Assembly: GCA_963795735.1 (NCBI GenBank)
Contig: CAWCIU010000008.1
Coordinates: 1,751,836 to 1,815,835, forward strand
From: an uncultured Acidobacteriota bacterium
GTDB taxonomy: Bacteria; Acidobacteriota; Thermoanaerobaculia; Multivoradales; UBA5704
Reading direction: 5' to 3'
DNA: 64,000 bases
Part shown: piece by piece, positions 1 through 64,000 of the stretch
Position numbering within the stretch: the first letter of the stretch is position 1
How the letters are laid out: each line of letters starts with the position of its first letter
Translations under genes and position numbers: made by a program
Notes under the pieces: generated by a model
The model's database searches: none
What the model was told of the DNA's origin: nothing
The model's input: the letters and a program-made list of their open reading frames with translations, nothing else

Positions 1-1
1 C

Positions 2-355
2 GTCCTCTCCCGCCGGTCGATCGACTCCCGGCTGGACAAGATCAACAACGTCGAGCACCGGCAGACCCTCTGGGGAAGGCTCTTCCACTATGGCGACGTC
101 GAGATCGACACCGCCAGCGAGCGGGGCGAGACCGTGTTCCCCAACATCTCCCATCCGCTGGAATTCAAGAACGCCATCCTGGCGGCGGCGGAGCAGTATC
201 GTTCCGCGGGCGCCGGGAACCGCATGCCGCTCGCCGCGCCCGCCGGCCCTTCCGGCGCCGAGCGGCTGCGCCAGCTCAAGACCCTGCTCGACGACGGCCT
301 TATCTCCCCGGAGGAGTTCGAGGCCAAGCGCCGGGAGCTGCTGGCCCAGTTGTAG
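2..355 (+). CDS. PH-domain (bPH_2/YdbT-like) protein with C-terminal SHOCT domain, 5'-truncated at window edge
   Basis: Frame 2 is open from position 2. It reads ...RLDKINNVEHRQTLWGRLFHYGDVEIDTASERGETVFPNISHPLEFKNAILAAAEQ, typical of bacterial PH domain proteins. It ends with SHOCT-like DDGLISPEEFEAKRRELLAQL. Confidence 0.5.
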   Translation, partial: VLSRRSIDSRLDKINNVEHRQTLWGRLFHYGDVEIDTASERGETVFPNISHPLEFKNAILAAAEQYRSAGAGNRMPLAAPAGPSGAERLRQLKTLLDDGLISPEEFEAKRRELLAQL

Positions 356-409
356 GGGCCGGTTGCGGGGGGCGGCCCGGGTCGGACGGCGTGCTACCAT
401 CAGGCGGTA

Positions 410-3400
410 ATGCCCCGTAATGCCTTGGCCCCCGTCGTCTTCCCTCCCGGCTCCACCCTCGGTCCCCTGCTCGAGGAGCTGCGCCTGGACGCCCGGCTCG
501 GCCCGCAGCTCCTCTACTCCACGCACCTGCCCGGCAGCGAGGCGCGGTACGGCGAGCTCGATCCGCCGCTCCCGGAGCCGCTCTCCCGCGCCTTGGGCCG
601 CGGGCTGGGCCATGGAAGCTCGCCGCGCCTGTGGACTCACCAGACGGAGGGGATCGCGGCCGTGCGGCGGGGAGAAAACGTGCTGGTCACCACCCCCACG
701 GCCTCCGGCAAGTCGCTGGTCTTCCAGGTCCCTCCCCTGGAGGAGGCGGTCCGCGGGGGACCGGGGCATGGCCTGTTCCTCTTCCCGCTCAAGGCGCTGG
801 GGCAGGACCAGCGGGGGAAGTTCCTCCGCCTGGCCGCGGAGGCGGGGATCCCGCCGGAGGCCGCCGGGTGCGAGATCTACGACGGCGACACCCCGGCCTC
901 GAAGCGCACCTCGATCCGCAAGAATTTTCCCCGGGTGGTGATCTCCAATCCGGACATGCTCCACCTGGGCGTCCTCGGCCACTGGACGGGGTGGGGGCCG
1001 TTCCTGGCCGACCTGCGCTGGGTGGTGCTCGACGAGCTCCACACCTACCGCGGGATCTTCGGCAGCCACTTCCACCACGTCCTCCAGCGCTTCTTCCGGC
1101 TCTGCCGCTCGGTGGGATCGGACCCGGTGCTGATCGCCTCCTCGGCCACCGCGGCCAACGCCGGGGAGTTCGCCGAGACCCTCACCGGGCGCAAGTTCCA
1201 CTGGATCTCCCAGTCGGGCGCCCCGCGCGAGGACCGCCACCTGCTGCTCTTCCAGCCGGAGGCGAGCCCGTACACCACCGCGCTGCAGCTCTTCGTGCGC
1301 TTCATCAACGCCGGGCTCAAAACGATCGTCTTCACCAAGGCCCGGCGGATCACCGAGCTGCTCTACTCCTGGCTGCGGCGGCAGGAGCCGGCCCTCGCCG
1401 CGCGGGTGGCGAGCTATCGCGCCGGCTTCCTCGCCGAGGAGCGGCGGCGGATCGAGGCCGCCCTCTTCGAGGGGAAGCTCGACGGCGTCATCTCCACCTC
1501 GGCCCTGGAGATGGGGATCGACGTCGGCGGCCTCGACGCCTGCATCCTGGTGGGCTACCCGGGGAGCATGATGGCCACCTGGCAGCGCTCGGGCCGGGTG
1601 GGGCGGGCGGGCCGCGAGTCGATCACCGCCATGGTGGCGATGCCCGACGCCCTCGACCAGTACTTCCTCGATCATCCCGGGCAGTTCCTCGAGCGCCCCT
1701 GCGAGCGGCTGATCGTCGATCCGGTCAACGATCCGGTGTCGCGGGCGCACCTGGTCTGCGCCGCCTCCGAGATGCCGCTCTGCGGCGACGACCGCGCCTA
1801 CCTGGCGCCGCACCAGGCCCGGGTGGAGAAGCTGCTGCGCCAGGGGCACCTGCTCGCCGCCGCCGAGGGGGACGAGATCTTCTCCCTGCGCCGCCGGCCG
1901 CAGCGCCACGTCAACTTGCGGGGGACGGGGGAGACCTTCGCCATCCTCGCCGGCGGCCGGACGATCGGCACGGTGGACGGCGTGCGGGTGCTCCACGAGT
2001 GCCACCCCGGGGCGGTCTACCTCCACGCCGGGCGGCAGTTCCTGGTCGAGGCGCTGGAGCGCGAGGAGCGGCGGGTGCTGGCCGCGGCGGCGGATCTCGA
2101 CTATTTCACCACCCCGCTGACCGAGAAGGAGACCGAGATCCTGGAGGTGCTGGAGGAGAGGAGCGAGGGGCCGCTCCAGGCCTGGCTGGGCCGCCTCAAG
2201 GTCACCGAAAGGGTGGTCGGCTTCGAGCGCAAGCGCATCCACGGTCAGGAGGTGATCGACCAGACGCCGCTCGACCTGCCGCCGGTCGAGTTCGAGACGG
2301 TGGGCCTCTGGTGGGCGGCGCCGCGGGCGGCGGAGGAGACCCTGCGCCGCCGGGGGGAGCACTTCCTGGGCTCCCTCCACGCCTCGGAGCACGCCGGCAT
2401 CTCGCTCTTCCCCATCCTGGCCCTCTGCGACCGCGGCGACATCGGCGGCATCTCCTACCCCCTCCATCCGCAGCTCGGCACCGGCGCCGTCTTCATCTAC
2501 GACGGCCATCCCGGAGGGGTGGGGATCGCCGCCCGCGGCTTCGAGGACCTCGCCGACCTGCTGGGGCGGATCGAGGCGCTGATCGCCGGCTGCCCCTGCG
2601 AGACCGGCTGCCCCTCCTGCGTGCAGTCCCCCAAGTGCGGCAACGGCAACCGGCCGCTCGACAAGCCGGGCGCGGCCCGGGTGCTGCGGCTGCTGCTCGG
2701 GCGGGAGGAGCCGGCGGTGGCGTGGGGGGAGGCGGTGCGGGTGAGTCTGGTGGTGGCGGAGGAGGCGGAGCCTCTCCCGGACCCTCACCCCCTGGCCCCC
2801 TCTCCCGTCCCCTCCCACCCTCCCTCGCCGGGAGAGGGGGAAACGGAAGGCTCTCTCGCAGTCGAGAATCTCCCCGGCCAGCGCCACGCCAGCCTGCGGA
2901 GCGCCCCTGCCACCTCGTTCGAGCCCCTCCAGATCGGGTCGGCTCTCCTGCCGTCGTCTCCATTCCCCCTCGCCCGGGGAGGGAGGGCGGGAGGGGACGG
3001 GAGAGGGGGTCAGGGGGTGAGGGTCCGGGAGGGAGAGCCGCGCACGATCCTCTTCGACCTCGAGACCCTGCGCTCCGCCGCCGACGTGGGGGGCTGGCAC
3101 AAGGCCCACCGCATGGGGATCGCCGTCGGGGTGGTCTGCCATCTGGAGGAGGGGCGCTTCGAGGTATATCCCGAGCTCCGGGTGCGCGACCTGGTGGAGG
3201 CCCTGCGCGGCGCCTCCCTGGTGATCGGCTACAACATCAAGCGCTTCGACTACCTGGTCCTCTCCGGCTACACGGGGGAGGACTTCTCGCGCACCCTGCC
3301 GACGCTCGACCTTCTGGAAGACGTCGCCTCCCGCCTGGGCTTCCGGGTGGGCATGGGCCACCTCGCCCAGGAGACGCTGGGGATCGGGAAGTCCGCCGAC

Positions 3401-3574
3401 GGCCTCCAGTCCCTCGAATGGGTCCGCCAGGGGCGGCTCGACCTGGTGGAGGCGTACTGCCGCAAGGACGTCGAGATCCTGCGCGACCTCTATCTGCACG
3501 GCCGGCGCGAGGGGCATCTCTTCTACCGGGACCGCAACCGGGACGTGCGGCTGAAGCTAGGCGTGGAGTGGTAG
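410..3574 (+). CDS. DEXH-box helicase with DUF1998/MZB zinc-binding domain (MrfA/YprA-like) fused to a C-terminal DEDD 3'-5' exonuclease domain (MrfB-like)
   Basis: Walker A TPTASGKSL, DEXH motif VLDELHTYRG, helicase C-domain. A 4-Cys cluster CPCETGCPSCVQSPKCGNG matches DUF1998. After a Pro/Gly-rich linker, the exonuclease motifs are FDLETL (Exo I), GYNIKRFDY (Exo II) and YCRKDVEIL (Exo III). Confidence 0.8.
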   Translation: MPRNALAPVVFPPGSTLGPLLEELRLDARLGPQLLYSTHLPGSEARYGELDPPLPEPLSRALGRGLGHGSSPRLWTHQTEGIAAVRRGENVLVTTPTASGKSLVFQVPPLEEAVRGGPGHGLFLFPLKALGQDQRGKFLRLAAEAGIPPEAAGCEIYDGDTPASKRTSIRKNFPRVVISNPDMLHLGVLGHWTGWGPFLADLRWVVLDELHTYRGIFGSHFHHVLQRFFRLCRSVGSDPVLIASSATAANAGEFAETLTGRKFHWISQSGAPREDRHLLLFQPEASPYTTALQLFVRFINAGLKTIVFTKARRITELLYSWLRRQEPALAARVASYRAGFLAEERRRIEAALFEGKLDGVISTSALEMGIDVGGLDACILVGYPGSMMATWQRSGRVGRAGRESITAMVAMPDALDQYFLDHPGQFLERPCERLIVDPVNDPVSRAHLVCAASEMPLCGDDRAYLAPHQARVEKLLRQGHLLAAAEGDEIFSLRRRPQRHVNLRGTGETFAILAGGRTIGTVDGVRVLHECHPGAVYLHAGRQFLVEALEREERRVLAAAADLDYFTTPLTEKETEILEVLEERSEGPLQAWLGRLKVTERVVGFERKRIHGQEVIDQTPLDLPPVEFETVGLWWAAPRAAEETLRRRGEHFLGSLHASEHAGISLFPILALCDRGDIGGISYPLHPQLGTGAVFIYDGHPGGVGIAARGFEDLADLLGRIEALIAGCPCETGCPSCVQSPKCGNGNRPLDKPGAARVLRLLLGREEPAVAWGEAVRVSLVVAEEAEPLPDPHPLAPSPVPSHPPSPGEGETEGSLAVENLPGQRHASLRSAPATSFEPLQIGSALLPSSPFPLARGGRAGGDGRGGQGVRVREGEPRTILFDLETLRSAADVGGWHKAHRMGIAVGVVCHLEEGRFEVYPELRVRDLVEALRGASLVIGYNIKRFDYLVLSGYTGEDFSRTLPTLDLLEDVASRLGFRVGMGHLAQETLGIGKSADGLQSLEWVRQGRLDLVEAYCRKDVEILRDLYLHGRREGHLFYRDRNRDVRLKLGVEW
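2782..3024. repeat. In-frame inverted pair of MITE/RPE-like repeat units inside the helicase ORF (units ~2782-2848 and ~2961-3024)
   Basis: The units match the dispersed family (ccctcacc...ctctcccgtcccctccc...gccgggagagggg and its reverse complement gggagggcgggaggggacgggagagg...ggtgaggg). They translate to the low-complexity linker PLPDPHPLAPSPVPSHPPSPGEGE...PLARGGRAGGDGRGGQG. Confidence 0.7.
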
Positions 3575-3602
3575 GGTGGAAGGGTCTGGAAAGGAGCCGC
3601 TC

Positions 3603-4097
3603 ATGACTCATCTCACCCGATTCTTCCTCGCGGCCGCCCTTCTCACCCTGGCGGGCTGCTCGGGCCTCGGCACCCTCGCCCGCATGGAGCAGCCGCGCGT
3701 GGACGTCACCGGCCTCAAGCTGGCGGGCACGACCCTCAGCGGCGCCGACGTGCTCGTGCAGTTCCAGGTGGACAACCCCAACGACGTGGACCTGGTGCTC
3801 GACGGCATCGGCTACAAGCTGCGCCTCAACGGCCAACCCCTGCTCGACGGCCGGTACGACCAGCGCACGCGGATCGCCGCCAGCGGCCGCACCGCCGTCG
3901 AGCTGCCGGTGACGATCCGGTTCGACGATCTCCTGCGGGTCATCCGCACCCTCGGCGACCACAAGAATCCCAATTACGATCTCGAGGCCGACCTCCGGTT
4001 CGCCGTCCCCGTCCTCGGCGAGGTCACGGTGCCGGTGACGCAGACGGGGAAGGTCCCGGTGGACCGGCTCATGCAGCAGATCGGGATCGGACGGTAG
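3603..4097 (+). CDS. LEA14-like / WHy (LEA_2) domain lipoprotein
   Basis: RBS ggaaaggag lies before the ATG at 3603. Lipobox LTLAGCSG is present. VDVTGLKL...LVQFQVDNPNDVDLVLDGIGYKLRLNG is typical of Water-stress/Hypersensitive-response domain proteins. Confidence 0.6.
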   Translation: MTHLTRFFLAAALLTLAGCSGLGTLARMEQPRVDVTGLKLAGTTLSGADVLVQFQVDNPNDVDLVLDGIGYKLRLNGQPLLDGRYDQRTRIAASGRTAVELPVTIRFDDLLRVIRTLGDHKNPNYDLEADLRFAVPVLGEVTVPVTQTGKVPVDRLMQQIGIGR

Positions 4098-4156
4098 GGG
4101 AGCAACCCCGGCGTCCTTCCTCCGTATACTCTCCAGCGCTCAACAGGAGAATCCCC

Positions 4157-6232
4157 ATGCGGAGCCCCCGCCCGTCCCTCGTTTCCGCGATTTCCGTGAT
4201 CCTCCTCGGCCTGTCCCTGGCCGCCTGCCAGACGGCGCCGCCGAAGCCTCCGGCTTCACCGGCCTCGCCGGTATCGCGCGCCGCCGCCGGGCCGGGGGAG
4301 ATCCGCTACGGCTTTCTCTTCTCCGGCAATCCGGCGGGCTCCGCCTCCTCCCGCGTCGAGCCGGACGGCACCCGGGTGGAGACCTTTGAGTTCAACGATC
4401 GCGGGCGGGGCTCCAACACCACCAGCCGCTACCGGCTCGACGACAGGGGGCTGCCGGCGTCCGTCAAGACGACCGGCGTCGACTACTGGAAGACCCCGGT
4501 TTCGGAGCGGTTCGAGCGGACGGGTAGCCATGCCTCCTGGAAGAGCGCGGCGGAGAAGGGGGAGCGCGACGTCCGCGAGCCGGCCTTCTTCCTCAGCCTG
4601 AACGGTCCCCCCCAGGAGAGCGCGCTGCTAGCCAAGGCGCTGCTCGCGGCGCCGGGCCACCGCCTCCCGCTCCTGCCGACCGGGGAGGCCCGGCTCGAGG
4701 AGGTCACCTCGCTGCCGGTCCAGGCCGCCGGGCGCTCCCAGACCGTCCACCTCTACTCGCTCGCCGGCCTCGGCTTCACCCCCGGCTATCTCTGGCTCGA
4801 CGAGAGCCGGGATCTCTTCGCCAGCGTCAGCGGCTGGGGAGCCCTCTTCCGCGAGGGCTGGGTGGACGCCGTCCCGCAGCTCACCCACGCCCAGGATACG
4901 GCCGAGAAGGCGCGGTTCAAGGAGGCCGCCGCCCGGCTCGCCCATCACCCCCAGGGGGGCGGGCTCGCCATCCGTCACGCCCGGCTCTTCGATCCGGCGA
5001 CCGGGGCGTACCGGCCGGACACCACCGTGCTCGTTGCCGGCAACCGCATCCAGGCCGTCGGCCCGGACGCCGAGGTGACCGTGCCCCCCGGCGTCGAGGT
5101 GGTGGACGCCCGCGGCAAGGCCCTTCTGCCGGGCCTGTGGGACATGCACGTCCACCTCGGCGAGGAGCAGGGCCTCTTCAACCTCGCCTCCGGCGTGACC
5201 AGCGTGCGCGATCTCGCCAACGACGTCGACCAGCTCATCGACATGCGCCGGCGCTGGGATTCGGGCGAGGGGATCGGCCCCCGCGTGCTGATGGCCGGCT
5301 TCCTCGACGGCCCCGGCCCCTACGCGGGTCCCACCAAGGCGCTGGTCTCCACCGAGGCGCAGGCTCTGGAGTGGGTGGACCGCTACGCCAAGCTCGGCTA
5401 CGTGCAGATCAAGCTCTACAGCTCGCTCGATCCCAAGCTGGTGCCGCCAATCGTCAAGCGCGCCCACGAGCTGGGGCTGCGGGTCTCCGGCCACATCCCC
5501 AACGGGATGAGCGCCGAGCAGGCGGTGCGCGCGGGGTACGACGAGATCCAGCACGTGAACTTCCTGGTCCTCAACTTCCTCGACCCGAAGATCGACACCC
5601 GCACCCCGGCCCGCTTCTCCGAGGTGGCCAGGCACGCCGCCGAGCTGGACCTCCACTCCGAGCGGGTGAAGGATTTCATCGCCCTGCTCAAGGCGCGCGG
5701 CACCGTTTCCGATCCCACCCTCAACGCCTTCGAGGGGATGTTCAAGGCCCAACCCGGCGAGGTGGACCCCAGCCTCGCCGCGGTGGCGGACCGCCTGCCC
5801 CCCCAGGTGCAGCGCGGCCTCTACAATGCCGGCCTCAACCCGCCGGCCGACCAGGTGCAGCGCTACCGCGACTCCTACCGCGCGATGCAGAACCTGGTGA
5901 AGTCCCTCTACGACGCCGGGGTGACGATCGTCGCCGGCACCGATGCCATGGCGGGCTTCACCCTCCACCGCGAGCTGGAGCTCTACGTGGATTCGGGGAT
6001 TCCCGCCCCCGAGGCGCTGCGCATCGCCACCCTGGGCGCGGCGCGGGTCATGAAGCGGGACCGGGACCTCGGCTCGGTCGCCCCGGGCAAGCTGGCCGAC
6101 CTGATCCTGGTGGACGGCGATCCCGCGGCGCGCATCTCGGACATCCGCCGCGTGGTCCTCACCGTCAAGGACGGCGTGGTCTACGACCCCGCGGCCCTCT
6201 GGCGCGAGGTCGGGGTCAAACCGGTGGAATGA
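4157..6232 (+). CDS. amidohydrolase family protein (secreted/lipoprotein, N-terminal extra domain)
   Basis: Signal/lipobox LGLSLAAC. Metal-binding motif PGLWDMHVHL. The C-terminus AGTDA...LILVDGDP is typical of the amidohydrolase superfamily. Confidence 0.8.
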   Translation: MRSPRPSLVSAISVILLGLSLAACQTAPPKPPASPASPVSRAAAGPGEIRYGFLFSGNPAGSASSRVEPDGTRVETFEFNDRGRGSNTTSRYRLDDRGLPASVKTTGVDYWKTPVSERFERTGSHASWKSAAEKGERDVREPAFFLSLNGPPQESALLAKALLAAPGHRLPLLPTGEARLEEVTSLPVQAAGRSQTVHLYSLAGLGFTPGYLWLDESRDLFASVSGWGALFREGWVDAVPQLTHAQDTAEKARFKEAAARLAHHPQGGGLAIRHARLFDPATGAYRPDTTVLVAGNRIQAVGPDAEVTVPPGVEVVDARGKALLPGLWDMHVHLGEEQGLFNLASGVTSVRDLANDVDQLIDMRRRWDSGEGIGPRVLMAGFLDGPGPYAGPTKALVSTEAQALEWVDRYAKLGYVQIKLYSSLDPKLVPPIVKRAHELGLRVSGHIPNGMSAEQAVRAGYDEIQHVNFLVLNFLDPKIDTRTPARFSEVARHAAELDLHSERVKDFIALLKARGTVSDPTLNAFEGMFKAQPGEVDPSLAAVADRLPPQVQRGLYNAGLNPPADQVQRYRDSYRAMQNLVKSLYDAGVTIVAGTDAMAGFTLHRELELYVDSGIPAPEALRIATLGAARVMKRDRDLGSVAPGKLADLILVDGDPAARISDIRRVVLTVKDGVVYDPAALWREVGVKPVE

Positions 6233-6321
6233 CGCCCGTTTTGTTGTAACATTCGCGTCACATTGATGGTTGTTTCTGCCCGCCCCTAAGGTGGGTTTCG
6301 TCATTCTCGGGGGGAAAATCC

Positions 6322-8349
6322 ATGCGGAGAGCGTGTCTTTTCACGCTGGGGCTCCTGGTCTGTTCCGGGCTCGGGGCCGCGGCGGCTGCGGCATCGCCGC
6401 CCCTGTTCCGGCCGGGCGAGGAGCTTCGCTATACCGTCTTCTTCGGCAATCTGCGGCCGGTGGGGCTGGCGACCTTTCTCGTCGAGCCGGCCGGCGACAG
6501 CGTCCTCACCCTGAAGGTGAGCGACCGCGGGCGCGGTGAGAGCTTCAACTCGCGGCTCCGCCTCGACGCCGACGGCATTCCGCTGCGGGAGCACCTCACG
6601 GGCGTCGACTACTGGCAGAACCCGGTCGACGAACGGCTCGAGATCGCCGGCGGCCGGGCCACCTGGAGCGGCGGGCCGGAGAAGGGCGAGAAGAAGATCG
6701 CTCATCCCGCCTTCTACGTCACCCGCGGCGGCCTCAGCCTGGAGGCCGGCCTGCTGGCGATGGCCCTGCTGCACAACCCCCACCATCGCCTGCCGCTGCT
6801 GCCGGAAGGGGAGGGGCGCCTCGAGAAGGTCGGCGCGGCGCGGATCGCGGGCGGGGGAAAGGCGCGCGACCTCTCGCTCTTCCTCCTCACCGGCCTCGCC
6901 TCGCCGCTCTACGTCTGGATGGACGGCGACGGCGTCTTCTTCGGCCGCTACGACGGTTTCATCACCTCCGTCCCGCAGGGGTGGGAGGAGGCGGCGCCGG
7001 CGATGATCCAGGCGCAGACCCGGGCCGTGGCGTCGCGGTGGAAGGCCGTCGCGGCAAAGCTCGCCCACCGCCCGTCCGGAGCGCTGGCGGTGACCGGGGC
7101 CCGGCTGTTCGACCCGGAAGCCGGCACGGTGACGCCCGGCGTCACCGTCGTCGTCTCCGGCAACCGCATCCAGGCCGTCGGCCGGGACGGCGAGGTCCCG
7201 GTGCCCACCGGGGCCAAGGTGGTCGAGGCCCACGGCCGCATGCTGCTGCCGGGCCTCTGGGACATGCACCAGCACCTCACCGACAACGACGGCCTCCTCG
7301 ACCTGGCCGCCGGCGTGACCACCGGCCGTGACATGGCCAACGACATGGACTACCTGCTCGACCTCAAGCGCAGGTGGGACTCCGGCGAGGCCCTGGGGCC
7401 GCGGGTGGTGCTGGCCGGCGTCATCGACGGTCCGGGCCTGTACGCCAGCCCCACCAAGATGCTGGTAGAGACCGAGGAGAAGGCGCGCGCCACGGTGGAC
7501 CGCTACGCCGGGATGGGCTACGCGCAGATCAAGATCTACAGCTCGCTCGACCCCAAGCTGGTCCCCGCGATCGTCGCCGAGGCCCACCAGCGCGGCCTGC
7601 GGGTCTCCGGCCACATCCCGTACGGGATGACGGCCGCGGACGCGGTCCGCGACGGGTTCGACGAGCTCCAGCACGTCAACTTCCTCTTCCTCAACTTCCT
7701 CCCCGGGGTCGACACCCGCACGATGGCCCGGATGACCGCCGTCGCCGAGCACGCCGCGGAGATCGATCTCGCCTCCGAGCCGGTGCGGGCCTTCCTGCGG
7801 CTGCTCAAGGAGCGGCACACGGTGGTGGACCCCACCCTCAATATCTACGAGGACCTGTTCACCGCCCGCCCGGAGGAGGTGCGCCCGAGCTTGGCGCCGG
7901 TGGGGGAGCGGCTGCCCTACCAGTTGCGCCGCACCCTGCTCGGGGGGAGTCTGGCGATTCCGCCGGGCCAGGAGCAGCGCTACCGCGACTCCTACCGCGC
8001 CTGCGTCGCCATGGTGCGCCTCCTGCACGACGAGGGCATCCCGATCGTCGCCGGCACCGACTCCGCCGCCGGCTTCGACCTCCACCGCGAGCTCGAGCTC
8101 TACGTCGCCGCGGGCCTGCCGGCCCCCGAGGTGCTGCGCCTCGCCACCCTGGGAGCCGCCCGCATCATGAAGCTCGACCGCGACCTCGGCACCATCGCCC
8201 CCGGCAAGCTCGCCGACCTGATCCTGGTGGACGGCGATCCCACCAGGAGCATCAGCGACATCCGGCGCGTGGTCCTCACCATCAAGGACGGCGTGATCTA
8301 CGACCCCGCGGAGCTGTACCGGTCGGTCGGGGTGAAGCCGGCGGTGTGA
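6322..8349 (+). CDS. amidohydrolase family protein, tandem paralog of the upstream gene
   Basis: Same architecture and motifs as 4157..6232 (PGLWDMHQHL, VAGTDSAAGF, LILVDGDPTRS). A signal peptide is present. Confidence 0.8.
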   Translation: MRRACLFTLGLLVCSGLGAAAAAASPPLFRPGEELRYTVFFGNLRPVGLATFLVEPAGDSVLTLKVSDRGRGESFNSRLRLDADGIPLREHLTGVDYWQNPVDERLEIAGGRATWSGGPEKGEKKIAHPAFYVTRGGLSLEAGLLAMALLHNPHHRLPLLPEGEGRLEKVGAARIAGGGKARDLSLFLLTGLASPLYVWMDGDGVFFGRYDGFITSVPQGWEEAAPAMIQAQTRAVASRWKAVAAKLAHRPSGALAVTGARLFDPEAGTVTPGVTVVVSGNRIQAVGRDGEVPVPTGAKVVEAHGRMLLPGLWDMHQHLTDNDGLLDLAAGVTTGRDMANDMDYLLDLKRRWDSGEALGPRVVLAGVIDGPGLYASPTKMLVETEEKARATVDRYAGMGYAQIKIYSSLDPKLVPAIVAEAHQRGLRVSGHIPYGMTAADAVRDGFDELQHVNFLFLNFLPGVDTRTMARMTAVAEHAAEIDLASEPVRAFLRLLKERHTVVDPTLNIYEDLFTARPEEVRPSLAPVGERLPYQLRRTLLGGSLAIPPGQEQRYRDSYRACVAMVRLLHDEGIPIVAGTDSAAGFDLHRELELYVAAGLPAPEVLRLATLGAARIMKLDRDLGTIAPGKLADLILVDGDPTRSISDIRRVVLTIKDGVIYDPAELYRSVGVKPAV

Positions 8350-8444
8350 GGGGGGTGGCGGTTGTCACGACATGCTTCGCGCGGGCACTTAATAGGTTAG
8401 AGACCCTGGCGGGATTCAGCCCGTCCAGATGGACAGGAGGAAAC

Positions 8445-8627
8445 ATGAGAAAGTTCCTGCTCGCTCTCGCCCTGCTCCTTACCATTCCCGCCCTGACTCC
8501 GCAGCCCGCAGCATCGACGAGCAAAATCGTTAGCAACTGCTTCCGCGTGTGCCGGGACTGCTCCGCCCAAGGTCAGTCTTGCTGTCAGAACGATCCACCC
8601 TACACAAACATTTGTTACTGCTGCTGA
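8445..8627 (+). CDS. small secreted cysteine-rich peptide (60 aa; Sec signal + 36-aa mature peptide with 8 Cys)
   Basis: RBS aggagg plus ATG. MRKFLLALALLLTIPALTPQPAAS, then TSKIVSNCFRVCRDCSAQGQSCCQNDPPYTNICYCC. This is the C-terminal in-frame part of the spurious long ORF 7374..8627. Confidence 0.5.
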   Translation: MRKFLLALALLLTIPALTPQPAASTSKIVSNCFRVCRDCSAQGQSCCQNDPPYTNICYCC

Positions 8628-8825
8628 GGCGACCCGGCCCGCGGTGCCTCGGCGCCGCGGACTTCACCCCCTCAACGCTGTCCCAAACCTCCCTGCTCAC
8701 CGGACAGCGAAATCCTGCCCAAGGTCCGTCTTATCTCCAGAGAGGAGGATTTTCCGGGAAAGTGTGTCCAGGCGTTGGAGATCTGTGAGATGTAAACCGC
8801 AACATTCTGACCAAGGGGATCATCA

Positions 8826-10040
8826 ATGAGCACGGAATCCGCTACGGGAAAACCCTGCGAGCCCGACGAATATGCGCTCCAGTATCCGCAGGTGGAGCCA
8901 GACTCCAGCTACTGGATGTACTGCTCCAAGCTGCACATTGTCACGATCGACGAGCTCAGGGCCGTCACCGACGACGAGAGCAACACGGACGGTTACTTTC
9001 CTCCCTATCCCGACCCCTGCACCAAAGAGGGCGAAGAGGAGATCGAAGAGGAGATGGAGGAGCTGCTGGCGCTCGCGAAGATGCGGGACGATCCGGATGC
9101 GCTGACCGGTGCCGCTCAGGGGGACCTCGGGCCTCGTCTCCCGATCAGCAAGCTCTTCAACCTGATGCCGCCGGCGCTCGGCGCCGTCATGGTGAACCGC
9201 TACCCGGGCGAGCAGATCATCCGGACGGGACGCGGCATGGCCCGCGCCGTCGAAAGCGAGACGCCCGGGTTCTTCTATCGCCACGCGCTCAATTACCTGA
9301 TCCCTCCGACGCGCTGGTCGCCGCCGCGCCAGGCCCTGATCTGGGCGGCCCTGGACGTGGCCATCGCCAGCGCGCTGCAGGCCGCGTGGTACTACAAGTG
9401 GCTCAGTCCCCGGCCCCTCACCGCGCGGCGGGAACGGCCGATCGAGTACTCGAATCGCGAGCACAGCGGGTTGCACGTCCTGTTCGATCATCCGGACCAG
9501 CTCAACCCGGGGTACAATTCCTGCCCTCCCGGAAGGGATCCCGGCACGATGTCGGGAACGCCCCGGCATCCCGCCTATCCCTCGGGGCACAGCACCTACT
9601 CCGGCGCCGCCACCGAGCTGTTGTCCTTCTTCTTCGGCAATCAGCCGTGCTACGCCGGCGCTCAACCCTCGCATGGAACGGGCTTTTCCGGGACCATGAA
9701 GGACGAGTTGGACAACATGGCGGACAACATCGGCATGGGACGGCTGTGGGCCGGCATCCACTGGCGGAGCGATCATGTCAACGGCATGAAGCTGGGACGC
9801 GCCGTCGCCCGGCTGGTGCTGCACCAACTGGCCGACATGGGCCTCAAGCTCTGCCCATCGGTACCGCCGTGCGATCCCAACGCGATGCCGCCGACCCGGC
9901 AGGAGCTGGAGCAGAGGGCGGAGGCTTTCCAACAGAATTGCGGCAAGCCGAAGCCGCTGGGTGATCCCTGCCCGGGAGATCCGCAGAGCCGGGAAGAGAG
10001 GATGGAAGCGAGCCGCGGCGTGCAGCAGACCGCCCAGTAG
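8826..10040 (+). CDS. PAP2-superfamily protein, vanadium-dependent haloperoxidase-like
   Basis: PAP2 motifs: RRERP, YPSGHSTYSGAA, RLWAGIHWRSDHVNGMKLG (R-x3-G-x-H-x2-SD-x3-G). Confidence 0.5.
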   Translation: MSTESATGKPCEPDEYALQYPQVEPDSSYWMYCSKLHIVTIDELRAVTDDESNTDGYFPPYPDPCTKEGEEEIEEEMEELLALAKMRDDPDALTGAAQGDLGPRLPISKLFNLMPPALGAVMVNRYPGEQIIRTGRGMARAVESETPGFFYRHALNYLIPPTRWSPPRQALIWAALDVAIASALQAAWYYKWLSPRPLTARRERPIEYSNREHSGLHVLFDHPDQLNPGYNSCPPGRDPGTMSGTPRHPAYPSGHSTYSGAATELLSFFFGNQPCYAGAQPSHGTGFSGTMKDELDNMADNIGMGRLWAGIHWRSDHVNGMKLGRAVARLVLHQLADMGLKLCPSVPPCDPNAMPPTRQELEQRAEAFQQNCGKPKPLGDPCPGDPQSREERMEASRGVQQTAQ

Positions 10041-10170
10041 ACCGGTGCGGACCGGGGAGCCCAACGGGCTCCCCGCGAGTTTTCATTCCATCCCCGCCGG
10101 GACGCGGTCTGCTCTCACCGGGACGCAACCGATCCCCGCGGGGAACGCGGCATGCCCTTTTAAAGAACCA

Positions 10171-11154
10171 TCATCTCGGATCGACGGCAAGGGCGGTCAG
10201 GGAGGGCGCTGCGCCGGCACGGAGGACGAATTCCGTCAGCTCCTCGATCGAGGCAATGGACTCCACCCGCCGCCGGACCTCGTCGGGCAAAGAGCCAAAG
10301 CGTTTCTCGAGATTCCGCAAGAGGACTCCACGAGACTTCTCTAGAGCGTCCTCCTGACCTTTCTGAAGCCCCTCTTCGAGCCCTTCCTGTTTCCACTCAT
10401 GGGTCCACTCTATGACGCGTTCGGCCAGCATCGACTTGACCTCCTGAAGATCGGCCACCTGCGGGATCACGGTTCCGGGCACCCGGGCTGGAAGCAGGAC
10501 TCTCAGCAGCCAAGTGGTGAACGACCGCCTCAGATCCGCGAGCTCCGGCTCGCCCAGCCACTCGATCAGCGCCATCAGCACCCGTTGGATGTCCTCCGGA
10601 CCGCGACTCTTCTCCAACCGGAACAGCGCCGCCGCCAGGTTGCGCAACGACTCCAGCTCCGAATCGGCGATCCGCGCCTCGTCCAGCAGGCAGTAGCGCA
10701 GGTGCGGCCGGTATCGCTCCAGACCGCCCGGTACCTCCTCGATCAGCTCACCCAACTCCCGGGCGGCTCCCCAGGGAGCGTAGCCATTATAGAGAACCAG
10801 GGGCAGGACGGGCGGCAGCTTGCCCGCAGCGGTGAGCTGCCGGTTCTGGACCAAGTCCTGGTAGAGAAACCCCAGATACACCATTACACGCAGCGCCATG
10901 AACGGATCGACGGTGGACTGGAACTCGATCAGCAGGTAGACGTAGAGCCAGCGGTCGCGCTCCCAGCGGACCCGCCAGACGACATCGCTCTCGTGACTGC
11001 GCAACTCCGGGGTGACGTAGCTGCCGGAAACCCGCTCCAGGGTTGAGAAGTCGAGATCCCGCACCCACTCCTCATGGACGAAGCCGCGCAGCAGGTCCGC
11101 GACCATTTCGGGATGGGAGAACAACCTCTTGTATCCGGTATCGTGCTCGGCCAC
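10171..11154 (-). CDS. Rpn-family recombination-promoting nuclease / putative transposase (PD-(D/E)XK, YhgA-like)
   Basis: A GTG start is chosen, so the product begins (M)AEHDTGYKRLFSHPEMVADLLRGFV..., the characteristic Rpn N-terminus. The remainder reads ...ESDVVWRVRWERDRWLYVYLLIEFQSTVD. The upstream 800 bp of the ORF-track call is a GC artefact. Confidence 0.6.
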   Translation of the reverse strand: MAEHDTGYKRLFSHPEMVADLLRGFVHEEWVRDLDFSTLERVSGSYVTPELRSHESDVVWRVRWERDRWLYVYLLIEFQSTVDPFMALRVMVYLGFLYQDLVQNRQLTAAGKLPPVLPLVLYNGYAPWGAARELGELIEEVPGGLERYRPHLRYCLLDEARIADSELESLRNLAAALFRLEKSRGPEDIQRVLMALIEWLGEPELADLRRSFTTWLLRVLLPARVPGTVIPQVADLQEVKSMLAERVIEWTHEWKQEGLEEGLQKGQEDALEKSRGVLLRNLEKRFGSLPDEVRRRVESIASIEELTEFVLRAGAAPSLTALAVDPR

Positions 11155-11279
11155 CGCCGCTCCGTTCTGATACGTCGAAGAGAAACGGCGGCATTGTTGC
11201 AGGGACGGCGGTATCCGCAAGAGGTCCTTCGCCGGGCACTTCCGGGCTACTCCAACCGTCGTTTCGCTGTAAGGAGGGA

Positions 11280-12155
11280 CTACCCCTGCGGCCGGTACAC
11301 CGACCCCGCGAGCGGCTTCGCCCTGGCGGGGGCGGTGTGGGGATCGGGGAGGATCTGGCGGAGGTAGGGCTCGATGCCGCGGGCGGGGTCCCAGTTCTGC
11401 GGGTAGCCGAGCGAGACCTCCTCGAAGCGGACGCCGTCGCGGTGGTGGGTGGCGCGGATGTGGAGATGGCCGTAGACCACCGCCTGGGCGTTGAAGCGGA
11501 GGTGCCAGTCCTCGGTCCGCCGCGTGCCGCACCAGATGGAGAAGCGCGGGATGCGCGGCAGCACGGCGAGGTCCTGCCGCAACGGGAAGTGGTTGACGAT
11601 CACCAGCGGTCCCCGGCCCGCCGCCTCGGCCAGGCGCGGCTCGGTGAGGCGGACCCGCTCGTGGCACCAGGCGGCGCGCGAGGGGAACGGGTCGGGGTGG
11701 AGCAGGACCTCGTCGGAGCAGAGGAGGTTCTCCTCGGCCGCCCATTCGATCGCCTCCTCGACCGGGACCTCGTCCGGACGGAAGGTGTAGTCGTAGAGCA
11801 CGAAGGTGGGCGCCAGGACGCAGCGCTCCCCCTCCCCCGGCCAGAGCACGTAGGGGTCCTCCGGGGTCAGCACGCCATACTGCCGGCAGATCTCGACCAG
11901 CCGCTCGTACTTCTCCTGGCCGCGCAGCTCGACCGGCTTGGTGGGGGTCGTCCACAGGTCGTGGTTGCCCGGCACCCAGAGCAGGCGGGCGAAGCGCCCG
12001 GCGAGGAGGTCCAGGGCGAAGCGCAGGTGCTCCTCGGTCTCGCCGACGTCGCCGGCCAGGATCAGCCAGTCGTAGGGGTGCGGCCGCAGGGCCCGCAGGG
12101 CTTGGCGGGTCACCTCGTAGCGCAGGTGCAGGTCGGCCAGGGCGTAGAGCTTCAT
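11280..12155 (-). CDS. metallophosphoesterase (calcineurin-like)
   Basis: MKLYALADLHL...LILAGDVGE...VPGNHD...VYGHLH motif series. The start lies 6 bp after the stop of the upstream gene. Confidence 0.7.
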   Translation of the reverse strand: MKLYALADLHLRYEVTRQALRALRPHPYDWLILAGDVGETEEHLRFALDLLAGRFARLLWVPGNHDLWTTPTKPVELRGQEKYERLVEICRQYGVLTPEDPYVLWPGEGERCVLAPTFVLYDYTFRPDEVPVEEAIEWAAEENLLCSDEVLLHPDPFPSRAAWCHERVRLTEPRLAEAAGRGPLVIVNHFPLRQDLAVLPRIPRFSIWCGTRRTEDWHLRFNAQAVVYGHLHIRATHHRDGVRFEEVSLGYPQNWDPARGIEPYLRQILPDPHTAPARAKPLAGSVYRPQG

Positions 12156-12160
12156 CGGGA

Positions 12161-12970
12161 TCAATTGACCGGATCGTCGGGCTCGGGCTCTTCGGGGTCG
12201 AAGTCCCGCATCACGCCCTGGATGATCTGGTCGGGGGTCACCACCCGCGGGCGCTCCTCGGGGGGCGCCTCGGCGGTCTCGCCGGGGAAGAGCAGGGCCT
12301 GGCGGGTCGCCCCCTCCTCGTTGAGCTCGACCTCGGTCAGCGGGTGGCGGACCGGCTCGACGGAGTAGTCGGGATGGTAGATGGCCCCGGCCCCCGCGGG
12401 GATGCCGAAGCCGCGGGCATGCTCTCCCGCCTTGGGGACGAGGCGCAGCAGGCGCGCCCAGGCGGGCTCGTCGTGGACGTCCACCACGAAGGGCACCAGG
12501 CGCAGGGCGTCGAAGGCGCCGGAGCCGTCCTCGTCCGAGCCCTTGATGCCGAGCTGCACGGCGCCGGCGGAGACGCCGATCAGCAGGGCGCCGGCGTAGT
12601 AGCGCGCCACCAGCTTCTCCTTGATGCCGCTCGCCTCGAACGCCTGCCACCCCTGCCGCACGTCGCCGCCGGAGAGGAGGATGAGATCCGCCTGCTCGAA
12701 GAAGGCGAGGTCCTCGGCCGACGGGCTCGCCGGCACGTGGCGGCAGTCGCTGGCGCGGATGCCGATCTCGCTCATGGCGCCGGTGAACAGGTCGTAGAAC
12801 TCCGGAGCGTCGCCGTTCGAGGCGCCGAGATAGGCGGCCTTGAGGGGATGGCCCGGCTCGTCCTCCTCGATCGCGGCCCGGGCGCGGTCGAGGAAGAGCT
12901 TGCCCTCCTCGTCGCGCCAGAAGAGGAGCTGGCTGTCGGCCAGCAGGAAGATGGGTTTGATCGTTGCCAC
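12161..12970 (-). CDS. peptidase S51-like / class I glutamine amidotransferase-like protein (dipeptidase E family)
   Basis: GTG start with a GGAGGG RBS. IFLLADSQLLFW...AYLGASNGDAPEFY...LLSGGDVRQGWQAF...LIGVSAGA resembles peptidase E/cyanophycinase-like proteins. Confidence 0.5.
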   Translation of the reverse strand: MATIKPIFLLADSQLLFWRDEEGKLFLDRARAAIEEDEPGHPLKAAYLGASNGDAPEFYDLFTGAMSEIGIRASDCRHVPASPSAEDLAFFEQADLILLSGGDVRQGWQAFEASGIKEKLVARYYAGALLIGVSAGAVQLGIKGSDEDGSGAFDALRLVPFVVDVHDEPAWARLLRLVPKAGEHARGFGIPAGAGAIYHPDYSVEPVRHPLTEVELNEEGATRQALLFPGETAEAPPEERPRVVTPDQIIQGVMRDFDPEEPEPDDPVN

Positions 12971-13081
12971 AGTGCGGCCCTCCAGGGAAGGAAGATAGCA
13001 GAGGGAGATCCGGCCGGCGCCGGAAAGGCGGCGGCGCGCCCTTTCCCGCCCTTTGCGCCGCCCTTTGCTAAGCTGACCGGC

Positions 13082-13954
13082 ATGGAAGAGACCCGACCCG
13101 AGAAATCCCCCGGACCCGTCCCCCAGGTGGAGAAGGATGCGGCGGCGCAGAGCGGCGAGCCGCCGCGCTGGGGCAAGGGGACCGAGCAGGCCGAGGACGG
13201 CCATTTCCTCGAGGGGCCGCACACCCGCGCCTCCGAGCTTAAGCGGCTGCTGCGCATCGGCGCCGACTTCATCCGCGGCTTCCGTGGCCTGCACTTCGTG
13301 GGGCCGTGCGTCACCGTCTTCGGCTCGGCCCGGTTCCACGAGGACCACCGCTACTACGCCCTCGCCCGCGAGATGGGCCGCCGGCTGGGCCGCGCCGGCT
13401 TCACCGTGCTGACCGGCGGCGGACCGGGGATCATGGAGGCGGCCAACCGCGGCGCCCGCGACGTGGGAGCGCCATCGATCGGCTGCAACATCATCCTGCC
13501 CACCGAGCAGAAGCCCAACCCGTACCTCGACCGCTGGCTCGAGTTCCGCTACTTCTTCGTCCGCAAGGTGATGCTGGTCAAATACTCCTACGCCTTCGTG
13601 GTGCTCCCCGGCGGCTTCGGCACCATGGACGAGATCTTCGAGTGCGCGACGCTGATCCAGACGGGGAAGATCAAGGACTTCCCGCTGATCCTGATGGGCA
13701 CCGAGTTCTGGCAGCCGCTGAAGGATTTCCTCTGCCAGGGCATGGTCGCGGAGAAGACCATCCTGTCCACGGACTGCGACCGGATCCTGTTCACCGATTC
13801 CCCCGACGAGGCCATGGAGCGCATTTTGGGGGCCGCCACCCGCGAGTTCGGCTTGGTCTGGGAGGCCACCGCTCCCAAGGACTCGCCGCGCTGGTACCTG
13901 GGCGAGGGGAGCCTGCGGAAAGCGGACGCCGGGAAGGTCGAGAAGGCGGGGTAG
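13082..13954 (+). CDS. LOG family protein (TIGR00730 Rossmann-fold nucleotide-binding, cytokinin riboside 5'-monophosphate phosphoribohydrolase-like)
   Basis: VTVFGSARFHEDHRYY...TGGGPGIMEAANRGA...VLPGGFGTMDEIFE. The native start may be further downstream. Confidence 0.8.
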   Translation: MEETRPEKSPGPVPQVEKDAAAQSGEPPRWGKGTEQAEDGHFLEGPHTRASELKRLLRIGADFIRGFRGLHFVGPCVTVFGSARFHEDHRYYALAREMGRRLGRAGFTVLTGGGPGIMEAANRGARDVGAPSIGCNIILPTEQKPNPYLDRWLEFRYFFVRKVMLVKYSYAFVVLPGGFGTMDEIFECATLIQTGKIKDFPLILMGTEFWQPLKDFLCQGMVAEKTILSTDCDRILFTDSPDEAMERILGAATREFGLVWEATAPKDSPRWYLGEGSLRKADAGKVEKAG

Positions 13955-13958
13955 GCGT

Positions 13959-15287
13959 CTACAGCAACTGGCTCGCCAGGTTCGCCAGCGCCGAGCGCTC
14001 TCCCTTCTCCAGGTTGACGTGGGCGTAGAGGGGGTTGCCCCGCACGCGGTCGATCAGGTAGGAGAGGCCGTTGCTGCTGGCGTCGAGGTAGGGGGTGTCG
14101 ATCTGGAAGATGTCCCCGGTGAGGATGATCTTGGTGCGCTCGCCGGCGCGGGTGATGATCGTCTTCACCTCGTGGGGGGTGAGGTTCTGCGCCTCGTCGA
14201 CGATGAAGATGACGTTCGACAGGCTGCGGCCGCGGATGTAGGCGAGCGGCACGATGTGGAGCTTCTCGGTCTCGATCATCTCATCGACCTTCCGGTACTC
14301 GCTCTCCTTCTCGTCGAACTGGTTCTTGATGATCCCCAGGTTGTCCCACAGCGGCTGCATGAAGGGGTTGATCTTGGACTGGATGTCCCCCGGCAGGAAG
14401 CCGATGTCGCGGTTCGAGAGCGGCACGATGGGCCGCGCCAGATAGATCTGCCGGTAGTGCCGCCGCTGCTCCATCGCCCCGGCCAGCGCGAGCAGGGTCT
14501 TGCCGGTGCCGGCGGCGCCGGAGAGGGTGACGAGCTGCACGTCCGGGTTGAGCACGGCGTGGAGCGCGAAGGTCTGCTCGGCGTTGCGCGGCGAGATGCC
14601 GTAGGCGAGCGGCTTGACCACCCGCTCGATGCGGTCGGTCTTCGGGTTGTAATAGGCGAGGGCCGACTTGGTGCCGCTGCGCAGGATGTAGTACTGGTTG
14701 CAGGGGGGGCGCTCGGCGAGCACCGCCTCGACCGCAACCGACTCCTCCTGGTAGAGGCGGTCGATGGCGCTCCCGTCCGCCACCTCGACCTCGTCCTTCC
14801 CCTTGGGGAGATGGGAGAGGTCCTTGATCTTGACCGTCTCGTAGTCCTCCGCGGCGACGTTGAGGGCGCGGGCCTTGAGACGGAGGTTGATGTCCTTGCT
14901 GACCAGGATCACCGGCCGGCCGGGCTGCGCGCGGGCGAGGCTGAGAACGGTGTTGAGGATGCGGTGGTCGGCCTTGCGCGAGCCGAAGACCTCGCCGGCG
15001 TCCACCCCGCCGTTCTCCTCGGTGAGCACGCGGAAGCTGCCGCTCGCCGGGCCGTTGAGCGGGATCCACTCCTGCAGCATGTTGTGGTCGGACAGCTTGT
15101 CGAGCTGGCGGATGAACTCGCGGGCCTGGAGGTTGAGGACCGAGTTGCCCTTCTTGAACTGGTCGAGCTCCTCGAGCACCGTGATCGGGATGGCGACGTC
15201 GTGCTCCTTGAAGTTGTGGAGCGCGTTGAAGTCGTGGAGGATGACGGAGGTGTCGAGGACGAAGATTTTGCGCTGCGGCTCGGGCAT
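13959..15287 (-). CDS. PhoH-like ATPase with N-terminal PIN domain (YlaK-like)
   Basis: PIN at the N-terminus: KIFVLDTSVILHD. PhoH Walker A: LSGAAGTGKTLLALA. Walker B: IFIVDEAQNLT. Confidence 0.85.
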   Translation of the reverse strand: MPEPQRKIFVLDTSVILHDFNALHNFKEHDVAIPITVLEELDQFKKGNSVLNLQAREFIRQLDKLSDHNMLQEWIPLNGPASGSFRVLTEENGGVDAGEVFGSRKADHRILNTVLSLARAQPGRPVILVSKDINLRLKARALNVAAEDYETVKIKDLSHLPKGKDEVEVADGSAIDRLYQEESVAVEAVLAERPPCNQYYILRSGTKSALAYYNPKTDRIERVVKPLAYGISPRNAEQTFALHAVLNPDVQLVTLSGAAGTGKTLLALAGAMEQRRHYRQIYLARPIVPLSNRDIGFLPGDIQSKINPFMQPLWDNLGIIKNQFDEKESEYRKVDEMIETEKLHIVPLAYIRGRSLSNVIFIVDEAQNLTPHEVKTIITRAGERTKIILTGDIFQIDTPYLDASSNGLSYLIDRVRGNPLYAHVNLEKGERSALANLASQLL

Positions 15288-15372
15288 GGAACGCCGGGGT
15301 CCTTTCGTGAGTCCACCGAGAGGCTAGCTCAGGCGGCGGGATTTCGCCAACTGGGGCTAAGATCCTCCGGCC

Positions 15373-16296
15373 ATGGAAACGGCCCCGAAACCCACCCCGC
15401 TCGCCTCGCGCCTGGAGGTGCTCGCCGCGGCGGCGCTGTTCTCCTCGGGCGGGGCGGTGATCAAGGCGGTCCACCTGGTGGGGTGGCAGGTGGCGTGCGT
15501 CCGCTCGGCGATCGCCGCGGTGACGCTCCTCCTGCTGATCAAGGAGGTGCGCCGCCGGCCCAACCTGAAGGTGCTCGGGGTGGGGCTCGCCTTCGCCGCC
15601 ACGATGATCCTCTTCGTCCTGGCCAACAAGCTCACCACCTCGGCGAGCGCCATCTACCTGCAATCGACGGCGCCGCTCTACGTGCTGCTGCTCAGCCCCT
15701 GGCTGCTCAAGGAGCGGATCCGGGGGCGCGACGTGATCTTCATGATCGCCCTCGCCGCCGGCCTCGGGCTGTTCTTCGTGGGGTTCGACCCGGTCTCGGT
15801 CACCGCCCCGAACCCGAAGCTCGGCAACGTCCTGGCGGTGGTTTCGGGGCTCACCTGGGCGCTGACGGTGATGGGGCTGCGGGCGCTCGGCAGGGGCGGG
15901 GAGTCGTGGGGACCGGCGGGAGCCTTCTGGGGGAACGTCTTCGCGGCGCTGCTCTGCCTGCCGTTCGCCTGGCCCGTCGTGGTGACCCGGCCCGCGGACT
16001 GGCTCCTGGTGGGCTACCTGGGGGTCTTCCAGATCGGCGTCGCCTACCTCTTCCTGATCCGCGGCCTGACCCGGGTAGGCGCTTTCGAGGGTTCGCTCCT
16101 GCTGCTGCTCGAGCCGGTGCTCAATCCCATCTGGACCTGGCTGGTCCACGGCGAGCGGCCGGGGATCTGGTCGATCGCCGGGGCGGCGGTGATCCTCCTC
16201 GCCACCCTGGTCAAGAGCTGGGCGGACGCCCGGACGGGGGCCGCCGCTTCCTCAACCCCTACTTCATCCCCACGGCCTTCTTCATCGCCGCCGTGA
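15373..16296 (+). CDS. DMT-family (EamA-like) transporter
   Basis: Ten predicted TM helices with the duplicated EamA pattern. The 3' end overlaps the convergent ligD gene. Confidence 0.65.
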   Translation: METAPKPTPLASRLEVLAAAALFSSGGAVIKAVHLVGWQVACVRSAIAAVTLLLLIKEVRRRPNLKVLGVGLAFAATMILFVLANKLTTSASAIYLQSTAPLYVLLLSPWLLKERIRGRDVIFMIALAAGLGLFFVGFDPVSVTAPNPKLGNVLAVVSGLTWALTVMGLRALGRGGESWGPAGAFWGNVFAALLCLPFAWPVVVTRPADWLLVGYLGVFQIGVAYLFLIRGLTRVGAFEGSLLLLLEPVLNPIWTWLVHGERPGIWSIAGAAVILLATLVKSWADARTGAAASSTPTSSPRPSSSPP

Positions 16297-19048
16297 CCGA
16301 CTGGCGGACCTTGAAGAAGTCCGCCCAGGGGTCCGAGGGGAGGGTCTCCAGGCGCTCGGGGAGGGTGCGGATGGTGTAGGTGTTGCCGCGCACTCCGGTC
16401 GCGAGCTCCTCCCAGAACAGGGGGACGGAGACCGGCGCGTTCTCCCGCGAGCGGGTGGAGTAGGCGCAGATCGAGGTGGCCCCCCGGCCGTTGCGCAGGT
16501 AGTCGATGAAGATCTTTCCCTTGCGGCTGGCCTTGGGAAGCTTCGAGGTGTACTTGGCGGGCTCCAGCGCGACCATCTTCTCGGCCACCGCTTTGGTGAA
16601 CGCCTTGACCTCGTCCCAGTCGTCCTTGCGGGTGAGGGGGAGCACCACGTGGAGCCCCTTGCCGCCGGTGGTCTTGAGGAAGGTGCGGAGGCCGAGGTCC
16701 TCCAGGAAGGCGCGCATGGCGACCGCCCCTTCGACCACCCGGTCCCAGTCCAGGCCCTCGTCGGGATCGAAGTCGAAGACCACGTAGTCCGGCTGCTCGA
16801 TCTTGTCGCGGTGCGAGCCCCAGATGTGCAGCTCCAGCACCCCCATCTGGGCCAGCGACAGCAGCCCCTCCAGGGAATCCACCGCCCCGTAGGGCTCGGG
16901 GTCTCCCACGTCCACCCGGTAGACCGCCGGCGGGAAGCGCTCGTTGACGTGCTTCTGGTAGAAGCACTGCCTGGCCCGCCCCTCGGGGCAGCGCACCAGG
17001 GTGAGCGGGCGGTTGGCGAGGTGGGGGAGGATCCAGTCGGCGATCCGGGCGTAGTAGTTTCCCAGCTCCCCCTTGGTCACCCCCTGCTCGGGGTAGAGCA
17101 CCTTGTCGGGATTGCTGAAGCGCACCCCGGAAATCTCGATCTCCCGATTCTTGCTCCGCCCGGTGGTGGGAACGGCCACCTCCTCGGGAGCCGGATGAAG
17201 CGCCGGCTTCGAGCCCTTGGGAAGAGATCCCTTGGGAAGCGCCGTCTTCTTCCCCGCAGTCTTTTTTGTTTTCCCTGCCGTCCCTGCCGTCCCTGGCGTC
17301 CCTTTCGTCTCTTTGGCCTTTTTCGCACCGCCGCCGGTCTCCGCCGGCAGCTCCTGAGGATTCTCGCGCACGATCTCCTCCGGTCGTTTGTCCTCGCGCA
17401 GCCCCTGGAAGGTGGGGTGGCGGAGGATGCCCTCGCGGGTCCATTCGGTGAAGGCCACCTCGCCGACCAGCTGCGGCTTCAGCCAGTGGCTGCGGCGGGC
17501 CTCGGCGCCGCGCGGGGCGTTCTGGAAGGCCGGCTTCGGGACCTCCAGCTTGTCCATCCGGGCGCGCATCTCGCGCAGGGTGCGGTCGTTGAAGCCGGTG
17601 CCGACCTTGCCGGCGTAGAGGAGCCCCCCCGCGGGATCGTTGACGGCGAGGAGAAGGGCGCCGAAGCCGACGCGGGACTTCTCCGGATCGGTGAAGCCCA
17701 CGATGGCGAATTCCTGGCGCTTCAGGCACTTCACCTTGACCCAGTCCTTGCCGCGGCCGGAGCGGTAGGGGGCGTTGGCGCGCTTGGAGACGATCCCCTC
17801 CAGGGCGAAGTTGCAGGCGTGGCGGTAGAACTCCACCCCGTCCCCCGAGATGTGGTCCCCCATGCGGATGGAGCCCTTGCGATCGGCCAGAAGCCCGGTC
17901 AGCGCCCGCTTGCGTTCGAGGAGAGGGGCCTGGCGCAGGTCGTAGCCGTCCAGGTAGAGCAGGTCGAAGGCGAAGTAGACGAGGTCGTCCTGGCGGTTCT
18001 CCGACAGGGCGTTCTGGAGGGCCTGGAAGCTGGAGGTGCCGTCCGGCTCCAGCACCACCACCTCGCCGTCGAGGATCGCCTGGCGGGCGGGGAGCTTCGC
18101 GGCCTCGCCGGCCACCGGCAGGAAGCGGTCGGTCCAGTCCTGGCCGCTGCGGGTGAGCAGCCGGGCCTCGCCGTCGCGGATCTCGCAGAGGGCGCGGTAG
18201 CCGTCGTACTTGATCTCGTGGATCCACTCCCCCTCGCGCGGCACCGCCTCGACCAGGGTGGCGAGCTGGGGCTCGGTCTCCGAGGGCATCGCGGCCTTGC
18301 GGGCGCCCGGCACCTGGGAGGGATCGAAGCCGGTGGCGGCGGGTTCCGGCTTCTTCTTGGCCGCGGGTTTCTTCGCTGTCTTCTTGGCGGCGGCCTTGGA
18401 AACCTTCGCCGCCTTCGCCGCGATACTGTCCTTGAAGCTGGCGGTCTTCTCGGCCCGGTTGGATTCCCAAACGTGCTCGGGGTCGGCGGCGATCTCCTCC
18501 AGGCTCAAGCCCGTCTCGACGCTGTTGGGGTACTGCTCGACCACGGCGTCGGCGCTGCCGGGCACGGCGGTCTCGTCCTTCTCCTTGATCAGGAGCCAGT
18601 TCTCGTGCTCGCCCTCCTGGTTCCGGGCCCCCATGCGCACCAGGGCCCAGTTGCCGTGCAGCTTCTCGCCGTCGAGCCGGAACTTGAGGTTGCCCTTCTT
18701 GTAGGCGGCGACCGGGTCTCCCACCGGGGTCCAGGTGCCGCGGTCCCAGAGCAGCACGGTGCCGCCGCCGTACTGCCCCTTGGGGATGATCCCCTCGAAG
18801 CCGCCGTAGTCGAGCGGATGGTCCTCGACGTGGACCGCCAGCCGCTTCTCGCCGGGATCGAGGCTCGGCCCCTTGGGCACGGCCCAGCTCCGCAGCACCC
18901 CCTCCATCTCCAGCCGGAAGTCGTAGTGCAGGCGGGTCGCCGCGTGCTTCTGGATGACGAAGGAGTTGCCCTCGTCCTTTCCCACCTTCCCCTCGGGCTC
19001 GGGGGTGGCGCCGAAGTTCCGCTTCTTCTTGTATTCGGTCAGTCCCAT
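16259..19048 (-). CDS. ligD: ATP-dependent DNA ligase LigD (phosphoesterase-ligase-polymerase)
   Basis: N-terminal PE domain (HYDFRLE). Ligase KxDG motif EIKYDGYR. C-terminal Pol/primase domain. Confidence 0.9.
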   Translation of the reverse strand: MGLTEYKKKRNFGATPEPEGKVGKDEGNSFVIQKHAATRLHYDFRLEMEGVLRSWAVPKGPSLDPGEKRLAVHVEDHPLDYGGFEGIIPKGQYGGGTVLLWDRGTWTPVGDPVAAYKKGNLKFRLDGEKLHGNWALVRMGARNQEGEHENWLLIKEKDETAVPGSADAVVEQYPNSVETGLSLEEIAADPEHVWESNRAEKTASFKDSIAAKAAKVSKAAAKKTAKKPAAKKKPEPAATGFDPSQVPGARKAAMPSETEPQLATLVEAVPREGEWIHEIKYDGYRALCEIRDGEARLLTRSGQDWTDRFLPVAGEAAKLPARQAILDGEVVVLEPDGTSSFQALQNALSENRQDDLVYFAFDLLYLDGYDLRQAPLLERKRALTGLLADRKGSIRMGDHISGDGVEFYRHACNFALEGIVSKRANAPYRSGRGKDWVKVKCLKRQEFAIVGFTDPEKSRVGFGALLLAVNDPAGGLLYAGKVGTGFNDRTLREMRARMDKLEVPKPAFQNAPRGAEARRSHWLKPQLVGEVAFTEWTREGILRHPTFQGLREDKRPEEIVRENPQELPAETGGGAKKAKETKGTPGTAGTAGKTKKTAGKKTALPKGSLPKGSKPALHPAPEEVAVPTTGRSKNREIEISGVRFSNPDKVLYPEQGVTKGELGNYYARIADWILPHLANRPLTLVRCPEGRARQCFYQKHVNERFPPAVYRVDVGDPEPYGAVDSLEGLLSLAQMGVLELHIWGSHRDKIEQPDYVVFDFDPDEGLDWDRVVEGAVAMRAFLEDLGLRTFLKTTGGKGLHVVLPLTRKDDWDEVKAFTKAVAEKMVALEPAKYTSKLPKASRKGKIFIDYLRNGRGATSICAYSTRSRENAPVSVPLFWEELATGVRGNTYTIRTLPERLETLPSDPWADFFKVRQSVTAAMKKAVGMK

Positions 19049-19051
19049 GGC

Positions 19052-19971
19052 TCAGGCGCTCTTCCGCCTCTTGGTGGCGGCGGGTTTGTGCGCGGCCTTC
19101 TTGGCGGGCGCTTTCTTGGCCGGCGTTTTCTTGGCAGCGGACTTGGAGGCGGCTGCCTTGGCGGGCGCCTTGCGACCGGGCTTGCCCCCCTCCTCGACGC
19201 TCTGCTTGAGCAGGGCCATCAGGTCGATCACGTTGCTGCGGGGCGCCTTCTCCGCCTTGGCAGCGGGCTCCGGAGACTTCTCGAGCTGGCCGGCCTCGAC
19301 CCGCTTCTCGATCATCTTCATCAGGTCGTCGCGGTAGGTGTCCTTGTACTTCTCGGGGTCCCAGGCGGAGACCATCCCCTCGACCAGGCGCTCGGCCATG
19401 TCGATCTCGCGGTCGCTGACCCCCTGCTTGCCGGCGGGGACGTCGAGCTCGGAGGGGTCGCGCAGCTCGTGGGCGTAGCGCATCAGCTCGAGCGTCAGCA
19501 CGTCGCCGCGGGCCACCACGGCGGCGAGGTACTCGCGGGTACGGATCACCACCTTGGCGATACCGACCTTGCCGGTGCGGCGCAGGGTCTCGCGCAGCAG
19601 CGCGTAGGCCTTGGAACCCTTCTTGTCGGGACCCAGGTAGTAGGGCTTGTCGAAGTAGAGGGGGCTGATCTCCTCGAGGTCCACGAAGTCCACGATGTCG
19701 ATCGTCTGCGTGGCCTCGGGGGCGGCGCCCTTGAGGTCGGCGTCCGAGAGCACCACGTACTGGCCGGACTCGAACTCGTAGCCGCGGACGGTTTCGTCCC
19801 ACGGCACCTCCTTGCCGCTCTCCTCGAGACCCGCTTGTAGTGGATGGGCGACATCGTCTTCTTGTCCAGCATCTTGAAGCTGATGTCGTTGCGCGTCTCG
19901 GCCGCGTAGAGGCCGACCGGGATGTTGACGAGGCCAAAGCTGATGCTGCCCTTCCAGATCGCTCGCGCCAT
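19052..19971 (-). pseudogene. ku: Ku protein (NHEJ) with an apparent -1 frameshift (N-terminus MARAIWKGSISFGLVNIPV in one frame, remainder from PWDETVRGYEFE in another)
   Basis: The Ku N-terminus is in ORF 19546..20052 and the rest in ORF 19052..19807. The junction is near 19815-19830. Restoring one G in tcgaggagagc (to tcggaggagagc) gives ...IHYKRVSEESGKEVPWDE. Confidence 0.7.
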
Positions 19972-20050
19972 GATCCGCCCTCCGTCCGTCTCATCCGTCC
20001 GTCTCAAAAGACGGGTGGGAACGCAAGATGCATGCCTTGGAGTCTTCGTC

Positions 20051-20932
20051 ATGGGTACGATTCACTTCCTGCAGCATCTTTTTGGCCCGCATCTCCACCC
20101 GGTCTTCCTCTTCCTGACCGGTCTCGGCACCAGCGCGGTGCTCTGGCCGCTGCTCCTCCTCTATTACTGGCTGGGCGATCCGGTCTTCGCCCGGCGGCTG
20201 TCGATCGCTCTCGCGGCGTCGCTCCTCGCCAACCGGATGCTCAAGGAGCTGTTCGGCACCGCCCGCCCCTTCGAGAGCGACCGGGGGGTGAGCACGGCCT
20301 CGGCGGAGCGGACGGCCCTGGGTCACGGCTTCCCGAGCGGCCACGCGCAGAACGCCGCCACCTTCTACCTGGCCTGGGCGTTCCGTTCTCCGGGGAGACG
20401 CTGGCTGTGGGTGGCCGCGGGGGCGATCACCCTCCTGGTGGGATTGTCGCGGCTCTACCTGGGGGTGCACCTGCCGGAGGACGTGGGGGGCGGTTTCGTC
20501 CTGGGGACGATCTTCGCCTGGGCCGCGGGGGGCTGGTCCGGCCCCAGGGTCTGGAAGCGCTCCTGGGAGACCCTGGTGGGAGCGGTGACCCTCGGCCTCG
20601 CCTTTGCCGTCGGGGCGGAGCCGGGGGCCTGCGGCCTGCTCGCCGGCTGCGTCGTGGCCCGCCCGGCCTTCTCGCCGCCGCGCACCGCCCGCGGCCGGAT
20701 CGGCATCGTCCTCGGCGGCGCCCTCGCCATGGGGCTCGCCTTCGCCCTGCTCTACTGGCTGCCGGGGAAACTCGATCCCGGCCTGCGGACCTCCCCCGCG
20801 CTCGCCTATCTGCTCTATCTGCTGGCCGCCCTGGTGGGCTTCGACCTCTGGCCGCGGGTGTGGCAGTCCCTGGTGGGACGGGCGGGGCCGGAGGTTCTCG
20901 AGACTCCGCGAGCCGCTCCTGTGAGAAGCTAA
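20051..20932 (+). CDS. PAP2-family phosphatase (membrane)
   Basis: KELFGTARP, PSGH, SRLYLGVHLPEDVGGG. Multiple TM segments. Confidence 0.7.
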   Translation: MGTIHFLQHLFGPHLHPVFLFLTGLGTSAVLWPLLLLYYWLGDPVFARRLSIALAASLLANRMLKELFGTARPFESDRGVSTASAERTALGHGFPSGHAQNAATFYLAWAFRSPGRRWLWVAAGAITLLVGLSRLYLGVHLPEDVGGGFVLGTIFAWAAGGWSGPRVWKRSWETLVGAVTLGLAFAVGAEPGACGLLAGCVVARPAFSPPRTARGRIGIVLGGALAMGLAFALLYWLPGKLDPGLRTSPALAYLLYLLAALVGFDLWPRVWQSLVGRAGPEVLETPRAAPVRS

Positions 20933-20936
20933 CCCC

Positions 20937-21833
20937 ATGCGCTTCCGTCTCGCCAAGCCGGGCACGACCGGCGCCCGGGTCTACCGGGTGGATTCAGGAG
21001 TCGATTCAGGAGAGATGGAGGAGCGCCCCGACCAGCTGGCGACCGAGGAGCCGCTGGAGATCCGGCTGATCCAGAACGGACGCCGCCGCACGGTGGCGAT
21101 CACCATGCGGACGCCGGGGTCGGACCCCGAGCTGGCCCTGGGCTTCCTGTTCGCCGAAGGGGTGATCCGCCGGCGCGAGGAGGTGCGGCGGGTCGAGCCC
21201 TGCTCTGATTCCGGGCTGGGGACCGAGGCCGGCTGCGCCAACATCATCGAGGTCGAGCTGGCGGACGGCCTGCCGGAGCCCGAGCTCGCCGGGCTCGAGC
21301 GGCACTTCTTCTCCACCAGTGCCTGCGGCGTCTGCGGCAAGGCGGGGCTCGACCAGCTCACGGTGCGGGTAACGGCGGAGCTCTCGGCGGGGCCGCAGGT
21401 CTCACCCGGGATCATCGCCGGCCTGCCGGACCGTCTGCGCCAGGCCCAGGGGCTGTTCGCCACCACCGGCGGGCTCCACGCGGCGGCCCTGTTCGATCCC
21501 CTGGGCGAGCTCCTCGCCGTCCGCGAGGACGTGGGGCGCCACAACGCCCTCGACAAGCTGATCGGCTGGGCCTTCACCGAAGACCTCCTCCCCCTCTCCG
21601 ACCGCCTGGTCCTGGTGAGCGGCCGGTCGAGCTACGAGATCCTCCAGAAGTGCCTGGTGGCGGGGGTGCCGATGATCTGCGCCGTCTCCGCCCCCAGCAG
21701 CCTGGCGGTGGAGCTGGCGGAGCGCTTCGGCCTCACCCTGATCGGTTTCCTGCGCGGCGACCGCTTCAACGTCTACAGCGGCGTCGGCCGGGTGGCGGGA
21801 GTCCGGACGCGGGCCCTCCTGCCGGTGCTGTAA
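20937..21833 (+). CDS. fdhD: formate dehydrogenase accessory sulfurtransferase FdhD
   Basis: SACGVCGKAGL and VGRHNALDKLIGW motifs. ~290 aa. Confidence 0.85.
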   Translation: MRFRLAKPGTTGARVYRVDSGVDSGEMEERPDQLATEEPLEIRLIQNGRRRTVAITMRTPGSDPELALGFLFAEGVIRRREEVRRVEPCSDSGLGTEAGCANIIEVELADGLPEPELAGLERHFFSTSACGVCGKAGLDQLTVRVTAELSAGPQVSPGIIAGLPDRLRQAQGLFATTGGLHAAALFDPLGELLAVREDVGRHNALDKLIGWAFTEDLLPLSDRLVLVSGRSSYEILQKCLVAGVPMICAVSAPSSLAVELAERFGLTLIGFLRGDRFNVYSGVGRVAGVRTRALLPVL

Positions 21834-21856
21834 AAGTTTCAGCCGCGTTGGTCCCG

Positions 21857-21918
21857 TAGGGTGCGCTGCGCGCACCTTCAACGGCGGTGCCGGTGCGCGC
21901 AGCGCACCCTACGGCGTT
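21857..21918 (+). repeat. 62-bp palindromic element (21-bp perfect stem gtagggtgcgctgcgcgcacc / ggtgcgcgcagcgcaccctac), possible terminator/REP
   Basis: Read directly from the sequence. Lies immediately downstream of fdhD. A second copy is at ~23526-23590. Confidence 0.6.
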
Positions 21919-22202
21919 CTGGCATACAGGATGCATTTACCTGATCCGTGAGCCGGTCGCACGGTGAACCGGCAGCAAGCAGTACCGGGGGCGTTCCCCG
22001 AGAGACGCAAACGCAGCACGGCGCGAAAGCAGCCTTTCGCGGCCCCTCCCTGAAGGGAGGCGTCCTGAGTCCCGCCTTCGCAGGAGGGCCAGCCCGCCTC
22101 CCCCTTTTTTTGCCCGAAGGCCTGCCGCGGTCCGCCGCTCGTCGGGTGCAGGAATTGCACCTCCCTTCCCTGAGGGAAACATCCCTCCGAAAAGGAGACG
22201 AC

Positions 22203-22736
22203 ATGATGAGAACGCGAGCACTTTCCATCCTGGCCCTGGGGCTGGGAGTCGTGATGGTCCCGCTGGCCGGCTGCAACAACAATCCCGACAGCGCGGTCCA
22301 CGCGGAACGGGACGCCCAGGGCAATACCCAGGTCCACGTGAACGGACCCAAGGTCGATCAGAACGTCGACAAGGCCAACCAGGACTTCAAGGCCGCGGGC
22401 GAGCAGCTCAAGGACGGGGCCAACCAGGCCGGAGCCGCCCTCCAGCGCGGCGCCGCCAAGGTGCAGACGCAGGTGGAGACGAAGGTCGTGCCGGCCGCCC
22501 GGGAGATGCTCAACGACGCCAACATCACCGCCAAGGTGAAGACCCAGCTGGCGGGCGATCCGGCGATCAACGCCCTCTTCGTCAACGTGGACACCTCCGG
22601 CGGCCGGGTCACCCTGACCGGCAAGGTCGCCCTGGACGGGCAGAAGACCGAGGCCGAGAAGGTCGCCCGCGGCGTCGACGGCGTCAAGGACGTGGTGAAC
22701 CAGCTCCAGGTGACCGGCCAGACGCCGGCGAAGTAG
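22203..22736 (+). CDS. BON-domain lipoprotein (OsmY-like)
   Basis: Lipobox PLAGCNN. Two BON-like segments: AKVKTQLAGDPAINALFVNVDTSGGRVTLTGKV and GVDGVKDVVNQLQV. Confidence 0.65.
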   Translation: MMRTRALSILALGLGVVMVPLAGCNNNPDSAVHAERDAQGNTQVHVNGPKVDQNVDKANQDFKAAGEQLKDGANQAGAALQRGAAKVQTQVETKVVPAAREMLNDANITAKVKTQLAGDPAINALFVNVDTSGGRVTLTGKVALDGQKTEAEKVARGVDGVKDVVNQLQVTGQTPAK

Positions 22737-22877
22737 ATCGGCCCATCTTCTCTCCAGAGGAACAGGGAAGGCGCCTCGCCGCCCGGGATTGAAATCCCGG
22801 GCGATGGGCGGCGACGGTTCGGTTCCTGGCCGCCCCGCGTCGCGATATGCTCCCCGGCAACCTCGCGGAGCCCGTCC

Positions 22878-23495
22878 ATGCGCCCCTTCTTCGCCCCCTA
22901 CATCCAGAGCTTCCTGCCGCTCTTCGTGGCGATCAACCCGATGGGGATCATCCCCATCTACCTCAGCGTCACCGAGAACCTCAGCGCGGCCGACCGCCGG
23001 CGGCTGACCCTGCAGGCGATGATCACCGCCGTCGGGCTCTCGGTGCTGATCCTCTTCGCGGGGCAGCTGATCTTTTCGCTCCTCGGCATCACCGTCAACG
23101 ACCTGCGGGTGGGGGGCGGCCTGATCCTGCTGGTGCTCAGCATCTCCAACCTGATCTTCGGCGACTACCGCCGGCGCGATCCGACCGCGGGGGAGGAAGG
23201 GGAGGACCTGGCCTCGGTCGGCATCGTCCCCCTCGGCATCCCGCTGATCGTCGGCCCCGCCGCGATCACCTCGATCCTGGTCTCGCGGGAGGCCTACGGC
23301 TATCTCCCCACCCTGGCCTCGCTGATCGTCAACATGGGGCTGGTGTTCCTGACCCTGGTGGCGAGCCCCTGGGTCGGCCGCGTCACCGGCAGCGCCGGCT
23401 CGCGGGCGATCGCCAAGGTGGCGAGCCTCTTCCTGGCCGCGATCTCGGTCGCGATGATCCGCGCGGGGATCATGGGGATGATCCAGGGGAGGTAG
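22878..23495 (+). CDS. MarC-family (UPF0056) membrane protein
   Basis: LPLFVAINPMGIIPIYLSVT, typical of the MarC family. Six TM helices. Confidence 0.8.
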   Translation: MRPFFAPYIQSFLPLFVAINPMGIIPIYLSVTENLSAADRRRLTLQAMITAVGLSVLILFAGQLIFSLLGITVNDLRVGGGLILLVLSISNLIFGDYRRRDPTAGEEGEDLASVGIVPLGIPLIVGPAAITSILVSREAYGYLPTLASLIVNMGLVFLTLVASPWVGRVTGSAGSRAIAKVASLFLAAISVAMIRAGIMGMIQGR

Positions 23496-23496
23496 G

Positions 23497-23676
23497 CCCT
23501 CACCGGGAGAGGGGAAACGAACCGGCGGAGCCCGTAGGGTGCGCTGTGCGCACCTTTGAGGCCGTCCATGGTGCGCGCAGCGCACCCTACATCGAACATG
23601 GAGCGCAGCGTCCCCCTCCTCTCCCGGTGCGGGAGGGCGGGAGGGGACGGGAGAGGAGGGCCGGGGAGGTGAGGGC
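23497..23676. repeat. MITE-like element: truncated forward unit (23497-23520) and reverse unit (~23611-23676) bracketing a second copy of the 62-bp palindrome (~23526-23590)
   Basis: Sequence identity of the palindrome to 21857-21918, with one U-G-compatible change. The flanks match the dispersed ccctcacc...gggagagg family. Confidence 0.6.
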
Positions 23677-24258
23677 CTACTTCGAAGCCGTCTGCGTCTG
23701 CGCCCGCATCGCGAACGGCTGGCCGCCGTGCAGGTAGCGGTAGGGGTTGACCGCCTCGCCGGAGGGGGCGTAGATGCCGTAGTGCAGGTGGGGAGAGGAG
23801 ACGGCCGCGTTGCCCGAGTTGCCCACGTAGCCGATGATCTCGCCGGCCTCCACCCAGTCGCCGACCGCCTGCGGACCGTAGTCCTCGAGGTGGGCGTAGT
23901 AGAGACGGTAGCCGCCCGGGCCGGTGATCGTCACCACCTGGCCGCCCAGCCCCCGCATCCCCTTGTTCTCGACGAACCCCTCGGTGGCGCTGCGGATCGG
24001 CGTGTTGCGCGGGGCGAAGATGTCGATCCCCTTGTGGTGCCGCACGCCGCCGTCCCGCGCGAAGCCCCAGGTGTTCTGGAGCTGGGAGGAGGTCACGCCG
24101 TCCACCGGGATCGGCAGCGTGCCCGGCAGCCCCTGCTGGAGCAGGGTGGTGTAGCGCGTGTTGTAGCGCACGGCCGCTTCGCGGCAGCCCCCGAGCGAGA
24201 GCGAGAAGAGAACGAGAAGGGCGACGAGACCGAGGGACTGGCGACGAACCATCTCCAC
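23677..24258 (-). CDS. M23-family metallopeptidase (peptidoglycan DD-endopeptidase-like)
   Basis: HKGIDIFAP...HLHYGIYAP motifs. Signal peptide. Confidence 0.8.
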   Translation of the reverse strand: MEMVRRQSLGLVALLVLFSLSLGGCREAAVRYNTRYTTLLQQGLPGTLPIPVDGVTSSQLQNTWGFARDGGVRHHKGIDIFAPRNTPIRSATEGFVENKGMRGLGGQVVTITGPGGYRLYYAHLEDYGPQAVGDWVEAGEIIGYVGNSGNAAVSSPHLHYGIYAPSGEAVNPYRYLHGGQPFAMRAQTQTASK

Positions 24259-24453
24259 CTCCTGGGGAATGCGGGCTCCTCGGGAACCCGTTCCGTTTTG
24301 CAGCAGACGATCAGGGACGGCGAGCCTCAGGCCTCAGGGCCGGGAATCCAGCCGCGGGGGTCCAGCTCAGCCAAAAAAACGTTCCGCCATCATTCGTGGG
24401 AAGATCCTAACCCAAAACGGGGCGAATTGTAGCGAAACGAGAAATATGGTGAA

Positions 24454-25467
24454 ATGACAAGAATCCGCCCCATGAACCTGGCGATAATCCGTGCCCTGGC
24501 GCTCCTCCTGATTCTGCTTTCCGGCGCCTTGGCGGCTCCGGCCCAGGAGCCTCCACGGGTTCCCCCCCAAGGGATCGCTCCCCAGCTCCTTGCCCCCCAG
24601 GTCATCGTGGAGGCCGCGCCCGGGCTGGAGGGGGTGGCGGCCCGGCTGCGCGGGATCGATCCGGCGCGTCTGGCGAGCGCCGTCCGCCTGGTGGGATTGA
24701 AGGCGCCGGGGCCGCCCATCCGGGTGATGCTGGCCCCCGAGGGGAGCGCGGCGGCGGCCGCCGTGCCGCCCTGGGTCTCCGGCTACGCCCTGGGAGACCA
24801 GGGATTGATCGTGCTCCTCCCCGGGCGGGTCCCGAGCTACCCCGACTCCTCGCTCTCGGACCTCCTCGCCCACGAGGTGACCCACGTGCTGATCGCCCGG
24901 GCGGCCGGAGGGGGGGACCTGCCGCGCTGGTTCCACGAGGGGCTGGCGATGATCGCCGGCCTCTCCTGGGGGATCGAGGACCGCTCCCGGCTGACCCTCG
25001 CCCTGCTGGTGGACCGGCCGATCTCGCTCGGCGAGCTCGACCAGCGCTTCGCGGGCGGCCAGGGGGAGGTCAACCGCGCCTACGCAGTGGCGGGCGCCTT
25101 CGTGCGCGACCTCTTCGACCGCTACGGCCGGCAGGTCGCCGCCCGCATCCTCCAGGGGGTGGCCCGCGGCCTCCCCTTCGACCAGGCCTTCCAGGCCGCC
25201 ACGGGAACGCCGCTCGCCGAGGCCGCTTCCGCGTTCTGGGACCGCCAGACCTTCTGGTACCGCTGGGTGCCCATCGTCACCAGCTCGGTCACCCTGTGGC
25301 TGGCCGTCACCCTGCTCGCCTTGTGGGCCATCCAGCGGCGGCGGGCGCGCGACGCCGCCCAGCGGCGGGTCTGGGACGAGGAGGAGGAGCGGCTGCGGCT
25401 GGCGGCGGAAGAGAGGGCCCGCGCCCTCGCCCAGGCCCAGGCCGAGAGCGGTGAATGGGTGAATTGA
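24454..25467 (+). CDS. peptidase MA-like zinc metalloprotease with C-terminal TM anchor
   Basis: HEVTHV...E zinc-binding motif. Signal peptide and a C-terminal hydrophobic helix. Confidence 0.45.
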   Translation: MTRIRPMNLAIIRALALLLILLSGALAAPAQEPPRVPPQGIAPQLLAPQVIVEAAPGLEGVAARLRGIDPARLASAVRLVGLKAPGPPIRVMLAPEGSAAAAAVPPWVSGYALGDQGLIVLLPGRVPSYPDSSLSDLLAHEVTHVLIARAAGGGDLPRWFHEGLAMIAGLSWGIEDRSRLTLALLVDRPISLGELDQRFAGGQGEVNRAYAVAGAFVRDLFDRYGRQVAARILQGVARGLPFDQAFQAATGTPLAEAASAFWDRQTFWYRWVPIVTSSVTLWLAVTLLALWAIQRRRARDAAQRRVWDEEEERLRLAAEERARALAQAQAESGEWVN

Positions 25468-25473
25468 CCGCCC

Positions 25474-26547
25474 TCAGATCTCCATCCGCGACACCAGGTC
25501 GCTGCTCGACCGCGTCACGTCCTCCCAGCGCCACCCCTCCTCCTCGACCAGGCCGAAGAGGAGCCGCCGGCGGTCGATCAGGGAGTCCAGGGCCAGCTTG
25601 AACTCTTCGTCCTTCACGGTGACGATCCCCGCTTCCCGCAGCGGGTCGAGGAGGGGCGAGGGCGGCGGGTTCCACGTCGGCTCGAGATGCGCCTCCGCCA
25701 GGGTCGAGAGGAACTCGGCGATCGCCTGGCGGAGGGGATAGAACGCTCCCCGGTCCGGCCGCTGCTCGGGGCAGACGCCGGCGAAGAGGGTGATCGCCTC
25801 GTCCAGCACGGCGATGCTCGGCGCCAGCGCCGTCTCCCGCGTGCTGCTGTGGACGCAGTGCAGGACGGGGTAGGCCAGGTGCCCCTGGCCGACCGACATC
25901 ATCGGCTCCGTCAGGGCGATCAGATGGTCCGGCAGCAGCCCGAAGCTGGAGCCGTTCCAGGCGCGCAGCAGGATCTCGTGCGGCGTGCGGCCCAGGGCCG
26001 TGATGTAGACCGCCAGCCGCCGCCGCTCGAGCTCGGCGCCGACGATCGGCAGCAGGTAGGTGATGATCAGGCTGACCAGCGAAAACCCGTTGGCGGCGGC
26101 GGCCAGGGTCACCAGCCGCCAGCCCGGGCTCCCGGGCCGGAATTCGGCGACGCCCAGGGTGATGATCGAGCAGCCCGCGAAGTAGGCCCGGTCCCAGAAC
26201 CCCGCCGGCTGGCCGCTCACCATTCCGACGACGGAGCGGGCCTCGCTGAGGAAGATCAGCGTCCAGCCGATCCAGACCAGGAAGACCCAGAGCACGACCG
26301 TGAACAGCACGATGAAGAACCCGAGCACCGCCAGCGCCCGGTGCGACCGGGTCACGCGCGTGGCGAGCTTCCAGAGCCCGTTGGTCACCCAGGCGGTGAT
26401 CGGCCCCCCGCTGGTGAGGCGCAGGGTGGTCCACAGGACGTCGTAGATGGTGACCAGCAGGACGCCGATGCCGAGGAGACTCAAGATGATGCGCACGCCC
26501 GCACTCTCCCTTCCCAAAGGGAGCGTCAGCAGCACGCGGCGTGCCAC
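25474..26547 (-). CDS. two-TM pore ion-channel-like membrane protein (Ion_trans_2-like)
   Basis: TM / pore-helix YFAGCSIITLGVAEF / TM arrangement, followed by a cytoplasmic domain. Weak assignment. Confidence 0.4.
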   Translation of the reverse strand: MARRVLLTLPLGRESAGVRIILSLLGIGVLLVTIYDVLWTTLRLTSGGPITAWVTNGLWKLATRVTRSHRALAVLGFFIVLFTVVLWVFLVWIGWTLIFLSEARSVVGMVSGQPAGFWDRAYFAGCSIITLGVAEFRPGSPGWRLVTLAAAANGFSLVSLIITYLLPIVGAELERRRLAVYITALGRTPHEILLRAWNGSSFGLLPDHLIALTEPMMSVGQGHLAYPVLHCVHSSTRETALAPSIAVLDEAITLFAGVCPEQRPDRGAFYPLRQAIAEFLSTLAEAHLEPTWNPPPSPLLDPLREAGIVTVKDEEFKLALDSLIDRRRLLFGLVEEEGWRWEDVTRSSSDLVSRMEI

Positions 26548-26571
26548 CGTCGGCCGGCTTCGCCTCGCCCG

Positions 26572-29500
26572 TCAGGGCGAGTCTCTGCCGAGGACCTCCC
26601 TCCAGGCGCTCTGGATGAGCCTCCTCGCCCCGGGACCCTCGCAGCAGATGGAGGCTTCGTAGCGTTGATAGCGATCCCCTTCATCCCGGACCGCCGACAG
26701 CCAGTTGAACGAGCCTTCCACGATCCAGTGGTCATCGACCGCGAGGGTCTTGCTGTGCATCCGGTTGGAGGCCACGACTTCGGCGCCGGCTTGCCGGAGC
26801 CCCTCCGCAGCCTTCAACGCCGAGGCTTTACGCACACCCTGGTTCAGGTCCACCGAATACACCACGCAGACCTGGACTCCCCGTGACCGGGCAGCTCCGA
26901 CCGCCTCCGGGATGCCGTCCGCTTCGAGAGCTCTCTCCGTGAGGAAGGGAGAGACGACGAGGACCCGGTCGGTGCTCCGGGTGAGGGCGCGGCTCAACAT
27001 CTCCCGATGACCCGCCAGGGTCGAGATGCGGTTCGTATCCTCCATGCCGACCAGATGCTGGGCGGCTTCCACGTCGGTGATCTCATGGTCCGGAGATTCG
27101 AACAGGAACCGGCCCAGCAGGCCGGAAGGCAGATGGGGCTTGTTCCTGTCGAACAGGCGGAGATCTCCGAAGACCAGGAACGAGTCCTTGGCCCTGGAGG
27201 CGGCGACGTTCAGCAGGTTCGGGCCCGCGTCGAAGAACAGGCGGTGAGGAATCTTCTGGGTCGAGGCGAGCGAATAGACCGGCGAGAAGAGCACGACCGG
27301 GCTCTCCGCTCCCTGAAAGGTATGGACGGTTCCCGCTTTGATTGCGGGCAGCCCCTGGGCCTTGAACGCGCCGGCCAGCACCCATCTCTGGGCGGCGAAC
27401 GGAGTGATGACGGCCACGATCCTCTCGATCGGGGCTTCATAGTGCCGTTCAAGATCGTCGCGATGGCGAGCGAGCCAGTCAGCGATCGCTCGGGCCTCTC
27501 CCGGGTTGCGGCGGCTTCCGGAAGAAATCTCTTCGGGCGAAGTGATATGGGCCCAGCCGAGAGGAGGCAGAATCCTCTCCTGCTTCGACGGCCTGAGAGG
27601 CCGGAGACGGTTCTTGTAGACCAGCTCGTTGCAGTACCGGATGATTTCCGGCACGCAGCGCCGGTGCTCGCCGAGGAACAGTCCCCGATCGTCCTCGCGG
27701 GTGACGGCGGTGGCGCGGCGGGCCATCAACATCAGGCTGCCCCGCGAAGCCCGGTGGGCGATCGCGTCCTCGCCGCCGTCCAGATCGGTCTCGAGACCGG
27801 CTTTGCGCAGATTCGCCGTGTCGATGGACGGACCGATCCCCCAGACCGGCTCGATCTGATGGAGATCCCCCACCACCAGTCCCCGCTTGGCCAGGGAGAA
27901 GGCGGCCGCTCCCACCTCCGGCGTCACCTGGCCGGCCTCGTCGACGATCAGGAGATCCAGGAAGTCGAACATCGGCACGTTCCGTTCCCGTCCTGGATCG
28001 AAGGAATCGAAGACCTTCGGCGACCGGTGGATCGTCGCGACGAGGCAAGGAGTGAGCTTGGCGAACCGCCGGAAGCGCTCTTCGCAGGCGGAACGGCTCC
28101 GGCGGTCCAATCTCTGGTCCGAGGCGAGCAGGCGCTCCATCTCCAGCAGCCATCGGCCCTCCCAGTACCGGCCCGCGAGCAGAAACAGCCGGTGGCGCGG
28201 TCCGCAGTCCAGCAGGTCCAGAATCAATTCGGGTCTCTCCAGGGCCTCTTTGCCGAGAGCCTGGAAATCCGATCGGTTGTCCTGGAGCTCCTCGACACGG
28301 GCGGCGAAGCGCGCCTCCAGCTCCTGCCACGGGCGGAGCTCGGGGATCTGGGATTTCAACGCATCCAGGGTTTTCCGCAGCGCATCGAGGAGGCTCCGCG
28401 CCCCGTCCGGACCGTGCACGGGCGGCGGCTCACGGCGGCGGCGAAGGAACGGCATCGAGAGATGGCGGTCCCGGTGCCGGCGGACCGGCGGCAGGAAGGC
28501 CAGCAGGTTCGTCCAGAGGGGGATGGCGCCCTCCGCCGCCAGGACCTCATCGTACAGGGCCGCCTCCTCGGCCATCCGAGCTTCCAGGGATTCGCGATCC
28601 TGGTCGATGCGCCGCCGGGCCTCCTCGGTCCCGAGGCAGCCATACCGTGTCCGCCATGCCTGGACCTCGCGAGCCTCTCCGATGCAAGCCGCGAGCTCGC
28701 CCTGGACCGCGACCAGCCGCTCCTGAAGGTGACGCACGATCTCCTTCACGGAGCCGCAGCGTTCCCGCGGCAGAACGGTCCGCGCCCGGGTGACGAAAAA
28801 GGCTTCGGCGCGCTCGACGTAGGCCCGGTTCTCCATCGACTCCGGCAGCCCCCGCCAGGGATTGCCCGGGAAGGCCTGTTGATATTTCGCCTCCTTGAAC
28901 TTGTCGGCGGAAGGGAGGTGCAGCCCATAGGCGCCGAGGTCCGGCAGCCAGCGCTCGGCCAAGGGGTCGCTCCCCTCGCAGGCGGCCGCGGCGAAGCTCT
29001 CCAGGATGTTGGTCACCGCCTGGTTGTTGGTGGAGCAGGCGAAGATGACGGGAGGCTCTCGATCGCCCAGGGCCGCTTCGACCCAGAGGGAGGCCACGAC
29101 GCTTTGCAAGAGCGTGGTCTTGCCGGTGCCGGGCGGACCGTTGACCGCCAGAATCCGGCCTGCGGCAAGCGGCAGCGCGCAATGGATCGCCTGCCTTTGC
29201 GAGGGGCTCAAGGGGAAGGATCTTCCCATCTGCCCGCAGTGTCTCGTCGCCAACGTCTCACGGCCCAGGTCGTGGGCCGAGGGGGCCGCCGCGGGCTCCT
29301 CGGCCGCTGCGAAGCTCCCAAGGAGTCGTGGAGTGGAGTCCCGGCCCAGCACCTCGTCGTAGAGCTCGATGAGGGGCCTGCCCACTCCTTTCTCGTCCTT
29401 CCAGAGCAGGACGACTCCCTGTTGATCCAGCACCCTGAAACCGTCCAGGACCAGGGCGGACGGTACGCAGTGCGCGACGGCCTGAAGCATCTGGCTCGCA

Positions 29501-30018
29501 TACCGGCGCACGCTCGTCCAATCCGCGGCTTCCGGCGGGGCCGTCTCCGTCAGGAACCGGTCGAAATCCGCCAGCGATCCAACGACAGGGCCATCGCCGG
29601 CCATCGGCTCCAGGCACTCCCGGCTCATCCACGGAAGCGCCTGGGGAGACCCTTGCAGGGAGCCGTCGGGAAGGACCAGGGCGGGTATCCAGAGCGGGAA
29701 GTATCTTTTTTTGGCGTCGCCCTTCTGAACGGTTCCGTGCTGAAAATCGCGTGCGATCGTCATGGGAGCGATCAGGATCGGCACGTAGCTCGGCGCGGCG
29801 GGCCTTTCCTCCTGGACGGTCTGCGCCCCGGCGCGAGCGCCCCGCTCGCGTTCCGCGCACCAGAAGATCTTCTGGGTCAGGGCTTGCGGGAGATTGCCGC
29901 CCACGATCTCCAACGGATGAAGAAGAAACGCGCCGTCTTCGCTCACGACGGGCGAGCGCAGGTCCGCGTCGGCAAGGCTGTTGCGCCAGTACCGGATCAG
30001 CGCCCGGGTCCGATCCAT
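26572..30018 (-). CDS. Superfamily-1 (Upf1/DNA2-like, COG1112) helicase fused to C-terminal PLD-family HKD nuclease; Mokosh type II (MkoC)-like candidate defence protein
   Basis: Walker A GPPGTGKTT, LIVDEAGQ, VVGDLHQIEP, TVHTFQGAE, VAASRAKDSFLVFGD. C-terminal HSKTLAVDDHWIVEGSFNWLS HKD motif. Confidence 0.7.
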   Translation of the reverse strand: MDRTRALIRYWRNSLADADLRSPVVSEDGAFLLHPLEIVGGNLPQALTQKIFWCAERERGARAGAQTVQEERPAAPSYVPILIAPMTIARDFQHGTVQKGDAKKRYFPLWIPALVLPDGSLQGSPQALPWMSRECLEPMAGDGPVVGSLADFDRFLTETAPPEAADWTSVRRYASQMLQAVAHCVPSALVLDGFRVLDQQGVVLLWKDEKGVGRPLIELYDEVLGRDSTPRLLGSFAAAEEPAAAPSAHDLGRETLATRHCGQMGRSFPLSPSQRQAIHCALPLAAGRILAVNGPPGTGKTTLLQSVVASLWVEAALGDREPPVIFACSTNNQAVTNILESFAAAACEGSDPLAERWLPDLGAYGLHLPSADKFKEAKYQQAFPGNPWRGLPESMENRAYVERAEAFFVTRARTVLPRERCGSVKEIVRHLQERLVAVQGELAACIGEAREVQAWRTRYGCLGTEEARRRIDQDRESLEARMAEEAALYDEVLAAEGAIPLWTNLLAFLPPVRRHRDRHLSMPFLRRRREPPPVHGPDGARSLLDALRKTLDALKSQIPELRPWQELEARFAARVEELQDNRSDFQALGKEALERPELILDLLDCGPRHRLFLLAGRYWEGRWLLEMERLLASDQRLDRRSRSACEERFRRFAKLTPCLVATIHRSPKVFDSFDPGRERNVPMFDFLDLLIVDEAGQVTPEVGAAAFSLAKRGLVVGDLHQIEPVWGIGPSIDTANLRKAGLETDLDGGEDAIAHRASRGSLMLMARRATAVTREDDRGLFLGEHRRCVPEIIRYCNELVYKNRLRPLRPSKQERILPPLGWAHITSPEEISSGSRRNPGEARAIADWLARHRDDLERHYEAPIERIVAVITPFAAQRWVLAGAFKAQGLPAIKAGTVHTFQGAESPVVLFSPVYSLASTQKIPHRLFFDAGPNLLNVAASRAKDSFLVFGDLRLFDRNKPHLPSGLLGRFLFESPDHEITDVEAAQHLVGMEDTNRISTLAGHREMLSRALTRSTDRVLVVSPFLTERALEADGIPEAVGAARSRGVQVCVVYSVDLNQGVRKASALKAAEGLRQAGAEVVASNRMHSKTLAVDDHWIVEGSFNWLSAVRDEGDRYQRYEASICCEGPGARRLIQSAWREVLGRDSP

Positions 30019-30027
30019 CGCTTCCTC

Positions 30028-31179
30028 CTAGACTTTGTTGGCCTTCAGCTCCGCCAAAGCATAATGCGTCCCGCGCCAATCGATGCCGTCGTTCCAGAGA
30101 GTCAGGACCGTCGCCCGCCAGACGATGTAGAGGAAGAGCAGGGTGGCGACGGGGAAGCCGATGCCGTGCCAGCGGCGCACCCCGGCGAGCGGGGCGTTGA
30201 TCCAGCAGAGTGAGACCAGCACCAGCACGCTCGCCAGGTTCAGCCAGCGCGTGGCCCCGGTGGTCACCAGGATCGCCAGGAACGGCCAGACCAGGAGCGC
30301 GAGCTGGATCACCGTCGCCCGCACCACCACCGAGACCCGGTAATCCACCCCGGAGAAGGCGTTCTTCATCAGCCCCTGGATCAGCTCGCGGACCGAGGCG
30401 TACCACTCCACCCGCAGCATCCCCTGGCCGAAGGCGAATTCTTGGCGGCAGCCGCCGGCCTTGAGGATCTTGCCCAGCTTGAGGTCGTCGTCCGGCCGCA
30501 TGGCGATCGTCCGGTGGCCGCCCACGGCGCGGTAGGCGGAGGCGCGGACCAGGTTGAAGGCGCCGATCCCCACGTGGTGGGGGCTCTTCGGGTCCTTCAC
30601 CTTCCAGGGCCGGGTGAACAGGGCGAAGAAGAGGGCGAAGGCGCCGATGAACATCTCGAACAGGGCGCTCGGCCGGTCGATCTCGGGCGAGGCGGTGAGG
30701 TGGTCGAGCCCGTCCGCCGCCATGGCGCCCACCGCCCGCCGCAGCACCGAGGGCGCCATCACCACGTCGGCGTCGGTGAACAGGAGGAATTCCCCCGTCG
30801 CCTTCTCCGCCCCCAGCCAGAGGGCATGGTTCTTCCCCAGCCATCCCGGCGGCAGCTCGCGCACCCGCACCACCCGCAGCCGCGGCTCCGCCGTCGCCAT
30901 GCGCTCGAGGATCTCCCCCGTGCGATCGGTGGAGCGGTCCTCCACCACCTCGATCTCCAGGTTGTCGTAGTCGAGAGCGAGGACCGAGCGCAGCGCCTCC
31001 TCCAGGTTCCGCTCCTCGTTGCGGGCGGGGATGACGATCGACACCCGCGGCAGGGGGCCCGCCAGCGGCGGCAGGTCCCTCAGGAACCGGATCGACCGGT
31101 TGCCGCGCAGGATCTCGAACGCGGTTGCCAGATGGGCGAGCAGGGTCGCCGCGGCGAGGAGGAGGAGGAACGCGGCCAT
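30028..31179 (-). CDS. family 2 glycosyltransferase
   Basis: SIVIPARNEERNL...DYDNLEIEVVEDRSTD...LFTDAD: GT2 DxD-type signatures. TM segments. Confidence 0.8.
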   Translation of the reverse strand: MAAFLLLLAAATLLAHLATAFEILRGNRSIRFLRDLPPLAGPLPRVSIVIPARNEERNLEEALRSVLALDYDNLEIEVVEDRSTDRTGEILERMATAEPRLRVVRVRELPPGWLGKNHALWLGAEKATGEFLLFTDADVVMAPSVLRRAVGAMAADGLDHLTASPEIDRPSALFEMFIGAFALFFALFTRPWKVKDPKSPHHVGIGAFNLVRASAYRAVGGHRTIAMRPDDDLKLGKILKAGGCRQEFAFGQGMLRVEWYASVRELIQGLMKNAFSGVDYRVSVVVRATVIQLALLVWPFLAILVTTGATRWLNLASVLVLVSLCWINAPLAGVRRWHGIGFPVATLLFLYIVWRATVLTLWNDGIDWRGTHYALAELKANKV

Positions 31180-31288
31180 GGGGCGGTTATCCTATCGTGC
31201 TGGTCCCGCGAAGCTCCCGATCCCGGAGATCGGACGTCGTTTCCGATCCTGGAGATCCGGTCTTCGGAACGGTGCCGGCGCCGCCGGG

Positions 31289-31355
31289 CCCCTCACCTCC
31301 CCGGCCCTCCTCTCCCACCTCCCCCCCTTCCGCCGGGAGAGGAGGGAGTGGTTAG
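31289..31355 (+). repeat. MITE/RPE-like repeat unit, forward copy (ccctcacctccccggccctcctctcccacctcccccccttccgccgggagaggagggagtggttag)
   Basis: Seen directly. Contains the internal hairpin ctcctctccc/gggagaggag. Confidence 0.8.
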
Positions 31356-31358
31356 TCT

Positions 31359-31748
31359 CTAGGAGGAATCGCGGTCGTGGTAAAGGCAGCCCAGGGCGTC
31401 GAGGAGGGCCGCGAGGTCATTCTGGACCTGGTCGTTGGTGAAGCGAAGGACCCGGTAGCCGAGAGCCTCGAGGTTCGCATCCCGATTGACGTCATGCCTG
31501 ATCTGGCGTTCTTCTGTATGAATGCCGCCGTCGATCTCCAGGACAAGCCTCATCTCGTGGCAGAGGAAGTCGGCGACGTAGGGTCCCACGGGAGCCTGCC
31601 GGCGGAATTTCAGGCCGAGGAACCGGCGGTCCCGCAGGTGGTCCCAAAGCATCTCCTCGGCCTGGGTGGAGGCGCGCCGGAGCCCCTTCGCGCGAAGCAC
31701 GGCACCAGGATTGGAAACCCGCACCGCAAAAGTATCCCACAAGCGCAA
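31359..31748 (-). CDS. DUF559 endonuclease-domain protein (Vsr-like fold), cargo of a MITE-like inverted-repeat element
   Basis: MLWDHLRDRRFLGLKFRRQAPVGPYVADFLCHEMRLVLEIDGGIH...LEALGYRVLRFTNDQV matches the DUF559 family. The gene ends 4 bp from repeat A and starts (TTG/GTG) ~7 bp from repeat B. Confidence 0.8.
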   Translation of the reverse strand: MRLWDTFAVRVSNPGAVLRAKGLRRASTQAEEMLWDHLRDRRFLGLKFRRQAPVGPYVADFLCHEMRLVLEIDGGIHTEERQIRHDVNRDANLEALGYRVLRFTNDQVQNDLAALLDALGCLYHDRDSS

Positions 31749-31754
31749 TACCCA

Positions 31755-31821
31755 CTAACCACTCCCTCCTCTCCCGGCGGAAGGGGGGGAGGTGGGAGAG
31801 GAGGGCCGGGGAGGTGAGGGG
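31755..31821 (-). repeat. MITE/RPE-like repeat unit, reverse copy, inverted partner of 31289-31355
   Basis: Reverse complement of the forward unit. Confidence 0.8.
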
Positions 31822-32039
31822 CCCGGCGGCACCGGCGTCGCTCCGGCTTCCTCCCATCTCGGGATCGGAGAAGACCGGCCGGAGAAGACGCGGTCGGAGA
31901 AGACGTGGCCGAGAACACCCGGCCGGAGAAGACCCGGCCAGAGAACCCGGCCGGAGAACACCTGGGAGGTTTCGCGAGCAAAGGCTGATCCTGCCGGCGT
32001 CAGCCCTGCCGGAACGGGGACCGTGCCGGCCGCTCCGGG

Positions 32040-32106
32040 CCCCTCACTCCCCCAGCCCCTCTCTCCCACCTCCCCCCCTTCCGCCGGGAGAGAGGGGAGT
32101 GGTTAG
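32040..32106 (+). repeat. MITE/RPE-like repeat unit, solo forward copy
   Basis: ccctcactcccccagcccctctctcccacctccccccttccgccgggagagaggggagtggttag, just downstream of the ABC permease gene. Confidence 0.75.
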
Positions 32107-32134
32107 AGGGGACTCGAGAAGCGAGGGGCCTCCC

Positions 32135-33205
32135 TCACCGCCAGCGGAAGATCTTCAGCGCCACCGCGAAGCTCACGAGTCCCCAGGCGGCCACGATGGC
32201 GAGCTGTGTGGCAACTCCGGCGAGGCCCCGGCCCTCGGTCATCACCCCGCGCAGGGCCTGGTTGAGGGCGGTCAGCGGCAGCAGATTGATCAGCGGCTGG
32301 ACGGCGTCGGGGAAGCGGTCGGAGGAGAAGAAGACTCCCGAGAGGAGCCACATCGGCATCAGGGTGACGTTGGCGAGGCCGCTCGCTCCCTCGACCGTGG
32401 TCACCCGCGAGGCGATCAGCAGGCCCATGCCGCAGAAGGCCATGGCGCCGAGCAGGCAGATGGCGAGGAACAGCGGGATCGATCCCCGCACCGCGACGCC
32501 GAACAGCCCCCAGCCGATCCCCACCAGGATGAGGATCTCCGGCAGCAGGAAGAGCAGCCGGCCGAGGATCTGCGCCAGCAGGTAGTGGCTGCGGCGCATC
32601 GGCGTCGCCACCAGGCGCTTGAGGATCCGCCGGTTGCGCGCCGTGGTCACCGAGAAGGCGATGCTCCAGATGCCGGTGCCCATCAGGTTCATCCCCAGCA
32701 GGCCGGGGATCAGGAAGTCGATGTAGCGCGAGCCCTTCTCGGTCACCTTCTCGGAGCGCACCTCCACCGGGTCCCGCCGCCCGGCCGCCCGCTGCAGGGC
32801 GTCGCCGGCCTCCAGCCGCGCGATGCGCGAGTCGGGGCGGGTCTCGTCGAAGTGGAAGACCGCCGGCGGCCCCGCCTCCACCAGCAGCGAGATGCGGCCG
32901 GTGCGCAGCGCCTCGCGGCCCGGCACGGGAGCGTAGCGGCGGACGAGGAGCCCGGGAGCGTGCGACAGCGCGGCCATCGCTCTCCCCGCGGCCGGATCGG
33001 TTTCGTTCACCGCCACCACGCCGACCGGGATCTGGTCCGGCCCCTTGGCGCGGAAGGCGAACCCCAGGGCGATCGCCAGCACCATCGGAAAGGCGAAGAC
33101 CCAGAAGACGGCCTCCGGCTCGCGCAGGAACTCCTTCATCTTGGCGGCCGTCAGCTCGAGCAGGGGGGAGTAGCGGCGGCTCATCGTCGGTCCATGGTCA
33201 GTCAA
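32135..33205 (-). CDS. ABC-2 type transporter permease
   Basis: Six TM helices. ABC-2 family pattern. Operonic with the ATPase (4-bp gap). Confidence 0.8.
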   Translation of the reverse strand: MTDHGPTMSRRYSPLLELTAAKMKEFLREPEAVFWVFAFPMVLAIALGFAFRAKGPDQIPVGVVAVNETDPAAGRAMAALSHAPGLLVRRYAPVPGREALRTGRISLLVEAGPPAVFHFDETRPDSRIARLEAGDALQRAAGRRDPVEVRSEKVTEKGSRYIDFLIPGLLGMNLMGTGIWSIAFSVTTARNRRILKRLVATPMRRSHYLLAQILGRLLFLLPEILILVGIGWGLFGVAVRGSIPLFLAICLLGAMAFCGMGLLIASRVTTVEGASGLANVTLMPMWLLSGVFFSSDRFPDAVQPLINLLPLTALNQALRGVMTEGRGLAGVATQLAIVAAWGLVSFAVALKIFRWR

Positions 33206-33208
33206 GGC

Positions 33209-34144
33209 TCAATCCTCTCGCAGCGCCCGGCCGGTGAGGGAGACGAACAGGTCCTCCAGCGTCGCCCGGTGGGTGGAGAGGTTCACCAGCTTCGCCCCCG
33301 AGCCCTCCACCCGGCCGAGCAGCGCCGGCACGGTCTCGGCGAGCGAGTTGACCGGCAGCGACCAGTTCGGCCCCCGCCGGTGCGGCTCGGTCACCCCGGG
33401 GAGGGCGCGCAGGCTGGGCTCGTCGATCTCCGGCTCGGAGGCGAACTCGATGACGTTCGCCGCGTGCAGCGAGCTGATCAGCTCCGGCGGCGTCCCCAGG
33501 GCGATCACCTGGCCGCGGTCGACGATCGCCACCCGGTCGCACAGCCGCTCGGCCTCGTCCATGTAGTGGGTGGTGAGCAGCACCGTGCCCCCCTGGGCGC
33601 GGAAGTCCATCACGATCTGCCAGAGCTGCAGCCGGCTCTGCGGATCGAGCCCGGTGGTCGGCTCGTCGAGGAAGAGCACGTCGGGGTCCCCCACCAGGGC
33701 GCAGGCCACGGCCAGCCGCTGCTTCTGGCCGCCCGAGAGCTTGCCCACCCGGGCGTTGCGTTTCTCGTCGAGGGCGAGCCGGGAGAGCACCTCCTCCGGG
33801 TCCCGCCCCGCGCGGTAGAAGGAGCGGAAGAGGCGGACCGTCTCGCCCACGGTCAGCTTCTCGGTGAGCTGCGTCTCCTGGAGCGAGATGCCGAGCCGCT
33901 CGCGCAGGGAGTCGGCGTCGCGCGCCCAGGTGGTGCCGAGGATCTCCACCTCGCCGGCGTCCGGCAGGGTCAGGCCCTCGAGGATCTCGATGGTGGTCGT
34001 CTTGCCGGCGCCGTTGGGTCCCAGCAGGCCGAAGCACTCGCCGCCGCGCACCTCCAGATCGAGGCCGTTGACCGCCGTCACGTCGGCGTAGCGCTTCACC
34101 AGCCCGCGGCAGCGGACGGCGATGTCGGTTCGTTCAGCTCTCAT
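33209..34144 (-). CDS. ABC transporter ATP-binding protein
   Basis: Walker A GPNGAGKTT, signature LSGGQKQRL, Walker B LFLDEPTTGLD. Confidence 0.9.
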   Translation of the reverse strand: MRAERTDIAVRCRGLVKRYADVTAVNGLDLEVRGGECFGLLGPNGAGKTTTIEILEGLTLPDAGEVEILGTTWARDADSLRERLGISLQETQLTEKLTVGETVRLFRSFYRAGRDPEEVLSRLALDEKRNARVGKLSGGQKQRLAVACALVGDPDVLFLDEPTTGLDPQSRLQLWQIVMDFRAQGGTVLLTTHYMDEAERLCDRVAIVDRGQVIALGTPPELISSLHAANVIEFASEPEIDEPSLRALPGVTEPHRRGPNWSLPVNSLAETVPALLGRVEGSGAKLVNLSTHRATLEDLFVSLTGRALRED

Positions 34145-34182
34145 TTGCCTGGATTGAATAGGCCTTTACGCTGGTTTGTAGA

Positions 34183-34554
34183 TCAAGTGGGCTTGTAGAT
34201 CGCGAGATAAGCGGCCGCGCCGCCCAGCAGGGGGAGCAGCCACCAGAGCAGCGTGCCGAGCTGCGGCGACCGGCGGACCATCACGATGATACCGCCGAGC
34301 ACCAGCCAGATCAGCAGCTTGAGCCAGACCCAGAGCGGCAGGTGCCCCGAATGCATCAGGCCCAGCCGGGCGACCGTCCCGAAGCCGGCCACCAGGACGA
34401 CCAGCAGCGCGATCCCATGCGTCATGCCGGCCAGCTTGCGGCCGTTCCCCCGCTCGATCCCCTCCCGCGAGGCGAGCATCAGCGCCCCCAGCGAGGTGAA
34501 GACGAACAACACCCCGAGCACGTGGATCACTTTGAACGCGGCATAGCTGATCAT
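34183..34554 (-). CDS. small integral membrane protein (4 TM), unknown function
   Basis: MISYAAFKVIHVLGVLFVFTSLGALML... is hydrophobic. The ORF-track upstream extension was rejected. Confidence 0.4.
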   Translation of the reverse strand: MISYAAFKVIHVLGVLFVFTSLGALMLASREGIERGNGRKLAGMTHGIALLVVLVAGFGTVARLGLMHSGHLPLWVWLKLLIWLVLGGIIVMVRRSPQLGTLLWWLLPLLGGAAAYLAIYKPT

Positions 34555-34677
34555 GGCTCCCCTCCCCTCCAGGGCAGAAAGAATGGAGGGATTGTATCCC
34601 GAAGGCGGGGCGGGGCTCCTGGAACGCGGGGTCATCTTGAGGTCGCAATTTGCGACCTCAAGATCGGCGAGATCCCC

Positions 34678-35778
34678 CTACCCCTGCGCCATCAGCTCCA
34701 GCTGCACCAGCCGCATGAAGTCCTGGGCGTTGGTGACCACCCCGAAGGCCTGGTGGGTGCCGCGGTCCTTGAGCTTGCTGACCACGAACTCGGTCTGGTC
34801 CACGCAGATGGTGGTGATCTCCGCCATCGTGCCGTCCGGGCGCAGGCAGAAGGTGGGCAGCATGTTGCCCACGGCGATCGAGTGGAGGGCGGTGGCCACC
34901 ATCACCACCATGGTGGCGTTCACCGTCATCTCGCGCATGGCGGCCTGCGCGTCCAGCGCCGAGGGGATCGTCTCCGGCAGCGGCCCGTCGTCGCGGATCG
35001 AGCCGGCGAGCACGTAGGGGGTCCGGGTGACCGTCAGGGCGTGCATGATCCCCCCGTTGAGCCGTCCGGCGTCCACCAGGGCCTGGATCGATCCCGCCTT
35101 CTTGACCTCGTTGATCGCCCGCATGTGGGTGGCGTGGCCGCCGGCGGTGCCCGAGCCGTCGGCCATCATGCCCAGCGTGGTGCCGTAGAGGGCGGCCTCG
35201 ACGTCGTGCACCCCCACGGCGTTGCCGGTGATCAGGCCGTGGCAGTAGCCGTTGTGGATCAGCCACTCCATGGCGATGCGCCCGCGGGCGTGGACCAGCG
35301 CCGGGCCGATCACCCAGAGGATGTAGCCCTCCTTGCCGCGGTTCTTCACGAACTCGCGGAAGATGGCGTCGTAGTTGACCGGCTTCTCGCGGCTGACCTC
35401 CGAGGACATGAACGCGAACGCCTCGGGGAGCTTGGTGTCGTCCACCTCGCCGAGGAAGCCGCGGTCCCAGACCAGCACCCCCTCCGAGCCGTCCTCGGCG
35501 GTGGCGACGGCCACCAGGTCCCCCTGGCGGACCAGGCGGAACTCCTTGATCAGCAGCCGCTCCGCCGCCGGGTCCCAGACCAGGTGCGAGTCCATCCGGG
35601 GCCGCTCCGGCATCCGCCACTGGCCGCCCACCTTCACATAGGTGGGGTAGTTCGTCGTCGACATGAAGCCGTCCGGCAGCACCGTATCCGCCGGCGAGGG
35701 CTCGAACCGGCACTCGGGAGCGCCGGCGAGGCTCGGCTTGGAGAAGTCGGGTTCTCGATACATGGAATCGTTCCTCAT
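34678..35778 (-). CDS. TIGR00300 / LOR-SDH-like family protein (ornithine cyclodeaminase / arginine dihydrolase-related), function uncertain
   Basis: ILWVIGPALVHARGR...GNAVGVHD...VDAGRLNGGIMHALTV resembles the conserved LOR/SDH N-domain family. Start is ambiguous (35778 or 35763). Confidence 0.45.
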   Translation of the reverse strand: MRNDSMYREPDFSKPSLAGAPECRFEPSPADTVLPDGFMSTTNYPTYVKVGGQWRMPERPRMDSHLVWDPAAERLLIKEFRLVRQGDLVAVATAEDGSEGVLVWDRGFLGEVDDTKLPEAFAFMSSEVSREKPVNYDAIFREFVKNRGKEGYILWVIGPALVHARGRIAMEWLIHNGYCHGLITGNAVGVHDVEAALYGTTLGMMADGSGTAGGHATHMRAINEVKKAGSIQALVDAGRLNGGIMHALTVTRTPYVLAGSIRDDGPLPETIPSALDAQAAMREMTVNATMVVMVATALHSIAVGNMLPTFCLRPDGTMAEITTICVDQTEFVVSKLKDRGTHQAFGVVTNAQDFMRLVQLELMAQG

Positions 35779-35848
35779 CGGGGGTGGGGCGGCGTTGGGA
35801 CCGGCCGGGCGGGATCGTAGCCAAACGGCGGCGGGGGGGCAAGGGCGG

Positions 35849-36016
35849 CCCTCATCACCCCGGCCCTCTTCTCCCACCTCCCCCCCTTCCGCCGGGAGAA
35901 GAGGGAGTGGTTAGCTCAAGAAAAGAAAAAGAAAGAAGAAGCGGTTGGTTTTAGCCCTCTCTCTCCCGGCGGTCGGGGGGGAGGCTGGGAGAGAGAGGGT
36001 TGGGAGAGTGAGGGCC
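35849..36016. repeat. Empty MITE/RPE-like element: forward unit 35849-35914 and reverse unit ~35955-36016 separated by ~40 bp A-rich spacer
   Basis: Both units match the family consensus. The spacer is aaaagaaaaagaaagaagaagcggttggttttag. Confidence 0.75.
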
Positions 36017-36114
36017 GCCCCGGAGGGGCGCCGGCGACGTTGCCTGTAAGACGTTACCAGTAAGACGTGCCTGTACGACGTGCCTGGAAGAGGCCTGCCT
36101 TCCCAGGCCCCCCC

Positions 36115-36510
36115 TCAGAACGCCTCCGCCCCCGCCTCCGCGACCGCCTGGTCCTGCTTGCCCATGCCGCCGCTCACCCCGACGGCGCCGACCACCTTGC
36201 CGTCGCGCTTGAGGGGGATGCCGCCGGCGAAGATCATCACCTTGCCGCCGTTCGAGGCGTGGATGCCGAAGAACTGGTCGCCGGACTGGCTCTGCTTGCC
36301 CAGATCGCCGGTCTCGATGTCGAAGGCGCGCGCGGTCCAGGCCTTCTTGATCGAGATGTCCACGCTGCCGATCCAGGCGTTGTCCATCCGGACGTGGGCG
36401 ACCAGGTTGCCGCCGGCGTCCACCACCGCGATGTTCATCGGCTGGCCGATGTCGGCGGCCTTGGCTTCCGCGGCGGCGATGATCCGGCGCGCGTCTGTGA
36501 GTGTGATCAT
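36115..36510 (-). CDS. GlcG/HbpS-like heme-binding protein (DUF336)
   Basis: MITLTDARRIIAAAEAKA...AVVDAGGNLVAH...AVGVSGG is typical of GlcG. Confidence 0.75.
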   Translation of the reverse strand: MITLTDARRIIAAAEAKAADIGQPMNIAVVDAGGNLVAHVRMDNAWIGSVDISIKKAWTARAFDIETGDLGKQSQSGDQFFGIHASNGGKVMIFAGGIPLKRDGKVVGAVGVSGGMGKQDQAVAEAGAEAF

Positions 36511-36721
36511 GACGTTCTTCCTCCGAGTGTAAAATCTGCCTTAAGGGATACCAACCTCTCCGCGGGAGGGCCGGCCGCCACGCCGTCCTGGACGGAGGTC
36601 GTGGACGGAGGAAACTCGTCCTTGCAGAAAACCTGCCGGTGTGTCCCTTCCTGAGGAGGTGTCCTGCTCGAGGATCAGGAGCTGGTATGCTGTCCGTGAA
36701 AGAGAGCCAGGAAACCCGTTC

Positions 36722-36958
36722 ATGCGAGCCATCAAGCTTCAAGCCCACGTCGAGAAGGATCACACCCTGAGCCTCAAGCTCCCGGAGGACGTGCGCGAGG
36801 GTCCCGCGGAAGTCATTGTCCTCGTCCCGGACAAAGCCGCGAAGCCCTCCCACTCGCTGAGCGATTTCTTGACCCGACTGCCTCGCCGTCCTCGCCAACT
36901 CCGCTCGAAGGAAGAGATCGACCGCTACCTGGAACAAGAGCGCCAGAGCTGGAAGTAG
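36722..36958 (+). CDS. type II antitoxin (VapB-like), 78 aa
   Basis: Small acidic/basic protein immediately upstream (2-bp gap) of a PIN toxin gene. Confidence 0.5.
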   Translation: MRAIKLQAHVEKDHTLSLKLPEDVREGPAEVIVLVPDKAAKPSHSLSDFLTRLPRRPRQLRSKEEIDRYLEQERQSWK

Positions 36959-36960
36959 CA

Positions 36961-37371
36961 ATGGCGAGCGTCTACCTGGACAGCTGCATCGTCATTTATC
37001 TGATTCAAGGTCCAGAAGAGCTGAGCAAGGCCATTCTCCAGGCTCTCCGCCCAAGCGAGGGAGAACCTCCCTGGTCCTTGTTCTCGGATCTGACCCGGCT
37101 GGAGTGCAGAGTCTGGCCCATGCGGCAGGGCAATGACCAACTCCTTCACCAGTTTGATGAATTCTTTGCGAGCGAGGATCTCACTAGAATTCCCATGACG
37201 GCCGAAACCTTCGACCTCGCGACAGAACTACGAAGTCTCCATGGCGTCAAGACGCCTGATGCACTGCATCTCGCGGCTGCCATTCTTGGAGAGTGCCAGG
37301 AGTTTTGGACCAATGACCTGCGGCTGAGCGCGTCAGCCGAGAAACGGATCGAGGTCAGGGTCTTCTCGTAA
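36961..37371 (+). CDS. vapC: PIN-domain toxin VapC
   Basis: YLDSCIVIYL (Asp in strand 1), TNDLRL near the C-terminus. PIN fold, 136 aa. Confidence 0.7.
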   Translation: MASVYLDSCIVIYLIQGPEELSKAILQALRPSEGEPPWSLFSDLTRLECRVWPMRQGNDQLLHQFDEFFASEDLTRIPMTAETFDLATELRSLHGVKTPDALHLAAAILGECQEFWTNDLRLSASAEKRIEVRVFS

Positions 37372-37466
37372 GTGGGCTGGGGGTAGCCAGGACGGCTGAT
37401 CACGGGTTTTCTTCGCAGAAAGCCTGCCGGTTTCCTTTCCCGGGGATCGGCCGGGAGGGGAAGCCT

Positions 37467-38063
37467 TCAGCGGCAGAGGACCATCGAGACGGCCAGCGCG
37501 AGCAGGGTGACCAGGGCGGCGAGCCCCAGCCCCGCCGGCAGCGCCAGGGGCGGCGGACCTCGCCGGAGGAGCGGGCGGGCGGCGAGGACCACGGTGGTCA
37601 GGGAGATCGCCAGGAAGACGAGCCCCACGGCGAGCGCGGCGGTCCAGCCGGCCTCCCGGAGCAGGAGCGCCATCACGGCCCCGCCGAGAGCGGAGTAGAT
37701 GACCGGCACGCCGATCAGGATCCAGAGCCATTCCCCCAGGCTCACCGGTCCGGACGGCGGCGGGGGCTCCTCGACCCTCCGCAGCCGGCCGCGATGGAGC
37801 CACAGGACCACACCGGCGGCGGCCATCAGGGCGAAATGCAGCCAGAGGAACCGGTCGACATACCAGCCGGTCGCCGGCGGGTAGTACCGCCAGTGGCCGC
37901 CGCGGAACCGGATGCCGTACGTGTGGAGGGCGTCGGGAGCCGGCACCCATCCCCACGTCGTCAGCGCATAGCCCACCCAGAAATTGACGAACAGGAGGAC
38001 GAAGACCACCCCGAAGGCCACCGGGGTCCGGCCGGTCCAGACGAAGCGGACGGACGTTTTCAT
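37467..38063 (-). CDS. integral membrane protein (5-6 TM), unknown function
   Basis: Hydrophobic profile. Adjacent to the tandem repeat array and the peptide genes. Confidence 0.4.
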   Translation of the reverse strand: MKTSVRFVWTGRTPVAFGVVFVLLFVNFWVGYALTTWGWVPAPDALHTYGIRFRGGHWRYYPPATGWYVDRFLWLHFALMAAAGVVLWLHRGRLRRVEEPPPPSGPVSLGEWLWILIGVPVIYSALGGAVMALLLREAGWTAALAVGLVFLAISLTTVVLAARPLLRRGPPPLALPAGLGLAALVTLLALAVSMVLCR

Positions 38064-38165
38064 CGATCGTTTCCCGCCGGCGGTCCCCCAGGGAGGGGGC
38101 CAGCGCCGCGAAGCTTATCCGACCGGAAGACGCCGGCGCCGTGTCCGCCGGCGCGCCTTCCGCCA

Positions 38166-38360
38166 AGGTTGGCGCAGAGCGCGTGAAGCTTGGCGCGGAG
38201 TGCGCGAAGCTTGGCGGGGAACGCGTGAAGGTTCGCGCGGAAGGCGTGAAGCTTGGCGCAGAGCACGCGAAGCTTGGCGCAGACCGCGTGAAGCTTGACG
38301 TGGAGCGCGTGAAGCTTGGCGCAGAGCGCGTGAAGGTTGGCGCGCTCTGCGCCAAAGCGA
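38166..38360. repeat. Tandem array of ~9 x 21-bp units (consensus ttGGCGCAGAGCGCGTGAAGC, each containing AAGCTT), ending in a perfect palindrome ggcgcgctctgcgcc
   Basis: Seen directly: ggcgcagagcgcgtgaagctt ggcgcggagtgcgcgaagctt ggcggggaacgcgtgaaggtt ... Period is 21 bp, i.e. two helical turns. Confidence 0.8.
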
Positions 38361-38415
38361 AGAAAGCGCCTTCACCCTGCCAGGAGCGGAGCCCCGGCCG
38401 CACCTTCCCTGCTTC

Positions 38416-38583
38416 TCAGCAGCAGATGGTGACCCTGCAACTGTGGCAGGCGGTCTTGCACGAGGTATCGAAGGAATCGCAGATGGCAGCGGTACGACCG
38501 ACCGCCCAGCGGAGCCACTCGCCGGTGTCGAGCGAGCTCAGAGTCTCCCGGTGCAGGGTCAGCTTCTTTTGGCTCTTCTTCAT
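38416..38583 (-). CDS. bacteriocin/RiPP-like precursor peptide (55 aa): leader MKKSQKKLTLHRETLSSLDT..., Cys-rich core ...AICDSFDTSCKTACHSCRVTICC
   Basis: Strong RBS aaggagg 6 nt before the ATG. Not in the ORF track because it is under 60 aa. The leader is conserved with the neighbouring peptide. 7 Cys in the last 22 residues. Confidence 0.6.
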   Translation of the reverse strand: MKKSQKKLTLHRETLSSLDTGEWLRWAVGRTAAICDSFDTSCKTACHSCRVTICC

Positions 38584-38770
38584 ACGGGGCCTCCTTTTTG
38601 AAGAGCTGCCATTCTACTCCCCAATTCGCCCTGCGGTGCTCCCGGCGGGACGTCTTTTCTAAGGGTTCGCCGCTCCATCGGCCACGCCCGGGTGAGAAGG
38701 TCCCCAGCCGGGGCGGCGTCTCGGAGCCGTCCGGACCCGCCACCCCGTCCTCAATCGGAAAACGACCGCG

Positions 38771-38998
38771 CTACTGGGCGCAGACGCACCAGGAGAAGGC
38801 GTTGGAGTCGGCGCAATGATTGGCGTCCCCCGAGGCGCAGAACTGCTCGTTGCAGTACGTGTACGACGCACCGCACACGTTGACGCTGTCGCACCCGGGT
38901 CCGCTCAAGGTGCCGCCGATGACGTGCCCGAGGGCAGGGTCCGTCAGATGCCGCAAGGTCTACCGGTGGAGAGTCAGGCTCTTCTTCAGCCTCTTCAT
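38771..38998 (-). pseudogene. second bacteriocin/RiPP-like precursor with in-frame TAG in leader: MKRLKKSLTLHR*TLRHLTDPALGHVIGG-TLSGPGCDSVNVCGASYTYCNEQFCASGDANHCADSNAFSWCVCAQ
   Basis: RBS ggagga plus ATG at 38998. The TAG sits at the codon that is GAG (Glu) in the paralog. Downstream is a double-glycine-type leader end (VIGG) and an 8-Cys core. The ORF-track call 38771..38956 starts at an internal TTG. Confidence 0.55.
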
Positions 38999-39527
38999 GT
39001 TTGTATCCTCCTACCGTCCAGAGTGCGTTCCGCGCCGGAAGGCGATACGGGCCGCCGAGAGGGCGGGGAGGGCTGGTTCACTCCCGTGAGAACGAAGACC
39101 GGCCCTGCGAGCCAGCAACGCCCGTCCTCGGAGGCGGTAGAGACGTTCCCAGGCGATGAACGACATCTTGGGGAGTCCACGGGGACGGCGGGACGTCTCT
39201 TCGGAGGGTTCGCCGAGATCCCGTAAAGGTCGACACACATCCCGTAACGTTCGCACTGTGCGCCAAGGCTGGGGGAGCCCCGGCAAGCTATGGGAGAGTG
39301 TGGAAGGTGGCAAAGACAGCGCGAATACTGGCGGAAAGTTAACGATGGACTTTTCAACGTGTTTCGCTTGAGATACAATGGCTCTATAAGCTAACCTGAG
39401 GCCTCCTGAAGGGTATGAACGAAGCGGCTGCCTGTCGAAGACATGGCTCTGCACTTCCAGACAACGGGTGAGGAATGAGGATTATTGGTTGGCATTCGTG
39501 TGTCATATCTCTGGGATCACTTGAATT

Positions 39528-41597
39528 TTGCACATCTTCATGACTTCACGCCAGTCAACATCTAGTCTCCAGAGCCGAGAGATACTGCTTCTTGAGGATA
39601 ACTCCGGGGCGTCGGAGAGGCGACATCAGGTCGGCGTCTCTCGTCAAATCGTTCACTCTACCATTACCATCAGGGTGCACCGAATAAGCGGTACATCTTC
39701 GCAACTAGCTGCGAGCAGGACCTACAAAGTCGGAACCTTATCCGGCGAGCGCAATGGGCGCATCCAACTCGCTATGCGTCTCCTTGATCGGGCTAAGCCT
39801 AAGAAGGGCTGCGTCGTCGCAGCTGGGACATCCTATGGCTCTGCGGCGACCTTTTTGAGGGCGCTGTCCAATATTGGTCTGTCCTTCGTTGTTCAGGTGA
39901 GGCCCAGCACATTGCTTGACGTGCTCGGAACGAAGGCTAAACTAAGCACGGCCGGGGAGCTACTGGCTGGAGGCCAATGGGAGGCGGTGACGTTGCCACT
40001 GCTGGACGGGACAAAAGTGGACTATGTAGCTGCTAAGCTGGCAGATGTCGACCTAACCATAGGTCCCGCCAAGCTCTTTGCCGCTCGTGTCGGTGGTGTA
40101 GAGGGCGCTCAGCGGAGTACGATCATCGGCCTCTCTTCCTTTGACGCGAGCATAAGTGAGCTTGTACAGATCATCGGCTACACACGATGGATAAGGCCGA
40201 TCTCCCGGAGACAGGACAGAGCGGCACGGGGGGTAGCCGGACGTGCGGAGCCAGAAGGTAATGCAGCAACTCTGAGAGCCCGCGCCAATATCACATCAGC
40301 TCGCCAGCAGGATGATCGTGCCAGAGAGGGGAATATGTACGTCCTCGGGTACTCCCCAAGAGGAGTTCTGCAATCCTGTGGGTCAACTCTTAACGTCGCA
40401 GAGTTGTTTGCGGGCGCCGGTGGTATGGGGCTTGGCTTTCTCTTGGCAACCGGAGGAGAGGGACGCTACCGTCTCGTATATTCCGGAGAAGTGAATCCAA
40501 TCTACGTCCAGACGCTTCGAACGAACCATGAAGCATTACCGGGCGTCGTGGGCGGAGCCGGTGAAGCGCTTATTCCCGAGTATACGGAGGCGGCGGATCT
40601 GCGACGAGAGGAAACCCTGGCTAGCGTCAAAGAGGTCGGGTGCCAAAAGGGTGGCATTCACGTGCTCATTGGTGGCCCCCCATGCCAAGGATTTTCCATG
40701 GCTAATCGCAATTCTTGGCACGGTCGCAACCCGCACAATCGCCTCGTGGATGTATTTTTTAAATACGTCGAAGAGCTCCGCCCAAAAGTCTTCCTAATGG
40801 AGAACGTGCAGGGGATCCTCTGGACTCCTAAGGGAGGTAGGCCGGTCTCGGTTGTTGACGTCATAGAACGTCGTATGCGAGCGGCAGGCTACATAGTATT
40901 TCCAAAGCTACTCGACGCAGTATGGTATGGCGTGCCTCAGCATAGGACTCGCTTCTTTCTAATGGGACTCCACCGTGATCTTGGATATCGCTCCGACAGC
41001 TTTGGAGAATGGGGGCCGTTTCCTGTTCCGACGCATGGCGGAGAGTCCTCGCCGTGGGTAACGACAAGGGAAGCACTTGCCGATCTTCCCCGCATAGGCA
41101 ATGGTGCGTCGGTGGAGGATCTCGCCTATATTGACCCTTCGCCTGCTGCGCTAAAACAGAATCCATTCCTCAATTACATCAGGGATGGGGCTGAGCGTGG
41201 TTTGGTCTTTGACCACGTAACCTCTAGGCATGCTGAATATGTAATCGACCGCTATCGTAAAATACCGCCTGGCGGTAATTGGGAAAGCATCCGCGAAGAA
41301 CTATCTAACTACGCCGATGTTTCGCGCACCCACAGCAATATTTACCGTCGCCTGCGATGGGACGAACCATCTATTACGATTGGACATTATCGCAAGAGTA
41401 TGCTCGTGCACCCTAGTCAGCATCGAGGTCTCTCCCTTCGCGAGGCGGCGCGGCTGCAATCGTTTCCCGATTGGTTTCACTTCGCGGGAACAGTAAGCGG
41501 GCGTGATGGAGGAATTGTTCATAAACAACAGCAACTCGCTAATGCTGTCTGCCCGCTGGTAACGAAAGCTGTTGCAGAGTTCATCCTGCATCTATGA
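39528..41597 (+). CDS. DNA (cytosine-5)-methyltransferase with ~280-aa N-terminal extension of unknown function; DruM-like
   Basis: Motif I AELFAGAGGMGLGF, motif IV PPCQGFSMANR, ENV motif FLMENVQG, later QSFPDWFHF. Lower GC than flanking DNA. Confidence 0.8.
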   Translation: MHIFMTSRQSTSSLQSREILLLEDNSGASERRHQVGVSRQIVHSTITIRVHRISGTSSQLAASRTYKVGTLSGERNGRIQLAMRLLDRAKPKKGCVVAAGTSYGSAATFLRALSNIGLSFVVQVRPSTLLDVLGTKAKLSTAGELLAGGQWEAVTLPLLDGTKVDYVAAKLADVDLTIGPAKLFAARVGGVEGAQRSTIIGLSSFDASISELVQIIGYTRWIRPISRRQDRAARGVAGRAEPEGNAATLRARANITSARQQDDRAREGNMYVLGYSPRGVLQSCGSTLNVAELFAGAGGMGLGFLLATGGEGRYRLVYSGEVNPIYVQTLRTNHEALPGVVGGAGEALIPEYTEAADLRREETLASVKEVGCQKGGIHVLIGGPPCQGFSMANRNSWHGRNPHNRLVDVFFKYVEELRPKVFLMENVQGILWTPKGGRPVSVVDVIERRMRAAGYIVFPKLLDAVWYGVPQHRTRFFLMGLHRDLGYRSDSFGEWGPFPVPTHGGESSPWVTTREALADLPRIGNGASVEDLAYIDPSPAALKQNPFLNYIRDGAERGLVFDHVTSRHAEYVIDRYRKIPPGGNWESIREELSNYADVSRTHSNIYRRLRWDEPSITIGHYRKSMLVHPSQHRGLSLREAARLQSFPDWFHFAGTVSGRDGGIVHKQQQLANAVCPLVTKAVAEFILHL

Positions 41598-41598
41598 C

Positions 41599-43596
41599 AT
41601 GAGCTCCTTCGAAAGGTATACCCTCTGGAACTATATGTTGGCGGAGCAATGCCTGCTAACGGGTTCTAATCAAGGCGCTGTACTGCTCACGGTAACGCCG
41701 CGGATCCTCGCTGCTGCGTTGGATGAGGCTAAAGAAGGATTGCAATCACCTGAGGAGGCTGAGGCGGACTTCGTTACAGCTGTAACATTTGTTTATAAGG
41801 AACATGTGCTGCGAAGGCCAGAAAGGTTGCGAGCTTTAAAGTCGTCGGATAAGACAGAGGTTCCCTTAAGTGTCGGGTTCCTCGCTCTTTCCGTTCTCGC
41901 TGCCTACCGTATGCGTACTGATGGTGAGCGCACAGGACGGGCCTATTATGCGAGGCTTGGCGAGATGGTCGGCTGTGGGCTAGTTGGTAATTTTCCCCTA
42001 GGGTTTGATCCAGATGCATTCGTGGAATTATGGGATGAGCTGGCGCAATGGCTCGAAACTCAGTACGGCCGACGGCTTGTCCTTCCTGTGGCTGGGGGTG
42101 TGCAAAAGTTCGTAGCCTACCCTCTTGCACATGTTCCATTGCGACGAGTGGACATTGATCGACTACCGCAGTTCTTTGATTCCTACGGTTACGAGCCAGG
42201 GATGCGCGCTCCGTTGGATTCGCTTGCCTACGATCTCTATAAAGGAGCCGGTCCTTGGCGACATCTAACGAGAGTAGGTCAACGTGCTCTGGAAGATCCG
42301 GGCCGTCGTCCTTTCGTGATTCGGCAAGTCGCCCATGAACTCGAGCACTGGGATGGCTGTCGAACTGACTCATACGGCACGCGGATAGCCACCATCGCAT
42401 TGTGGATGGACATCCGTCGACGGCGGGTTCAACTCTCCTTGCTCGCCAGACGGCCCCAGGGCTTTCCTGAAGAAATTGAGAATGAAGATCTTGTTTTTGT
42501 TTCAAGCCAAGAGGGATGGTACGAGCCAATCCTGCTCGGGCCCGATGACGGTGCTCTTCTCAGTGAGGGTCTTCGAATAGACGCCTGTGCATCCGGCAGT
42601 CGCTGTCTTCTCCAGCTTCGTGGATTCACTGTCGTTCCGTTAACGCCCTCTGAAGAGTATGCGGGTCTTGTTTCGGATTCCGTCCTGCGCGCGGGCACGC
42701 GATGTGCGGTGCTCTGTGCGGAATCGATGATTGAGGATGTTTCTCGATACCTTGAGTTGCTGAACAACGGGCCCGTTTATCCTCGCCGCGATGAGAACCT
42801 ACCTAAAGGCTGGTGCCTGTTCACCGATGTCGAGCTGTCTTCCGATGCCGCTCCGCCGGTTGGCCTCGAGCGTCTCCGGGCCGAGGCCAGTATTGCTCTG
42901 GTCCCTGTGGGAGGGCTGCGCCTCGGGCGTCGTTGGACTTGGCTGGAAGGTGCATCTGCGTGCCTCAGGATCGTCGGCGCTCGTCAAGGGCTAGAAGTAC
43001 GCGTCGATGGGCAAGAGGCGAAACTGGACAGCGAAGGACATCTGCCTGCCGCTCTCTTGAGGGCCGAAGGAACGCATGTTGTTGAGGTCGGTAACCGGTT
43101 GAGACAACTGATCGCTGTACTACCTGGCGCCGTGAATCCGGAGTGCAGGTCTTGGGAATGCAACGAGCCAATTCTCAGCCGGATTCCCGTAGCAGTACCT
43201 GAGGGACATTGGGCTGTTATTGGGTCCGTACCTGGCGAACTCGCAACCGTATTTGCGTCTTCCGAAGGTGCGCTCATCCGGCCAGACTTCTTTGCCCGGT
43301 GGGCAGTGAAGATAGGTACTCGTCGTAGTGCAACCGCGCTTCATCTCCATGACGTGGGTGCCTCTTTAATGGCCGAGTGGGATAGGGATGACGTAACAAG
43401 GATTCAAGCCCCGTGTTTACGCGCGGGGTTTACTTCGGCTCAGTCGTGGGCGGAAATAATCTATCAGGCCGGAATTCGCAGACCGCATCTCGTGTGTACA
43501 TTAAAGTGCCAAGTCCAGGAGCTTGCAGCTGAATGGCGACGCTTAATGGAGAAGGCACGCTCTGTGAAGCGGGAGATAAAGAGGGGGCGCCGGTGA
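41599..43596 (+). CDS. hypothetical protein (665 aa), DruF-like position in Druantia type II-like operon
   Basis: The ATG lies 2 nt after the MTase stop. No recognisable motifs. Confidence 0.5.
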   Translation: MSSFERYTLWNYMLAEQCLLTGSNQGAVLLTVTPRILAAALDEAKEGLQSPEEAEADFVTAVTFVYKEHVLRRPERLRALKSSDKTEVPLSVGFLALSVLAAYRMRTDGERTGRAYYARLGEMVGCGLVGNFPLGFDPDAFVELWDELAQWLETQYGRRLVLPVAGGVQKFVAYPLAHVPLRRVDIDRLPQFFDSYGYEPGMRAPLDSLAYDLYKGAGPWRHLTRVGQRALEDPGRRPFVIRQVAHELEHWDGCRTDSYGTRIATIALWMDIRRRRVQLSLLARRPQGFPEEIENEDLVFVSSQEGWYEPILLGPDDGALLSEGLRIDACASGSRCLLQLRGFTVVPLTPSEEYAGLVSDSVLRAGTRCAVLCAESMIEDVSRYLELLNNGPVYPRRDENLPKGWCLFTDVELSSDAAPPVGLERLRAEASIALVPVGGLRLGRRWTWLEGASACLRIVGARQGLEVRVDGQEAKLDSEGHLPAALLRAEGTHVVEVGNRLRQLIAVLPGAVNPECRSWECNEPILSRIPVAVPEGHWAVIGSVPGELATVFASSEGALIRPDFFARWAVKIGTRRSATALHLHDVGASLMAEWDRDDVTRIQAPCLRAGFTSAQSWAEIIYQAGIRRPHLVCTLKCQVQELAAEWRRLMEKARSVKREIKRGRR

Positions 43597-44489
43597 AGTG
43601 GGACTTGCTGCTTGAGTGGATGACACACATGGGCTCGGGCCACTGGGGTGCATTCCGCGAGGCCGTGGCGGAGCTTGCCGACCCCGATGATCCTGAGATG
43701 CCGGTGCTGGCCCAGAAGCTTCGTATTGCTCTTTCGGACCTTGGCCACGTGGATTTTTTCGTTGATGGGCCCCGACGCTGGCAGGTACTGCGGCCGGCCT
43801 TAGTTGGCTTGGCTGGTAGCAACGCGCACCTGTTCGTAGGCGGTCGTACCCGGCATCTTGCCGAGAAGTTGACATCGAGCCTGCTGGAAGGTGGAGCGTC
43901 GGTATCCATCACAAAAATCAATCCCGGGCTTGCACGTATCTGCCTGGAGGGCCCACAAGAGATTCTGCGCGCGACCGCCAAAGACCTCGGGCTTGAATAT
44001 GTGCCTGTAGCCTCAGCTCTGCTTGCTTCCCGACTTCTGCCGCTGCGGCATACGATCGAGTGGGCTCCTGCTCGTCCAGAGCCGATCAACTGGGCCGTAC
44101 GATCGTGGTCGTTTGAGAGCAAAGCGTGGATTCATGGCAGGTTCGCGCGTACTGCACTAGAGTACACTAACCGGCATGGGGCAAGTAGATACATGATCGA
44201 TCTTGGCCATGCCGGCCTTCGGGACTTCAACAAGCGCGTATCCATTTACGGGGCGGCTTTTTTGAAGGGTAGGCGGATTATCCGCTACTGCTTCGAGAGA
44301 GAACGCCTTCTGGTACCCCGTTGGGCTCCACTCCCGGAGCCTTATTCCCGTGTGGCGTGCTTGGCTGGCGGGCAACTCGCCACCGTTCAGGAAGATGATC
44401 TTGTCTTTGAATCCGTCACCCCCAATATAGCGTCGATGCTCTTGATTGCACTAGGACAGGGGTATCCAAAGCACGGAGATGTTTTATGA
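43593..44489 (+). CDS. hypothetical protein (~298 aa), DruG-like position
   Basis: GTG start overlapping the upstream stop (GTGA) with RBS agaggggg. The stop overlaps the next ATG (ATGA). Confidence 0.5.
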   Translation: MKWDLLLEWMTHMGSGHWGAFREAVAELADPDDPEMPVLAQKLRIALSDLGHVDFFVDGPRRWQVLRPALVGLAGSNAHLFVGGRTRHLAEKLTSSLLEGGASVSITKINPGLARICLEGPQEILRATAKDLGLEYVPVASALLASRLLPLRHTIEWAPARPEPINWAVRSWSFESKAWIHGRFARTALEYTNRHGASRYMIDLGHAGLRDFNKRVSIYGAAFLKGRRIIRYCFERERLLVPRWAPLPEPYSRVACLAGGQLATVQEDDLVFESVTPNIASMLLIALGQGYPKHGDVL

Positions 44490-47400
44490 ATGATCCATTT
44501 TTTACATTCCACCAGCTTCGGGAGACCTACCTTCGGTATCTGGACAGCCCTTTTCGCCTCAGGTATAAGGCACTGATGGAGGAGCGTCGCACTCTCCTTG
44601 ATCGGGATCGACAGCTCTACCGAGAACCTCTCTTTGAGCCAGTCGTGCCGTATGAGTCATCGAAATTGACCATGCGAGGTGCGTGTTCGCATCTCGGGGT
44701 TTCATCTGATGTCGCAGAGTATCTGGATACCGGTGGCCTCTTTCCGTCGAGTCGCGAACTCTTCCAGCATCAATTGGATGCTTGGGAATCTTCGCGCAAG
44801 GGTGATGCCGTGATCGTGACGACGGGTACAGGGTCCGGGAAGACGGAGTGCTATCTGCTCCCAGTGTTCGCCTACCTCGTTGAGGAATCGACAAGATGGG
44901 GTGCGCCATCGGCACGCTCGCCTCACTATCTCTGGTGGTCTCACCCACGGCAGCAACGTATCCCGCAGCGTGCCCACGACACTGGTCGAGCTAAGGCTCT
45001 TCGCGCACTTTTTTTGTACCCGCTTAATGCGCTTATCGAGGATCAGCTAGGGCGGATACGCACGGCTTGTGATGGTCCCAATGGACGGCGGTGGCTGACG
45101 AACTGCCGGGCCGGAAACCGTTTTTGGTTCGGGCGCTATACGGGTGCCACGCCTGTTTCGGGGCCCCAAACCAACGCTAAGCGACAAGAGTTGAAGCGGC
45201 GCCTGCAAGACATAGAAGATGAGTGGGATCGTGCCCGACTTTCCGCTGCCCGATCCGGTAACGATGACATTCTCTCCTATTTCCAAGACCCTGATGGAGC
45301 GGAAATGTGGTCTCGCTGGGATATGCAGGAGGATCCGCCGGACATTCTCATCACTAACTATAGCATGCTTAACATTATGTTAATGAGGAGCCTGGAGAGT
45401 GACGTATTCGACCAGACGAAGGCGTGGCTCGCGCAGGATCGCGACAGGAATGTGTTTCACCTCGTTGTGGATGAGCTCCATACCTATCGAGGCACACCCG
45501 GAACTGAAGTAGGCTATCTGCTTCGCGCATTGCTGCACCGCCTCGGCCTAACTCCGGACTCGCCGCAGCTTCGAATTATTGCGACAAGTGCTTCGATTGA
45601 TGCAAATGATCCAGGAAGTACCGAATATTTGGAGGAATTTTTTGGGAGAGACCCATTGACCTTCAAGATCATCGAAGGGAAGCGGACTGCCTTCTCAAGC
45701 GGAAGCGGCACGCGAAGTGCTCAGCCCTTCGTTGTCTTCGGACAGGGGCTCGAGGAAGGAACTCTCGCTACTGCCGTCGCACGCCTCGCGGCTGATACAG
45801 GTGTTATACCGCGAGAGTCGAGTCCCGAGCGTCGGCTGGCCGAGGTACTCAGCACCACCGGTGTTATGGAGCTGGTGCGTTGCGAAGGAGAGCAGGGACC
45901 ATTTACGAGCACGCGCCTTGGAGAGTCCCTCTTCGGGACAGATCCCGATGCAGGGGTAGCTACCCATGCCATAATTAGGGGGCTGATCCTCGCGCGGGAG
46001 GTACGGGGTGGGTTAGAAGTCGCTCCTCTTCCCCTCAGAGTACATTACTTTTTTCATAATGCTGGGCGGCTTTGGGTCTGCGTTAATCCACAGTGCTCTG
46101 GACGTACAGGGACCACGTCACCGGGTGCCGAGGTGCCTCCGGTTGGTAGACTCTATGTTGAGCCGCGGCCGCGCTGCGAAAACTGTAATGCCCGCGTACT
46201 CGAGCTTCTATATTGTCAGCCGTGTGGAGAGGTTTTTGTTGGTGGCTATCGTGCCGAAGATTGCAACATCAATAATGCATGGTTTCTATCGCCTGACTTT
46301 CCCGACCTGGAGCATGTCCCAGACCGGTCGACCTCACCAAAGAGGATTCACATTGAGTACCTTGTTTTCTGGCCCGCAAACGGGCGACCATTGGTGCGCA
46401 GTAATCATGCGGGCCCATCTTGGGGGTGGCAGCAAGACGGGCAGGCAGGCTATCAGTGGCGCCCGGCCTCGCTCGACATGGTGGAAGGCCGCCTCTCTCT
46501 AAGCCCGCCCCGGCGCTCCACTAGCCCATCCGAGATAGCAGGTTATGCCTTCATTGCTCCTTTGGCTCATGCCGATGCTTTTCCTGCAAAGTGTCCCCAC
46601 TGTGCGGCAAACTGGGGCAGGCGCCTTGGTGTTAAGTCTCCGATCCGAGATCTCGGATCTGGTTTTCAACGCATCATGCAGATTCTCGGCGACGCACTCG
46701 TACGTGAGATTCCTGAAGGACCGGGCCGGAAGCTGGTTCTTTTCTCAGATTCCCGACTTGATGCAGCGAAGCTCTCAACGGGGATCAAGCTCGCACATTA
46801 CAGGGATACTCTCCGCCAGATCGCATTTGAGACTCTTGGTACGGCGGGCACTGCGGCAAAGCGACTTCATCAGGAGAATCAGGAGATATCTCAGCAGGCG
46901 ATTGAGCTGTACGCCTTGCTACAGAAGCGGGAGGCGGAAGGCCTCTCCGACCGAGAGAATGCACGCCGGAAAGAGCTGATGAGCGCCCTTCCTGGAAGCA
47001 TCGTTGGGGATCTTACAAAGTACGCAGTGACAGGTGGAACTCCTCCCAATGTTCTCGTGCCTCCGGTGCCTCCTGGGGCTCTCATATTCATGCCCTTCCG
47101 ACAGCTCATCGATCTTGTACGTACGCAATTGTTCTCCAAGGGTATAAACCCGGGCGGCCCGTTGCCATCAGTCGCGACATACCAGCCTCAGCGAAGTGGA
47201 CCAAAAGCCTTGTGGACAAATCTTCTCGACTGGTCGACAGCTCAGCCAAACTATCAGGCCGGTCTGCAGCCTCTGGAGCGGAACCTTCAAGCGAGCATCG
47301 AGGTCTCTCTTCGCGAGAACGTTATATCCAGCGTTCTCTTTGCATCAGCGGCAAGAGACTTCGAGTCTCTGGGGCTCGGCTACTTGTGGACCAGCAACGT

Positions 47401-50020
47401 TCCTCCCTCAACTACGGTTCGGCAAGCAGCGGCAAGCGTCGTGCGTATTCTTGCGCAGAAGTGGCGTTGGACCGGGTCCGATGCCCAAGGCAGTGGCCAA
47501 GCGCCAGCCTACGTGACAAGCTACCTTGAAAAGGTCTCTATGTATCTTGGTATAACCGCAGGTGACCTGCAGCGTGATGTCGAAGATTCTCTGGGTCCTT
47601 GCCTGGACCAATGGCTCGTACGTCCCGATTCGATGATAGTTGTCAGTCCACGACCTCACCACGATGGCACGATTGATATGTATAGGTGCGGCCGTTGCGG
47701 TTGCTCACACCTTCATGCTTCGGGCGGGTTCTGCATCGCGTGCCATGCGACGTTGCCTGCTGGTCCAGTACGGCACGACGTGACCGGTACTCCAACAGAT
47801 TATTACGAGTACCTGGGGCGATGCCTGGAAAGGCCATTCCGTCTTAATTGCGAGGAGTTGACTGGCCAGACTAACCGAGTAGATCGGCGCCTGAGGCAGA
47901 GGCGATTCCAAGAAGTATTCATGGATGATGAAGTCGAGGTGGCAAGTGGCGTTGACCTTCTGAGCGTGACGACTACCATGGAAGCTGGTGTCGATATCGG
48001 CGCTTTGCAGGTAATCGCTCTGGCGAATATGCCGCCGGTCCGCTTCAACTATCAGCAACGAGTTGGGCGAGCAGGCCGGCGTGGGCTCGGGCTTTCCGCC
48101 GCTCTCACGCTATGCCGCGGAAGGAGCCATGACGACTACTACTTCGAGCGGCCTCACCTCATCACTGCCGAGCCGCCTCCTCGCCCGTACGTGGACGTGA
48201 GTAGGCCAGAAATCGCTCGACGCGTAATAAACAAGGAGCTGTTGCAGCGCGCCTTTGCAACCCTGAATCTTCCGTACAGCGGAGACAATGTCCACGGCGA
48301 GTTCGGTTTGGTATTGGATTGGCCGGGCTATCGTGGTCAGGTCTTGGCATGGGTTAACGCCAATAGCCGGATGGTGGAAGATATCTGCCAAGTTATTTTG
48401 CGGCGCACTAAATTAAACTCGGCAGCGGCTTTCGCCTCTATAGTCCGCCATGTTACCAATGATTTGATTTCCCAGATAGACCACGTTGCGCAGAATAGTC
48501 TCGGCCACGACGCTCTCAGCGAACGACTTGCTTCTCACGGCGTGCTTCCTATGTTTGGGTTCCCGACCCGAGTTCGTTACTTATTCCACGGGGGGCCGCC
48601 TCGTGCCGATGCCGGCTGGCCTCCTGAACGCGGCGTCGTTGACCGGCAACTCGACATTGCTATTAGCCAGTTCGCTCCCGGAGCGCAAACTGTGAAAGAC
48701 GACCAACTTCTAACATCCGTCGGCGTAGTCAACTACTACCCCTCTGGACGAGCCATTGTCACAACTCCGAATCCGCTTGGGGACTTTGTACCGGTAGGTG
48801 TCTGCCGAAGGTGCCAAGCGTTGGTGGAAGATCCGGCACCGGTCGGAGGTTGCCCGTACTGCACTGCCCCTCGCGGCAAGGACGACTATAGGACGGTAAA
48901 TCTCTCCGAGCCTCCCGGGTTCATGACTTGGTGGTCCGTCGAAGCGGAGTACAACGGTGTTTTCGAGTTTACACCGCGTGCACTCAGGGCTCGAATGGGC
49001 CGTGCGCCAGGAAATCCTGCTAGGCTCCAAAACTTTGAGGTCGACCAAGGACCAGCGCGAATTCACCGCATTAACGACAACGGCGGCGAAGACTTTCTCT
49101 TTCAGAAAATTGCCGTCGGCGACATCTGGATAGTTGATCAGGCGTTTCAGCGAGCCCTCCAAGATCTCCCTGCCGATCGGCAGCGAGCCATCCCCCCGCC
49201 TCAGTATGACAGGTCCGCTGCGCCGCTCACTCGTGCTCTTGCATCGATCGGCAGCACCGACGTGCTTGTGGCAGGCATTCAGAGCGTTCCCGTTGGTATC
49301 ACCTTGAATCCTGCCAATCCGGAGTCGCGGGCGGCCTGGTACTCTTTCGGCTTCTTCTTACGAAGGGCCGCAGCGGTTGTTCTTGACGTGGCAGAAGCCG
49401 AGCTCGACGTTGGCATTCAGCCCATGATGGACATGCAGACGCCCTTCGCGCCGCCTTCTGCGCGCATCTTTATGTCCGACAGCTTGGAGAACGGGGCAGG
49501 CTATAGCACACACCTCGGAGAACCTTCAAGGTTCGAGGAACTTCTCCGCTTCATGATGGGGCAGGGAACATCGGGCGCATCAAAAGAATTTTTCGACCCG
49601 CTTGTCGGTACTCCTCATGAACACGAATGCTCAAGCTCCTGCCATCGTTGTCTGCGTGACTATGGCAATATGCCGTATCATCCGCTTCTCGATTGGCGTC
49701 TCGGGCTGGATATGGTCCGCCTCGCTCTGGATCATGCCGCGCCGATGGACCTGTCGCAGCCATACTGGGACAGCCTCTTGCAACGTACGGCTCCTCCATA
49801 CTTTAAGGGATTGAACTATACACAGACTACCCTCGCTAACCTACCGGCTGGCTACGACCCAGGGACGGGCGATGTCGTTATTCTCATCCACCCGCTCTGG
49901 GATCGTGATCCCGCTAATCTCCGGCCTGAGATTGTTGCGGCTGTAGCACAAGCGGAATCGCGGGGGTGGCGCTGGAAGCTCCAGACCATCTTCCGAGCAG
50001 TCCGGTTCCCCTACGAATAG
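44486..50020 (+). CDS. 1844-aa DEXH helicase with C-terminal DUF1998/MZB domain; DruE-like (Druantia) defence helicase
   Basis: Walker A VIVTTGTGSGKTECYLLP, DEXH VVDELHTYRGTPGTE, helicase C motifs (QQRVGRAGRRG), C-terminal Cys cluster CSSSCHRCLRDYGNMPYH. Homologous to the MrfA-like helicase at 410..3574. Confidence 0.75.
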   Translation: MNDPFFTFHQLRETYLRYLDSPFRLRYKALMEERRTLLDRDRQLYREPLFEPVVPYESSKLTMRGACSHLGVSSDVAEYLDTGGLFPSSRELFQHQLDAWESSRKGDAVIVTTGTGSGKTECYLLPVFAYLVEESTRWGAPSARSPHYLWWSHPRQQRIPQRAHDTGRAKALRALFLYPLNALIEDQLGRIRTACDGPNGRRWLTNCRAGNRFWFGRYTGATPVSGPQTNAKRQELKRRLQDIEDEWDRARLSAARSGNDDILSYFQDPDGAEMWSRWDMQEDPPDILITNYSMLNIMLMRSLESDVFDQTKAWLAQDRDRNVFHLVVDELHTYRGTPGTEVGYLLRALLHRLGLTPDSPQLRIIATSASIDANDPGSTEYLEEFFGRDPLTFKIIEGKRTAFSSGSGTRSAQPFVVFGQGLEEGTLATAVARLAADTGVIPRESSPERRLAEVLSTTGVMELVRCEGEQGPFTSTRLGESLFGTDPDAGVATHAIIRGLILAREVRGGLEVAPLPLRVHYFFHNAGRLWVCVNPQCSGRTGTTSPGAEVPPVGRLYVEPRPRCENCNARVLELLYCQPCGEVFVGGYRAEDCNINNAWFLSPDFPDLEHVPDRSTSPKRIHIEYLVFWPANGRPLVRSNHAGPSWGWQQDGQAGYQWRPASLDMVEGRLSLSPPRRSTSPSEIAGYAFIAPLAHADAFPAKCPHCAANWGRRLGVKSPIRDLGSGFQRIMQILGDALVREIPEGPGRKLVLFSDSRLDAAKLSTGIKLAHYRDTLRQIAFETLGTAGTAAKRLHQENQEISQQAIELYALLQKREAEGLSDRENARRKELMSALPGSIVGDLTKYAVTGGTPPNVLVPPVPPGALIFMPFRQLIDLVRTQLFSKGINPGGPLPSVATYQPQRSGPKALWTNLLDWSTAQPNYQAGLQPLERNLQASIEVSLRENVISSVLFASAARDFESLGLGYLWTSNVPPSTTVRQAAASVVRILAQKWRWTGSDAQGSGQAPAYVTSYLEKVSMYLGITAGDLQRDVEDSLGPCLDQWLVRPDSMIVVSPRPHHDGTIDMYRCGRCGCSHLHASGGFCIACHATLPAGPVRHDVTGTPTDYYEYLGRCLERPFRLNCEELTGQTNRVDRRLRQRRFQEVFMDDEVEVASGVDLLSVTTTMEAGVDIGALQVIALANMPPVRFNYQQRVGRAGRRGLGLSAALTLCRGRSHDDYYFERPHLITAEPPPRPYVDVSRPEIARRVINKELLQRAFATLNLPYSGDNVHGEFGLVLDWPGYRGQVLAWVNANSRMVEDICQVILRRTKLNSAAAFASIVRHVTNDLISQIDHVAQNSLGHDALSERLASHGVLPMFGFPTRVRYLFHGGPPRADAGWPPERGVVDRQLDIAISQFAPGAQTVKDDQLLTSVGVVNYYPSGRAIVTTPNPLGDFVPVGVCRRCQALVEDPAPVGGCPYCTAPRGKDDYRTVNLSEPPGFMTWWSVEAEYNGVFEFTPRALRARMGRAPGNPARLQNFEVDQGPARIHRINDNGGEDFLFQKIAVGDIWIVDQAFQRALQDLPADRQRAIPPPQYDRSAAPLTRALASIGSTDVLVAGIQSVPVGITLNPANPESRAAWYSFGFFLRRAAAVVLDVAEAELDVGIQPMMDMQTPFAPPSARIFMSDSLENGAGYSTHLGEPSRFEELLRFMMGQGTSGASKEFFDPLVGTPHEHECSSSCHRCLRDYGNMPYHPLLDWRLGLDMVRLALDHAAPMDLSQPYWDSLLQRTAPPYFKGLNYTQTTLANLPAGYDPGTGDVVILIHPLWDRDPANLRPEIVAAVAQAESRGWRWKLQTIFRAVRFPYE

Positions 50021-50550
50021 AGAGATTAGGGCGTCACAGGCTAGCCGTCACGTTATTAAAATGCTTAGCAGTTTGAAGAACGATTTAGAATAGGGACGAG
50101 ATGCCGCGCATTCCCTCGGGGCAGCGTGGGTTCTAGCCTGCTGACCGAAGGCCCGCAACCGCCCGTCTACTTGGAAGCCGCGGGAGCCCGGAAGAGATCG
50201 GGGGAGACGGGCCCGGTCTTCACGGAGAGGAACTGGTTTTCCCGGGTGATCTCGCCGTTCGAGGTCTCCCAGGCGCGGACGGGGAATCCCTCGGCGAGGG
50301 CGTTAGGCATTGAAAGCGGTGGGCGGCTTGCCCTGGGACCGCTCGAGGAAGGCCATGAACCGGGAGAGCAGGCCCTGCCGGTCCCGCAGGTCGGCGACGA
50401 GGCCGGCCGGCAGGTTCAGCGATCTGGCGGAGGACAGGCAGAACGCGCGGGCCGGCTGCCCTTCCCGGCGGAGCTCGAAGTCGGAGCCGGCGAATCCGTG
50501 CTCGACACTCTGGACTTCCAGAAGTAGACTAACTTAGTCCAGGAGATCTC

Positions 50551-50787
50551 ATGGGAGTCTACAACGTTCACGAAGCCAAGACCCACCTCTCCCGTCTGCT
50601 CGAGCGGGTGGCCGAGGGAGAAGAGATCATCATCGCGAAGAGTGGCCGGCCGGTCGCCAAGCTGGTGCGCGTGGCGGTCGAGCCGCGCCGGCCCGGACGG
50701 CTGAAGGACCGCATCCGGGTCGGCCCCGATTTCGACGATCCCCTTCCGGAGGAGGTCCTGGCCGCTTTCGGCGGGGACAAGGAGTGA
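50551..50787 (+). CDS. Phd/YefM-family antitoxin
   Basis: MGVYNVHEAKTHLSRLLERVAEGEEIIIAKSGRPVAKLV is typical Phd/YefM. Confidence 0.75.
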   Translation: MGVYNVHEAKTHLSRLLERVAEGEEIIIAKSGRPVAKLVRVAVEPRRPGRLKDRIRVGPDFDDPLPEEVLAAFGGDKE

Positions 50788-51164
50788 GGCTCCTCCTGGA
50801 CAGCCATGCCTTCCTCTGGTGGCTCGCCGAGGACCCGAAGCTCAGCGCCGGAGCCCGGGAGGCGGTCGCCGATCCCTCGTCGATCGTCCATGTCAGCGCC
50901 GCGAGCGTCTGGGAGCTTGCGATCAAGGCGTCTCTCGGGAAGCTGGATCTCGACGGCGCGGACCTGGTGGAGGAGATCGAGGAGAATGACTTCGTCGAGC
51001 TCCCCATGAGGGCGAGGCACTCGCTCGCCGCCGCCACCTTGCCCCGCCATCACGAAGACCCCTTCGATCGCATGCTGATCGCCCAGGCTCAAGTGGAAGG
51101 CCTGACGGTCGTCACCCGCGATCCCGCCTTTCGGGCCTATGGGGTCGCCATCCTTCCGACCTGA
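50784..51164 (+). CDS. vapC: PIN-domain toxin VapC
   Basis: GTG start overlapping the antitoxin stop (GTGA). LLDSHAFLWW...ASVWELAIK...PFDRMLIAQA is typical VapC. Confidence 0.75.
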   Translation: MRLLLDSHAFLWWLAEDPKLSAGAREAVADPSSIVHVSAASVWELAIKASLGKLDLDGADLVEEIEENDFVELPMRARHSLAAATLPRHHEDPFDRMLIAQAQVEGLTVVTRDPAFRAYGVAILPT

Positions 51165-51229
51165 GCGCCAGGACGACGCGCCGGCGGAACCCGTCAGGCC
51201 GACAGCTCCCGCTTGCGGGCTTCCAGCTC

Positions 51230-51760
51230 TTCCATTCCAGCGGTGCCCCCCTGGATCTCCGTCATCGCCCTCTCTGCGCGCGCCATTGCCCTCCAGGCGT
51301 GCGCCTTCACCAACCAGGGGGACCTCATTGCCCTCTGGTGGTGCGTCATCGCCCTCTGGTTTTTCCTTCCGGCCCCCTGGTTTTGCGGGGTTGCCCACTG
51401 GAAATTCGACCCGGCCCTCTGGGTTGGCGGCTCCGCCCTTTAGTTTGATGGCTCCGCCCTCTGGTTTGACGGCGTGCCCCCTTCAGTCCGCGATACGTAA
51501 ACCCAGAGGGCCGCATCGCAAATCCAAGGGGCCGGCTCGAATTTCCAGGGGGCAGAGCCGCCGTCTCGTGGGGCGGAGCCGTAACCTCAGGGGGCCGATA
51601 CCGCAAACCAGGGGGCCGGGCTGGAAAAGCAAGGGGCGCGGCCGGAAATCCAATGGGCGCAGCCGGAAAACCAGGGGGCACGGCGGCCGCTCGGGTTCGC
51701 GCTGCGGGATTTCCAGGGGGCGCACCGGTCCTGGGGTCCCGGAGGAGGCCGCGCGGCCGC
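51230..51760. repeat. ~530-bp composite repeat: left array of ~11 x 21-bp units (cGGCnnnGCCCTCTGGTTTnA) and right array of ~11 units in inverted orientation (TnAAACCAGGGGGCnnnGCCg), centre near 51490
   Basis: Seen directly: ...cggctccgccctctggtttga... | ...aaacccagagggccg, aaatccaaggggccgg, atttccagggggcag, aaaccagggggccggg, gaaaaccagggggcacgg... 21-bp periodicity on both arms. Confidence 0.75.
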
Positions 51761-51827
51761 CGGCGTTTCCCCCTGGCGGCTCGCCCAGGCGGCTCCCGGG
51801 CACCGGGTTCGATAAAGGAGGAGAGAG

Positions 51828-52073
51828 ATGAAGATCAAGAAGATCGTCCGTTTTGCCGCGCTGCTCGGAGTGGTGTCCCTGGCGGCGGGCTCGAGCGTCC
51901 CGTGGGCCTGGGCGGGAGGCTGGTGCCGGATCTGGTGCGACAACGGCATCACCGTCCAGGGAGACTCCAGCTCATTCGAGGAGTGCCAGGCGTCCTTCGC
52001 GGGGAACTGCAACCAGCAGGGAACCTACGGCGGGACCTTCTGCTACCAAGGCTCTCCCTGCCAGACGTACTGA
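51828..52073 (+). CDS. small secreted cysteine-rich peptide (81 aa; signal peptide + 52-aa mature region with 6 Cys)
   Basis: Strong RBS aaaggaggagagag plus ATG. MKIKKIVRFAALLGVVSLAAGSSVPWAWA, then GGWCRIWCDNG...CQTY. Confidence 0.55.
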   Translation: MKIKKIVRFAALLGVVSLAAGSSVPWAWAGGWCRIWCDNGITVQGDSSSFEECQASFAGNCNQQGTYGGTFCYQGSPCQTY

Positions 52074-52484
52074 ATGCCGGATTACAGGAAAGGCGACCGC
52101 CTGCGCTGGGAGGGAACGGAGTACCGCGTCCTGGACGAAGGCGTGGGAGGGGAGCCGGGGGAGGGGAGAGGGTCCTTCTACGTGCTCCGGGCGGTGGACA
52201 ACGCTCTCGACACGCTCCGGGTCCCCGTCCGGGAGCTGGAGGCCCTGGGAGAGGAGGCCGGGAGGATTCTCCTGCGGATGGCCGGGGGCGCCGCGCTCCA
52301 GTGCCGGCAGACGGCTGGCGGCTGCAGCTTCTGGTTTCTGGACGGCTCGGTCGTCGGCGAGGGCGGGCCCTGGGAGCTGCTGGGCCGGCGATTGATCACG
52401 GCCGTTGCCGGAGCCGAGCCCCTAGCCCTGACGGAACGGGGCCGCGCGGTCGCCGGACGGCTCCAGGGGGAGGAAGGGGCGTAA
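52074..52484 (+). CDS. hypothetical protein (136 aa), translationally coupled to the Cys-rich peptide gene (TGAATG)
   Basis: The ATG lies immediately after the upstream TGA. No recognisable domain. Confidence 0.4.
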   Translation: MPDYRKGDRLRWEGTEYRVLDEGVGGEPGEGRGSFYVLRAVDNALDTLRVPVRELEALGEEAGRILLRMAGGAALQCRQTAGGCSFWFLDGSVVGEGGPWELLGRRLITAVAGAEPLALTERGRAVAGRLQGEEGA

Positions 52485-52504
52485 AGGGACATAAGGGACA
52501 GCAG

Positions 52505-52555
52505 GGACAGCAGGGACTTTTCTGGGGTCCCTGAAGTCCCTGCTGTCCCTTGGGT
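52505..52555. terminator. bidirectional hairpin between convergent genes (stem agggacagcagggac / gtccctgctgtccct, 15 bp)
   Basis: Perfect inverted repeat seen between 52074..52484(+) and 52569..53549(-). A T-run sits in the loop region. Confidence 0.55.
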
Positions 52556-52568
52556 CCCTTGTTTCTTC

Positions 52569-53549
<981 letters not shown>

Positions 53550-53641
53550 GGCGGGGATCGTAGCAGGGGAGGGTGGGGGCGGGCGACCGATACCCCGATG
53601 CAGGACGCTTCATGATCCCGGACGGCTCCGTGCCGCCGCGG

Positions 53642-53796
53642 CCCTCATCACCCCGGCCCTCTTCTCCCAGCCTCCCCCCCTTCCGCCGGGAGAAGGGGGA
53701 GTGGTTAGTCTGAAAAAAGACCAGAGCTTTTTGAGCCCCCTCTCTCCCGGCGGCGGGGGGGAGGTGGGAGAGAGGGGGTTGGGGGAGTGAGGGGCC
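53642..53796. repeat. Empty MITE/RPE-like element: forward unit 53642-53708, reverse unit ~53736-53796, 27-bp spacer
   Basis: ccctcatcaccccggccctcttctcccagcctcccccccttccgccgggagaagggggagtggttag ... ccccctctctcccggcggcggggggggaggtgggagagagggggttgggggagtgaggggcc. Confidence 0.75.
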
Positions 53797-54132
53797 TCAC
53801 GCCGTCAGGTCGTCGACCGCCGCCTCGGGGGCGTTCTTCTTGACCGATTCGAGCCCCTTCTCCATGGATTCGGGGGAGGAGTAGGTCTCGCTCTGGCCGA
53901 TCACCTGGCCGTTGTAGGCCTTGAGAACGAAGTAGGCTTCGCCGTTCTTGGCCGTCTTGCGCTCGTAGCGCTCGGCGATCGGGGCGCTGCGCTTGACCGA
54001 TTCGATGCCGCCCAGGGCGCCGCGCTTCTCGGTATAGAGCTCGCTCGCCAGGATCACCTCTCCATTGTCCGCCTTGAGATGGAACAGGTACTGCTTGTCG
54101 GTGGACATCTTCAGCTCGAACTTTCCAGCCAT
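53797..54132 (-). CDS. YegP/DUF1508 (UPF0339) family protein
   Basis: Two tandem ~50-aa repeats: KFELKMSTDKQYLFHLKADNGEVILASELYTEKRGALGGIESVK and AYFVLKAYNGQVIGQSETYSSPESMEKGLESVK. Confidence 0.75.
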   Translation of the reverse strand: MAGKFELKMSTDKQYLFHLKADNGEVILASELYTEKRGALGGIESVKRSAPIAERYERKTAKNGEAYFVLKAYNGQVIGQSETYSSPESMEKGLESVKKNAPEAAVDDLTA

Positions 54133-54288
54133 CTCGTTCTCCTCGTTCCACTGTGGATAGACAGCCGCCGGGGGCGGGCCCGCGGTGCCGGCTGCCGGTG
54201 CTTACGGAATCTCTGAAGACATGGTACCCCATCCGTCTCCGGGACGGGGAAGATCGGGTCAGGGGCCCCTAGGGCTGTTCCGTCGCGC

Positions 54289-56625
54289 TCATTCGCGGCC
54301 CTCCCCCGCATACCGCATCACGATCTCCCCGCCCTCGGCGTCCACGGTGGCGGTACCGCCGTTCTCCAGGGCGCCGAAGAGGAGCTCGTCGGTGAGCGGG
54401 CGCTTGACCGTCTCCTCGATCACGCGGCCGAGGGGGCGGGCGCCGAAGGTGGGGTCGAAGCCCTTCTCGGCGAGCAGCTTGCGGGCGGCTTCGGTGATCT
54501 CCACCCGCACCTTCTTCTCGGCGAGCTGGACGGAGAGCTCGCGGACGAACTTGTCCACGATCTTCTCCATCACCGCCGGCGAGAGAGCGTTGAAGCGCAG
54601 ACGGGCGTCCAGGCGGTTGCGGAACTCGGGGCTGAACAGGCGCTCGACGGCCTTGTCGGCGTCCGTGTCCTTGGCGGTGCGGGTCGGCAGGCCTGTGCCG
54701 TGGTCTCCATGATCGGCGAAGCCCAGCGAGCGGCCCGCCATCTCCCGGGCGCCGACGTTCGAGGTCATCAGCAGGATGACGTGGCGGAAGTCGGTGGGCT
54801 TGCCGTTGGTGTCGGTCAGCGTGCCGTGGTCCATCACCTGGAGGAGGATGTTGAAGATGTCGGGGTGCGCCTTCTCGATCTCGTCGAGCAGCAGCACGGC
54901 GTGCGGGTTCTTGGCCACCGCCTCGGTGAGCAGGCCGCCGCGGTCGTAGCCCACGTAGCCGGGCGGGGCGCCCACCAGGCGGGAGACGGTGTGCGCCTCC
55001 ATATACTCGCTCATGTCGAAGCGCAGGAAGGTGATGCCGAGCACCTCGGCGAGGCGCTTGGCGACCTCGGTCTTGCCGACCCCGGTGGGGCCGGTGAGCA
55101 GGAAGGAGCCGACCGGCTTCTGCCCGTCGCGCAGGCCGGCGCGGGAGACCTTGATCGCCGAGACCAGCCGCTCGATCGCCTCGTCCTGGCCGAACACCGC
55201 CTTGCGCAGCTCCTCCTGGAGCTGGCGGAGCTGCTCCTTGTCGCTCCCCTTGACCCGCCGCGGCGGCACCTGCGCCATGGTGGCGAGCACCTCCTCGAGA
55301 TCCGCTTCGGTGACCTCCGGCGGCCCGGCGTCTTCGCCCTTGCCGCGCAGGGCGACCGCGGCGCCGGCCTCGTCCAGCAGGTCGATCGCCTTGTCGGGCA
55401 GCCGCCGGTCGCGCATGTAGCGGTCGGCGAGCAGGGCGGCGTTGTCGATCGCCTCCTGGCTGTAGGTGACGCCGTGGTGCTTCTCGTAGCGTCCCTTGAG
55501 GCCGAGGAGGATGCGGGTGGTCTCCTCGGCGGAGGGCTCGGTCAGCTCGACCTTCTGGAAGCGGCGGGCGAGCGCCTGGTCGCTGCTGAAGGTCTGGCGG
55601 TACTCCTCCCAGGTGGTGGCGCCGATGCAGCGCAGGGTGCCGTCCTGGAGGGCGGGCTTGAGCAGGTTGGAGGCGTCCATGGTGCCGCGCCCGGCGCTGC
55701 CGGCGCCGACCACGGTGTGGATCTCGTCGATGAACAGCACCGGGCTCTCCTGCCCGGCGAGGGCGGCGAGCACCGCCTTCAGACGGTTCTCGAAGTCGCC
55801 GCGGTAGCGGGTGCCGGCGATCAGCGAGCCCATGTCCAGCCGGTAGACCTTGGTCTGGCGGAAGGGCTCGGGGACGTTGCCCTCGGCGATGCGCAGCGCC
55901 AGCCCCTCGACCAGGGCGGTCTTGCCGACGCCGGGGTCGCCGACGTAGATCGGGTTGTTCTTGCGCCGCCGCTGGAGGATGTGGAGGGTGCGCAGGACCT
56001 CCTTGTCGCGGCCGATCAGCGGATCGATGCCGCCGCGGCGGGCGAGCTCGGTCAGGTCCTGGGTGAAGGCCTTGAGCGGATCGCCCGCCGGGGCGCCGCC
56101 GCGGCGGCCGGGCTCCTCGTCCTCCTCGTCCTCGTCGCCGGCGGGCAGGTGGGAGCCGCCGGTGGAGGAGTCGCCGGTGAAGTAGGGGGGCTGGATGCGG
56201 GAGACGCCGTGGGCGAGGTAGCTCACCACGTCGAGCCGGCTGACCCCCTCGTTCTCGAGCACCAGGATGGCGTAGGAGTCGGGCTCGTCGAACATCGCCA
56301 CCAGCACGTCGGGACCGTTGATCTCCTGCTTGCCGGAGCTGTCGGCGCGGGCGGCGGCCATCGCGAGGACGTGCTGGACGCCGAGGGTGAGGCGCGGCTG
56401 GTGCCCGGCCTTCCCCACCGTCTCGAGCTCCTCGGAGAGGTACTCGGTGAGGCTCTCGCGCACCCGGCCGAGGTCCGCGCCGGCGTGCTGGAGCACCTCG
56501 GCGGTCTCCTCGTCGAAGGTCAGGGCGTAGAGCAGGTGCTCCAGCCCGGCGTATTCATGCCCCATCCGTTCCGCCTCGGCGATGGCGACGGTGAGGGAGA
56601 TCTGCAGGTCGTCGGAGATTTTCAT
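54289..56625 (-). CDS. clpA: ATP-dependent Clp protease ATP-binding subunit ClpA
   Basis: Start MKISDDLQISLTVAIAEAERMGHEY (Clp_N). Two AAA+ modules (GDPGVGKTALVEGLA; LLTGPTGVGKTEVAKRLA). ATGA overlap with clpS. Confidence 0.9.
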   Translation of the reverse strand: MKISDDLQISLTVAIAEAERMGHEYAGLEHLLYALTFDEETAEVLQHAGADLGRVRESLTEYLSEELETVGKAGHQPRLTLGVQHVLAMAAARADSSGKQEINGPDVLVAMFDEPDSYAILVLENEGVSRLDVVSYLAHGVSRIQPPYFTGDSSTGGSHLPAGDEDEEDEEPGRRGGAPAGDPLKAFTQDLTELARRGGIDPLIGRDKEVLRTLHILQRRRKNNPIYVGDPGVGKTALVEGLALRIAEGNVPEPFRQTKVYRLDMGSLIAGTRYRGDFENRLKAVLAALAGQESPVLFIDEIHTVVGAGSAGRGTMDASNLLKPALQDGTLRCIGATTWEEYRQTFSSDQALARRFQKVELTEPSAEETTRILLGLKGRYEKHHGVTYSQEAIDNAALLADRYMRDRRLPDKAIDLLDEAGAAVALRGKGEDAGPPEVTEADLEEVLATMAQVPPRRVKGSDKEQLRQLQEELRKAVFGQDEAIERLVSAIKVSRAGLRDGQKPVGSFLLTGPTGVGKTEVAKRLAEVLGITFLRFDMSEYMEAHTVSRLVGAPPGYVGYDRGGLLTEAVAKNPHAVLLLDEIEKAHPDIFNILLQVMDHGTLTDTNGKPTDFRHVILLMTSNVGAREMAGRSLGFADHGDHGTGLPTRTAKDTDADKAVERLFSPEFRNRLDARLRFNALSPAVMEKIVDKFVRELSVQLAEKKVRVEITEAARKLLAEKGFDPTFGARPLGRVIEETVKRPLTDELLFGALENGGTATVDAEGGEIVMRYAGEGRE

Positions 56626-56966
56626 TCGTCGTCGCTTCCTTCTTCCGCCGGCTCGGTGGTGAGCTTGAGCGGCATGCCCCGGGCGCGGGCCTCGTCGGTG
56701 ACCTCGGCCACCTTGGTCTCGGCCACCTCCCTGGAGTAAACACCGGCGAGGCCGACTCCCTTCCTGTGCACCTGGAGCATGATGTGGGTGGCCTCGGCCG
56801 GCGGCTTGTGGAAGTGGGTCACCAGGACCTCGACGACGAACTCCATGCTGGTGAAGTCGTCGTTGTGGAGCATCACCTTCCACTTGCGCGGACGCCTGGT
56901 CCGGCGCCGCTCCTCGACGCCGAGCTCCTCGTCCCGCTCGGGGTCGTCGTTCCATGCTTGCGCCAT
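56622..56966 (-). CDS. clpS: ATP-dependent Clp protease adaptor ClpS
   Basis: KWKVMLHNDDFTSMEFVVEVLVTHFH is the ClpS core. Confidence 0.85.
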   Translation of the reverse strand: MAQAWNDDPERDEELGVEERRRTRRPRKWKVMLHNDDFTSMEFVVEVLVTHFHKPPAEATHIMLQVHRKGVGLAGVYSREVAETKVAEVTDEARARGMPLKLTTEPAEEGSDDE

Positions 56967-57008
56967 GCCCTAACGGTATGCGGATCGGGATCGTGCCACA
57001 ATCCCCCC

Positions 57009-57389
57009 ATGCCCAAAGACCCCCTGGAGTCTCTCCGCGCGCTCTGCCTGGCCCTGCCGGAGACCACCGAGCGGCTCAGCCATGGCGAGCCGACCTGGTT
57101 CGTGCGCGGCAAGAAGACGTTCGTGATGTACGCCGACCATCACCATGGCGACCGGCTGGCGTTCTGGTGCGCCGCGCCGGACGGAATGCAGGAGGCGCTC
57201 GTCACCTCGGACCCCGAACGGTTCTTCGTGCCCCCCTACGTGGGGCATCGCGGCTGGCTCGGCGTCTATCTGGACCTTCCGGCGGCGCCTCCCGACTGGG
57301 ACCAGATCGCCGAGCTGGTCGTCGAGTCCTACCGCCGGGTCGCCCCCAGGGGCCTGGCGGCCCGGCTGGACGCCGGCGAGCGGGAGTGA
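57009..57389 (+). CDS. MmcQ/YjbR-family DNA-binding protein (putative)
   Basis: LESLRALCLALPETTERLSHGEPTWFVRGKKTFVMYA pattern. Confidence 0.5.
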   Translation: MPKDPLESLRALCLALPETTERLSHGEPTWFVRGKKTFVMYADHHHGDRLAFWCAAPDGMQEALVTSDPERFFVPPYVGHRGWLGVYLDLPAAPPDWDQIAELVVESYRRVAPRGLAARLDAGERE

Positions 57390-57502
57390 CGGCACGCGGG
57401 AGTGACGACAAGCGCGGTGCCGGGATTTCCCGGGCCTCTCCCTTTGTTCCCGCTCCTGACGCCCTTATCCTTACGAGCCATGATCCTGACGAGGTTGAAA
57501 CG

Positions 57503-58072
57503 ATGACCACCCTCTCCCGCGTTTTCCGCTCGCCGCGCCCCGTCCTGGTGGCCACCGCGCTGGCCTCCCTGGTCTTCCTGAGCTGCAAGGACGGCTCGTC
57601 CGCCGGCGAGGCGGCGAACGTAGCGGACGCGGCGGCCCAGACGGCCCCGGCCGCGCCGGCCGGCAAGACCGATTTCGGCTTCCAGTTGCCGACGGTCGAC
57701 GGCCGCAGCCTGGGTCCGAAGAGCTTCCCGGGCCAGGTGGTGGTGGTCGACTTCTGGGCGACCTGGTGCATGCCGTGCCGGTTGCAGGCGCAGATCCTGG
57801 AGCCGGTCTACCGCGATTACAAGGGGCGGGGCGTCCAGTTCCTGGCCGCCAACGTGGGCGAGGAGCCGGACGAGGTGAAGAAGTTCCTCAAGGCCACGCC
57901 CTTCCCCTATCCGGTGCTGCTCGATCCGAAGCAGGCCATCGCCGAGAAGCTCGGCATCGCCGCCCTCCCCACGCTGCTGGTGATCGACAAGAAGGGACGG
58001 ATGTCCTACTTCCAGCCGGGCATCGCCGACGGCGACACCCTGCGGGAGATCCTCAAGAAGGCGGGGGCGTAG
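57503..58072 (+). CDS. TlpA-family thiol-disulfide oxidoreductase (thioredoxin fold), periplasmic
   Basis: Signal peptide. VVVDFWATWCMPCRLQ (CxxC). LPTLLVIDKKG. Confidence 0.8.
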   Translation: MTTLSRVFRSPRPVLVATALASLVFLSCKDGSSAGEAANVADAAAQTAPAAPAGKTDFGFQLPTVDGRSLGPKSFPGQVVVVDFWATWCMPCRLQAQILEPVYRDYKGRGVQFLAANVGEEPDEVKKFLKATPFPYPVLLDPKQAIAEKLGIAALPTLLVIDKKGRMSYFQPGIADGDTLREILKKAGA

Positions 58073-58109
58073 GGGCGACCCGCCTGGAGGCCGCCCCTGC
58101 TCGGGGTCC

Positions 58110-58718
58110 CTACTGCAGCACCACCAGCACGACGCGGCGGTTCTGGGCGCGCCCCTCGCGGGTCTTGTTGTCCGCGACGGGCTGGGTCTCGCCGTAGGAG
58201 ATGACGTTGATGCGGTGGAGCGGGAAGCTGTGCTTCTGGTTGAGGTAGCGGCGGACGGACTCGGCCCGCAGCAGCCCCAGCTCCTCGTTGTACTTCGCCG
58301 AGCCGACGTTGTCGGTGTGGCCCTGGATCTCGACGTAGACGTTCTTGTTGTCCTGCGCGATCTTGTTGGCGAAGTCGTCGAGCGCGCCCTGGGCCTCGGG
58401 GGAGAGGTCGTGGGTGTCGAAGCCGAACTTGACCTTCTCGTCGGTCAGCACGGTCTCGTAGAGGAACTTCCCCTCGGCCAGCTTGCCCGCCTCCTGGGCG
58501 CGGCGCAGCGCGTCCTGGGCGGTCTGCGAGACCTCGCCGATCCGCTTCTCATGGGTGTCGAGGCGGGTCTGCGCCTTCTCGACCTGCCCCTGCACGTCGT
58601 CGACGCGGGTGTTGACCGCTCCGGTCTCCTGCTTGACGTATTTCTTGGTCGCGCAGCCGGTGGTGCCCGCGAGGGCGGCGGCCAGCGATACGACGACGAT
58701 CCACGGTTGAGCTTTCAT
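58110..58718 (-). CDS. OmpA-family lipoprotein with coiled-coil linker
   Basis: Lipobox LAGTTGC. C-terminal OmpA_C motifs IQGHTDNVGSAKYNEELGLLRAESV...NRRVVL. Confidence 0.8.
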   Translation of the reverse strand: MKAQPWIVVVSLAAALAGTTGCATKKYVKQETGAVNTRVDDVQGQVEKAQTRLDTHEKRIGEVSQTAQDALRRAQEAGKLAEGKFLYETVLTDEKVKFGFDTHDLSPEAQGALDDFANKIAQDNKNVYVEIQGHTDNVGSAKYNEELGLLRAESVRRYLNQKHSFPLHRINVISYGETQPVADNKTREGRAQNRRVVLVVLQ

Positions 58719-58779
58719 GGGTTGTCCTCCCTTTGGGACGGGGGGGCGTTCCTCCAGCGGGAACGGCCCCGGGGTTCGG

Positions 58780-59766
58780 TCAGCCGCCCGCGCGGGGTTC
58801 CGCGGGCGGGCTTCCCTTGTATCCCCGCCGGAAGACGACGCTCCGGCGGTCTCGGCTCTTCTTGACGTCGACGGTGAGGGAATGGAACTTCACGGGCCCG
58901 TCGCCGGTCGAGAACCCCAGCACGTACTGGTGCCGGACGTCGTCGAGGATCTCCGACAACGCCTTTTGCAGGTCCTCGTGCCGGTTGATGGGATAGTAGC
59001 GCCCGCCGGTCACGGCGGCGAGCAGGCTTAAGACGTCCGCGTAGCGGTAGATCTTCTTTCCCTGTTGATCGAGCTCATAGGGGTTGCCGGCGTCGAGCCC
59101 CAGCACGTAGGTGGGGAGGTGGGCCTCCTGAACGATGGCCCGCGCGGCTTCGGGAGTGAGGTGGCTCGCGTTGTCGACGCCGTCGGTGATCAGGAGGGCG
59201 AACCGCTTGGGGTTGCGCCCCTCGAGCGAGATCTGGGGCATGCGGGCCACCGCGTCGTGGAGCGCGGTGGTGCCGTAGGCCCGCCAGCGGTCGCTCGCCT
59301 CGCGCAGCGCCGCCTGGTTCTGGGTGAACGGGACCTCGATGTCGAACAGGTCGCTGGCGAAGGTGGCGATGGCGAACTCGTCGCCGGGGAGCGCCTTGTC
59401 GAGGAAGAAGCGCAGCGCCTCCTGGCTCTCCGCCAGCTTGCCGCCGTTGGCCATGCTCCCCGAGAGGTCCTGCAGGAGGACGATGCTGGCGGGCGCGTCG
59501 CTCCGGCGCTCGAAGCTCTCGATGGCGACCGGCCTGCCCTCGACCCGGAGCTGGAAGTCGTTCTTGTCCAGGTTCTTGGCGAACCCCGCGCCGGCGCGGA
59601 CGACCACCGGCACGAGCACGAAGCCGACCGAGACCGCGTCCTCGAACGCCGGGGTCGGCGGCGGCTCCTTCGGTGGCGCCGCCTGGGGAAGGGCGCTTCC
59701 CGGCCCGGCCGCCAGGAGACCCGCCGCCAGCGCCAGGGCCGCCGCGAGGCGTGGTGCTACTCTCAT
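58780..59766 (-). CDS. VWA-domain protein (secreted)
   Basis: Signal peptide MRVAPRLAAALALAAGLLAAG. MIDAS-like LLQDLSGSM...FALLITDGVDNAS. Confidence 0.7.
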   Translation of the reverse strand: MRVAPRLAAALALAAGLLAAGPGSALPQAAPPKEPPPTPAFEDAVSVGFVLVPVVVRAGAGFAKNLDKNDFQLRVEGRPVAIESFERRSDAPASIVLLQDLSGSMANGGKLAESQEALRFFLDKALPGDEFAIATFASDLFDIEVPFTQNQAALREASDRWRAYGTTALHDAVARMPQISLEGRNPKRFALLITDGVDNASHLTPEAARAIVQEAHLPTYVLGLDAGNPYELDQQGKKIYRYADVLSLLAAVTGGRYYPINRHEDLQKALSEILDDVRHQYVLGFSTGDGPVKFHSLTVDVKKSRDRRSVVFRRGYKGSPPAEPRAGG

Positions 59767-59839
59767 CGGGCGGCCTAAAGGTGCAAGAGGTGGGCCACCA
59801 TGGGAAGATCGCTTCCCGGAGGAAGTCCGGAAGGAGGTC

Positions 59840-60103
59840 ATGATGAACGACGACAAGATCAACATCCGCAACATCTCAATCAAGTGTGGCAACTGCAACA
59901 CTTACCAGACGCTCCTGCGCTACGAGCGGCGGGACGAGTGGAACGTCTATACCTACGAGTGCGAGAACGGCACCTGCGATCCCGGCGTCACCCGGACCCT
60001 CGTCGAGGTGCCGGCCGATCTGGACGTCTTCGCCCGCCGCGATCCGGGCTGGCGGGGGGGCGGCAAGCACGGCGAGATCGGGACCGGAGGCGAGGAGAGC
60101 TGA
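59840..60103 (+). CDS. small zinc-ribbon-like hypothetical protein
   Basis: RBS aaggagg plus ATGATG. CGNCNTYQT...YECENGTC gives a CxxC...CxxxxC arrangement. Confidence 0.45.
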   Translation: MMNDDKINIRNISIKCGNCNTYQTLLRYERRDEWNVYTYECENGTCDPGVTRTLVEVPADLDVFARRDPGWRGGGKHGEIGTGGEES

Positions 60104-60248
60104 GTTGCGGGGTGGCGTGCCATCCATCACATAGCGACTCTACTATATTTTGGCACGCCAAGATGGCACGCCGTGTGCTAATCTCCGGCCCGTCGCGGGT
60201 TTCAGCTCCTTCGCTTCGTCCTTCAACCGTCTTTCTCGTGAGGGCACC

Positions 60249-61310
60249 ATGAAAAAGATCGTCCACGTCGTGGGCACGGGCACGATTGGGGAGCCCCTGC
60301 TCGGTCTCTTCGCCGATTTCCGGGACAAGATGGGGATCGATGAGGTCACCTTCCACAAGCGGACGCCGCTGGCGTCCGACCGGGCCAAGCTGAACCACCT
60401 GATCCAGCGCGGCGCCAAGCTGGCCGTGGACGAGGACGTCCGTCCGGAGTTCGAGAAGCTGGGTCACGAGGTGAGCTTCGAGTCGCGCGAGGCGATGGAG
60501 CGGGCGACGGTGATCATCGACTGCACCCCGGCGGGAAACGAGAACAAGGAGAAGTATTACGAGAACCTGACCGGTCCCAAGGGGTTCCTCGCCCAGGGGA
60601 GCGAGTTCGGCTTCGGCAAGCCCTACGCCCGCGGCATCAACGACGAGGTGCTGGTGCCCGGCGAGGACCGCTTCCTCCAGATCGTCTCCTGCAACACCCA
60701 CAACATCACCACCCTGATCAAGACGATCGCCCACCAGGACGGCGCCTACGGCCTGAAGAAGGGGACCTTCGTCTGCATGCGGCGGTCGAACGACATCTCG
60801 CAGGCGGACAGCTTCGTGCCGGCCCCGAACGTCGGCAGGCACGAGGACCCCGAGTTCGGCACCCACCACGCGCGCGACGCCCACCACGTGTTCGAGACCT
60901 TGAACCTCGACCTCAACCTCTTCTCGAGCACGGTGAAGCTCAACACCCAGTACATGCACTCGATCTGGTTCAACCTCGAGCTCGAGCGCGACATCACGGC
61001 CGAGGAGGTCAAGCAGCGGCTGCGGAACAACCCGCTGGTGGCGGTGACCGACAAGCGCTACGCCAACCTGATCTTCAGCTTCGGCCGCGACCACGGCTAC
61101 TACGGGCGCATCCTGTCGCAGACGGTGGCGGTGATGCCGACGATCGCCGTGCGGCGCAAGCGCGAGGTCTACGGCTTCTGCTTCACGCCCCAGGACGGCA
61201 ACTCGCTGCTCTCCTCGGTGGCGGCGACGCTCTGGCTCATCGAGCCGGAGTGGGAGAGCGTGCGCAACCGCATCCAGCCGATCCGCCGCTGGCTGTACCG
61301 GGAGATCTGA
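60249..61310 (+). CDS. type II (archaeal-type) glyceraldehyde-3-phosphate dehydrogenase-like NAD(P)-dependent dehydrogenase
   Basis: GTGTIGEPL (Rossmann). VIIDCTPAGNENKEKYYE and VSCNTHNITTL resemble type II GAPDH IVIDCTPEG / VSCNTTGL. Confidence 0.5.
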   Translation: MKKIVHVVGTGTIGEPLLGLFADFRDKMGIDEVTFHKRTPLASDRAKLNHLIQRGAKLAVDEDVRPEFEKLGHEVSFESREAMERATVIIDCTPAGNENKEKYYENLTGPKGFLAQGSEFGFGKPYARGINDEVLVPGEDRFLQIVSCNTHNITTLIKTIAHQDGAYGLKKGTFVCMRRSNDISQADSFVPAPNVGRHEDPEFGTHHARDAHHVFETLNLDLNLFSSTVKLNTQYMHSIWFNLELERDITAEEVKQRLRNNPLVAVTDKRYANLIFSFGRDHGYYGRILSQTVAVMPTIAVRRKREVYGFCFTPQDGNSLLSSVAATLWLIEPEWESVRNRIQPIRRWLYREI

Positions 61311-61339
61311 GCGGGTTCGACCTTTGAGCCCGCCGCCGG

Positions 61340-62221
61340 TTGAGTCCGGGCGGCGGGCCTGCGATCCTCTCCAGCATGTCCAGCCTGCGACCCGTCGAGC
61401 TGCGTTTCGGTGACCTCCGCATCGAGGGGTGGTCGCGCGCCGGCGACGACAACTGGTTCCGCGTCCACCCCCCGGGGCTGGCGTTCGACGTCGGGCGGGG
61501 GGCGCTGCAGCTCGCCGGGGCGCAGGACGTCTTCCTCAGCCACGGGCATCTCGATCACGCGCTGGGGCTGCCGTACGTCCTCTCCCAGCGCTCGCTCCAC
61601 CGGCTGGTCCACACCCGGGTCTACTGCCCGGCGGAGATCGCCGAGGCGCTGGGAGCGTTCATCGCCGCCGCGGAGCGCCTGGAACGGGCGAAGTACCGGT
61701 ACGATGTCGTGCCGCTCTCCCCCGGCGACCGGGTGCCGGTGGGGAAGGGGCTGACGGTGGAGGCCTTCGCCACGGACCACGTGGTGCCGAGCCTGGGCTA
61801 CCACCTCTGGCGCCGCCGGCACCATCTGGCGGCGGCCTACGCGGGGCTCGCCGCCGCCGAGCTGATCGGCCTGCGCGAGCGCGGGGTGGAGATCGCCGAG
61901 ACCGTCGAGGACCTCTGGCTCTCCTACTGCGGAGACACGGGTCCGCGGATCTTCGAGCTGGAGCCGCGGCTCTTCCGCAGCCAGGTGCTGATGGTGGAGT
62001 GCACCTTCCTCGGCGAGGAGCACCGGGACAAGGGGGAGCGCTTCAAGCATCTCCACCTGGGGGACATCGCCCGCTGGGCGGACGAGCTGGAGAACGAGGC
62101 GATCGTGCTGCACCATCTGTCGCGCCGGTTCCGTGTCGAGGACCTGCGGGCCGAGGTCGAGCGGCGGATGCCGGCGCTGGCGCCGCGGATCCATATCCTG
62201 GTGGAGGGAAAAGAAGGATGA
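61340..62221 (+). CDS. MBL-fold metallo-hydrolase (RNase Z-like)
   Basis: HGHLDH motif and downstream His/Asp ligands. ~290 aa. Start could be the internal Met at 61376. Confidence 0.6.
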   Translation: MSPGGGPAILSSMSSLRPVELRFGDLRIEGWSRAGDDNWFRVHPPGLAFDVGRGALQLAGAQDVFLSHGHLDHALGLPYVLSQRSLHRLVHTRVYCPAEIAEALGAFIAAAERLERAKYRYDVVPLSPGDRVPVGKGLTVEAFATDHVVPSLGYHLWRRRHHLAAAYAGLAAAELIGLRERGVEIAETVEDLWLSYCGDTGPRIFELEPRLFRSQVLMVECTFLGEEHRDKGERFKHLHLGDIARWADELENEAIVLHHLSRRFRVEDLRAEVERRMPALAPRIHILVEGKEG

Positions 62222-64000
62222 GAGGACCACAGGGCGGGCGGGGGCCGGGCGGAGCGCGAGGCCCGGGCGGCGGACGCGGACCCGGCGGACCGGGCGGACC
62301 CGGCAGGCCCGGACCTCGCGGCCCCGGAGCCGGAGACCGGCCCGGAGACCGGCCTGGAGGACCCCGGCGGCCTCCCGCGGACCGGGGAGGCCGGGAGCGG
62401 CCCGGCGGCGGAGCGGCCGCTGATCGCCGTCCGCCGGGTCCGCCGCGGGGAGGAGAGGACCGCCGCCCGCCGTTCGCCAGGCGAGAGGGAAGGCCGGGAG
62501 AGGATCGCCGGCCGCCCGGTCCGCCGCGGGATCGGGACAATCGGGAGCGGGACAATCGCCGCCCTCCCTATCCTCCCAGGGAAGGGGCCGCCCGCCGTCC
62601 GCCCCCGCCGCCGCGCTTCCGGGACGACCGCCGGGGGCCGCCCGCCGGTTCGGGGCAATCCGGCCGCCCGGGGCAACCGGACCGCCCGGGGCAACCGGAC
62701 GACCGCCGCGGTCCCAGGTGGCCGCGGACGGCCGACGAGCGCCGGGTGCCGCCGCGGCGCGAAGCCCTGGAGCGCGCCGAGAAGGTCCTGGAGGGAGGGC
62801 CTCCCCCCGCGCCGCCGGCTCCGGCCGCGCCGCCTCCCGGCGCCCGGCTGGTCGACGTGACGGAGATCGAGACGCGGATCGAGAAGCTGGTGGCGGGGGG
62901 CGACGGGCTCGCCCGCTTCCAGGGGGTGCCGGTGTTCATTCCGCGCTCGGCGCCGGGAGACCTGGTGCGGGCGCGGATCGTCGAGCGCAAGCCGGACTAT
63001 GGCCGGGCGGAGATCGTCCAGGTCCTCGAGCCGGGGCCGGGGCGCCGGCCCGATCCGGCGCCGGAGCTGTCGCGCTCCGGCATCTGCGACCTCCAGCACC
63101 TGGAGGACGACGCCCAGACGCGCCTCAAGGTCCAGGCGGTGCGCGAGACGCTCGAGCATCTGGCCCACGTGGTGGTCCCGCCTGACGTCGAGGTGATCAA
63201 GGGGGAGCCCTGGGGCTACCGGCTGCGCACCCAGGTCCATACCGAGGTCGATCCGGTGACCGGAGGGGTGCGGGTGGGCTACCACGCCCGCGGGACCAAC
63301 GAGGTGATCGCCGTCTCCGGCTGCCCGCTGCTGGTGCCGGAGCTGGAGGCGCTGCTGCGCGAGCTGCCGGCGCACCTGGGGGCGGACGCGCCGCAACGGA
63401 TCGACATGGCGGCCGGGGACGACGGCGCGGTTACCGTGGCGCCGGTCATCGCCGGGCTGCCGCACGGCGAGGTGTCGACCAAGGTCGGGGAGATCACCTA
63501 CGCCTACGACGCCCGCGGCTTCTTCCAGTCCCACCGCGGGCTGCTGCCGCGGCTGGTGGAGGCCACGGTCGGCGCCTGGACGGGAGGGACGGCGGTCGAT
63601 CTCTACGCGGGGGTCGGATTGTTCAGCCTGCCCCTCGCCCGGCACTACCAGAGCGTGACCGCGGTCGAGTCCGACCAGATCGGCTCGCGCTACGCCCGGC
63701 TCAACGTGCGGAGGAACCAGACGGCCAACGTCGAGGTGGTGAACCAGGTGGTCGAGAGCTGGGTGAAGGGGATGCCCCGGGACCTGGACCGCGTGGTGGT
63801 CGATCCGCCGCGGGGCGGCCTCTCGCGCGAGGTGCGCCAGGCCCTGCTCGCCCGCCCGCCCGTCCGCCTGACCTACGTCTCCTGCCACCCCGCCGCCCTG
63901 GCCCGCGACCTGCGCCAGCTCCTGCCCACCTACCGGATCGAGAGCTTCCTCTTCTTCGACCTCTTCCCGCAGACCGGGCACATGGAGGTGGTGGTGCAGA
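62218..64000 (+). CDS. RumA/RlmD-family 23S rRNA (uracil-5)-methyltransferase with TRAM domain, preceded by ~190-aa RGG/Pro-rich N-terminal region; 3'-truncated at window end
   Basis: ATGA overlap with the upstream gene. TRAM domain: LVDVTEIETRIEKLVAGGDGLARFQGVPVFIPRSAPGDLVRARIVERKPDYGRAEIV. SAM-MTase motifs VDLYAGVGLFSLPLA and VSCHPAALARDL (catalytic Cys). Not in the ORF track because no stop occurs within the window. Confidence 0.75.
   Translation, partial: MRGPQGGRGPGGARGPGGGRGPGGPGGPGRPGPRGPGAGDRPGDRPGGPRRPPADRGGRERPGGGAAADRRPPGPPRGGEDRRPPFARREGRPGEDRRPPGPPRDRDNRERDNRRPPYPPREGAARRPPPPPRFRDDRRGPPAGSGQSGRPGQPDRPGQPDDRRGPRWPRTADERRVPPRREALERAEKVLEGGPPPAPPAPAAPPPGARLVDVTEIETRIEKLVAGGDGLARFQGVPVFIPRSAPGDLVRARIVERKPDYGRAEIVQVLEPGPGRRPDPAPELSRSGICDLQHLEDDAQTRLKVQAVRETLEHLAHVVVPPDVEVIKGEPWGYRLRTQVHTEVDPVTGGVRVGYHARGTNEVIAVSGCPLLVPELEALLRELPAHLGADAPQRIDMAAGDDGAVTVAPVIAGLPHGEVSTKVGEITYAYDARGFFQSHRGLLPRLVEATVGAWTGGTAVDLYAGVGLFSLPLARHYQSVTAVESDQIGSRYARLNVRRNQTANVEVVNQVVESWVKGMPRDLDRVVVDPPRGGLSREVRQALLARPPVRLTYVSCHPAALARDLRQLLPTYRIESFLFFDLFPQTGHMEVVVQ

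Follow-up and report, generated by a model that had tools for sequence, protein, structure and literature searches.

Near the middle of the 64,000-nt stretch of acidobacterial DNA analysed here (the window), a small gene is enclosed by two inverted copies of a short repeat, further copies of which lie elsewhere in the window. To what family do these repeats belong, and do they have any relationship with the gene that they enclose? A first-pass annotation had proposed a dispersed family of hairpin-containing elements of the MITE or RPE (Rickettsia palindromic element) type. The family is real and its members lie where they had been placed: a profile made from five copies and searched with nhmmer across the window returned ten full copies (E-values from 2.6e-23 to 0.03), to which can be added a copy with an internal deletion and what may be a remnant. 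A 32-nt core of the repeat matches at four places in the window, against 0.00 expected from 100 shuffles. The copies are arranged as six convergent pairs, one of which carries cargo (a 129-aa ORF), in agreement with the earlier description of inverted pairs that are either empty or filled.

The leftmost pair (P1) consists of a plus-strand module with a variant loop and the inner tail GAAACG (2779-2846; nhmmer E=7e-5; predicted hairpin of -14.1 kcal/mol) and of an inverted, minus-strand module at 2959-3026, which is 94% complementary to positions 2774-2842. In the next pair (P2), the right member is complete (23613-23678, minus strand, E=1.2e-8) and the left one, recognised by eye (23496-23520, plus strand), has its head GGCCCTCACC joined directly to GGGAGAGGGGAAACG; it derives from the 2779 subtype by internal deletion. 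The sharing of a variant loop between the 2782/2961 and 23611 copies, also reported in the first-pass annotation, is genuine (87% identity). The third pair provides the arms of a cassette (31265-31845) enclosing a DUF559 gene, the sole inter-module cargo in the window. The left arm, 31265-31356, is made of a module (31282-31357, plus strand, E=1.1e-22) and a further stretch of about 17 nt over which the inverted repeat continues; the right arm lies at 31754-31845 (module 31751-31828, minus strand, E=5.1e-23), and the two form a 92-nt inverted repeat with 96% complementarity. Next to the cassette, pair P4 begins on its left with a module (32034-32109, plus strand, E=4.6e-21), whose partner may survive as a degenerate minus-strand remnant at 32110-32130 (…GCGAGGGGCC), a call made from the letters only; this region gives a weak reverse-strand nhmmer match (32130-32068, E=0.0014). 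The remaining pairs are empty doublets in which a plus-strand module of type A (stem CCCTCTTCTCCC, tail AGTGGTTAG) faces a minus-strand module of type B (stem CCCTCTCTCTCCC): 35842-35916 (E=2.6e-23) with 35956-36021 (E=2.7e-8) in P5, and 53634-53712 (E=2.4e-22) with 53737-53799 (E=6.4e-8) in P6. As single-stranded DNA, the whole P5 doublet has a predicted fold of -66 kcal/mol (z=-8.4).

The intergenic copies had been said to abut gene ends within a few base-pairs, which is true of some of them. The deleted copy at 23496-23520 abuts the TAG stop codon of a MarC gene (23493-23495), and two copies overlap stop codons: 23613-23678 that of an M23 peptidase gene (stop 23677-23679; gene 23677-24258, minus strand) and 53737-53799 that of a DUF1508 gene (stop 53797-53799; gene 53797-54132, minus strand). 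The possible remnant ends at 32130, 5 nt from the stop codon of an ABC-2 gene (32135-32137). The statement does not hold for the copies at 31282, 35842/36021 and 53634, where the nearest gene end is about 85-100 nt away. Most copies are intergenic, and the single pair seen inside an ORF is P1. In this the earlier comparison with RPEs is borne out: protein alignment indicates that the pair is read in frame as part of a genuine protein, a MrfA-like helicase/exonuclease fusion with MZB and RNase_H_2 domains, in whose linker it lies. P0121 and P0123 have the insert and P0125-P0127 lack it, and orthologues 72-74% identical do without the pair.

A module measures about 65 nt and comprises, in this order, a head block (CCCTCAYC…), a loop of 2-4 nt, a pyrimidine arm of 12-13 nt, a C-rich hairpin loop of 18-23 nt and a purine arm complementary to the pyrimidine one. 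The stem singled out in the first-pass annotation (CTCYTCTCCC/GGGAGARGAG) is recovered as a hairpin by fold prediction. In an alignment of equal-length stems, pairing is 100% and double-sided (compensatory) changes are found at 3 of 12 pairs, a result reached by none of 500 shuffles; a perfect stem of at least 8 bp is present in 219 of 229 copies. A hairpin is only part of the unit, a point missed in the first-pass annotation: the head ('CCCTCAYC.CCCC') repeats the whole stem arm in mirror image, and in at least five stem types the two change together. This third-strand relation was scored by a scripted test, bracket notation being unable to express mirror pairing; the folding predictions consider Watson-Crick pairs only. 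The contiguous mirror run between head and arm averages 12.0 nt, that is, the whole arm, compared to 6.4 nt after heads have been exchanged among stem types and 3.4 nt after shuffling. Two different stem types are combined in 64 of 73 doublets and yet every stem is perfect in itself; the constrained unit is therefore the module.

A head that mirrors, and co-varies with, the stem arm is the ground for assigning these repeats to the BoxC / PIT / intrastrand-triplex-motif class, of which, judging from their sequence, they make up a Thermoanaerobaculia-specific branch. In that class the mirror symmetry of the third block makes it triplex-competent, through G.G:C and A/T.A:T triads. Work on BoxC and PIT repeats reportedly goes back to Bachellier in the 1990s and to Hoyne/Maher in 2000. 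Repeats of this class, variously called BoxC, PIT (potential intrastrand triplex) or TMECO 'triplex motif', are known from E. coli and from over 260 further genomes of bacteria (Holder et al. 2015, PMC4666352). The same study, the main one on the subject, reports no mobility gene, no function and no associated gene for them, ties them to genome instability, and describes a stable intrastrand triplex in the isolated strand (CD/NMR) for E. coli oligonucleotides only.

Outside the window, over 113 matching stretches were found in about 25 Thermoanaerobaculia (Acidobacteriota) MAGs, with up to at least 17 repeat loci per MAG; the family is thus dispersed and multi-copy, as had been claimed. The 115 loci examined contain 219 copies, which make 91 pairs of neighbours: 87 convergent, 3 divergent and one in tandem. 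The spacer between neighbours has a median length of about 30 nt. The resulting doublet spans about 160 nt in all and has two convergent modules, usually of different stem types, with their heads outward and a short A-rich spacer in between. No match was obtained among 2.9 M viral contigs; therefore we see no phage link.

The gene inside the cassette (31359-31748, minus strand) is intact and encodes a 129-aa DUF559 protein, a Vsr-like PD-(D/E)XK nuclease (Pfam PF04480, E=2.2e-35, covering residues 18-118). The protein matches PDB 3HRL (E=8.6e-20), with which it shares the VADF and LEIDGGIH segments; the core motif (…D-F…E-x-D-G-x-x-H…) is intact and is kept in relatives. The dN/dS values of 0.12-0.44 indicate that the gene is under purifying selection. 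That cargo exists had been seen from the start; the first-pass annotation had missed that this cargo is a nuclease gene recurrently linked to such repeats. In one doublet of the window, as in the equivalent doublet of related genomes, the DUF559 gene takes the place of the spacer. All 14 metagenomic DUF559 homologues with at least 60% identity adjoin the repeat and 10 of the 14 have it on both sides, plus upstream and minus downstream; the same is true of a separately fetched locus (L001) whose DUF559 is 92% identical. Among homologues at 45-59% identity, many are flanked by inverted repeats scoring 32-92 bits, versus 22 bits or less in shifted controls, and consist of canonical BoxC hairpins together with GGGGTGAGGG. 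The density of BoxC-type hairpins is 3.03 per kb within 300 nt of DUF559 versus 0.08 per kb beyond 600 nt, and 69 of 80 DUF559 loci (GC 42-74%, including loci of 42-51% GC) have at least one such hairpin within 300 nt. By these measures of genomic position, the association of DUF559 with the hairpins can be seen to span phyla. It can be followed down to E. coli, where the ycjD product is 43% identical to the window protein, TMECO #9 lies about 170 nt downstream of ycjD, and a BoxC-like hairpin sits on the ycjD stop codon.

Throughout the loci examined, DUF559 is the sole recurring cargo between modules, other sequences lying between distant plus and minus copies being host genes or an IS only. 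The picture differs when one starts from the repeats. A DUF559 gene was found within 8 kb at 1 of 113 randomly matched repeat loci, that one degenerate, and the association consequently rests on the DUF559 side; at some loci (e.g., L002) the gene lies beside a doublet and not inside it. In the literature searched, no paper linked DUF559 or YcjD to BoxC, to triplexes or to inverted repeats, and no biochemical activity of small stand-alone DUF559 proteins on such DNA came to light. We know of no such protein that acts biochemically on DNA of this type and, to our knowledge, no function has been assigned to DUF559/YcjD, although the protein is very common in bacteria.

Presence, subtype and orientation of the repeats vary between syntenic loci of related genomes. 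A local duplication, the alternative considered in the first-pass annotation, is at odds with a family that is widespread and variable in its presence. In a close relative, locus L116 is colinear with window positions 30032-31356 and 31754-31857 and has the DUF559 cassette reversed; the syntenic locus L019 is devoid of the cassette and carries doublets where the window has none; and the cassette lies in different genomic contexts in the window and in L001. Modules are nearly identical across genomes whose DUF559 synonymous sites are saturated. At the same time, some doublets are kept at orthologous sites across species (L010/L043; L008), which suggests that these may be old and largely static. 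Comparison of the joined flanks of 87 doublets with all fetched loci yielded no clean empty versus filled site, turning up orthologous filled sites only. At L002 an IS, with the only DDE transposase seen, has inserted into a doublet. Rearrangements near such elements have been described elsewhere: predicted programmed-inversion targets are 14-fold enriched for DUF559 genes (PMC9881135), the TM loci of E. coli are rearrangement hotspots (PMC4666352), and E. coli phylogroups A/B1/C have ycjD in place of the eefRABCD operon (PMC12817139).

Starting from the association between repeats and DUF559, which the above counts establish, we infer a mechanism. The repeats, a BoxC-type branch organized as doublets, one of which holds the gene for a DUF559 nuclease, would be paired with that nuclease, which would act on the modules, in the manner of REPIN/RAYT; we give this interpretation an even chance of being right. 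The protein would recognise and nick a non-B structure (hairpin, triplex or cruciform) extruded by the modules, and recombinational repair of the nicks could then account for the homogenisation and spread of copies, the inversion of the cassette and local rearrangements near copies. The short doublets would be non-autonomous partners of the DUF559 protein, much as REPIN doublets relate to a single-copy RAYT gene, with a nuclease of different fold. A PD-(D/E)XK nuclease alone cannot religate DNA, therefore DUF559 is not a self-sufficient transposase. Extended to the class as a whole, the same reasoning would make the stand-alone YcjD-like DUF559 protein the missing partner of BoxC/PIT/triplex repeats: a doublet-nested, structure-specific nuclease driving their spread, homogenisation, inversion and rearrangements, and a second, mechanistically independent REPIN-RAYT-type system built on the PD-(D/E)XK fold. 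We advance this broader proposal tentatively, at somewhat less than an even chance. Several observations count against a partnership with DUF559: the lack of a target-site duplication, of a defined insertion footprint and of a clean empty/filled site among those recovered; the static orthologous doublets, the scarcity of DUF559 near random repeat loci (1/113) and the genes lying beside doublets; and the lack of a known DUF559 activity, together with the fact that in E. coli the triplex was undetected in vivo and PIT elements acted neither as promoters nor as terminators (PMC4666352).

The same data can be read with the gene as the invader. DUF559 might be a homing-type selfish gene that lands in pre-existing BoxC-type modules or doublets, the modules having spread by an unrelated process. 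The gene does occupy exactly the place of the doublet spacer, the changing context of the cassette (window versus L001) and its absence from L019 fit a mobile gene, and an IS has also landed inside a doublet, that of L002, which would make doublets insertion hotspots. Furthermore, the homing endonuclease I-Bth0305I (EDxHD family; PMC3239194) makes use of a Vsr-like fold. Like the window protein it is a small Vsr-like enzyme of the PD-(D/E)XK type, and its gene belongs to a selfish element, as the window gene would under this reading. I-Bth0305I, however, is intron-encoded in a phage gene and has no repeat family, and the match of the window protein to its structure (PDB 3R3P) is weak and non-significant (E=0.48). 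Efficient homing would also fill more than one of the six window doublets, many loci have the gene beside intact doublets, and the near-identity of modules where DUF559 synonymous sites are saturated is left unexplained. We regard homing as rather unlikely. Also to be considered are modules that do not move at all but serve the host structurally, for instance by stabilising 3' UTRs, by pausing replication or transcription or by binding proteins, and that selection keeps at gene ends, with DUF559 being a repair enzyme regulated by, or co-located with, them. Copies abutting the stop codons of convergent genes, doublets kept at orthologous sites and the strong three-way covariation, which shows selection on structure, all speak for such a role. 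It sits poorly with a pair lying in frame in a protein linker and absent from orthologues 72-74% identical, and with the variation in presence, subtype and orientation between syntenic loci. Nor were regulatory signals apparent: a scan of 31150-32200 associated no sigma70 promoter or intrinsic terminator with modules, on which account the notion that modules are terminators was dropped, and PIT elements of E. coli are without promoter or terminator activity (PMC4666352). Rfam returned no match at gathering threshold over the whole window and, in E-value mode, sub-threshold noise from miRNA-like hairpins, with no family. A host function of this sort thus seems quite improbable.

The MITE label is the one that fares worst. 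In size, inverted termini, number of copies and coexistence of short, empty forms with cargo-bearing ones, the repeats do look like MITEs, and a classical MITE could be moved in trans by a transposase, of the DDE or another type, whose gene lies elsewhere in the genome, with DUF559 as an unrelated passenger. But none of the loci examined had a transposase between its arms, where DUF559 is the only recurrent cargo, and it is this want of an associated transposase that sets the repeats apart from classical MITEs. Likewise, no target-site duplication was detected: direct repeats at offsets of 0-15 nt (k = 2-6) around 81 doublets were in no excess over swapped-flank controls. In most doublets the two arms belong to different module types and are not copies of one TIR, and the link to DUF559 extends across phyla. 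We consider mobilisation of this kind highly improbable.

Should the partnership of repeats and nuclease be correct, the tight cross-phylum association would give a testable role both to a repeat class known since the 1990s and to DUF559, and it predicts a new class of genomic replicators made of a nuclease plus repeats. It would also explain DUF559 genes that appear invertible. For annotation, recognising the modules helps to flag repeat-derived peptides in real proteins and repeat-driven inversions.

Among known systems, RPEs resemble the 2779/2959 pair in being in-frame palindromes that add a peptide in a tolerant region of a protein. The window repeats differ from them in host (an acidobacterium) and probably in sequence, are mostly intergenic, and match the BoxC consensus. 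With BoxC/PIT/TM repeats they share the three-block layout and a near-identical sequence (CCCTCTCCC - loop - GGGAGAGGG - CCGG/TTA - GGGGTGAGGG), a third block that mirrors the purine arm, a G/C-rich composition, a mostly intergenic, multi-copy distribution, often as tandem-inverted pairs, and local rearrangement with no transposase nearby. Their arms are longer (12-13 versus 9 nt), as is their first loop (18-23 nt and conserved in sequence, versus 3-5 nt in E. coli TMECO); the hairpin loop thereby exceeds the 1-6 nt of the short-loop criterion ITxF, the head-arm loop being 2-4 nt. They have an extra inner tail (AGTGGTTAG), the third blocks of their doublets point outward whereas those of E. 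coli pairs point inward (Table 1, PMC4666352), one window pair is translated and another has the DUF559 gene embedded in it. REPINs, too, consist of short hairpin repeats set in inverted doublets, each of which can form one long hairpin when single-stranded. REPINs have no triplex-type third block, and RAYT is an IS200/IS605-like Y1/HUH transposase, whereas the flanked gene of the window encodes a DUF559 / MTES_1575 PD-(D/E)XK protein with no Y1_Tnp match and no known cleavage/religation chemistry. Across this difference in enzyme, the REPIN/RAYT and window systems have the same organization, with no target-site duplication and with hundreds of non-coding copies set against one or a few repeat-flanked protein genes.

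The repeats described by a first-pass annotation at 31289-32106 are indeed found there. Their 32-nt core gives four matches at no more than three mismatches (0.00 expected from 100 shuffles), and a profile built from five window copies identifies ten copies, at or beside every position previously listed: 2779-2846 (+), 2959-3026 (-), 23613-23678 (-), 31282-31357 (+), 31751-31828 (-), 32034-32109 (+), 35842-35916 (+), 35956-36021 (-), 53634-53712 (+) and 53737-53799 (-). The copy at about 23496-23520, thought to be truncated, exists but carries an internal deletion fusing the head GGCCCTCACC to GGGAGAGGGGAAACG. Judging by its sequence, the segment directly following the 32034 copy (32110-32130) is a possible repeat remnant. 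Inverted- and direct-repeat comparisons confirmed, respectively, the inverted pairing (window copies make six convergent pairs) and the variant loop common to the 2782/2961 and 23611 copies. A gene map based on GC3 and Pfam matches places all copies between genes save the 2779/2959 pair, which lies within a 1054-aa ORF. The reported abutment to gene ends applies to four copy ends at or near stop codons (23495, 23677, 53797 and 32135) but not to the others, which are some 85-100 nt away.

A second, unrelated family of 59-nt hairpin repeats (GTAGGGTGCGCTGYGCGCACC…GGTGCGCGCAGCGCACCCTAC) occurs at 21856-21914 and 23532-23590, two sites that are 83% complementary; the latter copy occupies the spacer of the 23496/23613 doublet (a pair of convergent modules). 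Short tandem repeats lie directly outside doublets at 31866-31962 (CGGAGAAGACCCGGC, 6.7 copies, between the DUF559 cassette described below and the 32034 module) and at 36036-36091 (a 13-nt unit, 4.1 copies, beside the 35842/35956 doublet). Words resembling "gaagac / ggcgtcag" are found again on the outer sides of doublets from other MAGs.

The window has a GC content of about 70%, and its proteins find their best matches in MAGs of Thermoanaerobaculia (Acidobacteriota). Scanning one genome per species with an exact pattern yielded more than 113 matching stretches; among those listed, nearly all belong to about 25 Thermoanaerobaculia/Acidobacteriota MAGs, with many contigs per MAG, as expected of the dispersed family initially proposed and not of a local duplication. 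Four out-group pattern matches (L020, L051, L063 and L078) lack any profile match and were dismissed as chance. A scan of viral contigs gave no match. A profile search counted 219 copies in 115 loci. Adjacent copies are convergent in 87 cases, divergent in 3 and tandem in 1, with a median doublet spacer of about 30 nt; the two longest spacers (393 nt) are those of DUF559-bearing pairs.

The repeats are heterotypic convergent doublets, variable between relatives and conserved in structure. Across genomes, the full element is composite and measures about 160 nt. Module A (GGCCCTCATCACCCCGG-CCCTCTTCTCCC-19-nt C-rich loop-GGGAGAAGAGGG-AGWGGTTWG) is separated by an A/G-rich spacer from module B, which is inverted and has a different stem (CCCCCTCTCTCCC…GGGAGAGAGGGGG-TT-GGGGGAGTGAGGG); a small CGCCCC-GAA-GGGGCG hairpin is often present outside module B. 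A perfect stem of at least 8 bp is found in 219 of 229 copies. Pair counting on an alignment of equal-length stems showed that all cells pair and that both sides have changed at 3 of the 12 pairs, a result reached by none of 500 shuffles. The head block (CCCTCAYC.CCCC), overlooked initially, is a mirror of the pyrimidine arm if T to A changes are allowed. For at least five stem types, each head matches its own arm along the full 11-13 nt; the mean contiguous mirror run is 12.0 nt, and it drops to 6.4 nt if heads are exchanged among stem types and to 3.4 nt upon shuffling. Two different stem types, differing at 3-5 positions, are combined in 64 of 73 doublets, yet each stem is internally perfect. 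This indicates that the constrained unit is the module (hairpin plus mirror block) rather than the doublet as one long hairpin. A single-stranded doublet is nevertheless predicted to form such a long hairpin (-66 kcal/mol, z=-8.4); for single modules the predicted fold is a 12-bp hairpin, as expected, and the z-scores are modest.

Modules of this kind have a specific and ancient association with a DUF559 nuclease gene. In the window cassette, two 92-nt arms (31265-31356 and 31754-31845, 96% complementary) flank a minus-strand ORF whose 129-aa product is a DUF559/Vsr-like PD-(D/E)XK nuclease (PF04480, E=2e-35; PDB 3HRL, E=9e-20) retaining the VADF…LEIDGGIH core. The gene is intact and under purifying selection (dN/dS 0.12-0.44 against seven relatives). 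Among close relatives, the same arm-DUF559-arm arrangement surrounds a 92% identical protein in a different gene context (L001), and in L002 DUF559 adjoins an empty doublet and two more modules. A metagenome scan with the window protein retrieved 80 loci. The repeat adjoins all 14 homologues of at least 60% identity, with copies on both sides in 10 of them (+ upstream, - downstream); in the remainder a contig end intervenes or only one side has a copy. Inverted repeats also flank many homologues of 45-59% identity, whose contigs span 42-74% GC; these repeats score 32-92 bits, against 22 bits or less in shifted controls, and are canonical short-loop BoxC modules such as CTCCCTCTCCCCTGGGAGAGGGCCGGGGTGAGGGTC or CCCTCACCCTAACCCTCTCCCAAAGGGAGAGGG. 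With a sequence-specific pattern, BoxC-type hairpins reach 3.03 per kb within 300 nt of DUF559, versus 0.08 per kb beyond 600 nt, and at least one lies nearby at 69 of the 80 loci. Even E. coli YcjD, 43% identical to the window protein, conforms: TMECO #9 lies about 170 nt downstream of ycjD, and a BoxC-like hairpin sits on its stop codon. In the reverse direction, DUF559 (degenerate) occurs within 8 kb in only 1 of 113 randomly hit repeat loci, among the matches listed, as expected with many non-coding copies per gene. No other recurring cargo was found between modules.

Two side observations concern these loci. In L002 (10525-12380), an insertion sequence encoding a DDE_Tnp_1 transposase (10702-12258) lies between a + and a - module, beside the DUF559 gene, which suggests that doublets are insertion hotspots. 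In E. coli K-12 (NC_000913, 1351200-1351430), the interval separating TMECO #9 from the stop codon of ycjD contains a second, partial copy of that gene's 3' end (…gaatattctccagcaccgtctcc…), which looks like the remnant of an earlier cassette arrangement.

Comparison of relatives revealed both turnover and persistence. One locus (L116) is colinear with window positions 30032-31356 (92%) and 31754-31857 (96%), but the cassette enclosed by the arms matches in the opposite orientation (95%); at this shared locus, the DUF559 segment is inverted in one of two close relatives with respect to the other. At another syntenic locus, L019, from a related MAG, the cassette position is taken by an unrelated insert of 1 kb, and two doublets occur at places that are free of them in the window; a neighbouring gene there, for a small membrane protein (3064-3634, syntenic with window 34183-34635), is inverted relative to the window and touches a doublet with its stop codon. 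L019 also has an extra 189-aa ORF between two doublets. A doublet of another subtype occupies the site orthologous to 53634-53799 in L008. Doublets at orthologous sites of two different MAGs (L010 4801-4960, L043 5372-5520; flanks 84-96% identical) imply an old age for at least some copies. As for the 2779/2959 pair, it occupies the variable linker of a native MZB-helicase/RNase_H_2 fusion protein. The repeat-encoded peptides are present in the closest homologues (P0121 and P0123) and absent from P0125-P0127 (72-74% identity), which retain the inter-module segment. This in-frame pair bears out the RPE-like trait noted early on.

Elsewhere in the window, a low-GC (55-58%) island at 39528-50020 encodes a Druantia-like anti-phage system comprising the cytosine methylase DruM (39528-41597), DruF (41572-43596), DruL (43533-44489) and the 1844-aa helicase DruE (44486-50020). 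Just beyond it, at 51330-51690, 21-nt units (GCCCTCTGGTTTGACGGCTCC / AAACCAAGGGGCCCGGCCGGA) make up two mutually inverted arrays that look iteron-like. Another 21-nt unit (AAGCTTGGCGCAGAGCGCGTG, 8.5 copies, 81% matches) forms a tandem array, also an imperfect inverted repeat, at 38165-38343. Tandem paralogous genes at 4157-6232 and 6322-8349 (691 and 675 aa) share 73-81% nucleotide identity at an offset of 2117-2126 nt.

We infer that the DUF559 nuclease may act on a structure that the modules can adopt, and that doublets could be non-autonomous partners of this enzyme, much like REPINs with RAYT. Homogenisation, inversion and local rearrangement would then be explained by recombination at nicks. 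DUF559 genes are 14-fold enriched among predicted programmed-inversion targets (PMC9881135), and in phylogroups A/B1/C of E. coli, ycjD stands in place of the eefRABCD operon (PMC12817139); both reports fit the link between DUF559 and the repeats. A nuclease model does not account for colonisation of new sites, since a PD-(D/E)XK enzyme cannot religate DNA. Alternatively, a homing-type DUF559 might merely have landed in pre-existing modules, or the modules might be structural elements with a host function. A classical MITE mobilised in trans is the explanation most directly contradicted: no target-site duplication was detectable, the arms are heterotypic and there is no transposase. No clean empty site was recovered. 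The "MITE/RPE-like" label captured part of the behaviour but assigned the wrong family. Our literature search found no paper that connects BoxC or triplex repeats with DUF559 or YcjD; as far as it shows, the partnership with a nuclease appears to be new, and it turns an old open question into a testable one.

The window repeats belong to the BoxC/PIT/TM class of triplex motifs, as a variant specific to their lineage, and Rfam has no family for them. The E. coli BoxC repeat was found again as the PIT element and later as TMECO (Holder et al. 2015, PMC4666352). It reads CCCTCTCCC-TGT-GGGAGAGGG-CCG-GGGTGAGGG, is intergenic and at times tandem-inverted, folds in vitro into an intrastrand triplex that was not detected in vivo, showed no promoter or terminator activity, and marks loci with raised rearrangement (PMC4666352). 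The G-rich strand of the window repeat has the same three blocks in nearly the same words. It differs from the E. coli motif in having arms of 12-13 nt and doublets whose third blocks face outward rather than inward, and its conserved first loop of 18-23 nt places it outside the ITxF definition (1-6 nt loops). The repeat class is already known; its acidobacterial variant with the long loop appears to be new.

Follow-up and report, generated by a model that had tools for sequence, protein, structure and literature searches.

The best explanation that we can offer for a DUF559 gene lying exactly between two inverted copies of a polypurine/polypyrimidine repeat in an uncultured acidobacterium is a partnership of the REP/RAYT kind, in which a nuclease with the Vsr fold is coupled to triplex-type repeats of the BoxC class, and to this we give a little more credence than doubt. 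The protein would bind or cut the repeats and in this way spread or maintain them. It is also conceivable, here with a little more doubt than credence, that DUF559/YcjD proteins at large are structure-specific nucleases for hairpin-plus-triplex DNA, which would make them a new class of enzymes for the spread or upkeep of genomic repeats and the pairing a second, independent REP/RAYT-like system, present in at least four to five phyla, with YcjD behind BoxC in E. coli.

DUF559 is a very large family of proteins that includes the product of ycjD in E. coli K-12, and to our knowledge essentially no function has been assigned to it. The BoxC or PIT repeats, a family reportedly known since its description by Bergler in 1992, appear in catalogues from the 1990s onward, occur in hundreds of genomes and are linked to local instability, and we know of no protein partner or mode of spread for them. 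A coupling between DUF559 genes and these repeats joins the two open questions and makes both answerable in E. coli K-12, where YcjD can be set against folded BoxC; the orphan DUF559 family may be the missing partner enzyme of BoxC-like repeats, in a pairing that is found from Acidobacteria to E. coli.

The element in the acidobacterial window

The window, by which we mean the whole stretch of 64,000 nucleotides that was analysed, belongs to a Thermoanaerobaculia-type acidobacterium as judged by its best homologues and contains a single DUF559 gene, an open reading frame of 129 amino acids on the minus strand (31359..31748) with a TTG start, which matches the Pfam family DUF559 (PF04480) with an E value of 2.2e-35 and a score of 121 bits (gathering cut-off 20.6). 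It is bracketed by inverted arms at 31265-31356 and 31754-31845, each of 92 nt and 96% complementary to one another, and only 2 nt separate the stop codon, and 5 nt the TTG, from the nearest arm. An earlier note on this DNA had described a DUF559 gene between inverted repeat copies, and this is confirmed; the 4 to 7 bp that it left to spare at either end is roughly what was measured, and its limits of 31289-31821 cut away about 24 nt of either arm. The non-ATG start that it proposed also stands, with the position of the start codon uncertain: the TTG at 31748 is missing in a 94%-identical copy (L082), whereas a GTG at 31700 (V17) is kept both in L082 and in a syntenic relative (L083), and a start there would give a 5' leader of about 54 nt. 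The neighbouring genes encode an ABC-2 permease, a GT2 glycosyltransferase and MkoC, of which the permease and the glycosyltransferase share the strand of the DUF559 gene. A scan of the element for promoters and terminators gave nothing informative, and no promoter-like site was found inside the element or outside the arms, where flipping could join one to the gene.

Repeat unit A (31265..31356) has its G-rich strand on the minus strand and 12 of 12 valid purine-motif triads. Read along the plus strand, it consists of the complement of the third block (31290-31301), a linker, a pyrimidine arm (31305-31316), an 18-nt loop, a purine arm (31335-31346) and the tail AGTGGTTAG (31347-31355). Unit B (31754..31845), again with 12/12 valid triads, has its G-rich strand on the plus strand, where the tail CTAACCACT (31755-31763) is followed by the pyrimidine arm (31764-31775), the loop, the purine arm (31794-31805), the linker and the third block GGGAGGTGAGGG (31809-31820). 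Unit A is flanked on its outer side by an extension ('ext', 31190..31264) with the motifs CCGATCC..GGAGATC..GGTCTTCGG, which aligns with the left outer flank of the composite in L082. Beyond unit B, a 15-nt tandem array (CGGAGAAGACCCGGC, 6.7 copies, 31866..31962) separates it from unit C (32017..32110, minus strand), which stands alone and represents a second arm type (CCCCTCTCTCCC / GGGAGAGAGGGG), with the same 18-nt loop as A and B and likewise 12/12 triads.

Further copies are dispersed over the window. A 28-mer taken from the repeat has five matches there and none in shuffled sequences, and in total about 11 units occur in the 64 kb, all of them outside long reading frames and including three inverted doublets. 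The doublets D (35825..36030; two units facing each other over a 40-nt A/G-rich spacer, with 12/12 and 13/13 triads) and E (53619..53800; 27-nt spacer, with the outer end abutting a stop codon) are 'empty' inverted doublets, and thus gene-less copies of the gene-flanking unit, as postulated in the earlier note, do exist. A second subfamily is represented by the inverted pair F (2774..3031), which has a 23-nt loop GTCCCCTCCCACCCTCCCTCGCC and 120 nt between its arms, and by the solo unit G (23605..23680, plus strand), which directly follows a stop codon.

On the G-rich strand the units consist of the tail, a polypyrimidine arm of 12-13 nt, a loop of 17-23 nt, the complementary polypurine arm, a linker of 2-3 nt and a third, G-rich block that ends in TGAGGG. 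This block is neither a direct nor an inverted copy of the arm but mirrors it. When the two relations were compared for 112 asymmetric arms taken from many taxa, the mirror fitted better in 90 and the direct repeat in 7 (35 versus 6 after deduplication), and the mirror identity was 0.88, against 0.76 ± 0.006 for randomly re-paired arms and boxes; two other readings of the block, in which it would repeat the arm directly or offer a second Watson-Crick partner, were rejected, the mirror relation being the one that fits. Because the third block mirrors the purine arm, the G-rich strand can, as far as its base sequence goes, form a hairpin and with it a purine-motif triple helix. The eight window units for which triads were scored represent four arm sequences and have 11/11 to 13/13 valid triads (G.G-C, A.A-T, T.A-T), a level of which 12/12 is reached in only 8 of 20,000 random 40-nt windows. 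Calculations with folding tools that model hairpins only predict one long hairpin for single-stranded doublet D (−66 kcal/mol, z −8.8), whereas single units fold no better than shuffled sequences (z about −0.7 to −1.0), so that the doublets alone stand out. A G-quadruplex was considered as a conserved feature and rejected as not general, variants such as GGGAGAAGG..GGATGAGGG being without four G3 runs. An Rfam scan of 30.5-36.5 kb at E≤1 returned only spurious miRNA-like matches on the hairpins, and a GGTTGGTTTT tag shared by the surroundings of E. coli TM#1 and window unit D2 was dismissed as it is not enriched elsewhere.

Repeats of this kind are not new. Judged by their sequence, the window units belong to the BoxC / PIT / 'triplex motif' (TM) class of triplex repeats (Hoyne 2000; Holder 2015, PMC4666352), within which they form a long-loop, long-arm acidobacterial variant. 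They share with the known members the order of pyrimidine arm, loop, purine arm, linker and G-rich third block, the fully valid triads, the intergenic and multi-copy occurrence with frequent inverted pairs, and the association with local deletions; they differ in having arms of 12-13 nt, a C-rich first loop of 17-23 nt and a GGTTAG tail. Because of these arm and loop lengths they are to be seen as a variant rather than as TM_ECO proper, the consensus of which (CCCTCNCCC N3-6 GGGNGAGGG N3 GGGNGAGGG, with loops of 1-6 nt) has no match in the window. E. coli K-12 has 23 copies of the TM family, among them five inverted pairs, and more than 260 genomes contain members of it (Holder 2015, PMC4666352). 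Oligonucleotides of the E. coli motif form a stable intrastrand triplex as single strands, as established by CD and NMR, and DMS footprinting in living E. coli cells gave no sign of the triplex; the same paper names no endonuclease or associated protein and states that the motif is unlinked to mobile elements (PMC4666352).

The proposal that the composite is a mobile unit is supported by comparison with close relatives. In one metagenomic relative (L084; permease 84% and glycosyltransferase 86% identical at the amino acid level) the permease and glycosyltransferase genes abut as TAGATG, and in another (L085, about 85%) only an unrelated 120-nt spacer lies between them. Since both junctions are empty, the segment 31180..32134, which reaches from the stop codon of the permease gene to the start of the glycosyltransferase gene, represents an insertion. 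Other relatives carry a different insert, of 1.3 kb with two reading frames, at this junction, which is thus a hot spot. The syntenic L083 has a DUF559 gene at the matching site (85% nucleotide identity), with two different unit types and without unit C and the 15-nt tandem array. The whole composite of extension, unit, gene and unit is found again, 94% identical and in another gene context, in L082, just past the stop codon of an unrelated acyl-ligase gene; the two composites stem from different metagenomes. In L082 the 75-nt outer extension lies on the 5' side of the gene and in the window on its 3' side, which implies that the core between the arms has been inverted in one or the other. In agreement with this, DUF559 is enriched 14-fold among genes predicted to be targets of inversion between flanking inverted repeats (PMC9881135).

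The target-site signatures that the earlier note recommended looking for are absent. No target-site duplication recurs in the 39 loci with flanking arms, where a single 15-nt case was seen (L056), and none is present at the filled and empty alleles of E. coli; apparent 10-nt duplications were rejected, as they are neighbouring units. A rule that places the outer end at a stop codon, or a conserved target, was considered and abandoned, as a stop codon lies within a few nucleotides in only 15 of 127 units and no consensus emerged. Without a target-site duplication and a conserved target, a classical transposon is unlikely.

The protein and its association with the repeats

The product of the gene is predicted to be a small PD-(D/E)XK nuclease with the Vsr fold. 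D60, E71, D73, H77 and D86 and several arginines are invariant across 26-27 homologues, E. coli YcjD among them, and sequence comparison shows purifying selection on the gene (dN/dS of 0.12-0.19 between three close copies). An AlphaFold (AF2) model (pLDDT 83.5), when compared with known structures by Foldseek, gave as hits 3HRL, a DUF559 structure (E 4.7e-8), 3R3P, the catalytic domain of I-Bth0305I (E 7e-4), and then PvuRts1I/AbaSI, and 3HRL was also retrieved by phmmer (E 8.6e-20). NCBIfam entry PRK09767 is matched with E 2.7e-22, below its equivalog cut-off. The only other Pfam match besides DUF559 is a weak one to MTES_1575, and no HUH/Y1 (TnpA_REP) transposase was found. A reading as a defence system was discarded, PADLOC giving only a weak local match to DpdF (E 1.4e-4). 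There is no methyltransferase next to the DUF559 gene and no invertase nearby. The sole DUF559 protein that has been studied in vivo, VsrA of Caulobacter, is linked to cytosine methylation and gives rise to DNA damage and an SOS response when the distant ScmA methylase is deleted. This case shows that such proteins cut DNA in cells, and it also supports a rival explanation in terms of repair, discussed below.

The association with repeats extends well beyond the window. In 80 genomic loci that encode relatives of the protein, from Acidobacteriota, Alpha- and Betaproteobacteria, Nitrospirota and others, flanking inverted repeats were found well above local controls in about 45 of the 77 loci that were testable, and their arms have the common motif CCCTCTCCC-loop-GGGAGAGGG plus GGGTGAGGG, with compensating changes. 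These 494 kb contain 178 polypyrimidine/polypurine hairpins where about 1-3 are expected, and the number per kb falls from 4.9 at less than 150 nt from the DUF559 match to 1.4 at 150-300 nt and to about 0.06 farther out. A unit is present within 200 nt in 64 of the 80 loci, and units occur on both sides in 37. In the control, 408 kb around an unrelated gene in related organisms and devoid of DUF559, there are 0.024 units per kb, and the local enrichment of the triplex-type repeat at DUF559 genes amounts to roughly 80-200-fold. The reverse sample, consisting of 120 contigs (1.1 Mb, 270 units) picked from a viral collection solely because they carry the repeat, contains four DUF559 genes, all of which are bracketed by units. 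The earlier note would have regarded itself as refuted if other DUF559 paralogs in the genome were never associated with these repeats, and this test does not refute it; other DUF559 genes are flanked by like repeats. Among the findings that count against a partnership are the missing sign of a triplex in living E. coli, the 16 of the 80 loci that are without a unit, and the orientation, which varies by lineage, with the hairpins facing the gene in Acidobacteria and the boxes facing it in most Proteobacteria. The expectation that the gene always resides in the doublet orientation typical of the lineage was only partly borne out. DUF559 reading frames often run into the downstream unit, which results in odd '...SPLSRPGGREDGREGPGE' C-termini. 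A literature search, of incomplete coverage, yielded no paper that ties DUF559 or YcjD to BoxC, PIT or TM, and an earlier description elsewhere is possible.

The pairing is also visible in E. coli. The DUF559 gene ycjD of strain K-12 has a degenerate hairpin over its stop codon together with a duplicated 3' fragment, and an intact BoxC, identical with the published TM #9 (1,351,204-1,351,239), is situated 168 nt downstream; the probability that such closeness of ycjD and TM #9 arises by chance is about 0.003 for one of 18 loci. Of 5,426 complete E. coli genomes, 3,377 have the gene, and the rest carry eefRABCD in its place. In an even-step sample of the complete genomes, the median number of BoxC-like places is 20 (range 16-33) in the 37 genomes with ycjD and 7.5 (range 2-20) in the 22 genomes without it (one-sided Mann-Whitney p 1.4e-9), and B2/ST131 genomes have only 2-5 such places. 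The difference is confounded by phylogroup: genomes of groups D/E that have no ycjD still carry 13-20 copies. A second possible refutation, that repeat copy number would not correlate with the presence of DUF559, did not materialize either, since the repeat numbers in E. coli go with DUF559. Variation at single sites is illustrated by the hrpB-mrcB spacer, where the K-12 allele has a doublet that starts 2 nt past the stop codon, a second strain has an empty site without duplication, and in a third strain a deletion between the two hairpins has reduced them to one hybrid hairpin.

Possible mechanism and competing explanations

If the nuclease and the repeats are partners, as we are inclined to think, the DUF559 protein would be the dedicated enzyme of the repeat family, the gene-bearing inverted pair would be its 'master' copy, and the solo units and empty doublets would be non-autonomous copies. 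In place of the cargo of the earlier note, the gene is then better viewed as the likely driver. When strands separate, the nuclease may recognize a folded unit or doublet and nick or cut there, after which repair or replication restart could place copies of a unit, or at times of the whole doublet with its gene, at further intergenic sites, mostly right behind a stop codon. The gene could also be flipped if the inverted arms recombine. Neither a target-site duplication nor a conserved target points to a particular copying step in this scheme.

Several of these observations are also compatible with a free-standing homing endonuclease, which would cut empty doublets and have its gene alone copied into them by double-strand break repair via the unit homology of about 90 nt, the repeats themselves spreading by other means. 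The gene does lie exactly inside a doublet, empty doublets of the like unit are available in the window, the EDxHD homing endonuclease I-Bth0305I comes second among the fold matches, homing would predict that no target-site duplication is made, and the gene can have either orientation relative to the outer extension. We consider homing unlikely in view of the relatives that have no doublet at the window site, where the TAGATG junction indicates that units and gene reached a site free of units, and of the rarity with which doublets are filled, with one DUF559 gene per about 10 units in the 64 kb and one per 23 in E. coli; moreover, the protein has no additional DNA-binding domain like that of I-Bth0305I. 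Less probable again is a housekeeping repair nuclease, Vsr-like and acting on T:G mismatches or structured DNA in the way proposed for Caulobacter VsrA, for which the repeats would be passengers, or terminators or attenuators that keep the level of a toxic nuclease low. Such a role would agree with the Vsr fold and the conserved catalytic residues, with the SOS response caused by Caulobacter VsrA when ScmA is missing, with purifying selection and vertical inheritance at the window site in L083, and with mostly co-oriented neighbours around an element that has no promoter-like site of its own. It is at odds with the lack of an adjacent methyltransferase, and it leaves unexplained why triplex-type repeats, and not just any hairpins, are found on two sides of the gene in several phyla at an enrichment of roughly 80-200-fold, why gene and repeats have moved jointly, and why BoxC numbers follow ycjD.

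That the element is an invertible switch, in which the inverted repeats serve to flip the DUF559 gene for phase variation through a host recombinase or homologous recombination, we hold to be improbable. The 96% identity of the arms, the outer extension, which changes sides relative to the gene between the window and L082, and the enrichment of DUF559 among predicted programmed-inversion targets (PMC9881135) are what such a switch would lead one to expect, whereas the absence of an invertase nearby and of an outside promoter-like site that flipping could connect are not, and the dispersed solo units, the doublets and the triplex-type third block would have no place in it. Finally, intergenic repeats and small, horizontally acquired genes might simply pile up in permissive spacers, of which the permease-glycosyltransferase hot spot with its different inserts among relatives could be an example. 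Such coincidence is effectively refuted by an 80-200-fold enrichment with two-sided inverted units across many phyla, seen in each of two samples drawn independently, and by the adjacency seen in E. coli as well.

Relation to known systems

The partnership of a Vsr-fold nuclease with BoxC-type repeats that we propose has its closest parallels in REP/RAYT (REPIN) systems, where a nuclease gene is also found between inverted copies of a short structured repeat, the repeat is dispersed over intergenic regions as singlets and as inverted doublets that form long hairpins, the gene, as a rule a single copy, is passed on vertically under purifying selection and tracked by the repeat numbers, and the whole composite is occasionally relocated. 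The present element is nevertheless not a REP/RAYT member, since its enzyme is a PD-(D/E)XK Vsr-fold DUF559 protein instead of an HUH/Y1 enzyme and its repeats, instead of being GTAG-tagged palindromes, combine a polypurine/polypyrimidine hairpin with a third block that mirrors the arm. If the proposal is true, the lifestyle of a repeat plus a domesticated nuclease that REP/RAYT represents gains an unrelated nuclease fold, bacteria possess a biological reader of intrastrand triplex DNA, and the appearance of DUF559 genes as false or true 'programmed inversion' targets is explained.

With I-Bth0305I (PDB 3R3P) the protein shares the Vsr-like catalytic fold, the conserved acidic and histidine residues and the encoding by a selfish element; unlike it, the protein is free-standing, about 113-129 amino acids long and nested in repeats, whereas I-Bth0305I belongs to a group I intron in phage recA, possesses an added DNA-binding region and has a unique coding target. 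Vsr and Caulobacter VsrA have the same fold, VsrA carries a DUF559 domain, and VsrA damages DNA in vivo when the cognate methylation is lacking; in contrast to that situation, no cytosine-5 methyltransferase is linked to the gene in the window, and VSP repair leaves the repeat flanks unexplained.

The likeness to IS200/IS605 elements that the earlier note drew, and which extends to their PATEs and to MITEs, is useful as an analogy only. Common features are the minimal size, the structured ends, the gene-less derivatives that are, or in the present case would be, mobilised in trans and, for IS200/IS605, the absence of a target-site duplication, while the enzyme here has the PD-(D/E)XK Vsr fold and is neither an HUH nor a DDE transposase, there is no conserved target tetranucleotide, and the ends are triplex-type units. 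With classical transposons and MITEs the element has inverted repeats in common but not a target-site duplication of fixed length. The window also holds true GTAG-type REPs, at 21853-21912 and 23531-23590, which constitute a separate family.

Occupants of the permease–glycosyltransferase junction, and a Nitrobacter locus

As judged from sequence comparison, the junction between the ABC-2 permease and GT2 glycosyltransferase genes is an insertion hot spot, the occupant of which varies among relatives. In one relative that lacks a DUF559 gene here, the junction is empty and reads TAGATG (L084, 4040-4050), and in another it holds a 120-nt GGGAC-rich palindrome (L085, 4047-4170). A further relative carries a two-ORF cassette, neither ORF of which has a Pfam match (L087, 3605-4889), and a homologue of one of these two ORFs accompanies the DUF559 composite, the nuclease gene with its flanking inverted units, in the syntenic relative L083 (5100-5673).

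The gene immediately 3' of the glycosyltransferase gene (window 26572-30018, minus strand) encodes an 1148-aa helicase and PLD protein that gives a full-length match to MkoC (PADLOC, E=0, 1033 bits). On the basis of this similarity, the protein is the MkoC component of type II Mokosh anti-phage defence.

In a Nitrobacter MAG (L056, ~1600-2110), the DUF559 composite is flanked by a 15-nt direct repeat, GAGATCGCGCGATGA, by which the overlapping stop/start (ATGA) of the two host genes is duplicated. No other case of such a direct repeat was found among the loci scanned.

Escherichia coli ycjD and hrpB-mrcB loci

The DUF559 gene of E. coli, ycjD, is present in 3,377 of the 5,426 complete genomes, and B2/ST131 genomes are without it and possess just 2-5 BoxC-like copies. 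The fabI-sapF interval (L081, L284) is occupied alternatively by ycjD together with BoxC #9 or by the eefRABCD efflux operon. In strain K-12 (L081, 3800-3960), the sequence between ycjD and BoxC #9 includes a second copy of about 45 nt from the 3' end of ycjD, the stop codon of which is itself overlapped by a degenerate hairpin; together, these features suggest that a unit was once inserted, or a rearrangement took place, at this end of the gene.

The hrpB-mrcB spacer, where TM doublet #1/#2 begins 2 nt past the hrpB stop codon, occurs as filled, empty and collapsed alleles (L285, L286 and L287), and no target duplication accompanies the doublet. The collapsed allele, found in one strain, retains a single hybrid hairpin that is the product of a deletion between the two hairpins of the doublet.

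Other repeats in the window

Two AAGAC-rich tandem arrays lie directly outside triplex-type repeat units, one with 6.7 copies of a 15-nt unit (31866-31962) and one with 4.1 copies of a 13-nt unit (36036-36091), and these might be protein-binding sites. The 15-nt array is absent from the syntenic relative L083; similar motifs (L082, 5466-5530) border the 94%-identical composite that L082 carries in another gene context.

Two 60-nt palindromes that start with CCGTAGGGTGCGC (21853-21912 and 23531-23590, the latter 25 nt from solo unit G) are members of a GTAG-tagged classical REP-like family, separate from the triplex-type units. A 21-nt unit, AAGCTTGGCGCAGAGCGCGTG, is repeated 8.5 times in tandem at 38165-38343 and also has inverted-repeat character, and clustered 21-nt repeats, both inverted and tandem, are found at 51330-51684 (GCCCTCTGGTTT / AAACCAGGGGGC). 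Finally, coding sequence is duplicated in tandem over about 2.1 kb, with 73-81% identity between 4472-6204 and 6598-8321.

Follow-up and report, generated by a model that had tools for sequence, protein, structure and literature searches.

What is an array of 21-bp repeats doing upstream of a membrane-protein gene? We analyzed a stretch of 64,000 nucleotides (the window) in which such an array lies between two small peptide genes and the gene for a membrane protein of 198 residues. A sequence-only reading had called the array near-perfect and built on an AAGCTT core, and had likened it to regulator-binding arrays or iterons. Full-text literature searches for such an array gave nothing specific. 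We asked what the array consists of, which gene it belongs with, and which explanation accounts for it best.

A real but imperfect repeat array

Tandem Repeats Finder reported an array of period 21 at positions 38165 to 38343 (8.5 copies, 81% matches, 0% indels, score of 225), and a repeat search of the window counted nine successive 21-nt steps. The 21-bp period of the sequence-only reading is thus confirmed, but nine full units are not. A listing in strict register resolved eight full 21-nt units (38168 to 38335, minus strand), in agreement with Tandem Repeats Finder, together with a degenerate ninth unit, CTTGGCGGAAGGCGCGCCGGC (38147 to 38167, minus strand), and one inverted unit, TTGGCGCGCTCTGCGCCAA (38337 to 38355). 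The inverted unit matches TTGGCG-N7-CGCCAA with zero mismatches, and no other perfect 7-5-7 dyad occurs in the window. The units abut head to tail, all but one in the same orientation. They adjoin directly, without spacers, and this rules out a CRISPR array.

In the sense of the membrane gene the window consensus is CTTCACGCGCTCTGCGCCAAG; on the plus strand it is ttGGCGCAGAGCGCGTGAAGc, the unit first described. "Near-perfect" overstates its regularity. Identity to the consensus averages 89%, and only one unit equals it. AAGCTT, said to be in each unit, was found at the junction in 6 of 9, and the other 3 have AAGGTT. When the 64-kb window was scanned with the consensus AAGCTTGGCGCAGAGCGCGTG, allowing up to 3 mismatches, there were 7 matches, all within the array, and the same search found 0 outside it and 0 in shuffled sequence.

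Logan contig L001, an independent assembly of the same organism, is base-for-base identical across the eight units and then breaks at the terminal inverted repeat. Because the identity runs through all eight units, the array is real and not an assembly artefact. In sum, this is a real but imperfect, noncoding 21-bp repeat array.

The two ends of the array differ. The degenerate unit at 38147 to 38167 is the proximal edge, which is common to the flank of the related contig L015 (GTTGGCGGAAGGCGCGGCGGG), and the alignment between the window and L015 runs on from this unit into the membrane gene. A nonrepetitive spacer, recognized in alignments to relatives, separates the array from the membrane-gene ATG (38064 to 38146, minus strand; 83 to 101 nt). 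It is shared with L015 with several indels, and unrelated sequence takes its place in contigs L016 and L024.

At the distal end, the last direct unit and the inverted unit form a hairpin with a 15-bp stem and a 10-nt loop (38316 to 38355, minus strand), about 60 nt past the stop codon of peptide gene A. This feature had been described as a perfect 15-bp palindrome. Its arms are indeed 100% complementary, but it is an inverted repeat with 15-nt arms 10 nt apart (38316 to 38330 and 38341 to 38355). As minus-strand RNA it has a predicted folding energy of -33.5 kcal/mol (z = -5.4). We rejected it as an intrinsic terminator because the stem is strong but no U-tract follows (the tail is GCUUCACG), and a terminator scan did not call it. 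It could still act as a 3' stabilizer or as a terminator without a U-tract. In the window only, the inverted terminal unit creates a hairpin of about -33 kcal/mol that would mark or stabilize the 3' end of the peptide A transcript and would limit read-through into the membrane gene.

The array goes with the membrane gene in close relatives

The membrane-protein gene (37467 to 38063, minus strand) has 17 homologues, all hypothetical, one of them labeled Thermoanaerobaculia. They share a conserved start, M[RK]TS. The window protein matches no Pfam family. Three metagenome contigs, L015, L016, and L024, encode membrane proteins 85 to 87% identical to that of the window, and all three have a 21-bp array at the same place, 100 to 120 nt upstream of the gene. 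The arrays comprise about 14 units in L015 (5581 to 5883), 15 to 16 in L016 (971 to 1299), and 12 to 13 in L024 (1020 to 1285). A check of copy number between strains had been proposed, and among these relatives it does differ, from 8 to 16 units.

In all four loci the array is on the 5' side of the membrane gene. Its position is kept, and everything further upstream differs. Peptide genes are absent upstream of the array in L016 and L024. Because two of the three orthologous arrays lack them, the array belongs with the membrane gene and not with the peptides, and its place next to peptide genes in the window is incidental. This corrects the picture of the locus, in that the repeat does not go with the lanthipeptide-like genes.

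Each array has its own consensus. In gene sense, that of L015 is CTTCRCGGnCTCYCCGCCAAC, alternating with perfectly dyadic CTTGGCGG...CCGCCAAC units, and that of L016 and L024 is GTTCMCGCGSTCYGCGCCAGC. The junction reads AACCTT or AGCGTT in these arrays, versus AAGCTT in the window. Since the orthologous consensus sequences differ in this way, AAGCTT is strain specific. Between arrays, the unit consensuses are 76 to 86% identical, a drift close to the rate of neighboring DNA.

We extended the comparison to relatives that keep the gene at 70% protein identity or less (L017, L018, L019 to L021, and L025 to L029), and none has an array upstream of it. A metagenome scan with a profile of the membrane protein found only five distant loci, 0 of 5 with an array at the gene. 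The array is therefore confined to the 5' region of the membrane gene in one small subclade of Thermoanaerobaculia.

Two other tandem repeats came to light in these relatives. In L017 (70% protein identity), a different 21-bp array of 13 copies, with a unit of about GCAACCCGGAGCGCAGGCAAC, lies downstream of the membrane gene (2010 to 2287). It is inside an insert of about 455 bp, and on both sides of this insert (1878 to 1919 and 2372 to 2410) is a repeat that duplicates about 38 bp from the gene's 3' end. In the near-identical contigs L027 (3950 to 4063), L028 (3887 to 4000), and L029 (3887 to 3976), the copy number of a 12-bp coding repeat, (EVTG)n, differs; its host is an AlbA_2-type gene fragment upstream of the membrane gene. 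Because this copy number varies among the three, tandem-repeat length polymorphism is common in these genomes.

A conserved two-hairpin element precedes the array

Read along the minus strand, the order in the window is a two-hairpin element, peptide gene B, peptide gene A, the terminal hairpin and array, the spacer, and the membrane gene. The two-hairpin element (39098 to 39215, minus strand) is conserved and has a U-rich, terminator-like tail; it was defined by alignment, a consensus fold, and compensatory pairs. It spans about 120 nt, with a hairpin on a 12-bp stem (AGAGACGTCCCG...UGGGAACGUCUCU), a second hairpin that shows compensatory changes, and the tail CUUCGUU. Copies are at 4858 to 4965 and 5453 to 5560 (plus strand) in L015, with an inverted one at 4680 to 4750; at 828 to 950 in L016, with an inverted one at 652 to 738; and at 877 to 1000 in L024, with an inverted one at 683 to 759. 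The element recurs upstream of peptide gene B and of the array, and it forms a divergent inverted pair in all three contigs. The extra copy in L015 lies between peptide gene B and the array, and a truncated element precedes peptide gene A in the window (about 38643 to 38700). Rfam holds no family for it. It may be an unrecognized leader, attenuator, or small RNA.

In L015, L016, and L024, a copy with a terminator-like hairpin ends about 30 nt before the array, and in the window the array begins at the strong hairpin after peptide gene A. Because a terminator-like element or hairpin comes first, the array occupies, in 4 of 4 loci, the stretch from a transcript end to the membrane gene. A promoter-upstream region or a long leader would be expected in such a stretch.

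Unit length and symmetry suggest weak constraint

The units are imperfect dyads. The skeleton TTnnCGS-N5-SCGnnAA is found in all arrays, with compensatory changes. Positions T2 T3, C6 G7, C12, C15 G16, C18, and A19 are invariant or nearly so, and T2 T3, C6 G7, C15 G16, and A19 are kept between array consensuses that differ. In a dyad test of eight pairs around a 5-nt center, 72.9% of cells were paired, versus 28 to 41% in slid controls. At pair 8-14, 22 units have CG and 12 have GC, which is the usual form in L015; at pair 1-21, 16 have GC and 8 have CG. Most units leave 4-18 and 5-17 unpaired. The covariation may go back to as few as two or three independent events.

The profile of variant types is mirror symmetric about position 11 (rho of 0.67, p of 0.03). 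When only distinct variant types are counted, heterogeneity over positions is not significant (p of 0.29), so selection on the skeleton is not proven. All 49 full units in the four arrays are in exact 21-nt register, and none has changed length. These 49 units hold at least 52 to 73 distinct substitution types and zero net length changes, compared with 18 indel events per 70 substitutions in nearby noncoding DNA. The probability of zero length changes is between 1e-8 and about 0.1, according to the indel ratio assumed. We infer from these patterns that unit length and the mirror-symmetric positions are under weak constraint.

A minisatellite is the leading explanation

The best single explanation, to which we give an even chance, is a lineage-restricted minisatellite of variable copy number, weakly constrained in unit length and dyad skeleton. 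A variable-number tandem repeat (VNTR) has head-to-tail units of 10 to 100 bp beyond chance expectation, and the array scored 225, with 0 matches to its consensus in shuffled sequence. It also differs in copy number at the same locus, as seen here with about 8.5, 14, 15 to 16, and 12 to 13 units. Concerted evolution and lack of translation are the other marks of a VNTR, and we found both; each array has its own homogenized consensus. Tandem Repeats Finder scored higher-order periods of 42, 63, and 84 bp above 21, and L016 has three identical consecutive units. These higher-order periodicities and runs of identical neighbors point to unequal exchange or slippage of whole units or blocks. The variable copy number (8 to 16), the drifting consensus, and the absence from slightly more distant relatives are likewise signs of neutral turnover, as is the finding of neither a cognate protein nor further sites.

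The array may have arisen through amplification of a hairpin-prone dyad, and it would then grow and shrink by slippage or unequal exchange of whole units or blocks. The dyad itself might favor slipped-strand events and so help the array to persist. If the array has any role, the most plausible one would be to present dyad sites, all on one DNA face, to a dimeric protein that binds ahead of the membrane-gene operon. However, a strict 21 bp in four lineages and placement at the same gene could reflect a dedicated function, in which case "minisatellite" would be an incomplete description.

The mycobacterial MIRU-VNTRs offer a comparison. They are repeats of 40 to 100 bp at tens of loci per genome, with small open reading frames that overlap flanking genes. 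Like them, the array consists of head-to-tail intergenic repeats in a high-GC genome, by or within operons, with a copy number that varies between strains, whole-unit gain or loss, and homogenization inside each array. Unlike them, it is a 21-bp imperfect dyad at one locus only, without a consistent open reading frame. If the array is only a minisatellite, it is still a useful strain marker for an uncultured Thermoanaerobaculia lineage.

A phased regulator-binding array is a possible but doubtful alternative

The sequence-only reading favored regulator binding, and this is the strongest competitor of the minisatellite, although we think it unlikely. Each 21-bp unit would be an operator-like dyad for a dimeric protein, and cooperative binding on one face of the DNA would activate, repress, or insulate the membrane-gene operon to a degree set by the copy number. 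That the sites share a face is a matter of arithmetic alone: with a helical turn of 10.5 bp, 21 bp make two turns. The dyad skeleton with its compensatory changes and the mirror-symmetric variability are as expected for such sites, as is the fixed unit length despite frequent indels in adjoining noncoding DNA. G-T and A-C wobble combinations number 20 in the sense strand and 26 in the antisense strand. Because these counts are similar, neither RNA strand is favored, and this fits a dyad that works at the DNA level. Location also speaks for a regulator. The array is upstream of the same gene in four loci that differ further upstream, and because a terminator-like structure precedes it in all four, it is where a promoter-upstream region is expected.

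However, the conserved neighborhood, which consists of HbpS-like, ArgZ-like, small membrane protein, and ABC transporter genes, encodes no DNA-binding protein or domain. Neither the window nor the fetched loci contain the motif outside the arrays, and hence there is no visible regulon. Eight to 16 sites far exceed typical operators, most units depart from the dyad at positions 4 and 5, and the consensus drifts about as fast as neighboring DNA. The gene is kept without the array in relatives with 70% protein identity or less. Nor was a promoter located: a scan found no sigma-70-like site in the window, L015, or L016, where the host's promoters may be of another type.

A known system offers a comparison. 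TTTTGAT heptad repeats of 7 bp, in 3 to 8 copies, are bound by ToxR upstream of Vibrio cholerae ctxAB. Both are direct tandem repeats upstream of a gene, with a strain-variable copy number. Unlike the ctxAB repeats, which have a known binding protein, the array has 8 to 16 units of 21 bp, a drifting consensus, and no mapped promoter. A bolder version of the regulator array, which we consider improbable, is a selected, phase-locked platform of 8 to 16 dyad sites. A protein would polymerize on one face of it, and the complex would serve as an insulator or switch, tuned by copy number, where a defence-island hotspot meets the conserved membrane-protein operon. If the weak signs of constraint (the fixed unit length, the mirror-symmetric conservation, and the compensatory changes) do reflect function, then this would be a rare chromosomal case of a long, helically phased dyad array controlling a core operon beside such a hotspot.

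RNA elements, coding repeats, iterons, and dispersed repeats

The array might instead work as RNA. It would then lie in a long 5' untranslated region or intercistronic spacer of the membrane-gene mRNA, where its string of small hairpins could attenuate or insulate, stabilize the transcript, or sequester a protein like a sponge. The 352-nt intergenic region folds more stably than shuffled sequence on either strand (z of -4.5 and -5.0), but this is expected because any array of dyads would show such folding. The terminal hairpin is strong, L015 units that are perfect dyads fold strongly (-11.4 kcal/mol), pair 2-20 is U-G in 15 sense-strand units, and the array follows a structured, leader-like element in L015, L016, and L024. 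Against this, a typical single unit folds weakly (-4.9 kcal/mol, z of about -1), and the wobble pairs show no strand asymmetry. Rfam searches at gathering and E-value thresholds returned only subthreshold noise from microRNA hairpins, on the terminal hairpin. An RNA-level element is therefore a poor fit in our estimate, with a small probability.

A coding heptad repeat, with a repetitive protein read from one of five open frames (such as minus-strand LHALCAK or plus-strand KLGAERV), is much less probable still. Its appeal is that 21 nt make 7 codons, that unit length never changes, that gene callers place open reading frames here, and that 5 of 6 frames are open in each locus. The open frames, though, are expected of a repeat that is stop-poor and GC-rich. 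Frame F_a (LHALCAK) has GC3 > GC1 > GC2 and in the window ends in an ATGA overlap with the membrane gene, but there its first start codon is an internal GTG. Frame F_c (FTRSAPS) is interrupted by a TGA in L024, and in the window it would run out of frame across all of the membrane gene. The window and L015 differ by a 1-nt indel that breaks the link between the array frame and the flank they share downstream.

Six frames were translated in four loci, and a heptad-repeat protein was rejected: no frame has a conserved start and stop across them, and variation has no 3-base periodicity, with no excess at third codon positions in any phase. There were no Pfam or NCBIfam matches, and a search of 5.8 billion proteins with the F_a translation found no homologue. 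This bears out the earlier view that the array is noncoding and that the plus-strand frame at 38141 to 38662 is spurious. The callers themselves disagreed: they chose F_a for both L001 and L016, whereas in L015 they took the opposite strand, and in L024 they made no call. The three different false open reading frames that they made from the array are a warning for annotation.

The least probable of these readings, with close to no chance of being right, takes the array for iterons, the other suggestion of the sequence-only reading, or for a centromere-like array; a replicon or integrated element would then have its origin, or a site of the parC or sopC type, here. The 22-bp iterons of R6K and pPS10, the 11-bp repeats of R1 parC, and the 43-bp repeats of F sopC, the units of which contain an inverted repeat, sit beside rep or par genes on replicons. 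The array resembles them in unit size (17 to 22 bp) and in tandem, same-orientation units at an integral helical-turn spacing that keeps one face, and it adjoins a horizontally acquired, low-GC defence island. Unlike them, it has no rep or par genes. No Rep, DnaA, ParA, ParB, or ParR genes are nearby, there is no AT-rich unwinding region (the GC content is 0.66), and blastn searches of 72,556 plasmids and 50,697 phages gave no match. With respect to the island border, the array falls on the side of the conserved core, and it persists beside quite different islands. Replication iterons were rejected because the neighbors encode a membrane protein, peptides, a VapC toxin, and Druantia proteins, with no rep gene. 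A partition centromere of the parC, sopC, or parS type was rejected because Pfam and PADLOC found no parA/parB or parM/parR among them.

We also considered a dispersed family of the REP or BIME type. REP elements of enterobacteria and pseudomonads occur in hundreds of dispersed copies, alternating in orientation within BIMEs, and many of them follow the 3' end of a gene, where their hairpins can stabilize the mRNA upstream. The units are imperfect palindromic intergenic repeats like these, and the window hairpin after peptide gene A resembles 3' hairpins that stabilize mRNA. Unlike REP elements, all units but one are head to tail, and there were no other copies in the sequence searched, which comprised the 64-kb window and 29 loci (about 150 kb of related sequence). 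The dyad skeleton was likewise found only within arrays in the window and fetched loci, the source genome being covered by the 64-kb window only. A degenerate 21-mer gave 13 single chance matches in 185,579 species genomes, a collection that evidently lacks the source species; they were in unrelated genes, and none was periodic. The concern that the unit is a repeat dispersed over the genome is thus answered for the sequence covered.

Neighboring genes and the defence island

Peptide gene A (38416 to 38583, minus strand) was recognized by a leader profile and synteny. It encodes a precursor-like peptide of 55 residues with a Cys-rich C terminus, and its leader scores 21.9 bits against lant_leader_L1a, just under the cutoff of 22, and resembles class I lanthipeptide leaders. 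The gene is found only in the window, at the place taken in L015 by the proximal copy of the two-hairpin element. Peptide gene B (38771 to 38998, minus strand), identified from translations, has an in-frame TAG at codon 13 (38960 to 38962; MKRLKKSLTLHR*TLRHL...). The L015 orthologue is intact and reads ...LHRETLRHL.... The window copy is either a pseudogene or would need read-through. Small Cys-rich peptide genes that are unrelated in sequence repeatedly precede this family of membrane genes (38416 to 38583 in the window, 5063 to 5290 in L015, and 1550 to 1762 in L026). The L026 peptide has 70 residues and a signal sequence apparent by eye, and its gene ends 16 nt before the membrane gene. This recurrence is a hint that the two kinds of gene are functionally linked, for example in immunity or processing.

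On the other side of the membrane gene, between it and the HbpS-like gene, the window has a VapC (PIN) toxin gene with a small upstream gene (36641 to 37371, plus strand). The pair is missing at the same spot in L015, L016, and L024, and it adjoins the membrane gene in L026 to L029.

Past 39.2 kb, the window contains a low-GC island (39528 to 50020; GC content of 0.56 versus 0.69). It encodes a Druantia-like defence system, DruM/DruF/DruL/DruE: a DruM-like C5 methyltransferase with a long N-terminal extension, DruF-like and DruL-like proteins, and a DruE of 1,844 residues (1,803 bits). In several relatives this position ahead of the membrane gene is taken by other genes of defence or nuclease type (a methylase with an SNF2 helicase, Vsr, AbiEii, and AlbA_2), and a small upstream open reading frame in L016 is HNH-like, by eye only. 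Because the defence-type or nuclease genes at this position differ between relatives, the comparison suggests that it is an island hotspot.

A second repeat field, with units of about 21 to 22 bp, lies just past the right end of the Druantia island (51400 to 51720). The open reading frames around it had no Pfam matches. It begins with three direct units (GCCCTCTGGTTTGACGGCTCC, 51414 to 51473), followed by at least 8 units in the opposite orientation (AAAyCCAGGGGGCnnnnC, about 51498 to 51720). It resembles transposon-end or integrase arm-type sites, or iterons.

Follow-up and report, generated by a model that had tools for sequence, protein, structure and literature searches.

A horizontally acquired operon, probably a Druantia-family system with a type IV core, in an uncultured Acidobacteriota bacterium

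Four co-directional genes in a GC-poor island

We analyzed a 64-kb window, meaning the whole 64,000-nucleotide stretch of contig CAWCIU010000008.1, from an uncultured Acidobacteriota bacterium. Between 39.0 and 50.0 kb the GC content lies at 0.53 to 0.59, compared with 0.67 to 0.72 on either side (1-kb windows); the left edge falls at ∼39,300 (100-nt resolution), and on the right the AT-rich stretch stops at ∼50,100. The island contains four open reading frames (ORFs) on the same strand, at 39528-41597, 41572-43596, 43533-44489, and 44486-50020, and comprises the following features:

39300..39539, + strand: AT-rich leader of the island (GC of 0.44 to 0.54 in 100-nt windows from 39,300)
39540..41597, + strand: druM-like methylase gene (gene 1), 685 aa; ATG at 39540, with the ORF opening at a TTG at 39528
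41599..43596, + strand: druF (gene 2), 665 aa; PADLOC DruF2 9.9e-33, DruF4 5e-21
43593..44489, + strand: druL (gene 3), 298 aa, starting at a GTG that overlaps the stop of druF; DruL4 1.4e-17
44486..50020, + strand: druE (gene 4), 1844 aa; PADLOC DruE4, Pfam, and motifs
50021..50100, + strand: AT-rich tail and right boundary, from the end of similarity to locus L001 and six-frame HMM scans

The junctions, read directly, confirmed the translationally coupled operon of four abutting or overlapping genes proposed in the initial annotation, and their start codons yield the 665-aa and 298-aa lengths given there for the two middle proteins. The GTGA overlap between genes 2 and 3 (43593-43596) and the ATGA overlap between genes 3 and 4 (44486-44489) were as described, whereas the first junction, given as TGAnnATG, has one spacer base rather than two (TGAcATG, with TGA at 41595-41597 and ATG at 41599). 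Homologs span 97 to 100% of each of the four proteins. Judged by their full length, their catalytic motifs, and the preserved overlapping junctions, the four genes are intact.

The island is horizontally acquired

GC3 values of 0.55, 0.53, 0.60, and 0.58 for genes 1 to 4, against 0.83 to 0.98 in the flanking ORFs with coding-type composition, together with the windowed GC content bore out the previously noted GC dip at ∼39.3 to 50.1 kb in a GC-rich background. The leader carries a sigma-70-like site at 39351-39379 (TTTTCA, 17-nt spacer, TACAAT); this is a consensus match only, with one promoter-like match found against 0.2 expected. At the other end, the nucleotide similarity of the island to L001, its closest relative, extends in blastn up to island position 11025 (window position 50,024), 4 nt past the DruE stop codon. 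On the opposite strand, the 400 nt that follow contain the remains of a gene, truncated and frameshifted.

We found no tRNA gene in the 64-kb window and no direct or inverted repeats flanking the island. The initial statement that no integrase is visible held for the flanking ORFs scanned with Pfam, which are a subset of the ORFs of the window. The closest syntenic relative found, the metagenomic locus L082, shares an HbpS-like gene (95%), an ArgZ-like gene (84%), and an ABC ATPase gene (91%), and the Druantia genes are absent from it within the 10 kb compared on that side. L082 diverges beyond the HbpS-like gene, and no empty site could be pinpointed in it. The island is thus horizontally acquired, being foreign in composition and absent from the syntenic L082; this is the opposite of the same genes lying syntenically in all relatives with native-like composition, which had been named as the finding that would speak against a defence island.

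A C5 methylase with a transposase-like N-terminal domain

The product of gene 1, to which a 685-aa protein (P0001) is identical, matches the C5 methylase family PF00145 at aa 289 to 686 (2.2e-44, Pfam), PADLOC DruM2 (2.1e-58), and TIGR00675 dcm (1.5e-36). PF00145 lies behind the N-terminal extension of ∼280 aa that had been predicted. All C5 motifs examined are retained (I, FxGxG; IV, PCQ; VI, ENV; VIII, QxRxR), and the segments FAGAGGMGLGF, GPPCQGFS, ENVQG, and QHRTRFF are invariant in 26 homologs. More than 120 full-length homologs exist.

The N-terminal domain (aa ∼10 to 285), which is conserved across the same 26 homologs, weakly matches NCBIfam transpos_IS701 (NF033540) over aa 78 to 222 (3.2e-6) and DDE_5 (PF13546; 0.0032, also weak); precomputed PF13546 matches are present on many homologs. 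We assign it from these matches to a domesticated derivative of an IS701 transposase. It is probably inactive by its motifs: an invariant glycine, G100 (VVAG100xxYG), occupies the position inferred for the second Asp of the DDE catalytic triad, and the RWIRP segment contains no Glu. The IS701-type domain is almost confined to these methylase fusions.

DruF, DruL, and the DruE helicase

DruF, to which another protein (P0121) is identical, models as a helical N-terminal domain (∼1 to 250), several Ig-like beta-sandwiches (∼260 to 580), and a C-terminal helical region, among which we recognized no enzymatic fold. In relatives, a ∼1-kb gap between the methylase and DruF was considered as an extra gene and rejected; it corresponds to a 300-aa N-terminal extension of DruF, which is low-complexity by its PDB profile matches. 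The DruL4 match of gene 3 covers profile positions 4 to 303 of 309, and DruL is predicted to consist of tandem winged-helix domains. Gene 3 also matches the C-terminal third of long DruF2 profiles; on one with 1011 positions, DruF aligns at 4 to 488 and DruL at 706 to 980. These long PADLOC profiles therefore look like DruF-DruL fusions. A McrB/CnuB-like fold was found in neither the DruF nor the DruL model.

Gene 4 encodes the giant helicase that had been predicted, with DEAD and Helicase_C domains (Pfam) and intact motifs (Walker A GTGSGKT at 114, DELH at 329, QRVGRAGR at 1191). It scores 1802.9 bits on DruE4 over aa 1 to 1829 and 1557.3 bits on DruE2 (PADLOC), a gap of ∼245 bits. Of its several Zn-type Cys clusters, the expected terminal one is present (CSSSCHRC), while the MZB/DUF1998 Pfam match is subthreshold (20.6 bits against the curated 24.2; E, 7e-4). 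Among solved structures the closest chain is 9wae_A (3.7e-162), labelled "Helicase" and 1970 aa long, followed by 9tu7_Y (4.8e-47) and YprA (6znp, 4.9e-13). By its domains and motifs, DruE can be assigned to the YprA/MrfA family of SF2 helicases, with intact ATPase motifs; its length fits the ∼1800 to 2100 aa of the giant helicase that characterizes Druantia of any type. No nuclease domain was detectable in its sequence, and the Vsr HMM gave no signal in its C terminus, the site of an inactivated Vsr-like domain reported in types I and II. We recognized no nuclease in any of the four proteins.

Most close relatives add DruK and Vsr

In the 80 related loci having upstream DNA, profile HMMs detected both DruF and DruL ahead of DruE with essentially no exception. 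Within the subclade with at least 50% DruE identity, a methylase 57 to 67% identical to that of the window lies upstream, in most cases with the N-terminal domain; this placement was counted where upstream DNA was sufficient and gene order conserved, with L013, L014, and L022 being rearranged.

What the initial annotation did not contain is the pair of genes that follows DruE in the closest relatives and is missing from the window copy. In 18 of the 24 close loci (DruE at least 50% identical, with downstream DNA), DruE is followed by DruK, a PD-(D/E)XK nuclease (PDDEXK_1 in the relatives), usually together with Vsr; most close relatives have the DruK start within ∼30 nt of the DruE stop. Vsr is a T:G mismatch endonuclease and a normal companion of m5C methylases. 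The typical module in most of the closest relatives has six genes, methylase-DruF-DruL-DruE-DruK-Vsr. It is seen in L162 (Sorangium atrum, JAQNDK010000004.1), L163 (CDWKEC010000001.1), and L164, which have a DDE_5 methylase, a DruE of 1844 to 1846 aa, PDDEXK_1, and Vsr. L162 and L163 share with the window the DDE_5-like methylase, DruF, DruL, DruE, and the style of overlapping junctions, at ∼55 to 67% protein identity, but they continue into the PDDEXK_1 nuclease (PADLOC DruK) and Vsr, both absent from the window. L163 also has as neighbors genes for an integrase, a resolvase, and an excisionase-like HTH_17 protein, none of which was found in the window.

DruK and Vsr were absent throughout the 64-kb window, and six-frame HMM scans of 49,990 to 50,600 for remnants of either gave negative scores only. 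The six close loci without DruK are L008, L012, L016, L020, and L021, which are cyanobacterial and belong to several genera, and L015; all six have the same four genes, with no DruK within 10 kb. DruK is also absent from many loci of a more distant, methylase-free clade. Our literature search for the names DruK and DruL returned only unrelated acronyms.

Discussion

We consider it probable (at roughly 0.7) that the island is a horizontally acquired Druantia-family operon with a type IV DruF-DruL-DruE core, preceded by a DruM-like methylase. PADLOC type IV consists of DruE, DruF, and DruL (Payne et al. 2021, PMC8565338), and since gene 3 is DruL and DruE scores best on DruE4, the core is that of PADLOC type IV; none of the three genes is missing, and they lie side by side in the same order. 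The published description of type IV excludes DruM (PMC8565338), whereas a C5 methylase with an additional N-terminal domain opens the operon in the window and in the subclade with at least 50% DruE identity; the absence of DruM and DruG belongs to that description and is not a requirement of the profiles.

The operon had been annotated as Druantia type II, DruM-DruF-DruG-DruE in the scheme of Doron et al. 2018 (PMC8565338, PMC10273834). Its membership in the Druantia family, the DruM-like methylase, DruF, and DruE all stand, with genes 1, 2, and 4 matching DruM2, DruF2/DruF4, and DruE4/DruE2; what does not stand is DruG, which is absent, and the type II grade of the helicase. A canonical type II operon, with the 298-aa protein as a divergent DruG, would account for the number and order of the four co-directional genes, with the C5 methylase first and DruE last, and for the strong DruM2, DruF2, and DruE2 matches, DruF2 being the best DruF profile. 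The DruL-like C-terminal region of the long DruF2 profiles moreover makes types II and IV close relatives. However, none of the four proteins matched a DruG model of PADLOC-DB v2 at an E value of ≤0.01, while the third gene matches DruL4 at 1.4e-17, and DruE prefers DruE4 over DruE2 by the margin given above. L037 and L043, which have other methylases, likewise carry a DruL-like gene rather than DruG directly upstream of DruE. Druantia types I and II have been described as "type IV CoCoNuT" systems containing an inactivated homolog of CnuB, a McrB-like GTPase, with an extended coiled coil (PMC12458937), and no McrB/CnuB-like fold was seen in the DruF and DruL models. We therefore regard type II identity as improbable. 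Far less credible still is a DISARM-like system of DrmMII and a fused DrmA/DrmB helicase, the alternative raised in the initial annotation. DruE, DrmA, and DrmB all belong to the YprA family (PMC12458937), DrmMII profiles match the methylase (1.2e-45), and DrmA matches DruE (9e-9), but the DrmA matches are local and weak (they span ∼70 residues around the RecA2 motifs and score 26 to 32 bits, compared with the 1803 bits of DruE4) and DrmMII matches less well than do generic type II methylases and DruM2. The island has no DrmB, DrmC (PLD), DrmD, or DrmE and no PLD domain, and nothing in DISARM corresponds to DruF or DruL. DISARM was thus rejected on PADLOC profile scores and missing components.

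For the type IV-like operon, the most likely mechanism would combine m5C self-marking with helicase-driven restriction. Its steps are all drawn by analogy, because the literature searched yielded no experiment on Druantia of type II or IV. DruE of type III acts on single-stranded DNA and forks as a 3'-to-5' helicase (10.64898/2026.05.13.724758; 10.64898/2026.05.13.724313). Solved in these 2026 preprints, it resembles the window DruE and YprA/MrfA in its SF2 RecA1/RecA2 core, Zn Cys clusters, and MZB/DUF1998 module, but it has PLD nuclease domains and DruH as its partner, whereas the partners of the window DruE are DruF, DruL, and the methylase. Type I Druantia has been tied to host DNA methylation (10.1101/2024.04.14.589459), and reviews class Druantia as methylation-based (PMC12904381). 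By analogy, the methylase would mark host DNA with m5C at a sequence motif, and DruE would load on exposed single-stranded DNA or forks and translocate 3' to 5' at the expense of ATP. DruL, with its tandem winged helices, and DruF, a helical and Ig-like scaffold, would be nonenzymatic adaptors that bind DNA and make the activity of DruE depend on how that DNA is methylated. Cutting of the unwound foreign DNA would fall to DruK in the six-gene relatives. The window copy, like its four-gene cyanobacterial relatives, might restrict by unwinding or displacement alone or through host nucleases; alternatively, it might be attenuated.

The absent nuclease may have weakened the window copy. DruK occurs in 18 of the 24 close relatives, usually with Vsr, and a copy that has lost both might not restrict. 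At its strongest, such a view would make the operon a decaying remnant of a six-gene module that lost DruK and Vsr by deletion, with at most an orphan methylase still active. The usual position of DruK directly after DruE, mostly with Vsr, is consistent with this, as are the end of L001 similarity 4 nt past the DruE stop, the gene remnant on the other strand in the 400 nt beyond it, and the lack of a recognizable nuclease in the remaining proteins. All four ORFs are nevertheless full length, with catalytic motifs intact and overlapping junctions preserved. The five cyanobacterial loci and L015 have retained these four genes and show no DruK within 10 kb, which argues that the four-gene form is viable, and many loci of the methylase-free distant clade also do without DruK. 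We thus find decay unlikely, if less so than type II identity. A further, rather speculative reading, which we hold no more probable than type II, takes the methylase-DruF-DruL-DruE arrangement, with or without DruK and Vsr, as an undescribed Druantia subtype with a functional IS701 domain. That domain would then be a sensor of DNA structure or methylation that docks the methylase onto DruF-DruL-DruE, or a cryptic nuclease, and the four-gene form of the window and the cyanobacteria would restrict without a nuclease of its own, by helicase action alone.

In a recent phylogeny of DruE (10.64898/2026.05.13.724313), ∼40% of the Druantia loci belong to types II and IV. Our search found no mechanistic work on either type, and the solved mechanisms all concern type III. 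The type IV-like operon and its relatives offer a framework for such work, with DruF-DruL-DruE as the universal core, a methylase whose transposase-derived domain occurs almost only in this system, and an optional tail of nuclease and Vsr. The natural four-gene and six-gene forms provide a comparison for DruK as the effector and for methylation as the mark of self and non-self. For annotation, the border between type II and type IV is blurred, and, judged by the gene content of these loci, the statement that type IV lacks DruM fails for a large subclade.

Identification of the operon

Four plus-strand genes occupy the low-GC island. Protein families were assigned by PADLOC-DB profiles, with Pfam alongside:

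39528-41597, +, gene 1 (685 aa), methylase: best PADLOC matches to generic type II methylase profiles, next DruM2 (2.1e-58), next DrmMII (1.2e-45)
41572-43596, +, gene 2 (665 aa), DruF: PADLOC DruF2 (9.9e-33), DruF4 (5e-21)
43533-44489, +, gene 3 (298 aa), DruL: PADLOC DruL4 (1.4e-17), and the C-terminal third of long DruF2 profiles (positions 706-980 of 1011, 4.9e-13)
44486-50020, +, gene 4 (1844 aa), DruE: PADLOC DruE4 (1802.9 bits, whole length), DruE2 (1557.3 and 1455.3), DruE1 (591.7), DruE3 (372.2)

By these matches, the operon is a Druantia type IV core preceded by a type II-like methylase. Membership in the Druantia family, as proposed in the initial annotation, was thus supported, but the proposed type II subtype was not: gene 3 is DruL4 and matched no DruG model in PADLOC-DB, and DruE4 outscores DruE2. 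DISARM, the main alternative considered at that stage, is excluded, since DrmA matches reached only 26-32 bits over ~70 residues and neither DrmB nor DrmC was found by PADLOC or Pfam. Because automated tools would flag the locus as Druantia, the system is of a known kind. The middle proteins had been described as lacking recognisable motifs, and Pfam indeed matched nothing in genes 2 and 3.

The genes are laid out for translational coupling as claimed, although the first spacer is one base rather than two (TGAcATG, not TGAnnATG; stop 41595-41597, ATG 41599, read at likely starts). Genes 2 and 3 overlap by GTGA (43593-43596) and genes 3 and 4 by ATGA (44486-44489). A sigma-70-like site, a consensus match only, lies at 39351-39379 in the AT-rich leader.

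A transposase-like domain on the methylase

The C5 methyltransferase domain (PF00145) covers aa 289-686 of gene 1, and the N-terminal extension noted earlier is genuine: over 120 database proteins (~680 aa) match gene 1 with 98% query coverage and 52-67% identity, which rules out a mis-called start or a pseudogene. Many of these full-length homologs carry a precomputed DDE_5 (PF13546) match, and aa 78-222 match positions 164-321 (of 363) of the NCBIfam IS701 transposase model (3.2e-6). Across 26 diverse aligned members, the N-domain motifs ILLxEDNS, VRVHR, VVVAGxxYG, FVVEVRPS, LFAAQxGGIxGxHRGT, RWIRP and RANITLARRQD are conserved. As we read these motifs, an invariant Gly (G100) would stand where the second catalytic Asp is expected, and the RW-I-E-like segment appears to lack its Glu, which makes a domesticated transposase fold without catalytic activity probable. 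Searched alone against 1.84 billion cluster representatives (phmmer), it retrieved only 84 proteins, the full-length ones being 590-720 aa, consistent with the methylase fusion (~680 aa), so that by sequence it occurs almost exclusively on these methylases. With FxGxG, PCQ, ENV and QxRxR invariant in the same alignment, the methylase moiety is predicted to be active.

DruE, DruL and DruF

DruE carries Walker A GTGSGKT (114), DELH (329), SAS (368) and QRVGRAGR (1191), and Cys pairs at 564/567/577/580, 703/706, 1068-1086 and 1440/1443/1456/1459. It had been described as a helicase ending in a DUF1998 Cys cluster; Pfam DEAD and Helicase_C and a terminal CSSSCHRC (1715-1722) agree with this, but Pfam MZB stayed below threshold (20.6 bits versus a cut-off of 24.2). 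The nearest solved chain is 9wae_A ("Helicase", 1970 aa; 3.7e-162), followed by 9tu7_Y (2108 aa; 4.8e-47); YprA 6znp also matches (4.9e-13). Pfam, NCBIfam and a Vsr HMM detected no nuclease domain in DruE. In type I/II DruE, a C-terminal Vsr-like domain has been described as inactivated (Bell et al., PMC12458937).

AlphaFold2 models built with alignments of database homologs were confident for both DruL (pLDDT 93.5, pTM 0.90) and DruF (pLDDT 87.8, pTM 0.71). The DruL model, whose listed likenesses include MarR and Fur family regulators and whose secondary-structure string has ~4 repeats of a helix-strand pattern, can be read as a tandem winged-helix protein, plausibly a DNA or partner binder.

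Conservation among relatives

We found 273 DruE relatives (one genome per species) and took 80 loci for comparison, running our own profile HMMs (methylase N-domain, methylase, DruF, DruL, DruK and Vsr) on all ORFs. Virtually all loci having upstream DNA show the order DruF, DruL, DruE, with DruL immediately before DruE; F-L-E is thus an invariant core. Where DruE is at least 50% identical, in tier (a), a methylase is the first gene wherever gene order has been kept and upstream sequence is present, with the N-domain in most loci; L013, L014 and L022 are rearranged. At 40-43% DruE identity (tier (b)), unrelated C5 methylases (24-32% identical to that of the window) occur in variable positions, or none does. 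At 36-37% (tier (c); cyanobacteria, Poribacteria, Dehalococcoidia) no methylase occurs, and these loci are strictly type IV.

In tier (a), a ~390-aa gene directly 3' of DruE (18 of the 24 loci with downstream DNA) is DruK by PADLOC (1.7e-18) and PDDEXK_1 by Pfam, usually with a ~150-aa Vsr gene (PF03852, 6.6e-28) after it. Sorangium atrum and two further contigs share this six-gene set. DruK is absent within 10 kb in six tier (a) loci (cyanobacterial L008, L012, L016, L020 and L021, plus L015). We found no description, in the literature searched, of the architecture that combines a leading methylase with DruL, an IS701-derived domain on a methylase, the DruK-Vsr tail or the modelled fold assignments of DruF and DruL.

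Several relatives showed further variation. DruF reaches 940-1040 aa in some through an N-terminal extension; a separate gene behind this longer region was considered and rejected. On contig L163 (CDWKEC010000001.1, 1-9700) the six-gene operon adjoins a phage-type integrase, an HTH_17 excisionase-like gene, a resolvase and small unknown genes; there it seems to be carried by an integrative element. At 5643-6473 in L037 (DruE ~43% identical), between methylase and DruF, a 276-aa ORF matches HhH-GPD (base-excision glycosylase) weakly (4.2e-4). In the proteobacterial loci L043 (15575-17482) and L024 (15400-17271), from Sphingomonas sp. Leaf230 and Caballeronia udeis, a ~630-aa ORF takes DruK's place after DruE, and the methylase is downstream on the opposite strand; the L043 ORF, the one scanned, encodes a GHKL/HATPase_c_3 protein.

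A shortened form in the window

Neither tblastn nor HMM searches found DruK or Vsr in the whole 64-kb window, and six-frame HMM scans of 49,990-50,600 gave negative scores only. Similarity at the nucleotide level to L001, the nearest relative (DruE 74% identical), ends at 50,024, 4 nt past the stop codon. The window thus carries a shortened copy, which either belongs to the four-gene form or derives from a six-gene module truncated after DruE. Each of the four remaining genes has its full length, and their catalytic motifs and overlapping junctions are preserved. Since independent four-gene lineages exist, we favor, by a small margin, a functional four-gene variant over a non-restricting remnant.

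Between the island and a downstream toxin-antitoxin pair lies a truncated gene remnant (50150-50540, -), with no start codon and a frameshift near 50,313; its two frames join to ~120 aa of C-terminal sequence with a weak DUF4412 hint (E 0.078).

The island and its neighborhood

The drop in GC claimed for ~39.3-50.1 kb was borne out: in 1-kb sliding windows GC was 0.53-0.59 over 39.0-50.0 kb versus 0.67-0.72 on both flanks, with the left edge at ~39,300 (100-nt resolution) and AT-rich sequence stopping near 50,100. The contrast was much sharper in GC3 (0.55, 0.53, 0.60 and 0.58 for genes 1-4; 0.83-0.98 for flanking coding-type ORFs), a gap far exceeding chance or gene-to-gene variation within the window. 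No tRNA was found in the window, no repeat pair flanks the island and, as previously noted, no integrase was seen among the scanned flanking ORFs.

The 375-kb metagenomic contig L082 is syntenic with the window on the island's left side.

Identity between window and L082 proteins
HbpS-like: 95%
ArgZ-like: 84%
ABC ATPase: 91%
ABC permease: 84%
GT2 glycosyltransferase: 84%

L082 runs on into homologs of window genes beyond MkoC, a Mokosh type II gene, but lacks MkoC itself and, within the 10 kb covered on the island's side, the Druantia genes; a different low-GC patch, with ATP-grasp and HNH endonuclease genes, lies ~5 kb past its HbpS-like gene. The neighborhood is therefore a variable region gathering foreign and defence cargo, and the location of the L082 patch in an equivalent neighborhood suggests a recurrent insertion hotspot.

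That patch (Ga0193706_1000010, 500-4500; GC 0.47-0.59) contains adjacent ORFs of 323 aa (MvdD-type ATP-grasp matches, microviridin-like RiPP maturase) and 310 aa (no Pfam match) plus the HNH genes. In L082 the GT2 gene is followed directly by homologs of window genes 24454-25467 and 23677-24258. Other features of the window's neighborhood were:

25474-26547, ORF adjoining MkoC: weak Ion_trans_2 match; missing from L082 like MkoC
26572-30018, -, full-length MkoC (PADLOC 1032 bits): SF1 helicase AAA_11/AAA_12 plus PLD; GC3 0.83, slightly under its neighbors
36641-36958, +, 105-aa ORF, no Pfam match: could be the antitoxin of the adjacent PIN gene
36961-37371, +, PIN-domain toxin gene (PF01850, 2.1e-10), in a lower-GC patch (0.52-0.65, 36.5-37.4 kb)
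38123-38374, ~10 tandem copies of a 21-nt unit (AAGCTTGGCGCAGAGCGCGTG), also an imperfect 90-nt inverted repeat; if coding, heptads KLGAERV on + or Ser/Pro/Phe/Thr-rich, e.g. SAPSFTR (minus-strand ORF 37333-38403)
38643-38672 and 39186-39215, 30-nt direct repeat (CGGCGGGACGTCTYTTCKRAGGGTTCGCCG), 90% identical, 543 nt apart, either side of the Cys-rich peptide gene: may be a regulatory element shared upstream of two minus-strand genes
38771-39001, -, small Cys-rich peptide gene, no Pfam match: MKRLKKSLTLHR, in-frame TAG, TLRHLTDPALGHVIGG, then a 46-aa core with 7 Cys; looks like a stop-codon-interrupted double-glycine-leader bacteriocin or RiPP precursor
50551-50787 and 50784-51164, +, Phd/YefM antitoxin and PIN (VapC) toxin, stop and start overlapping, ~450 nt past the right edge of the island; PIN toxin genes thus lie on both sides of the island
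51247-51690, just past the VapC stop, 21-nt-periodic repeats (core CCCTCTGG / CCAGGGGG, both orientations) with 54-62-nt imperfect inverted repeats and no convincing ORF: could be an iteron-like or protein-binding array

Proposed mechanism

The components are identifiable and intact, their pattern of conservation has been traced across relatives, and no recognisable nuclease is among them. The methylase may write an m5C self-mark, because methylases are fixed in the subclade, Vsr is found alongside, as m5C systems would predict, and the literature regards Druantia as methylation-based (PMC12904381; type I: 10.1101/2024.04.14.589459). By analogy with type III DruE, which acts 3'-to-5' on ssDNA or forks (10.64898/2026.05.13.724758; 10.64898/2026.05.13.724313), DruE would use ATP to translocate 3'-to-5' along exposed ssDNA or forks. 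DruL and DruF could serve as DNA-binding or scaffolding adaptors, and DruK, where present, would be the likely effector nuclease. The system would be of greater interest if the nuclease-less form were active or the transposase-derived domain functional.
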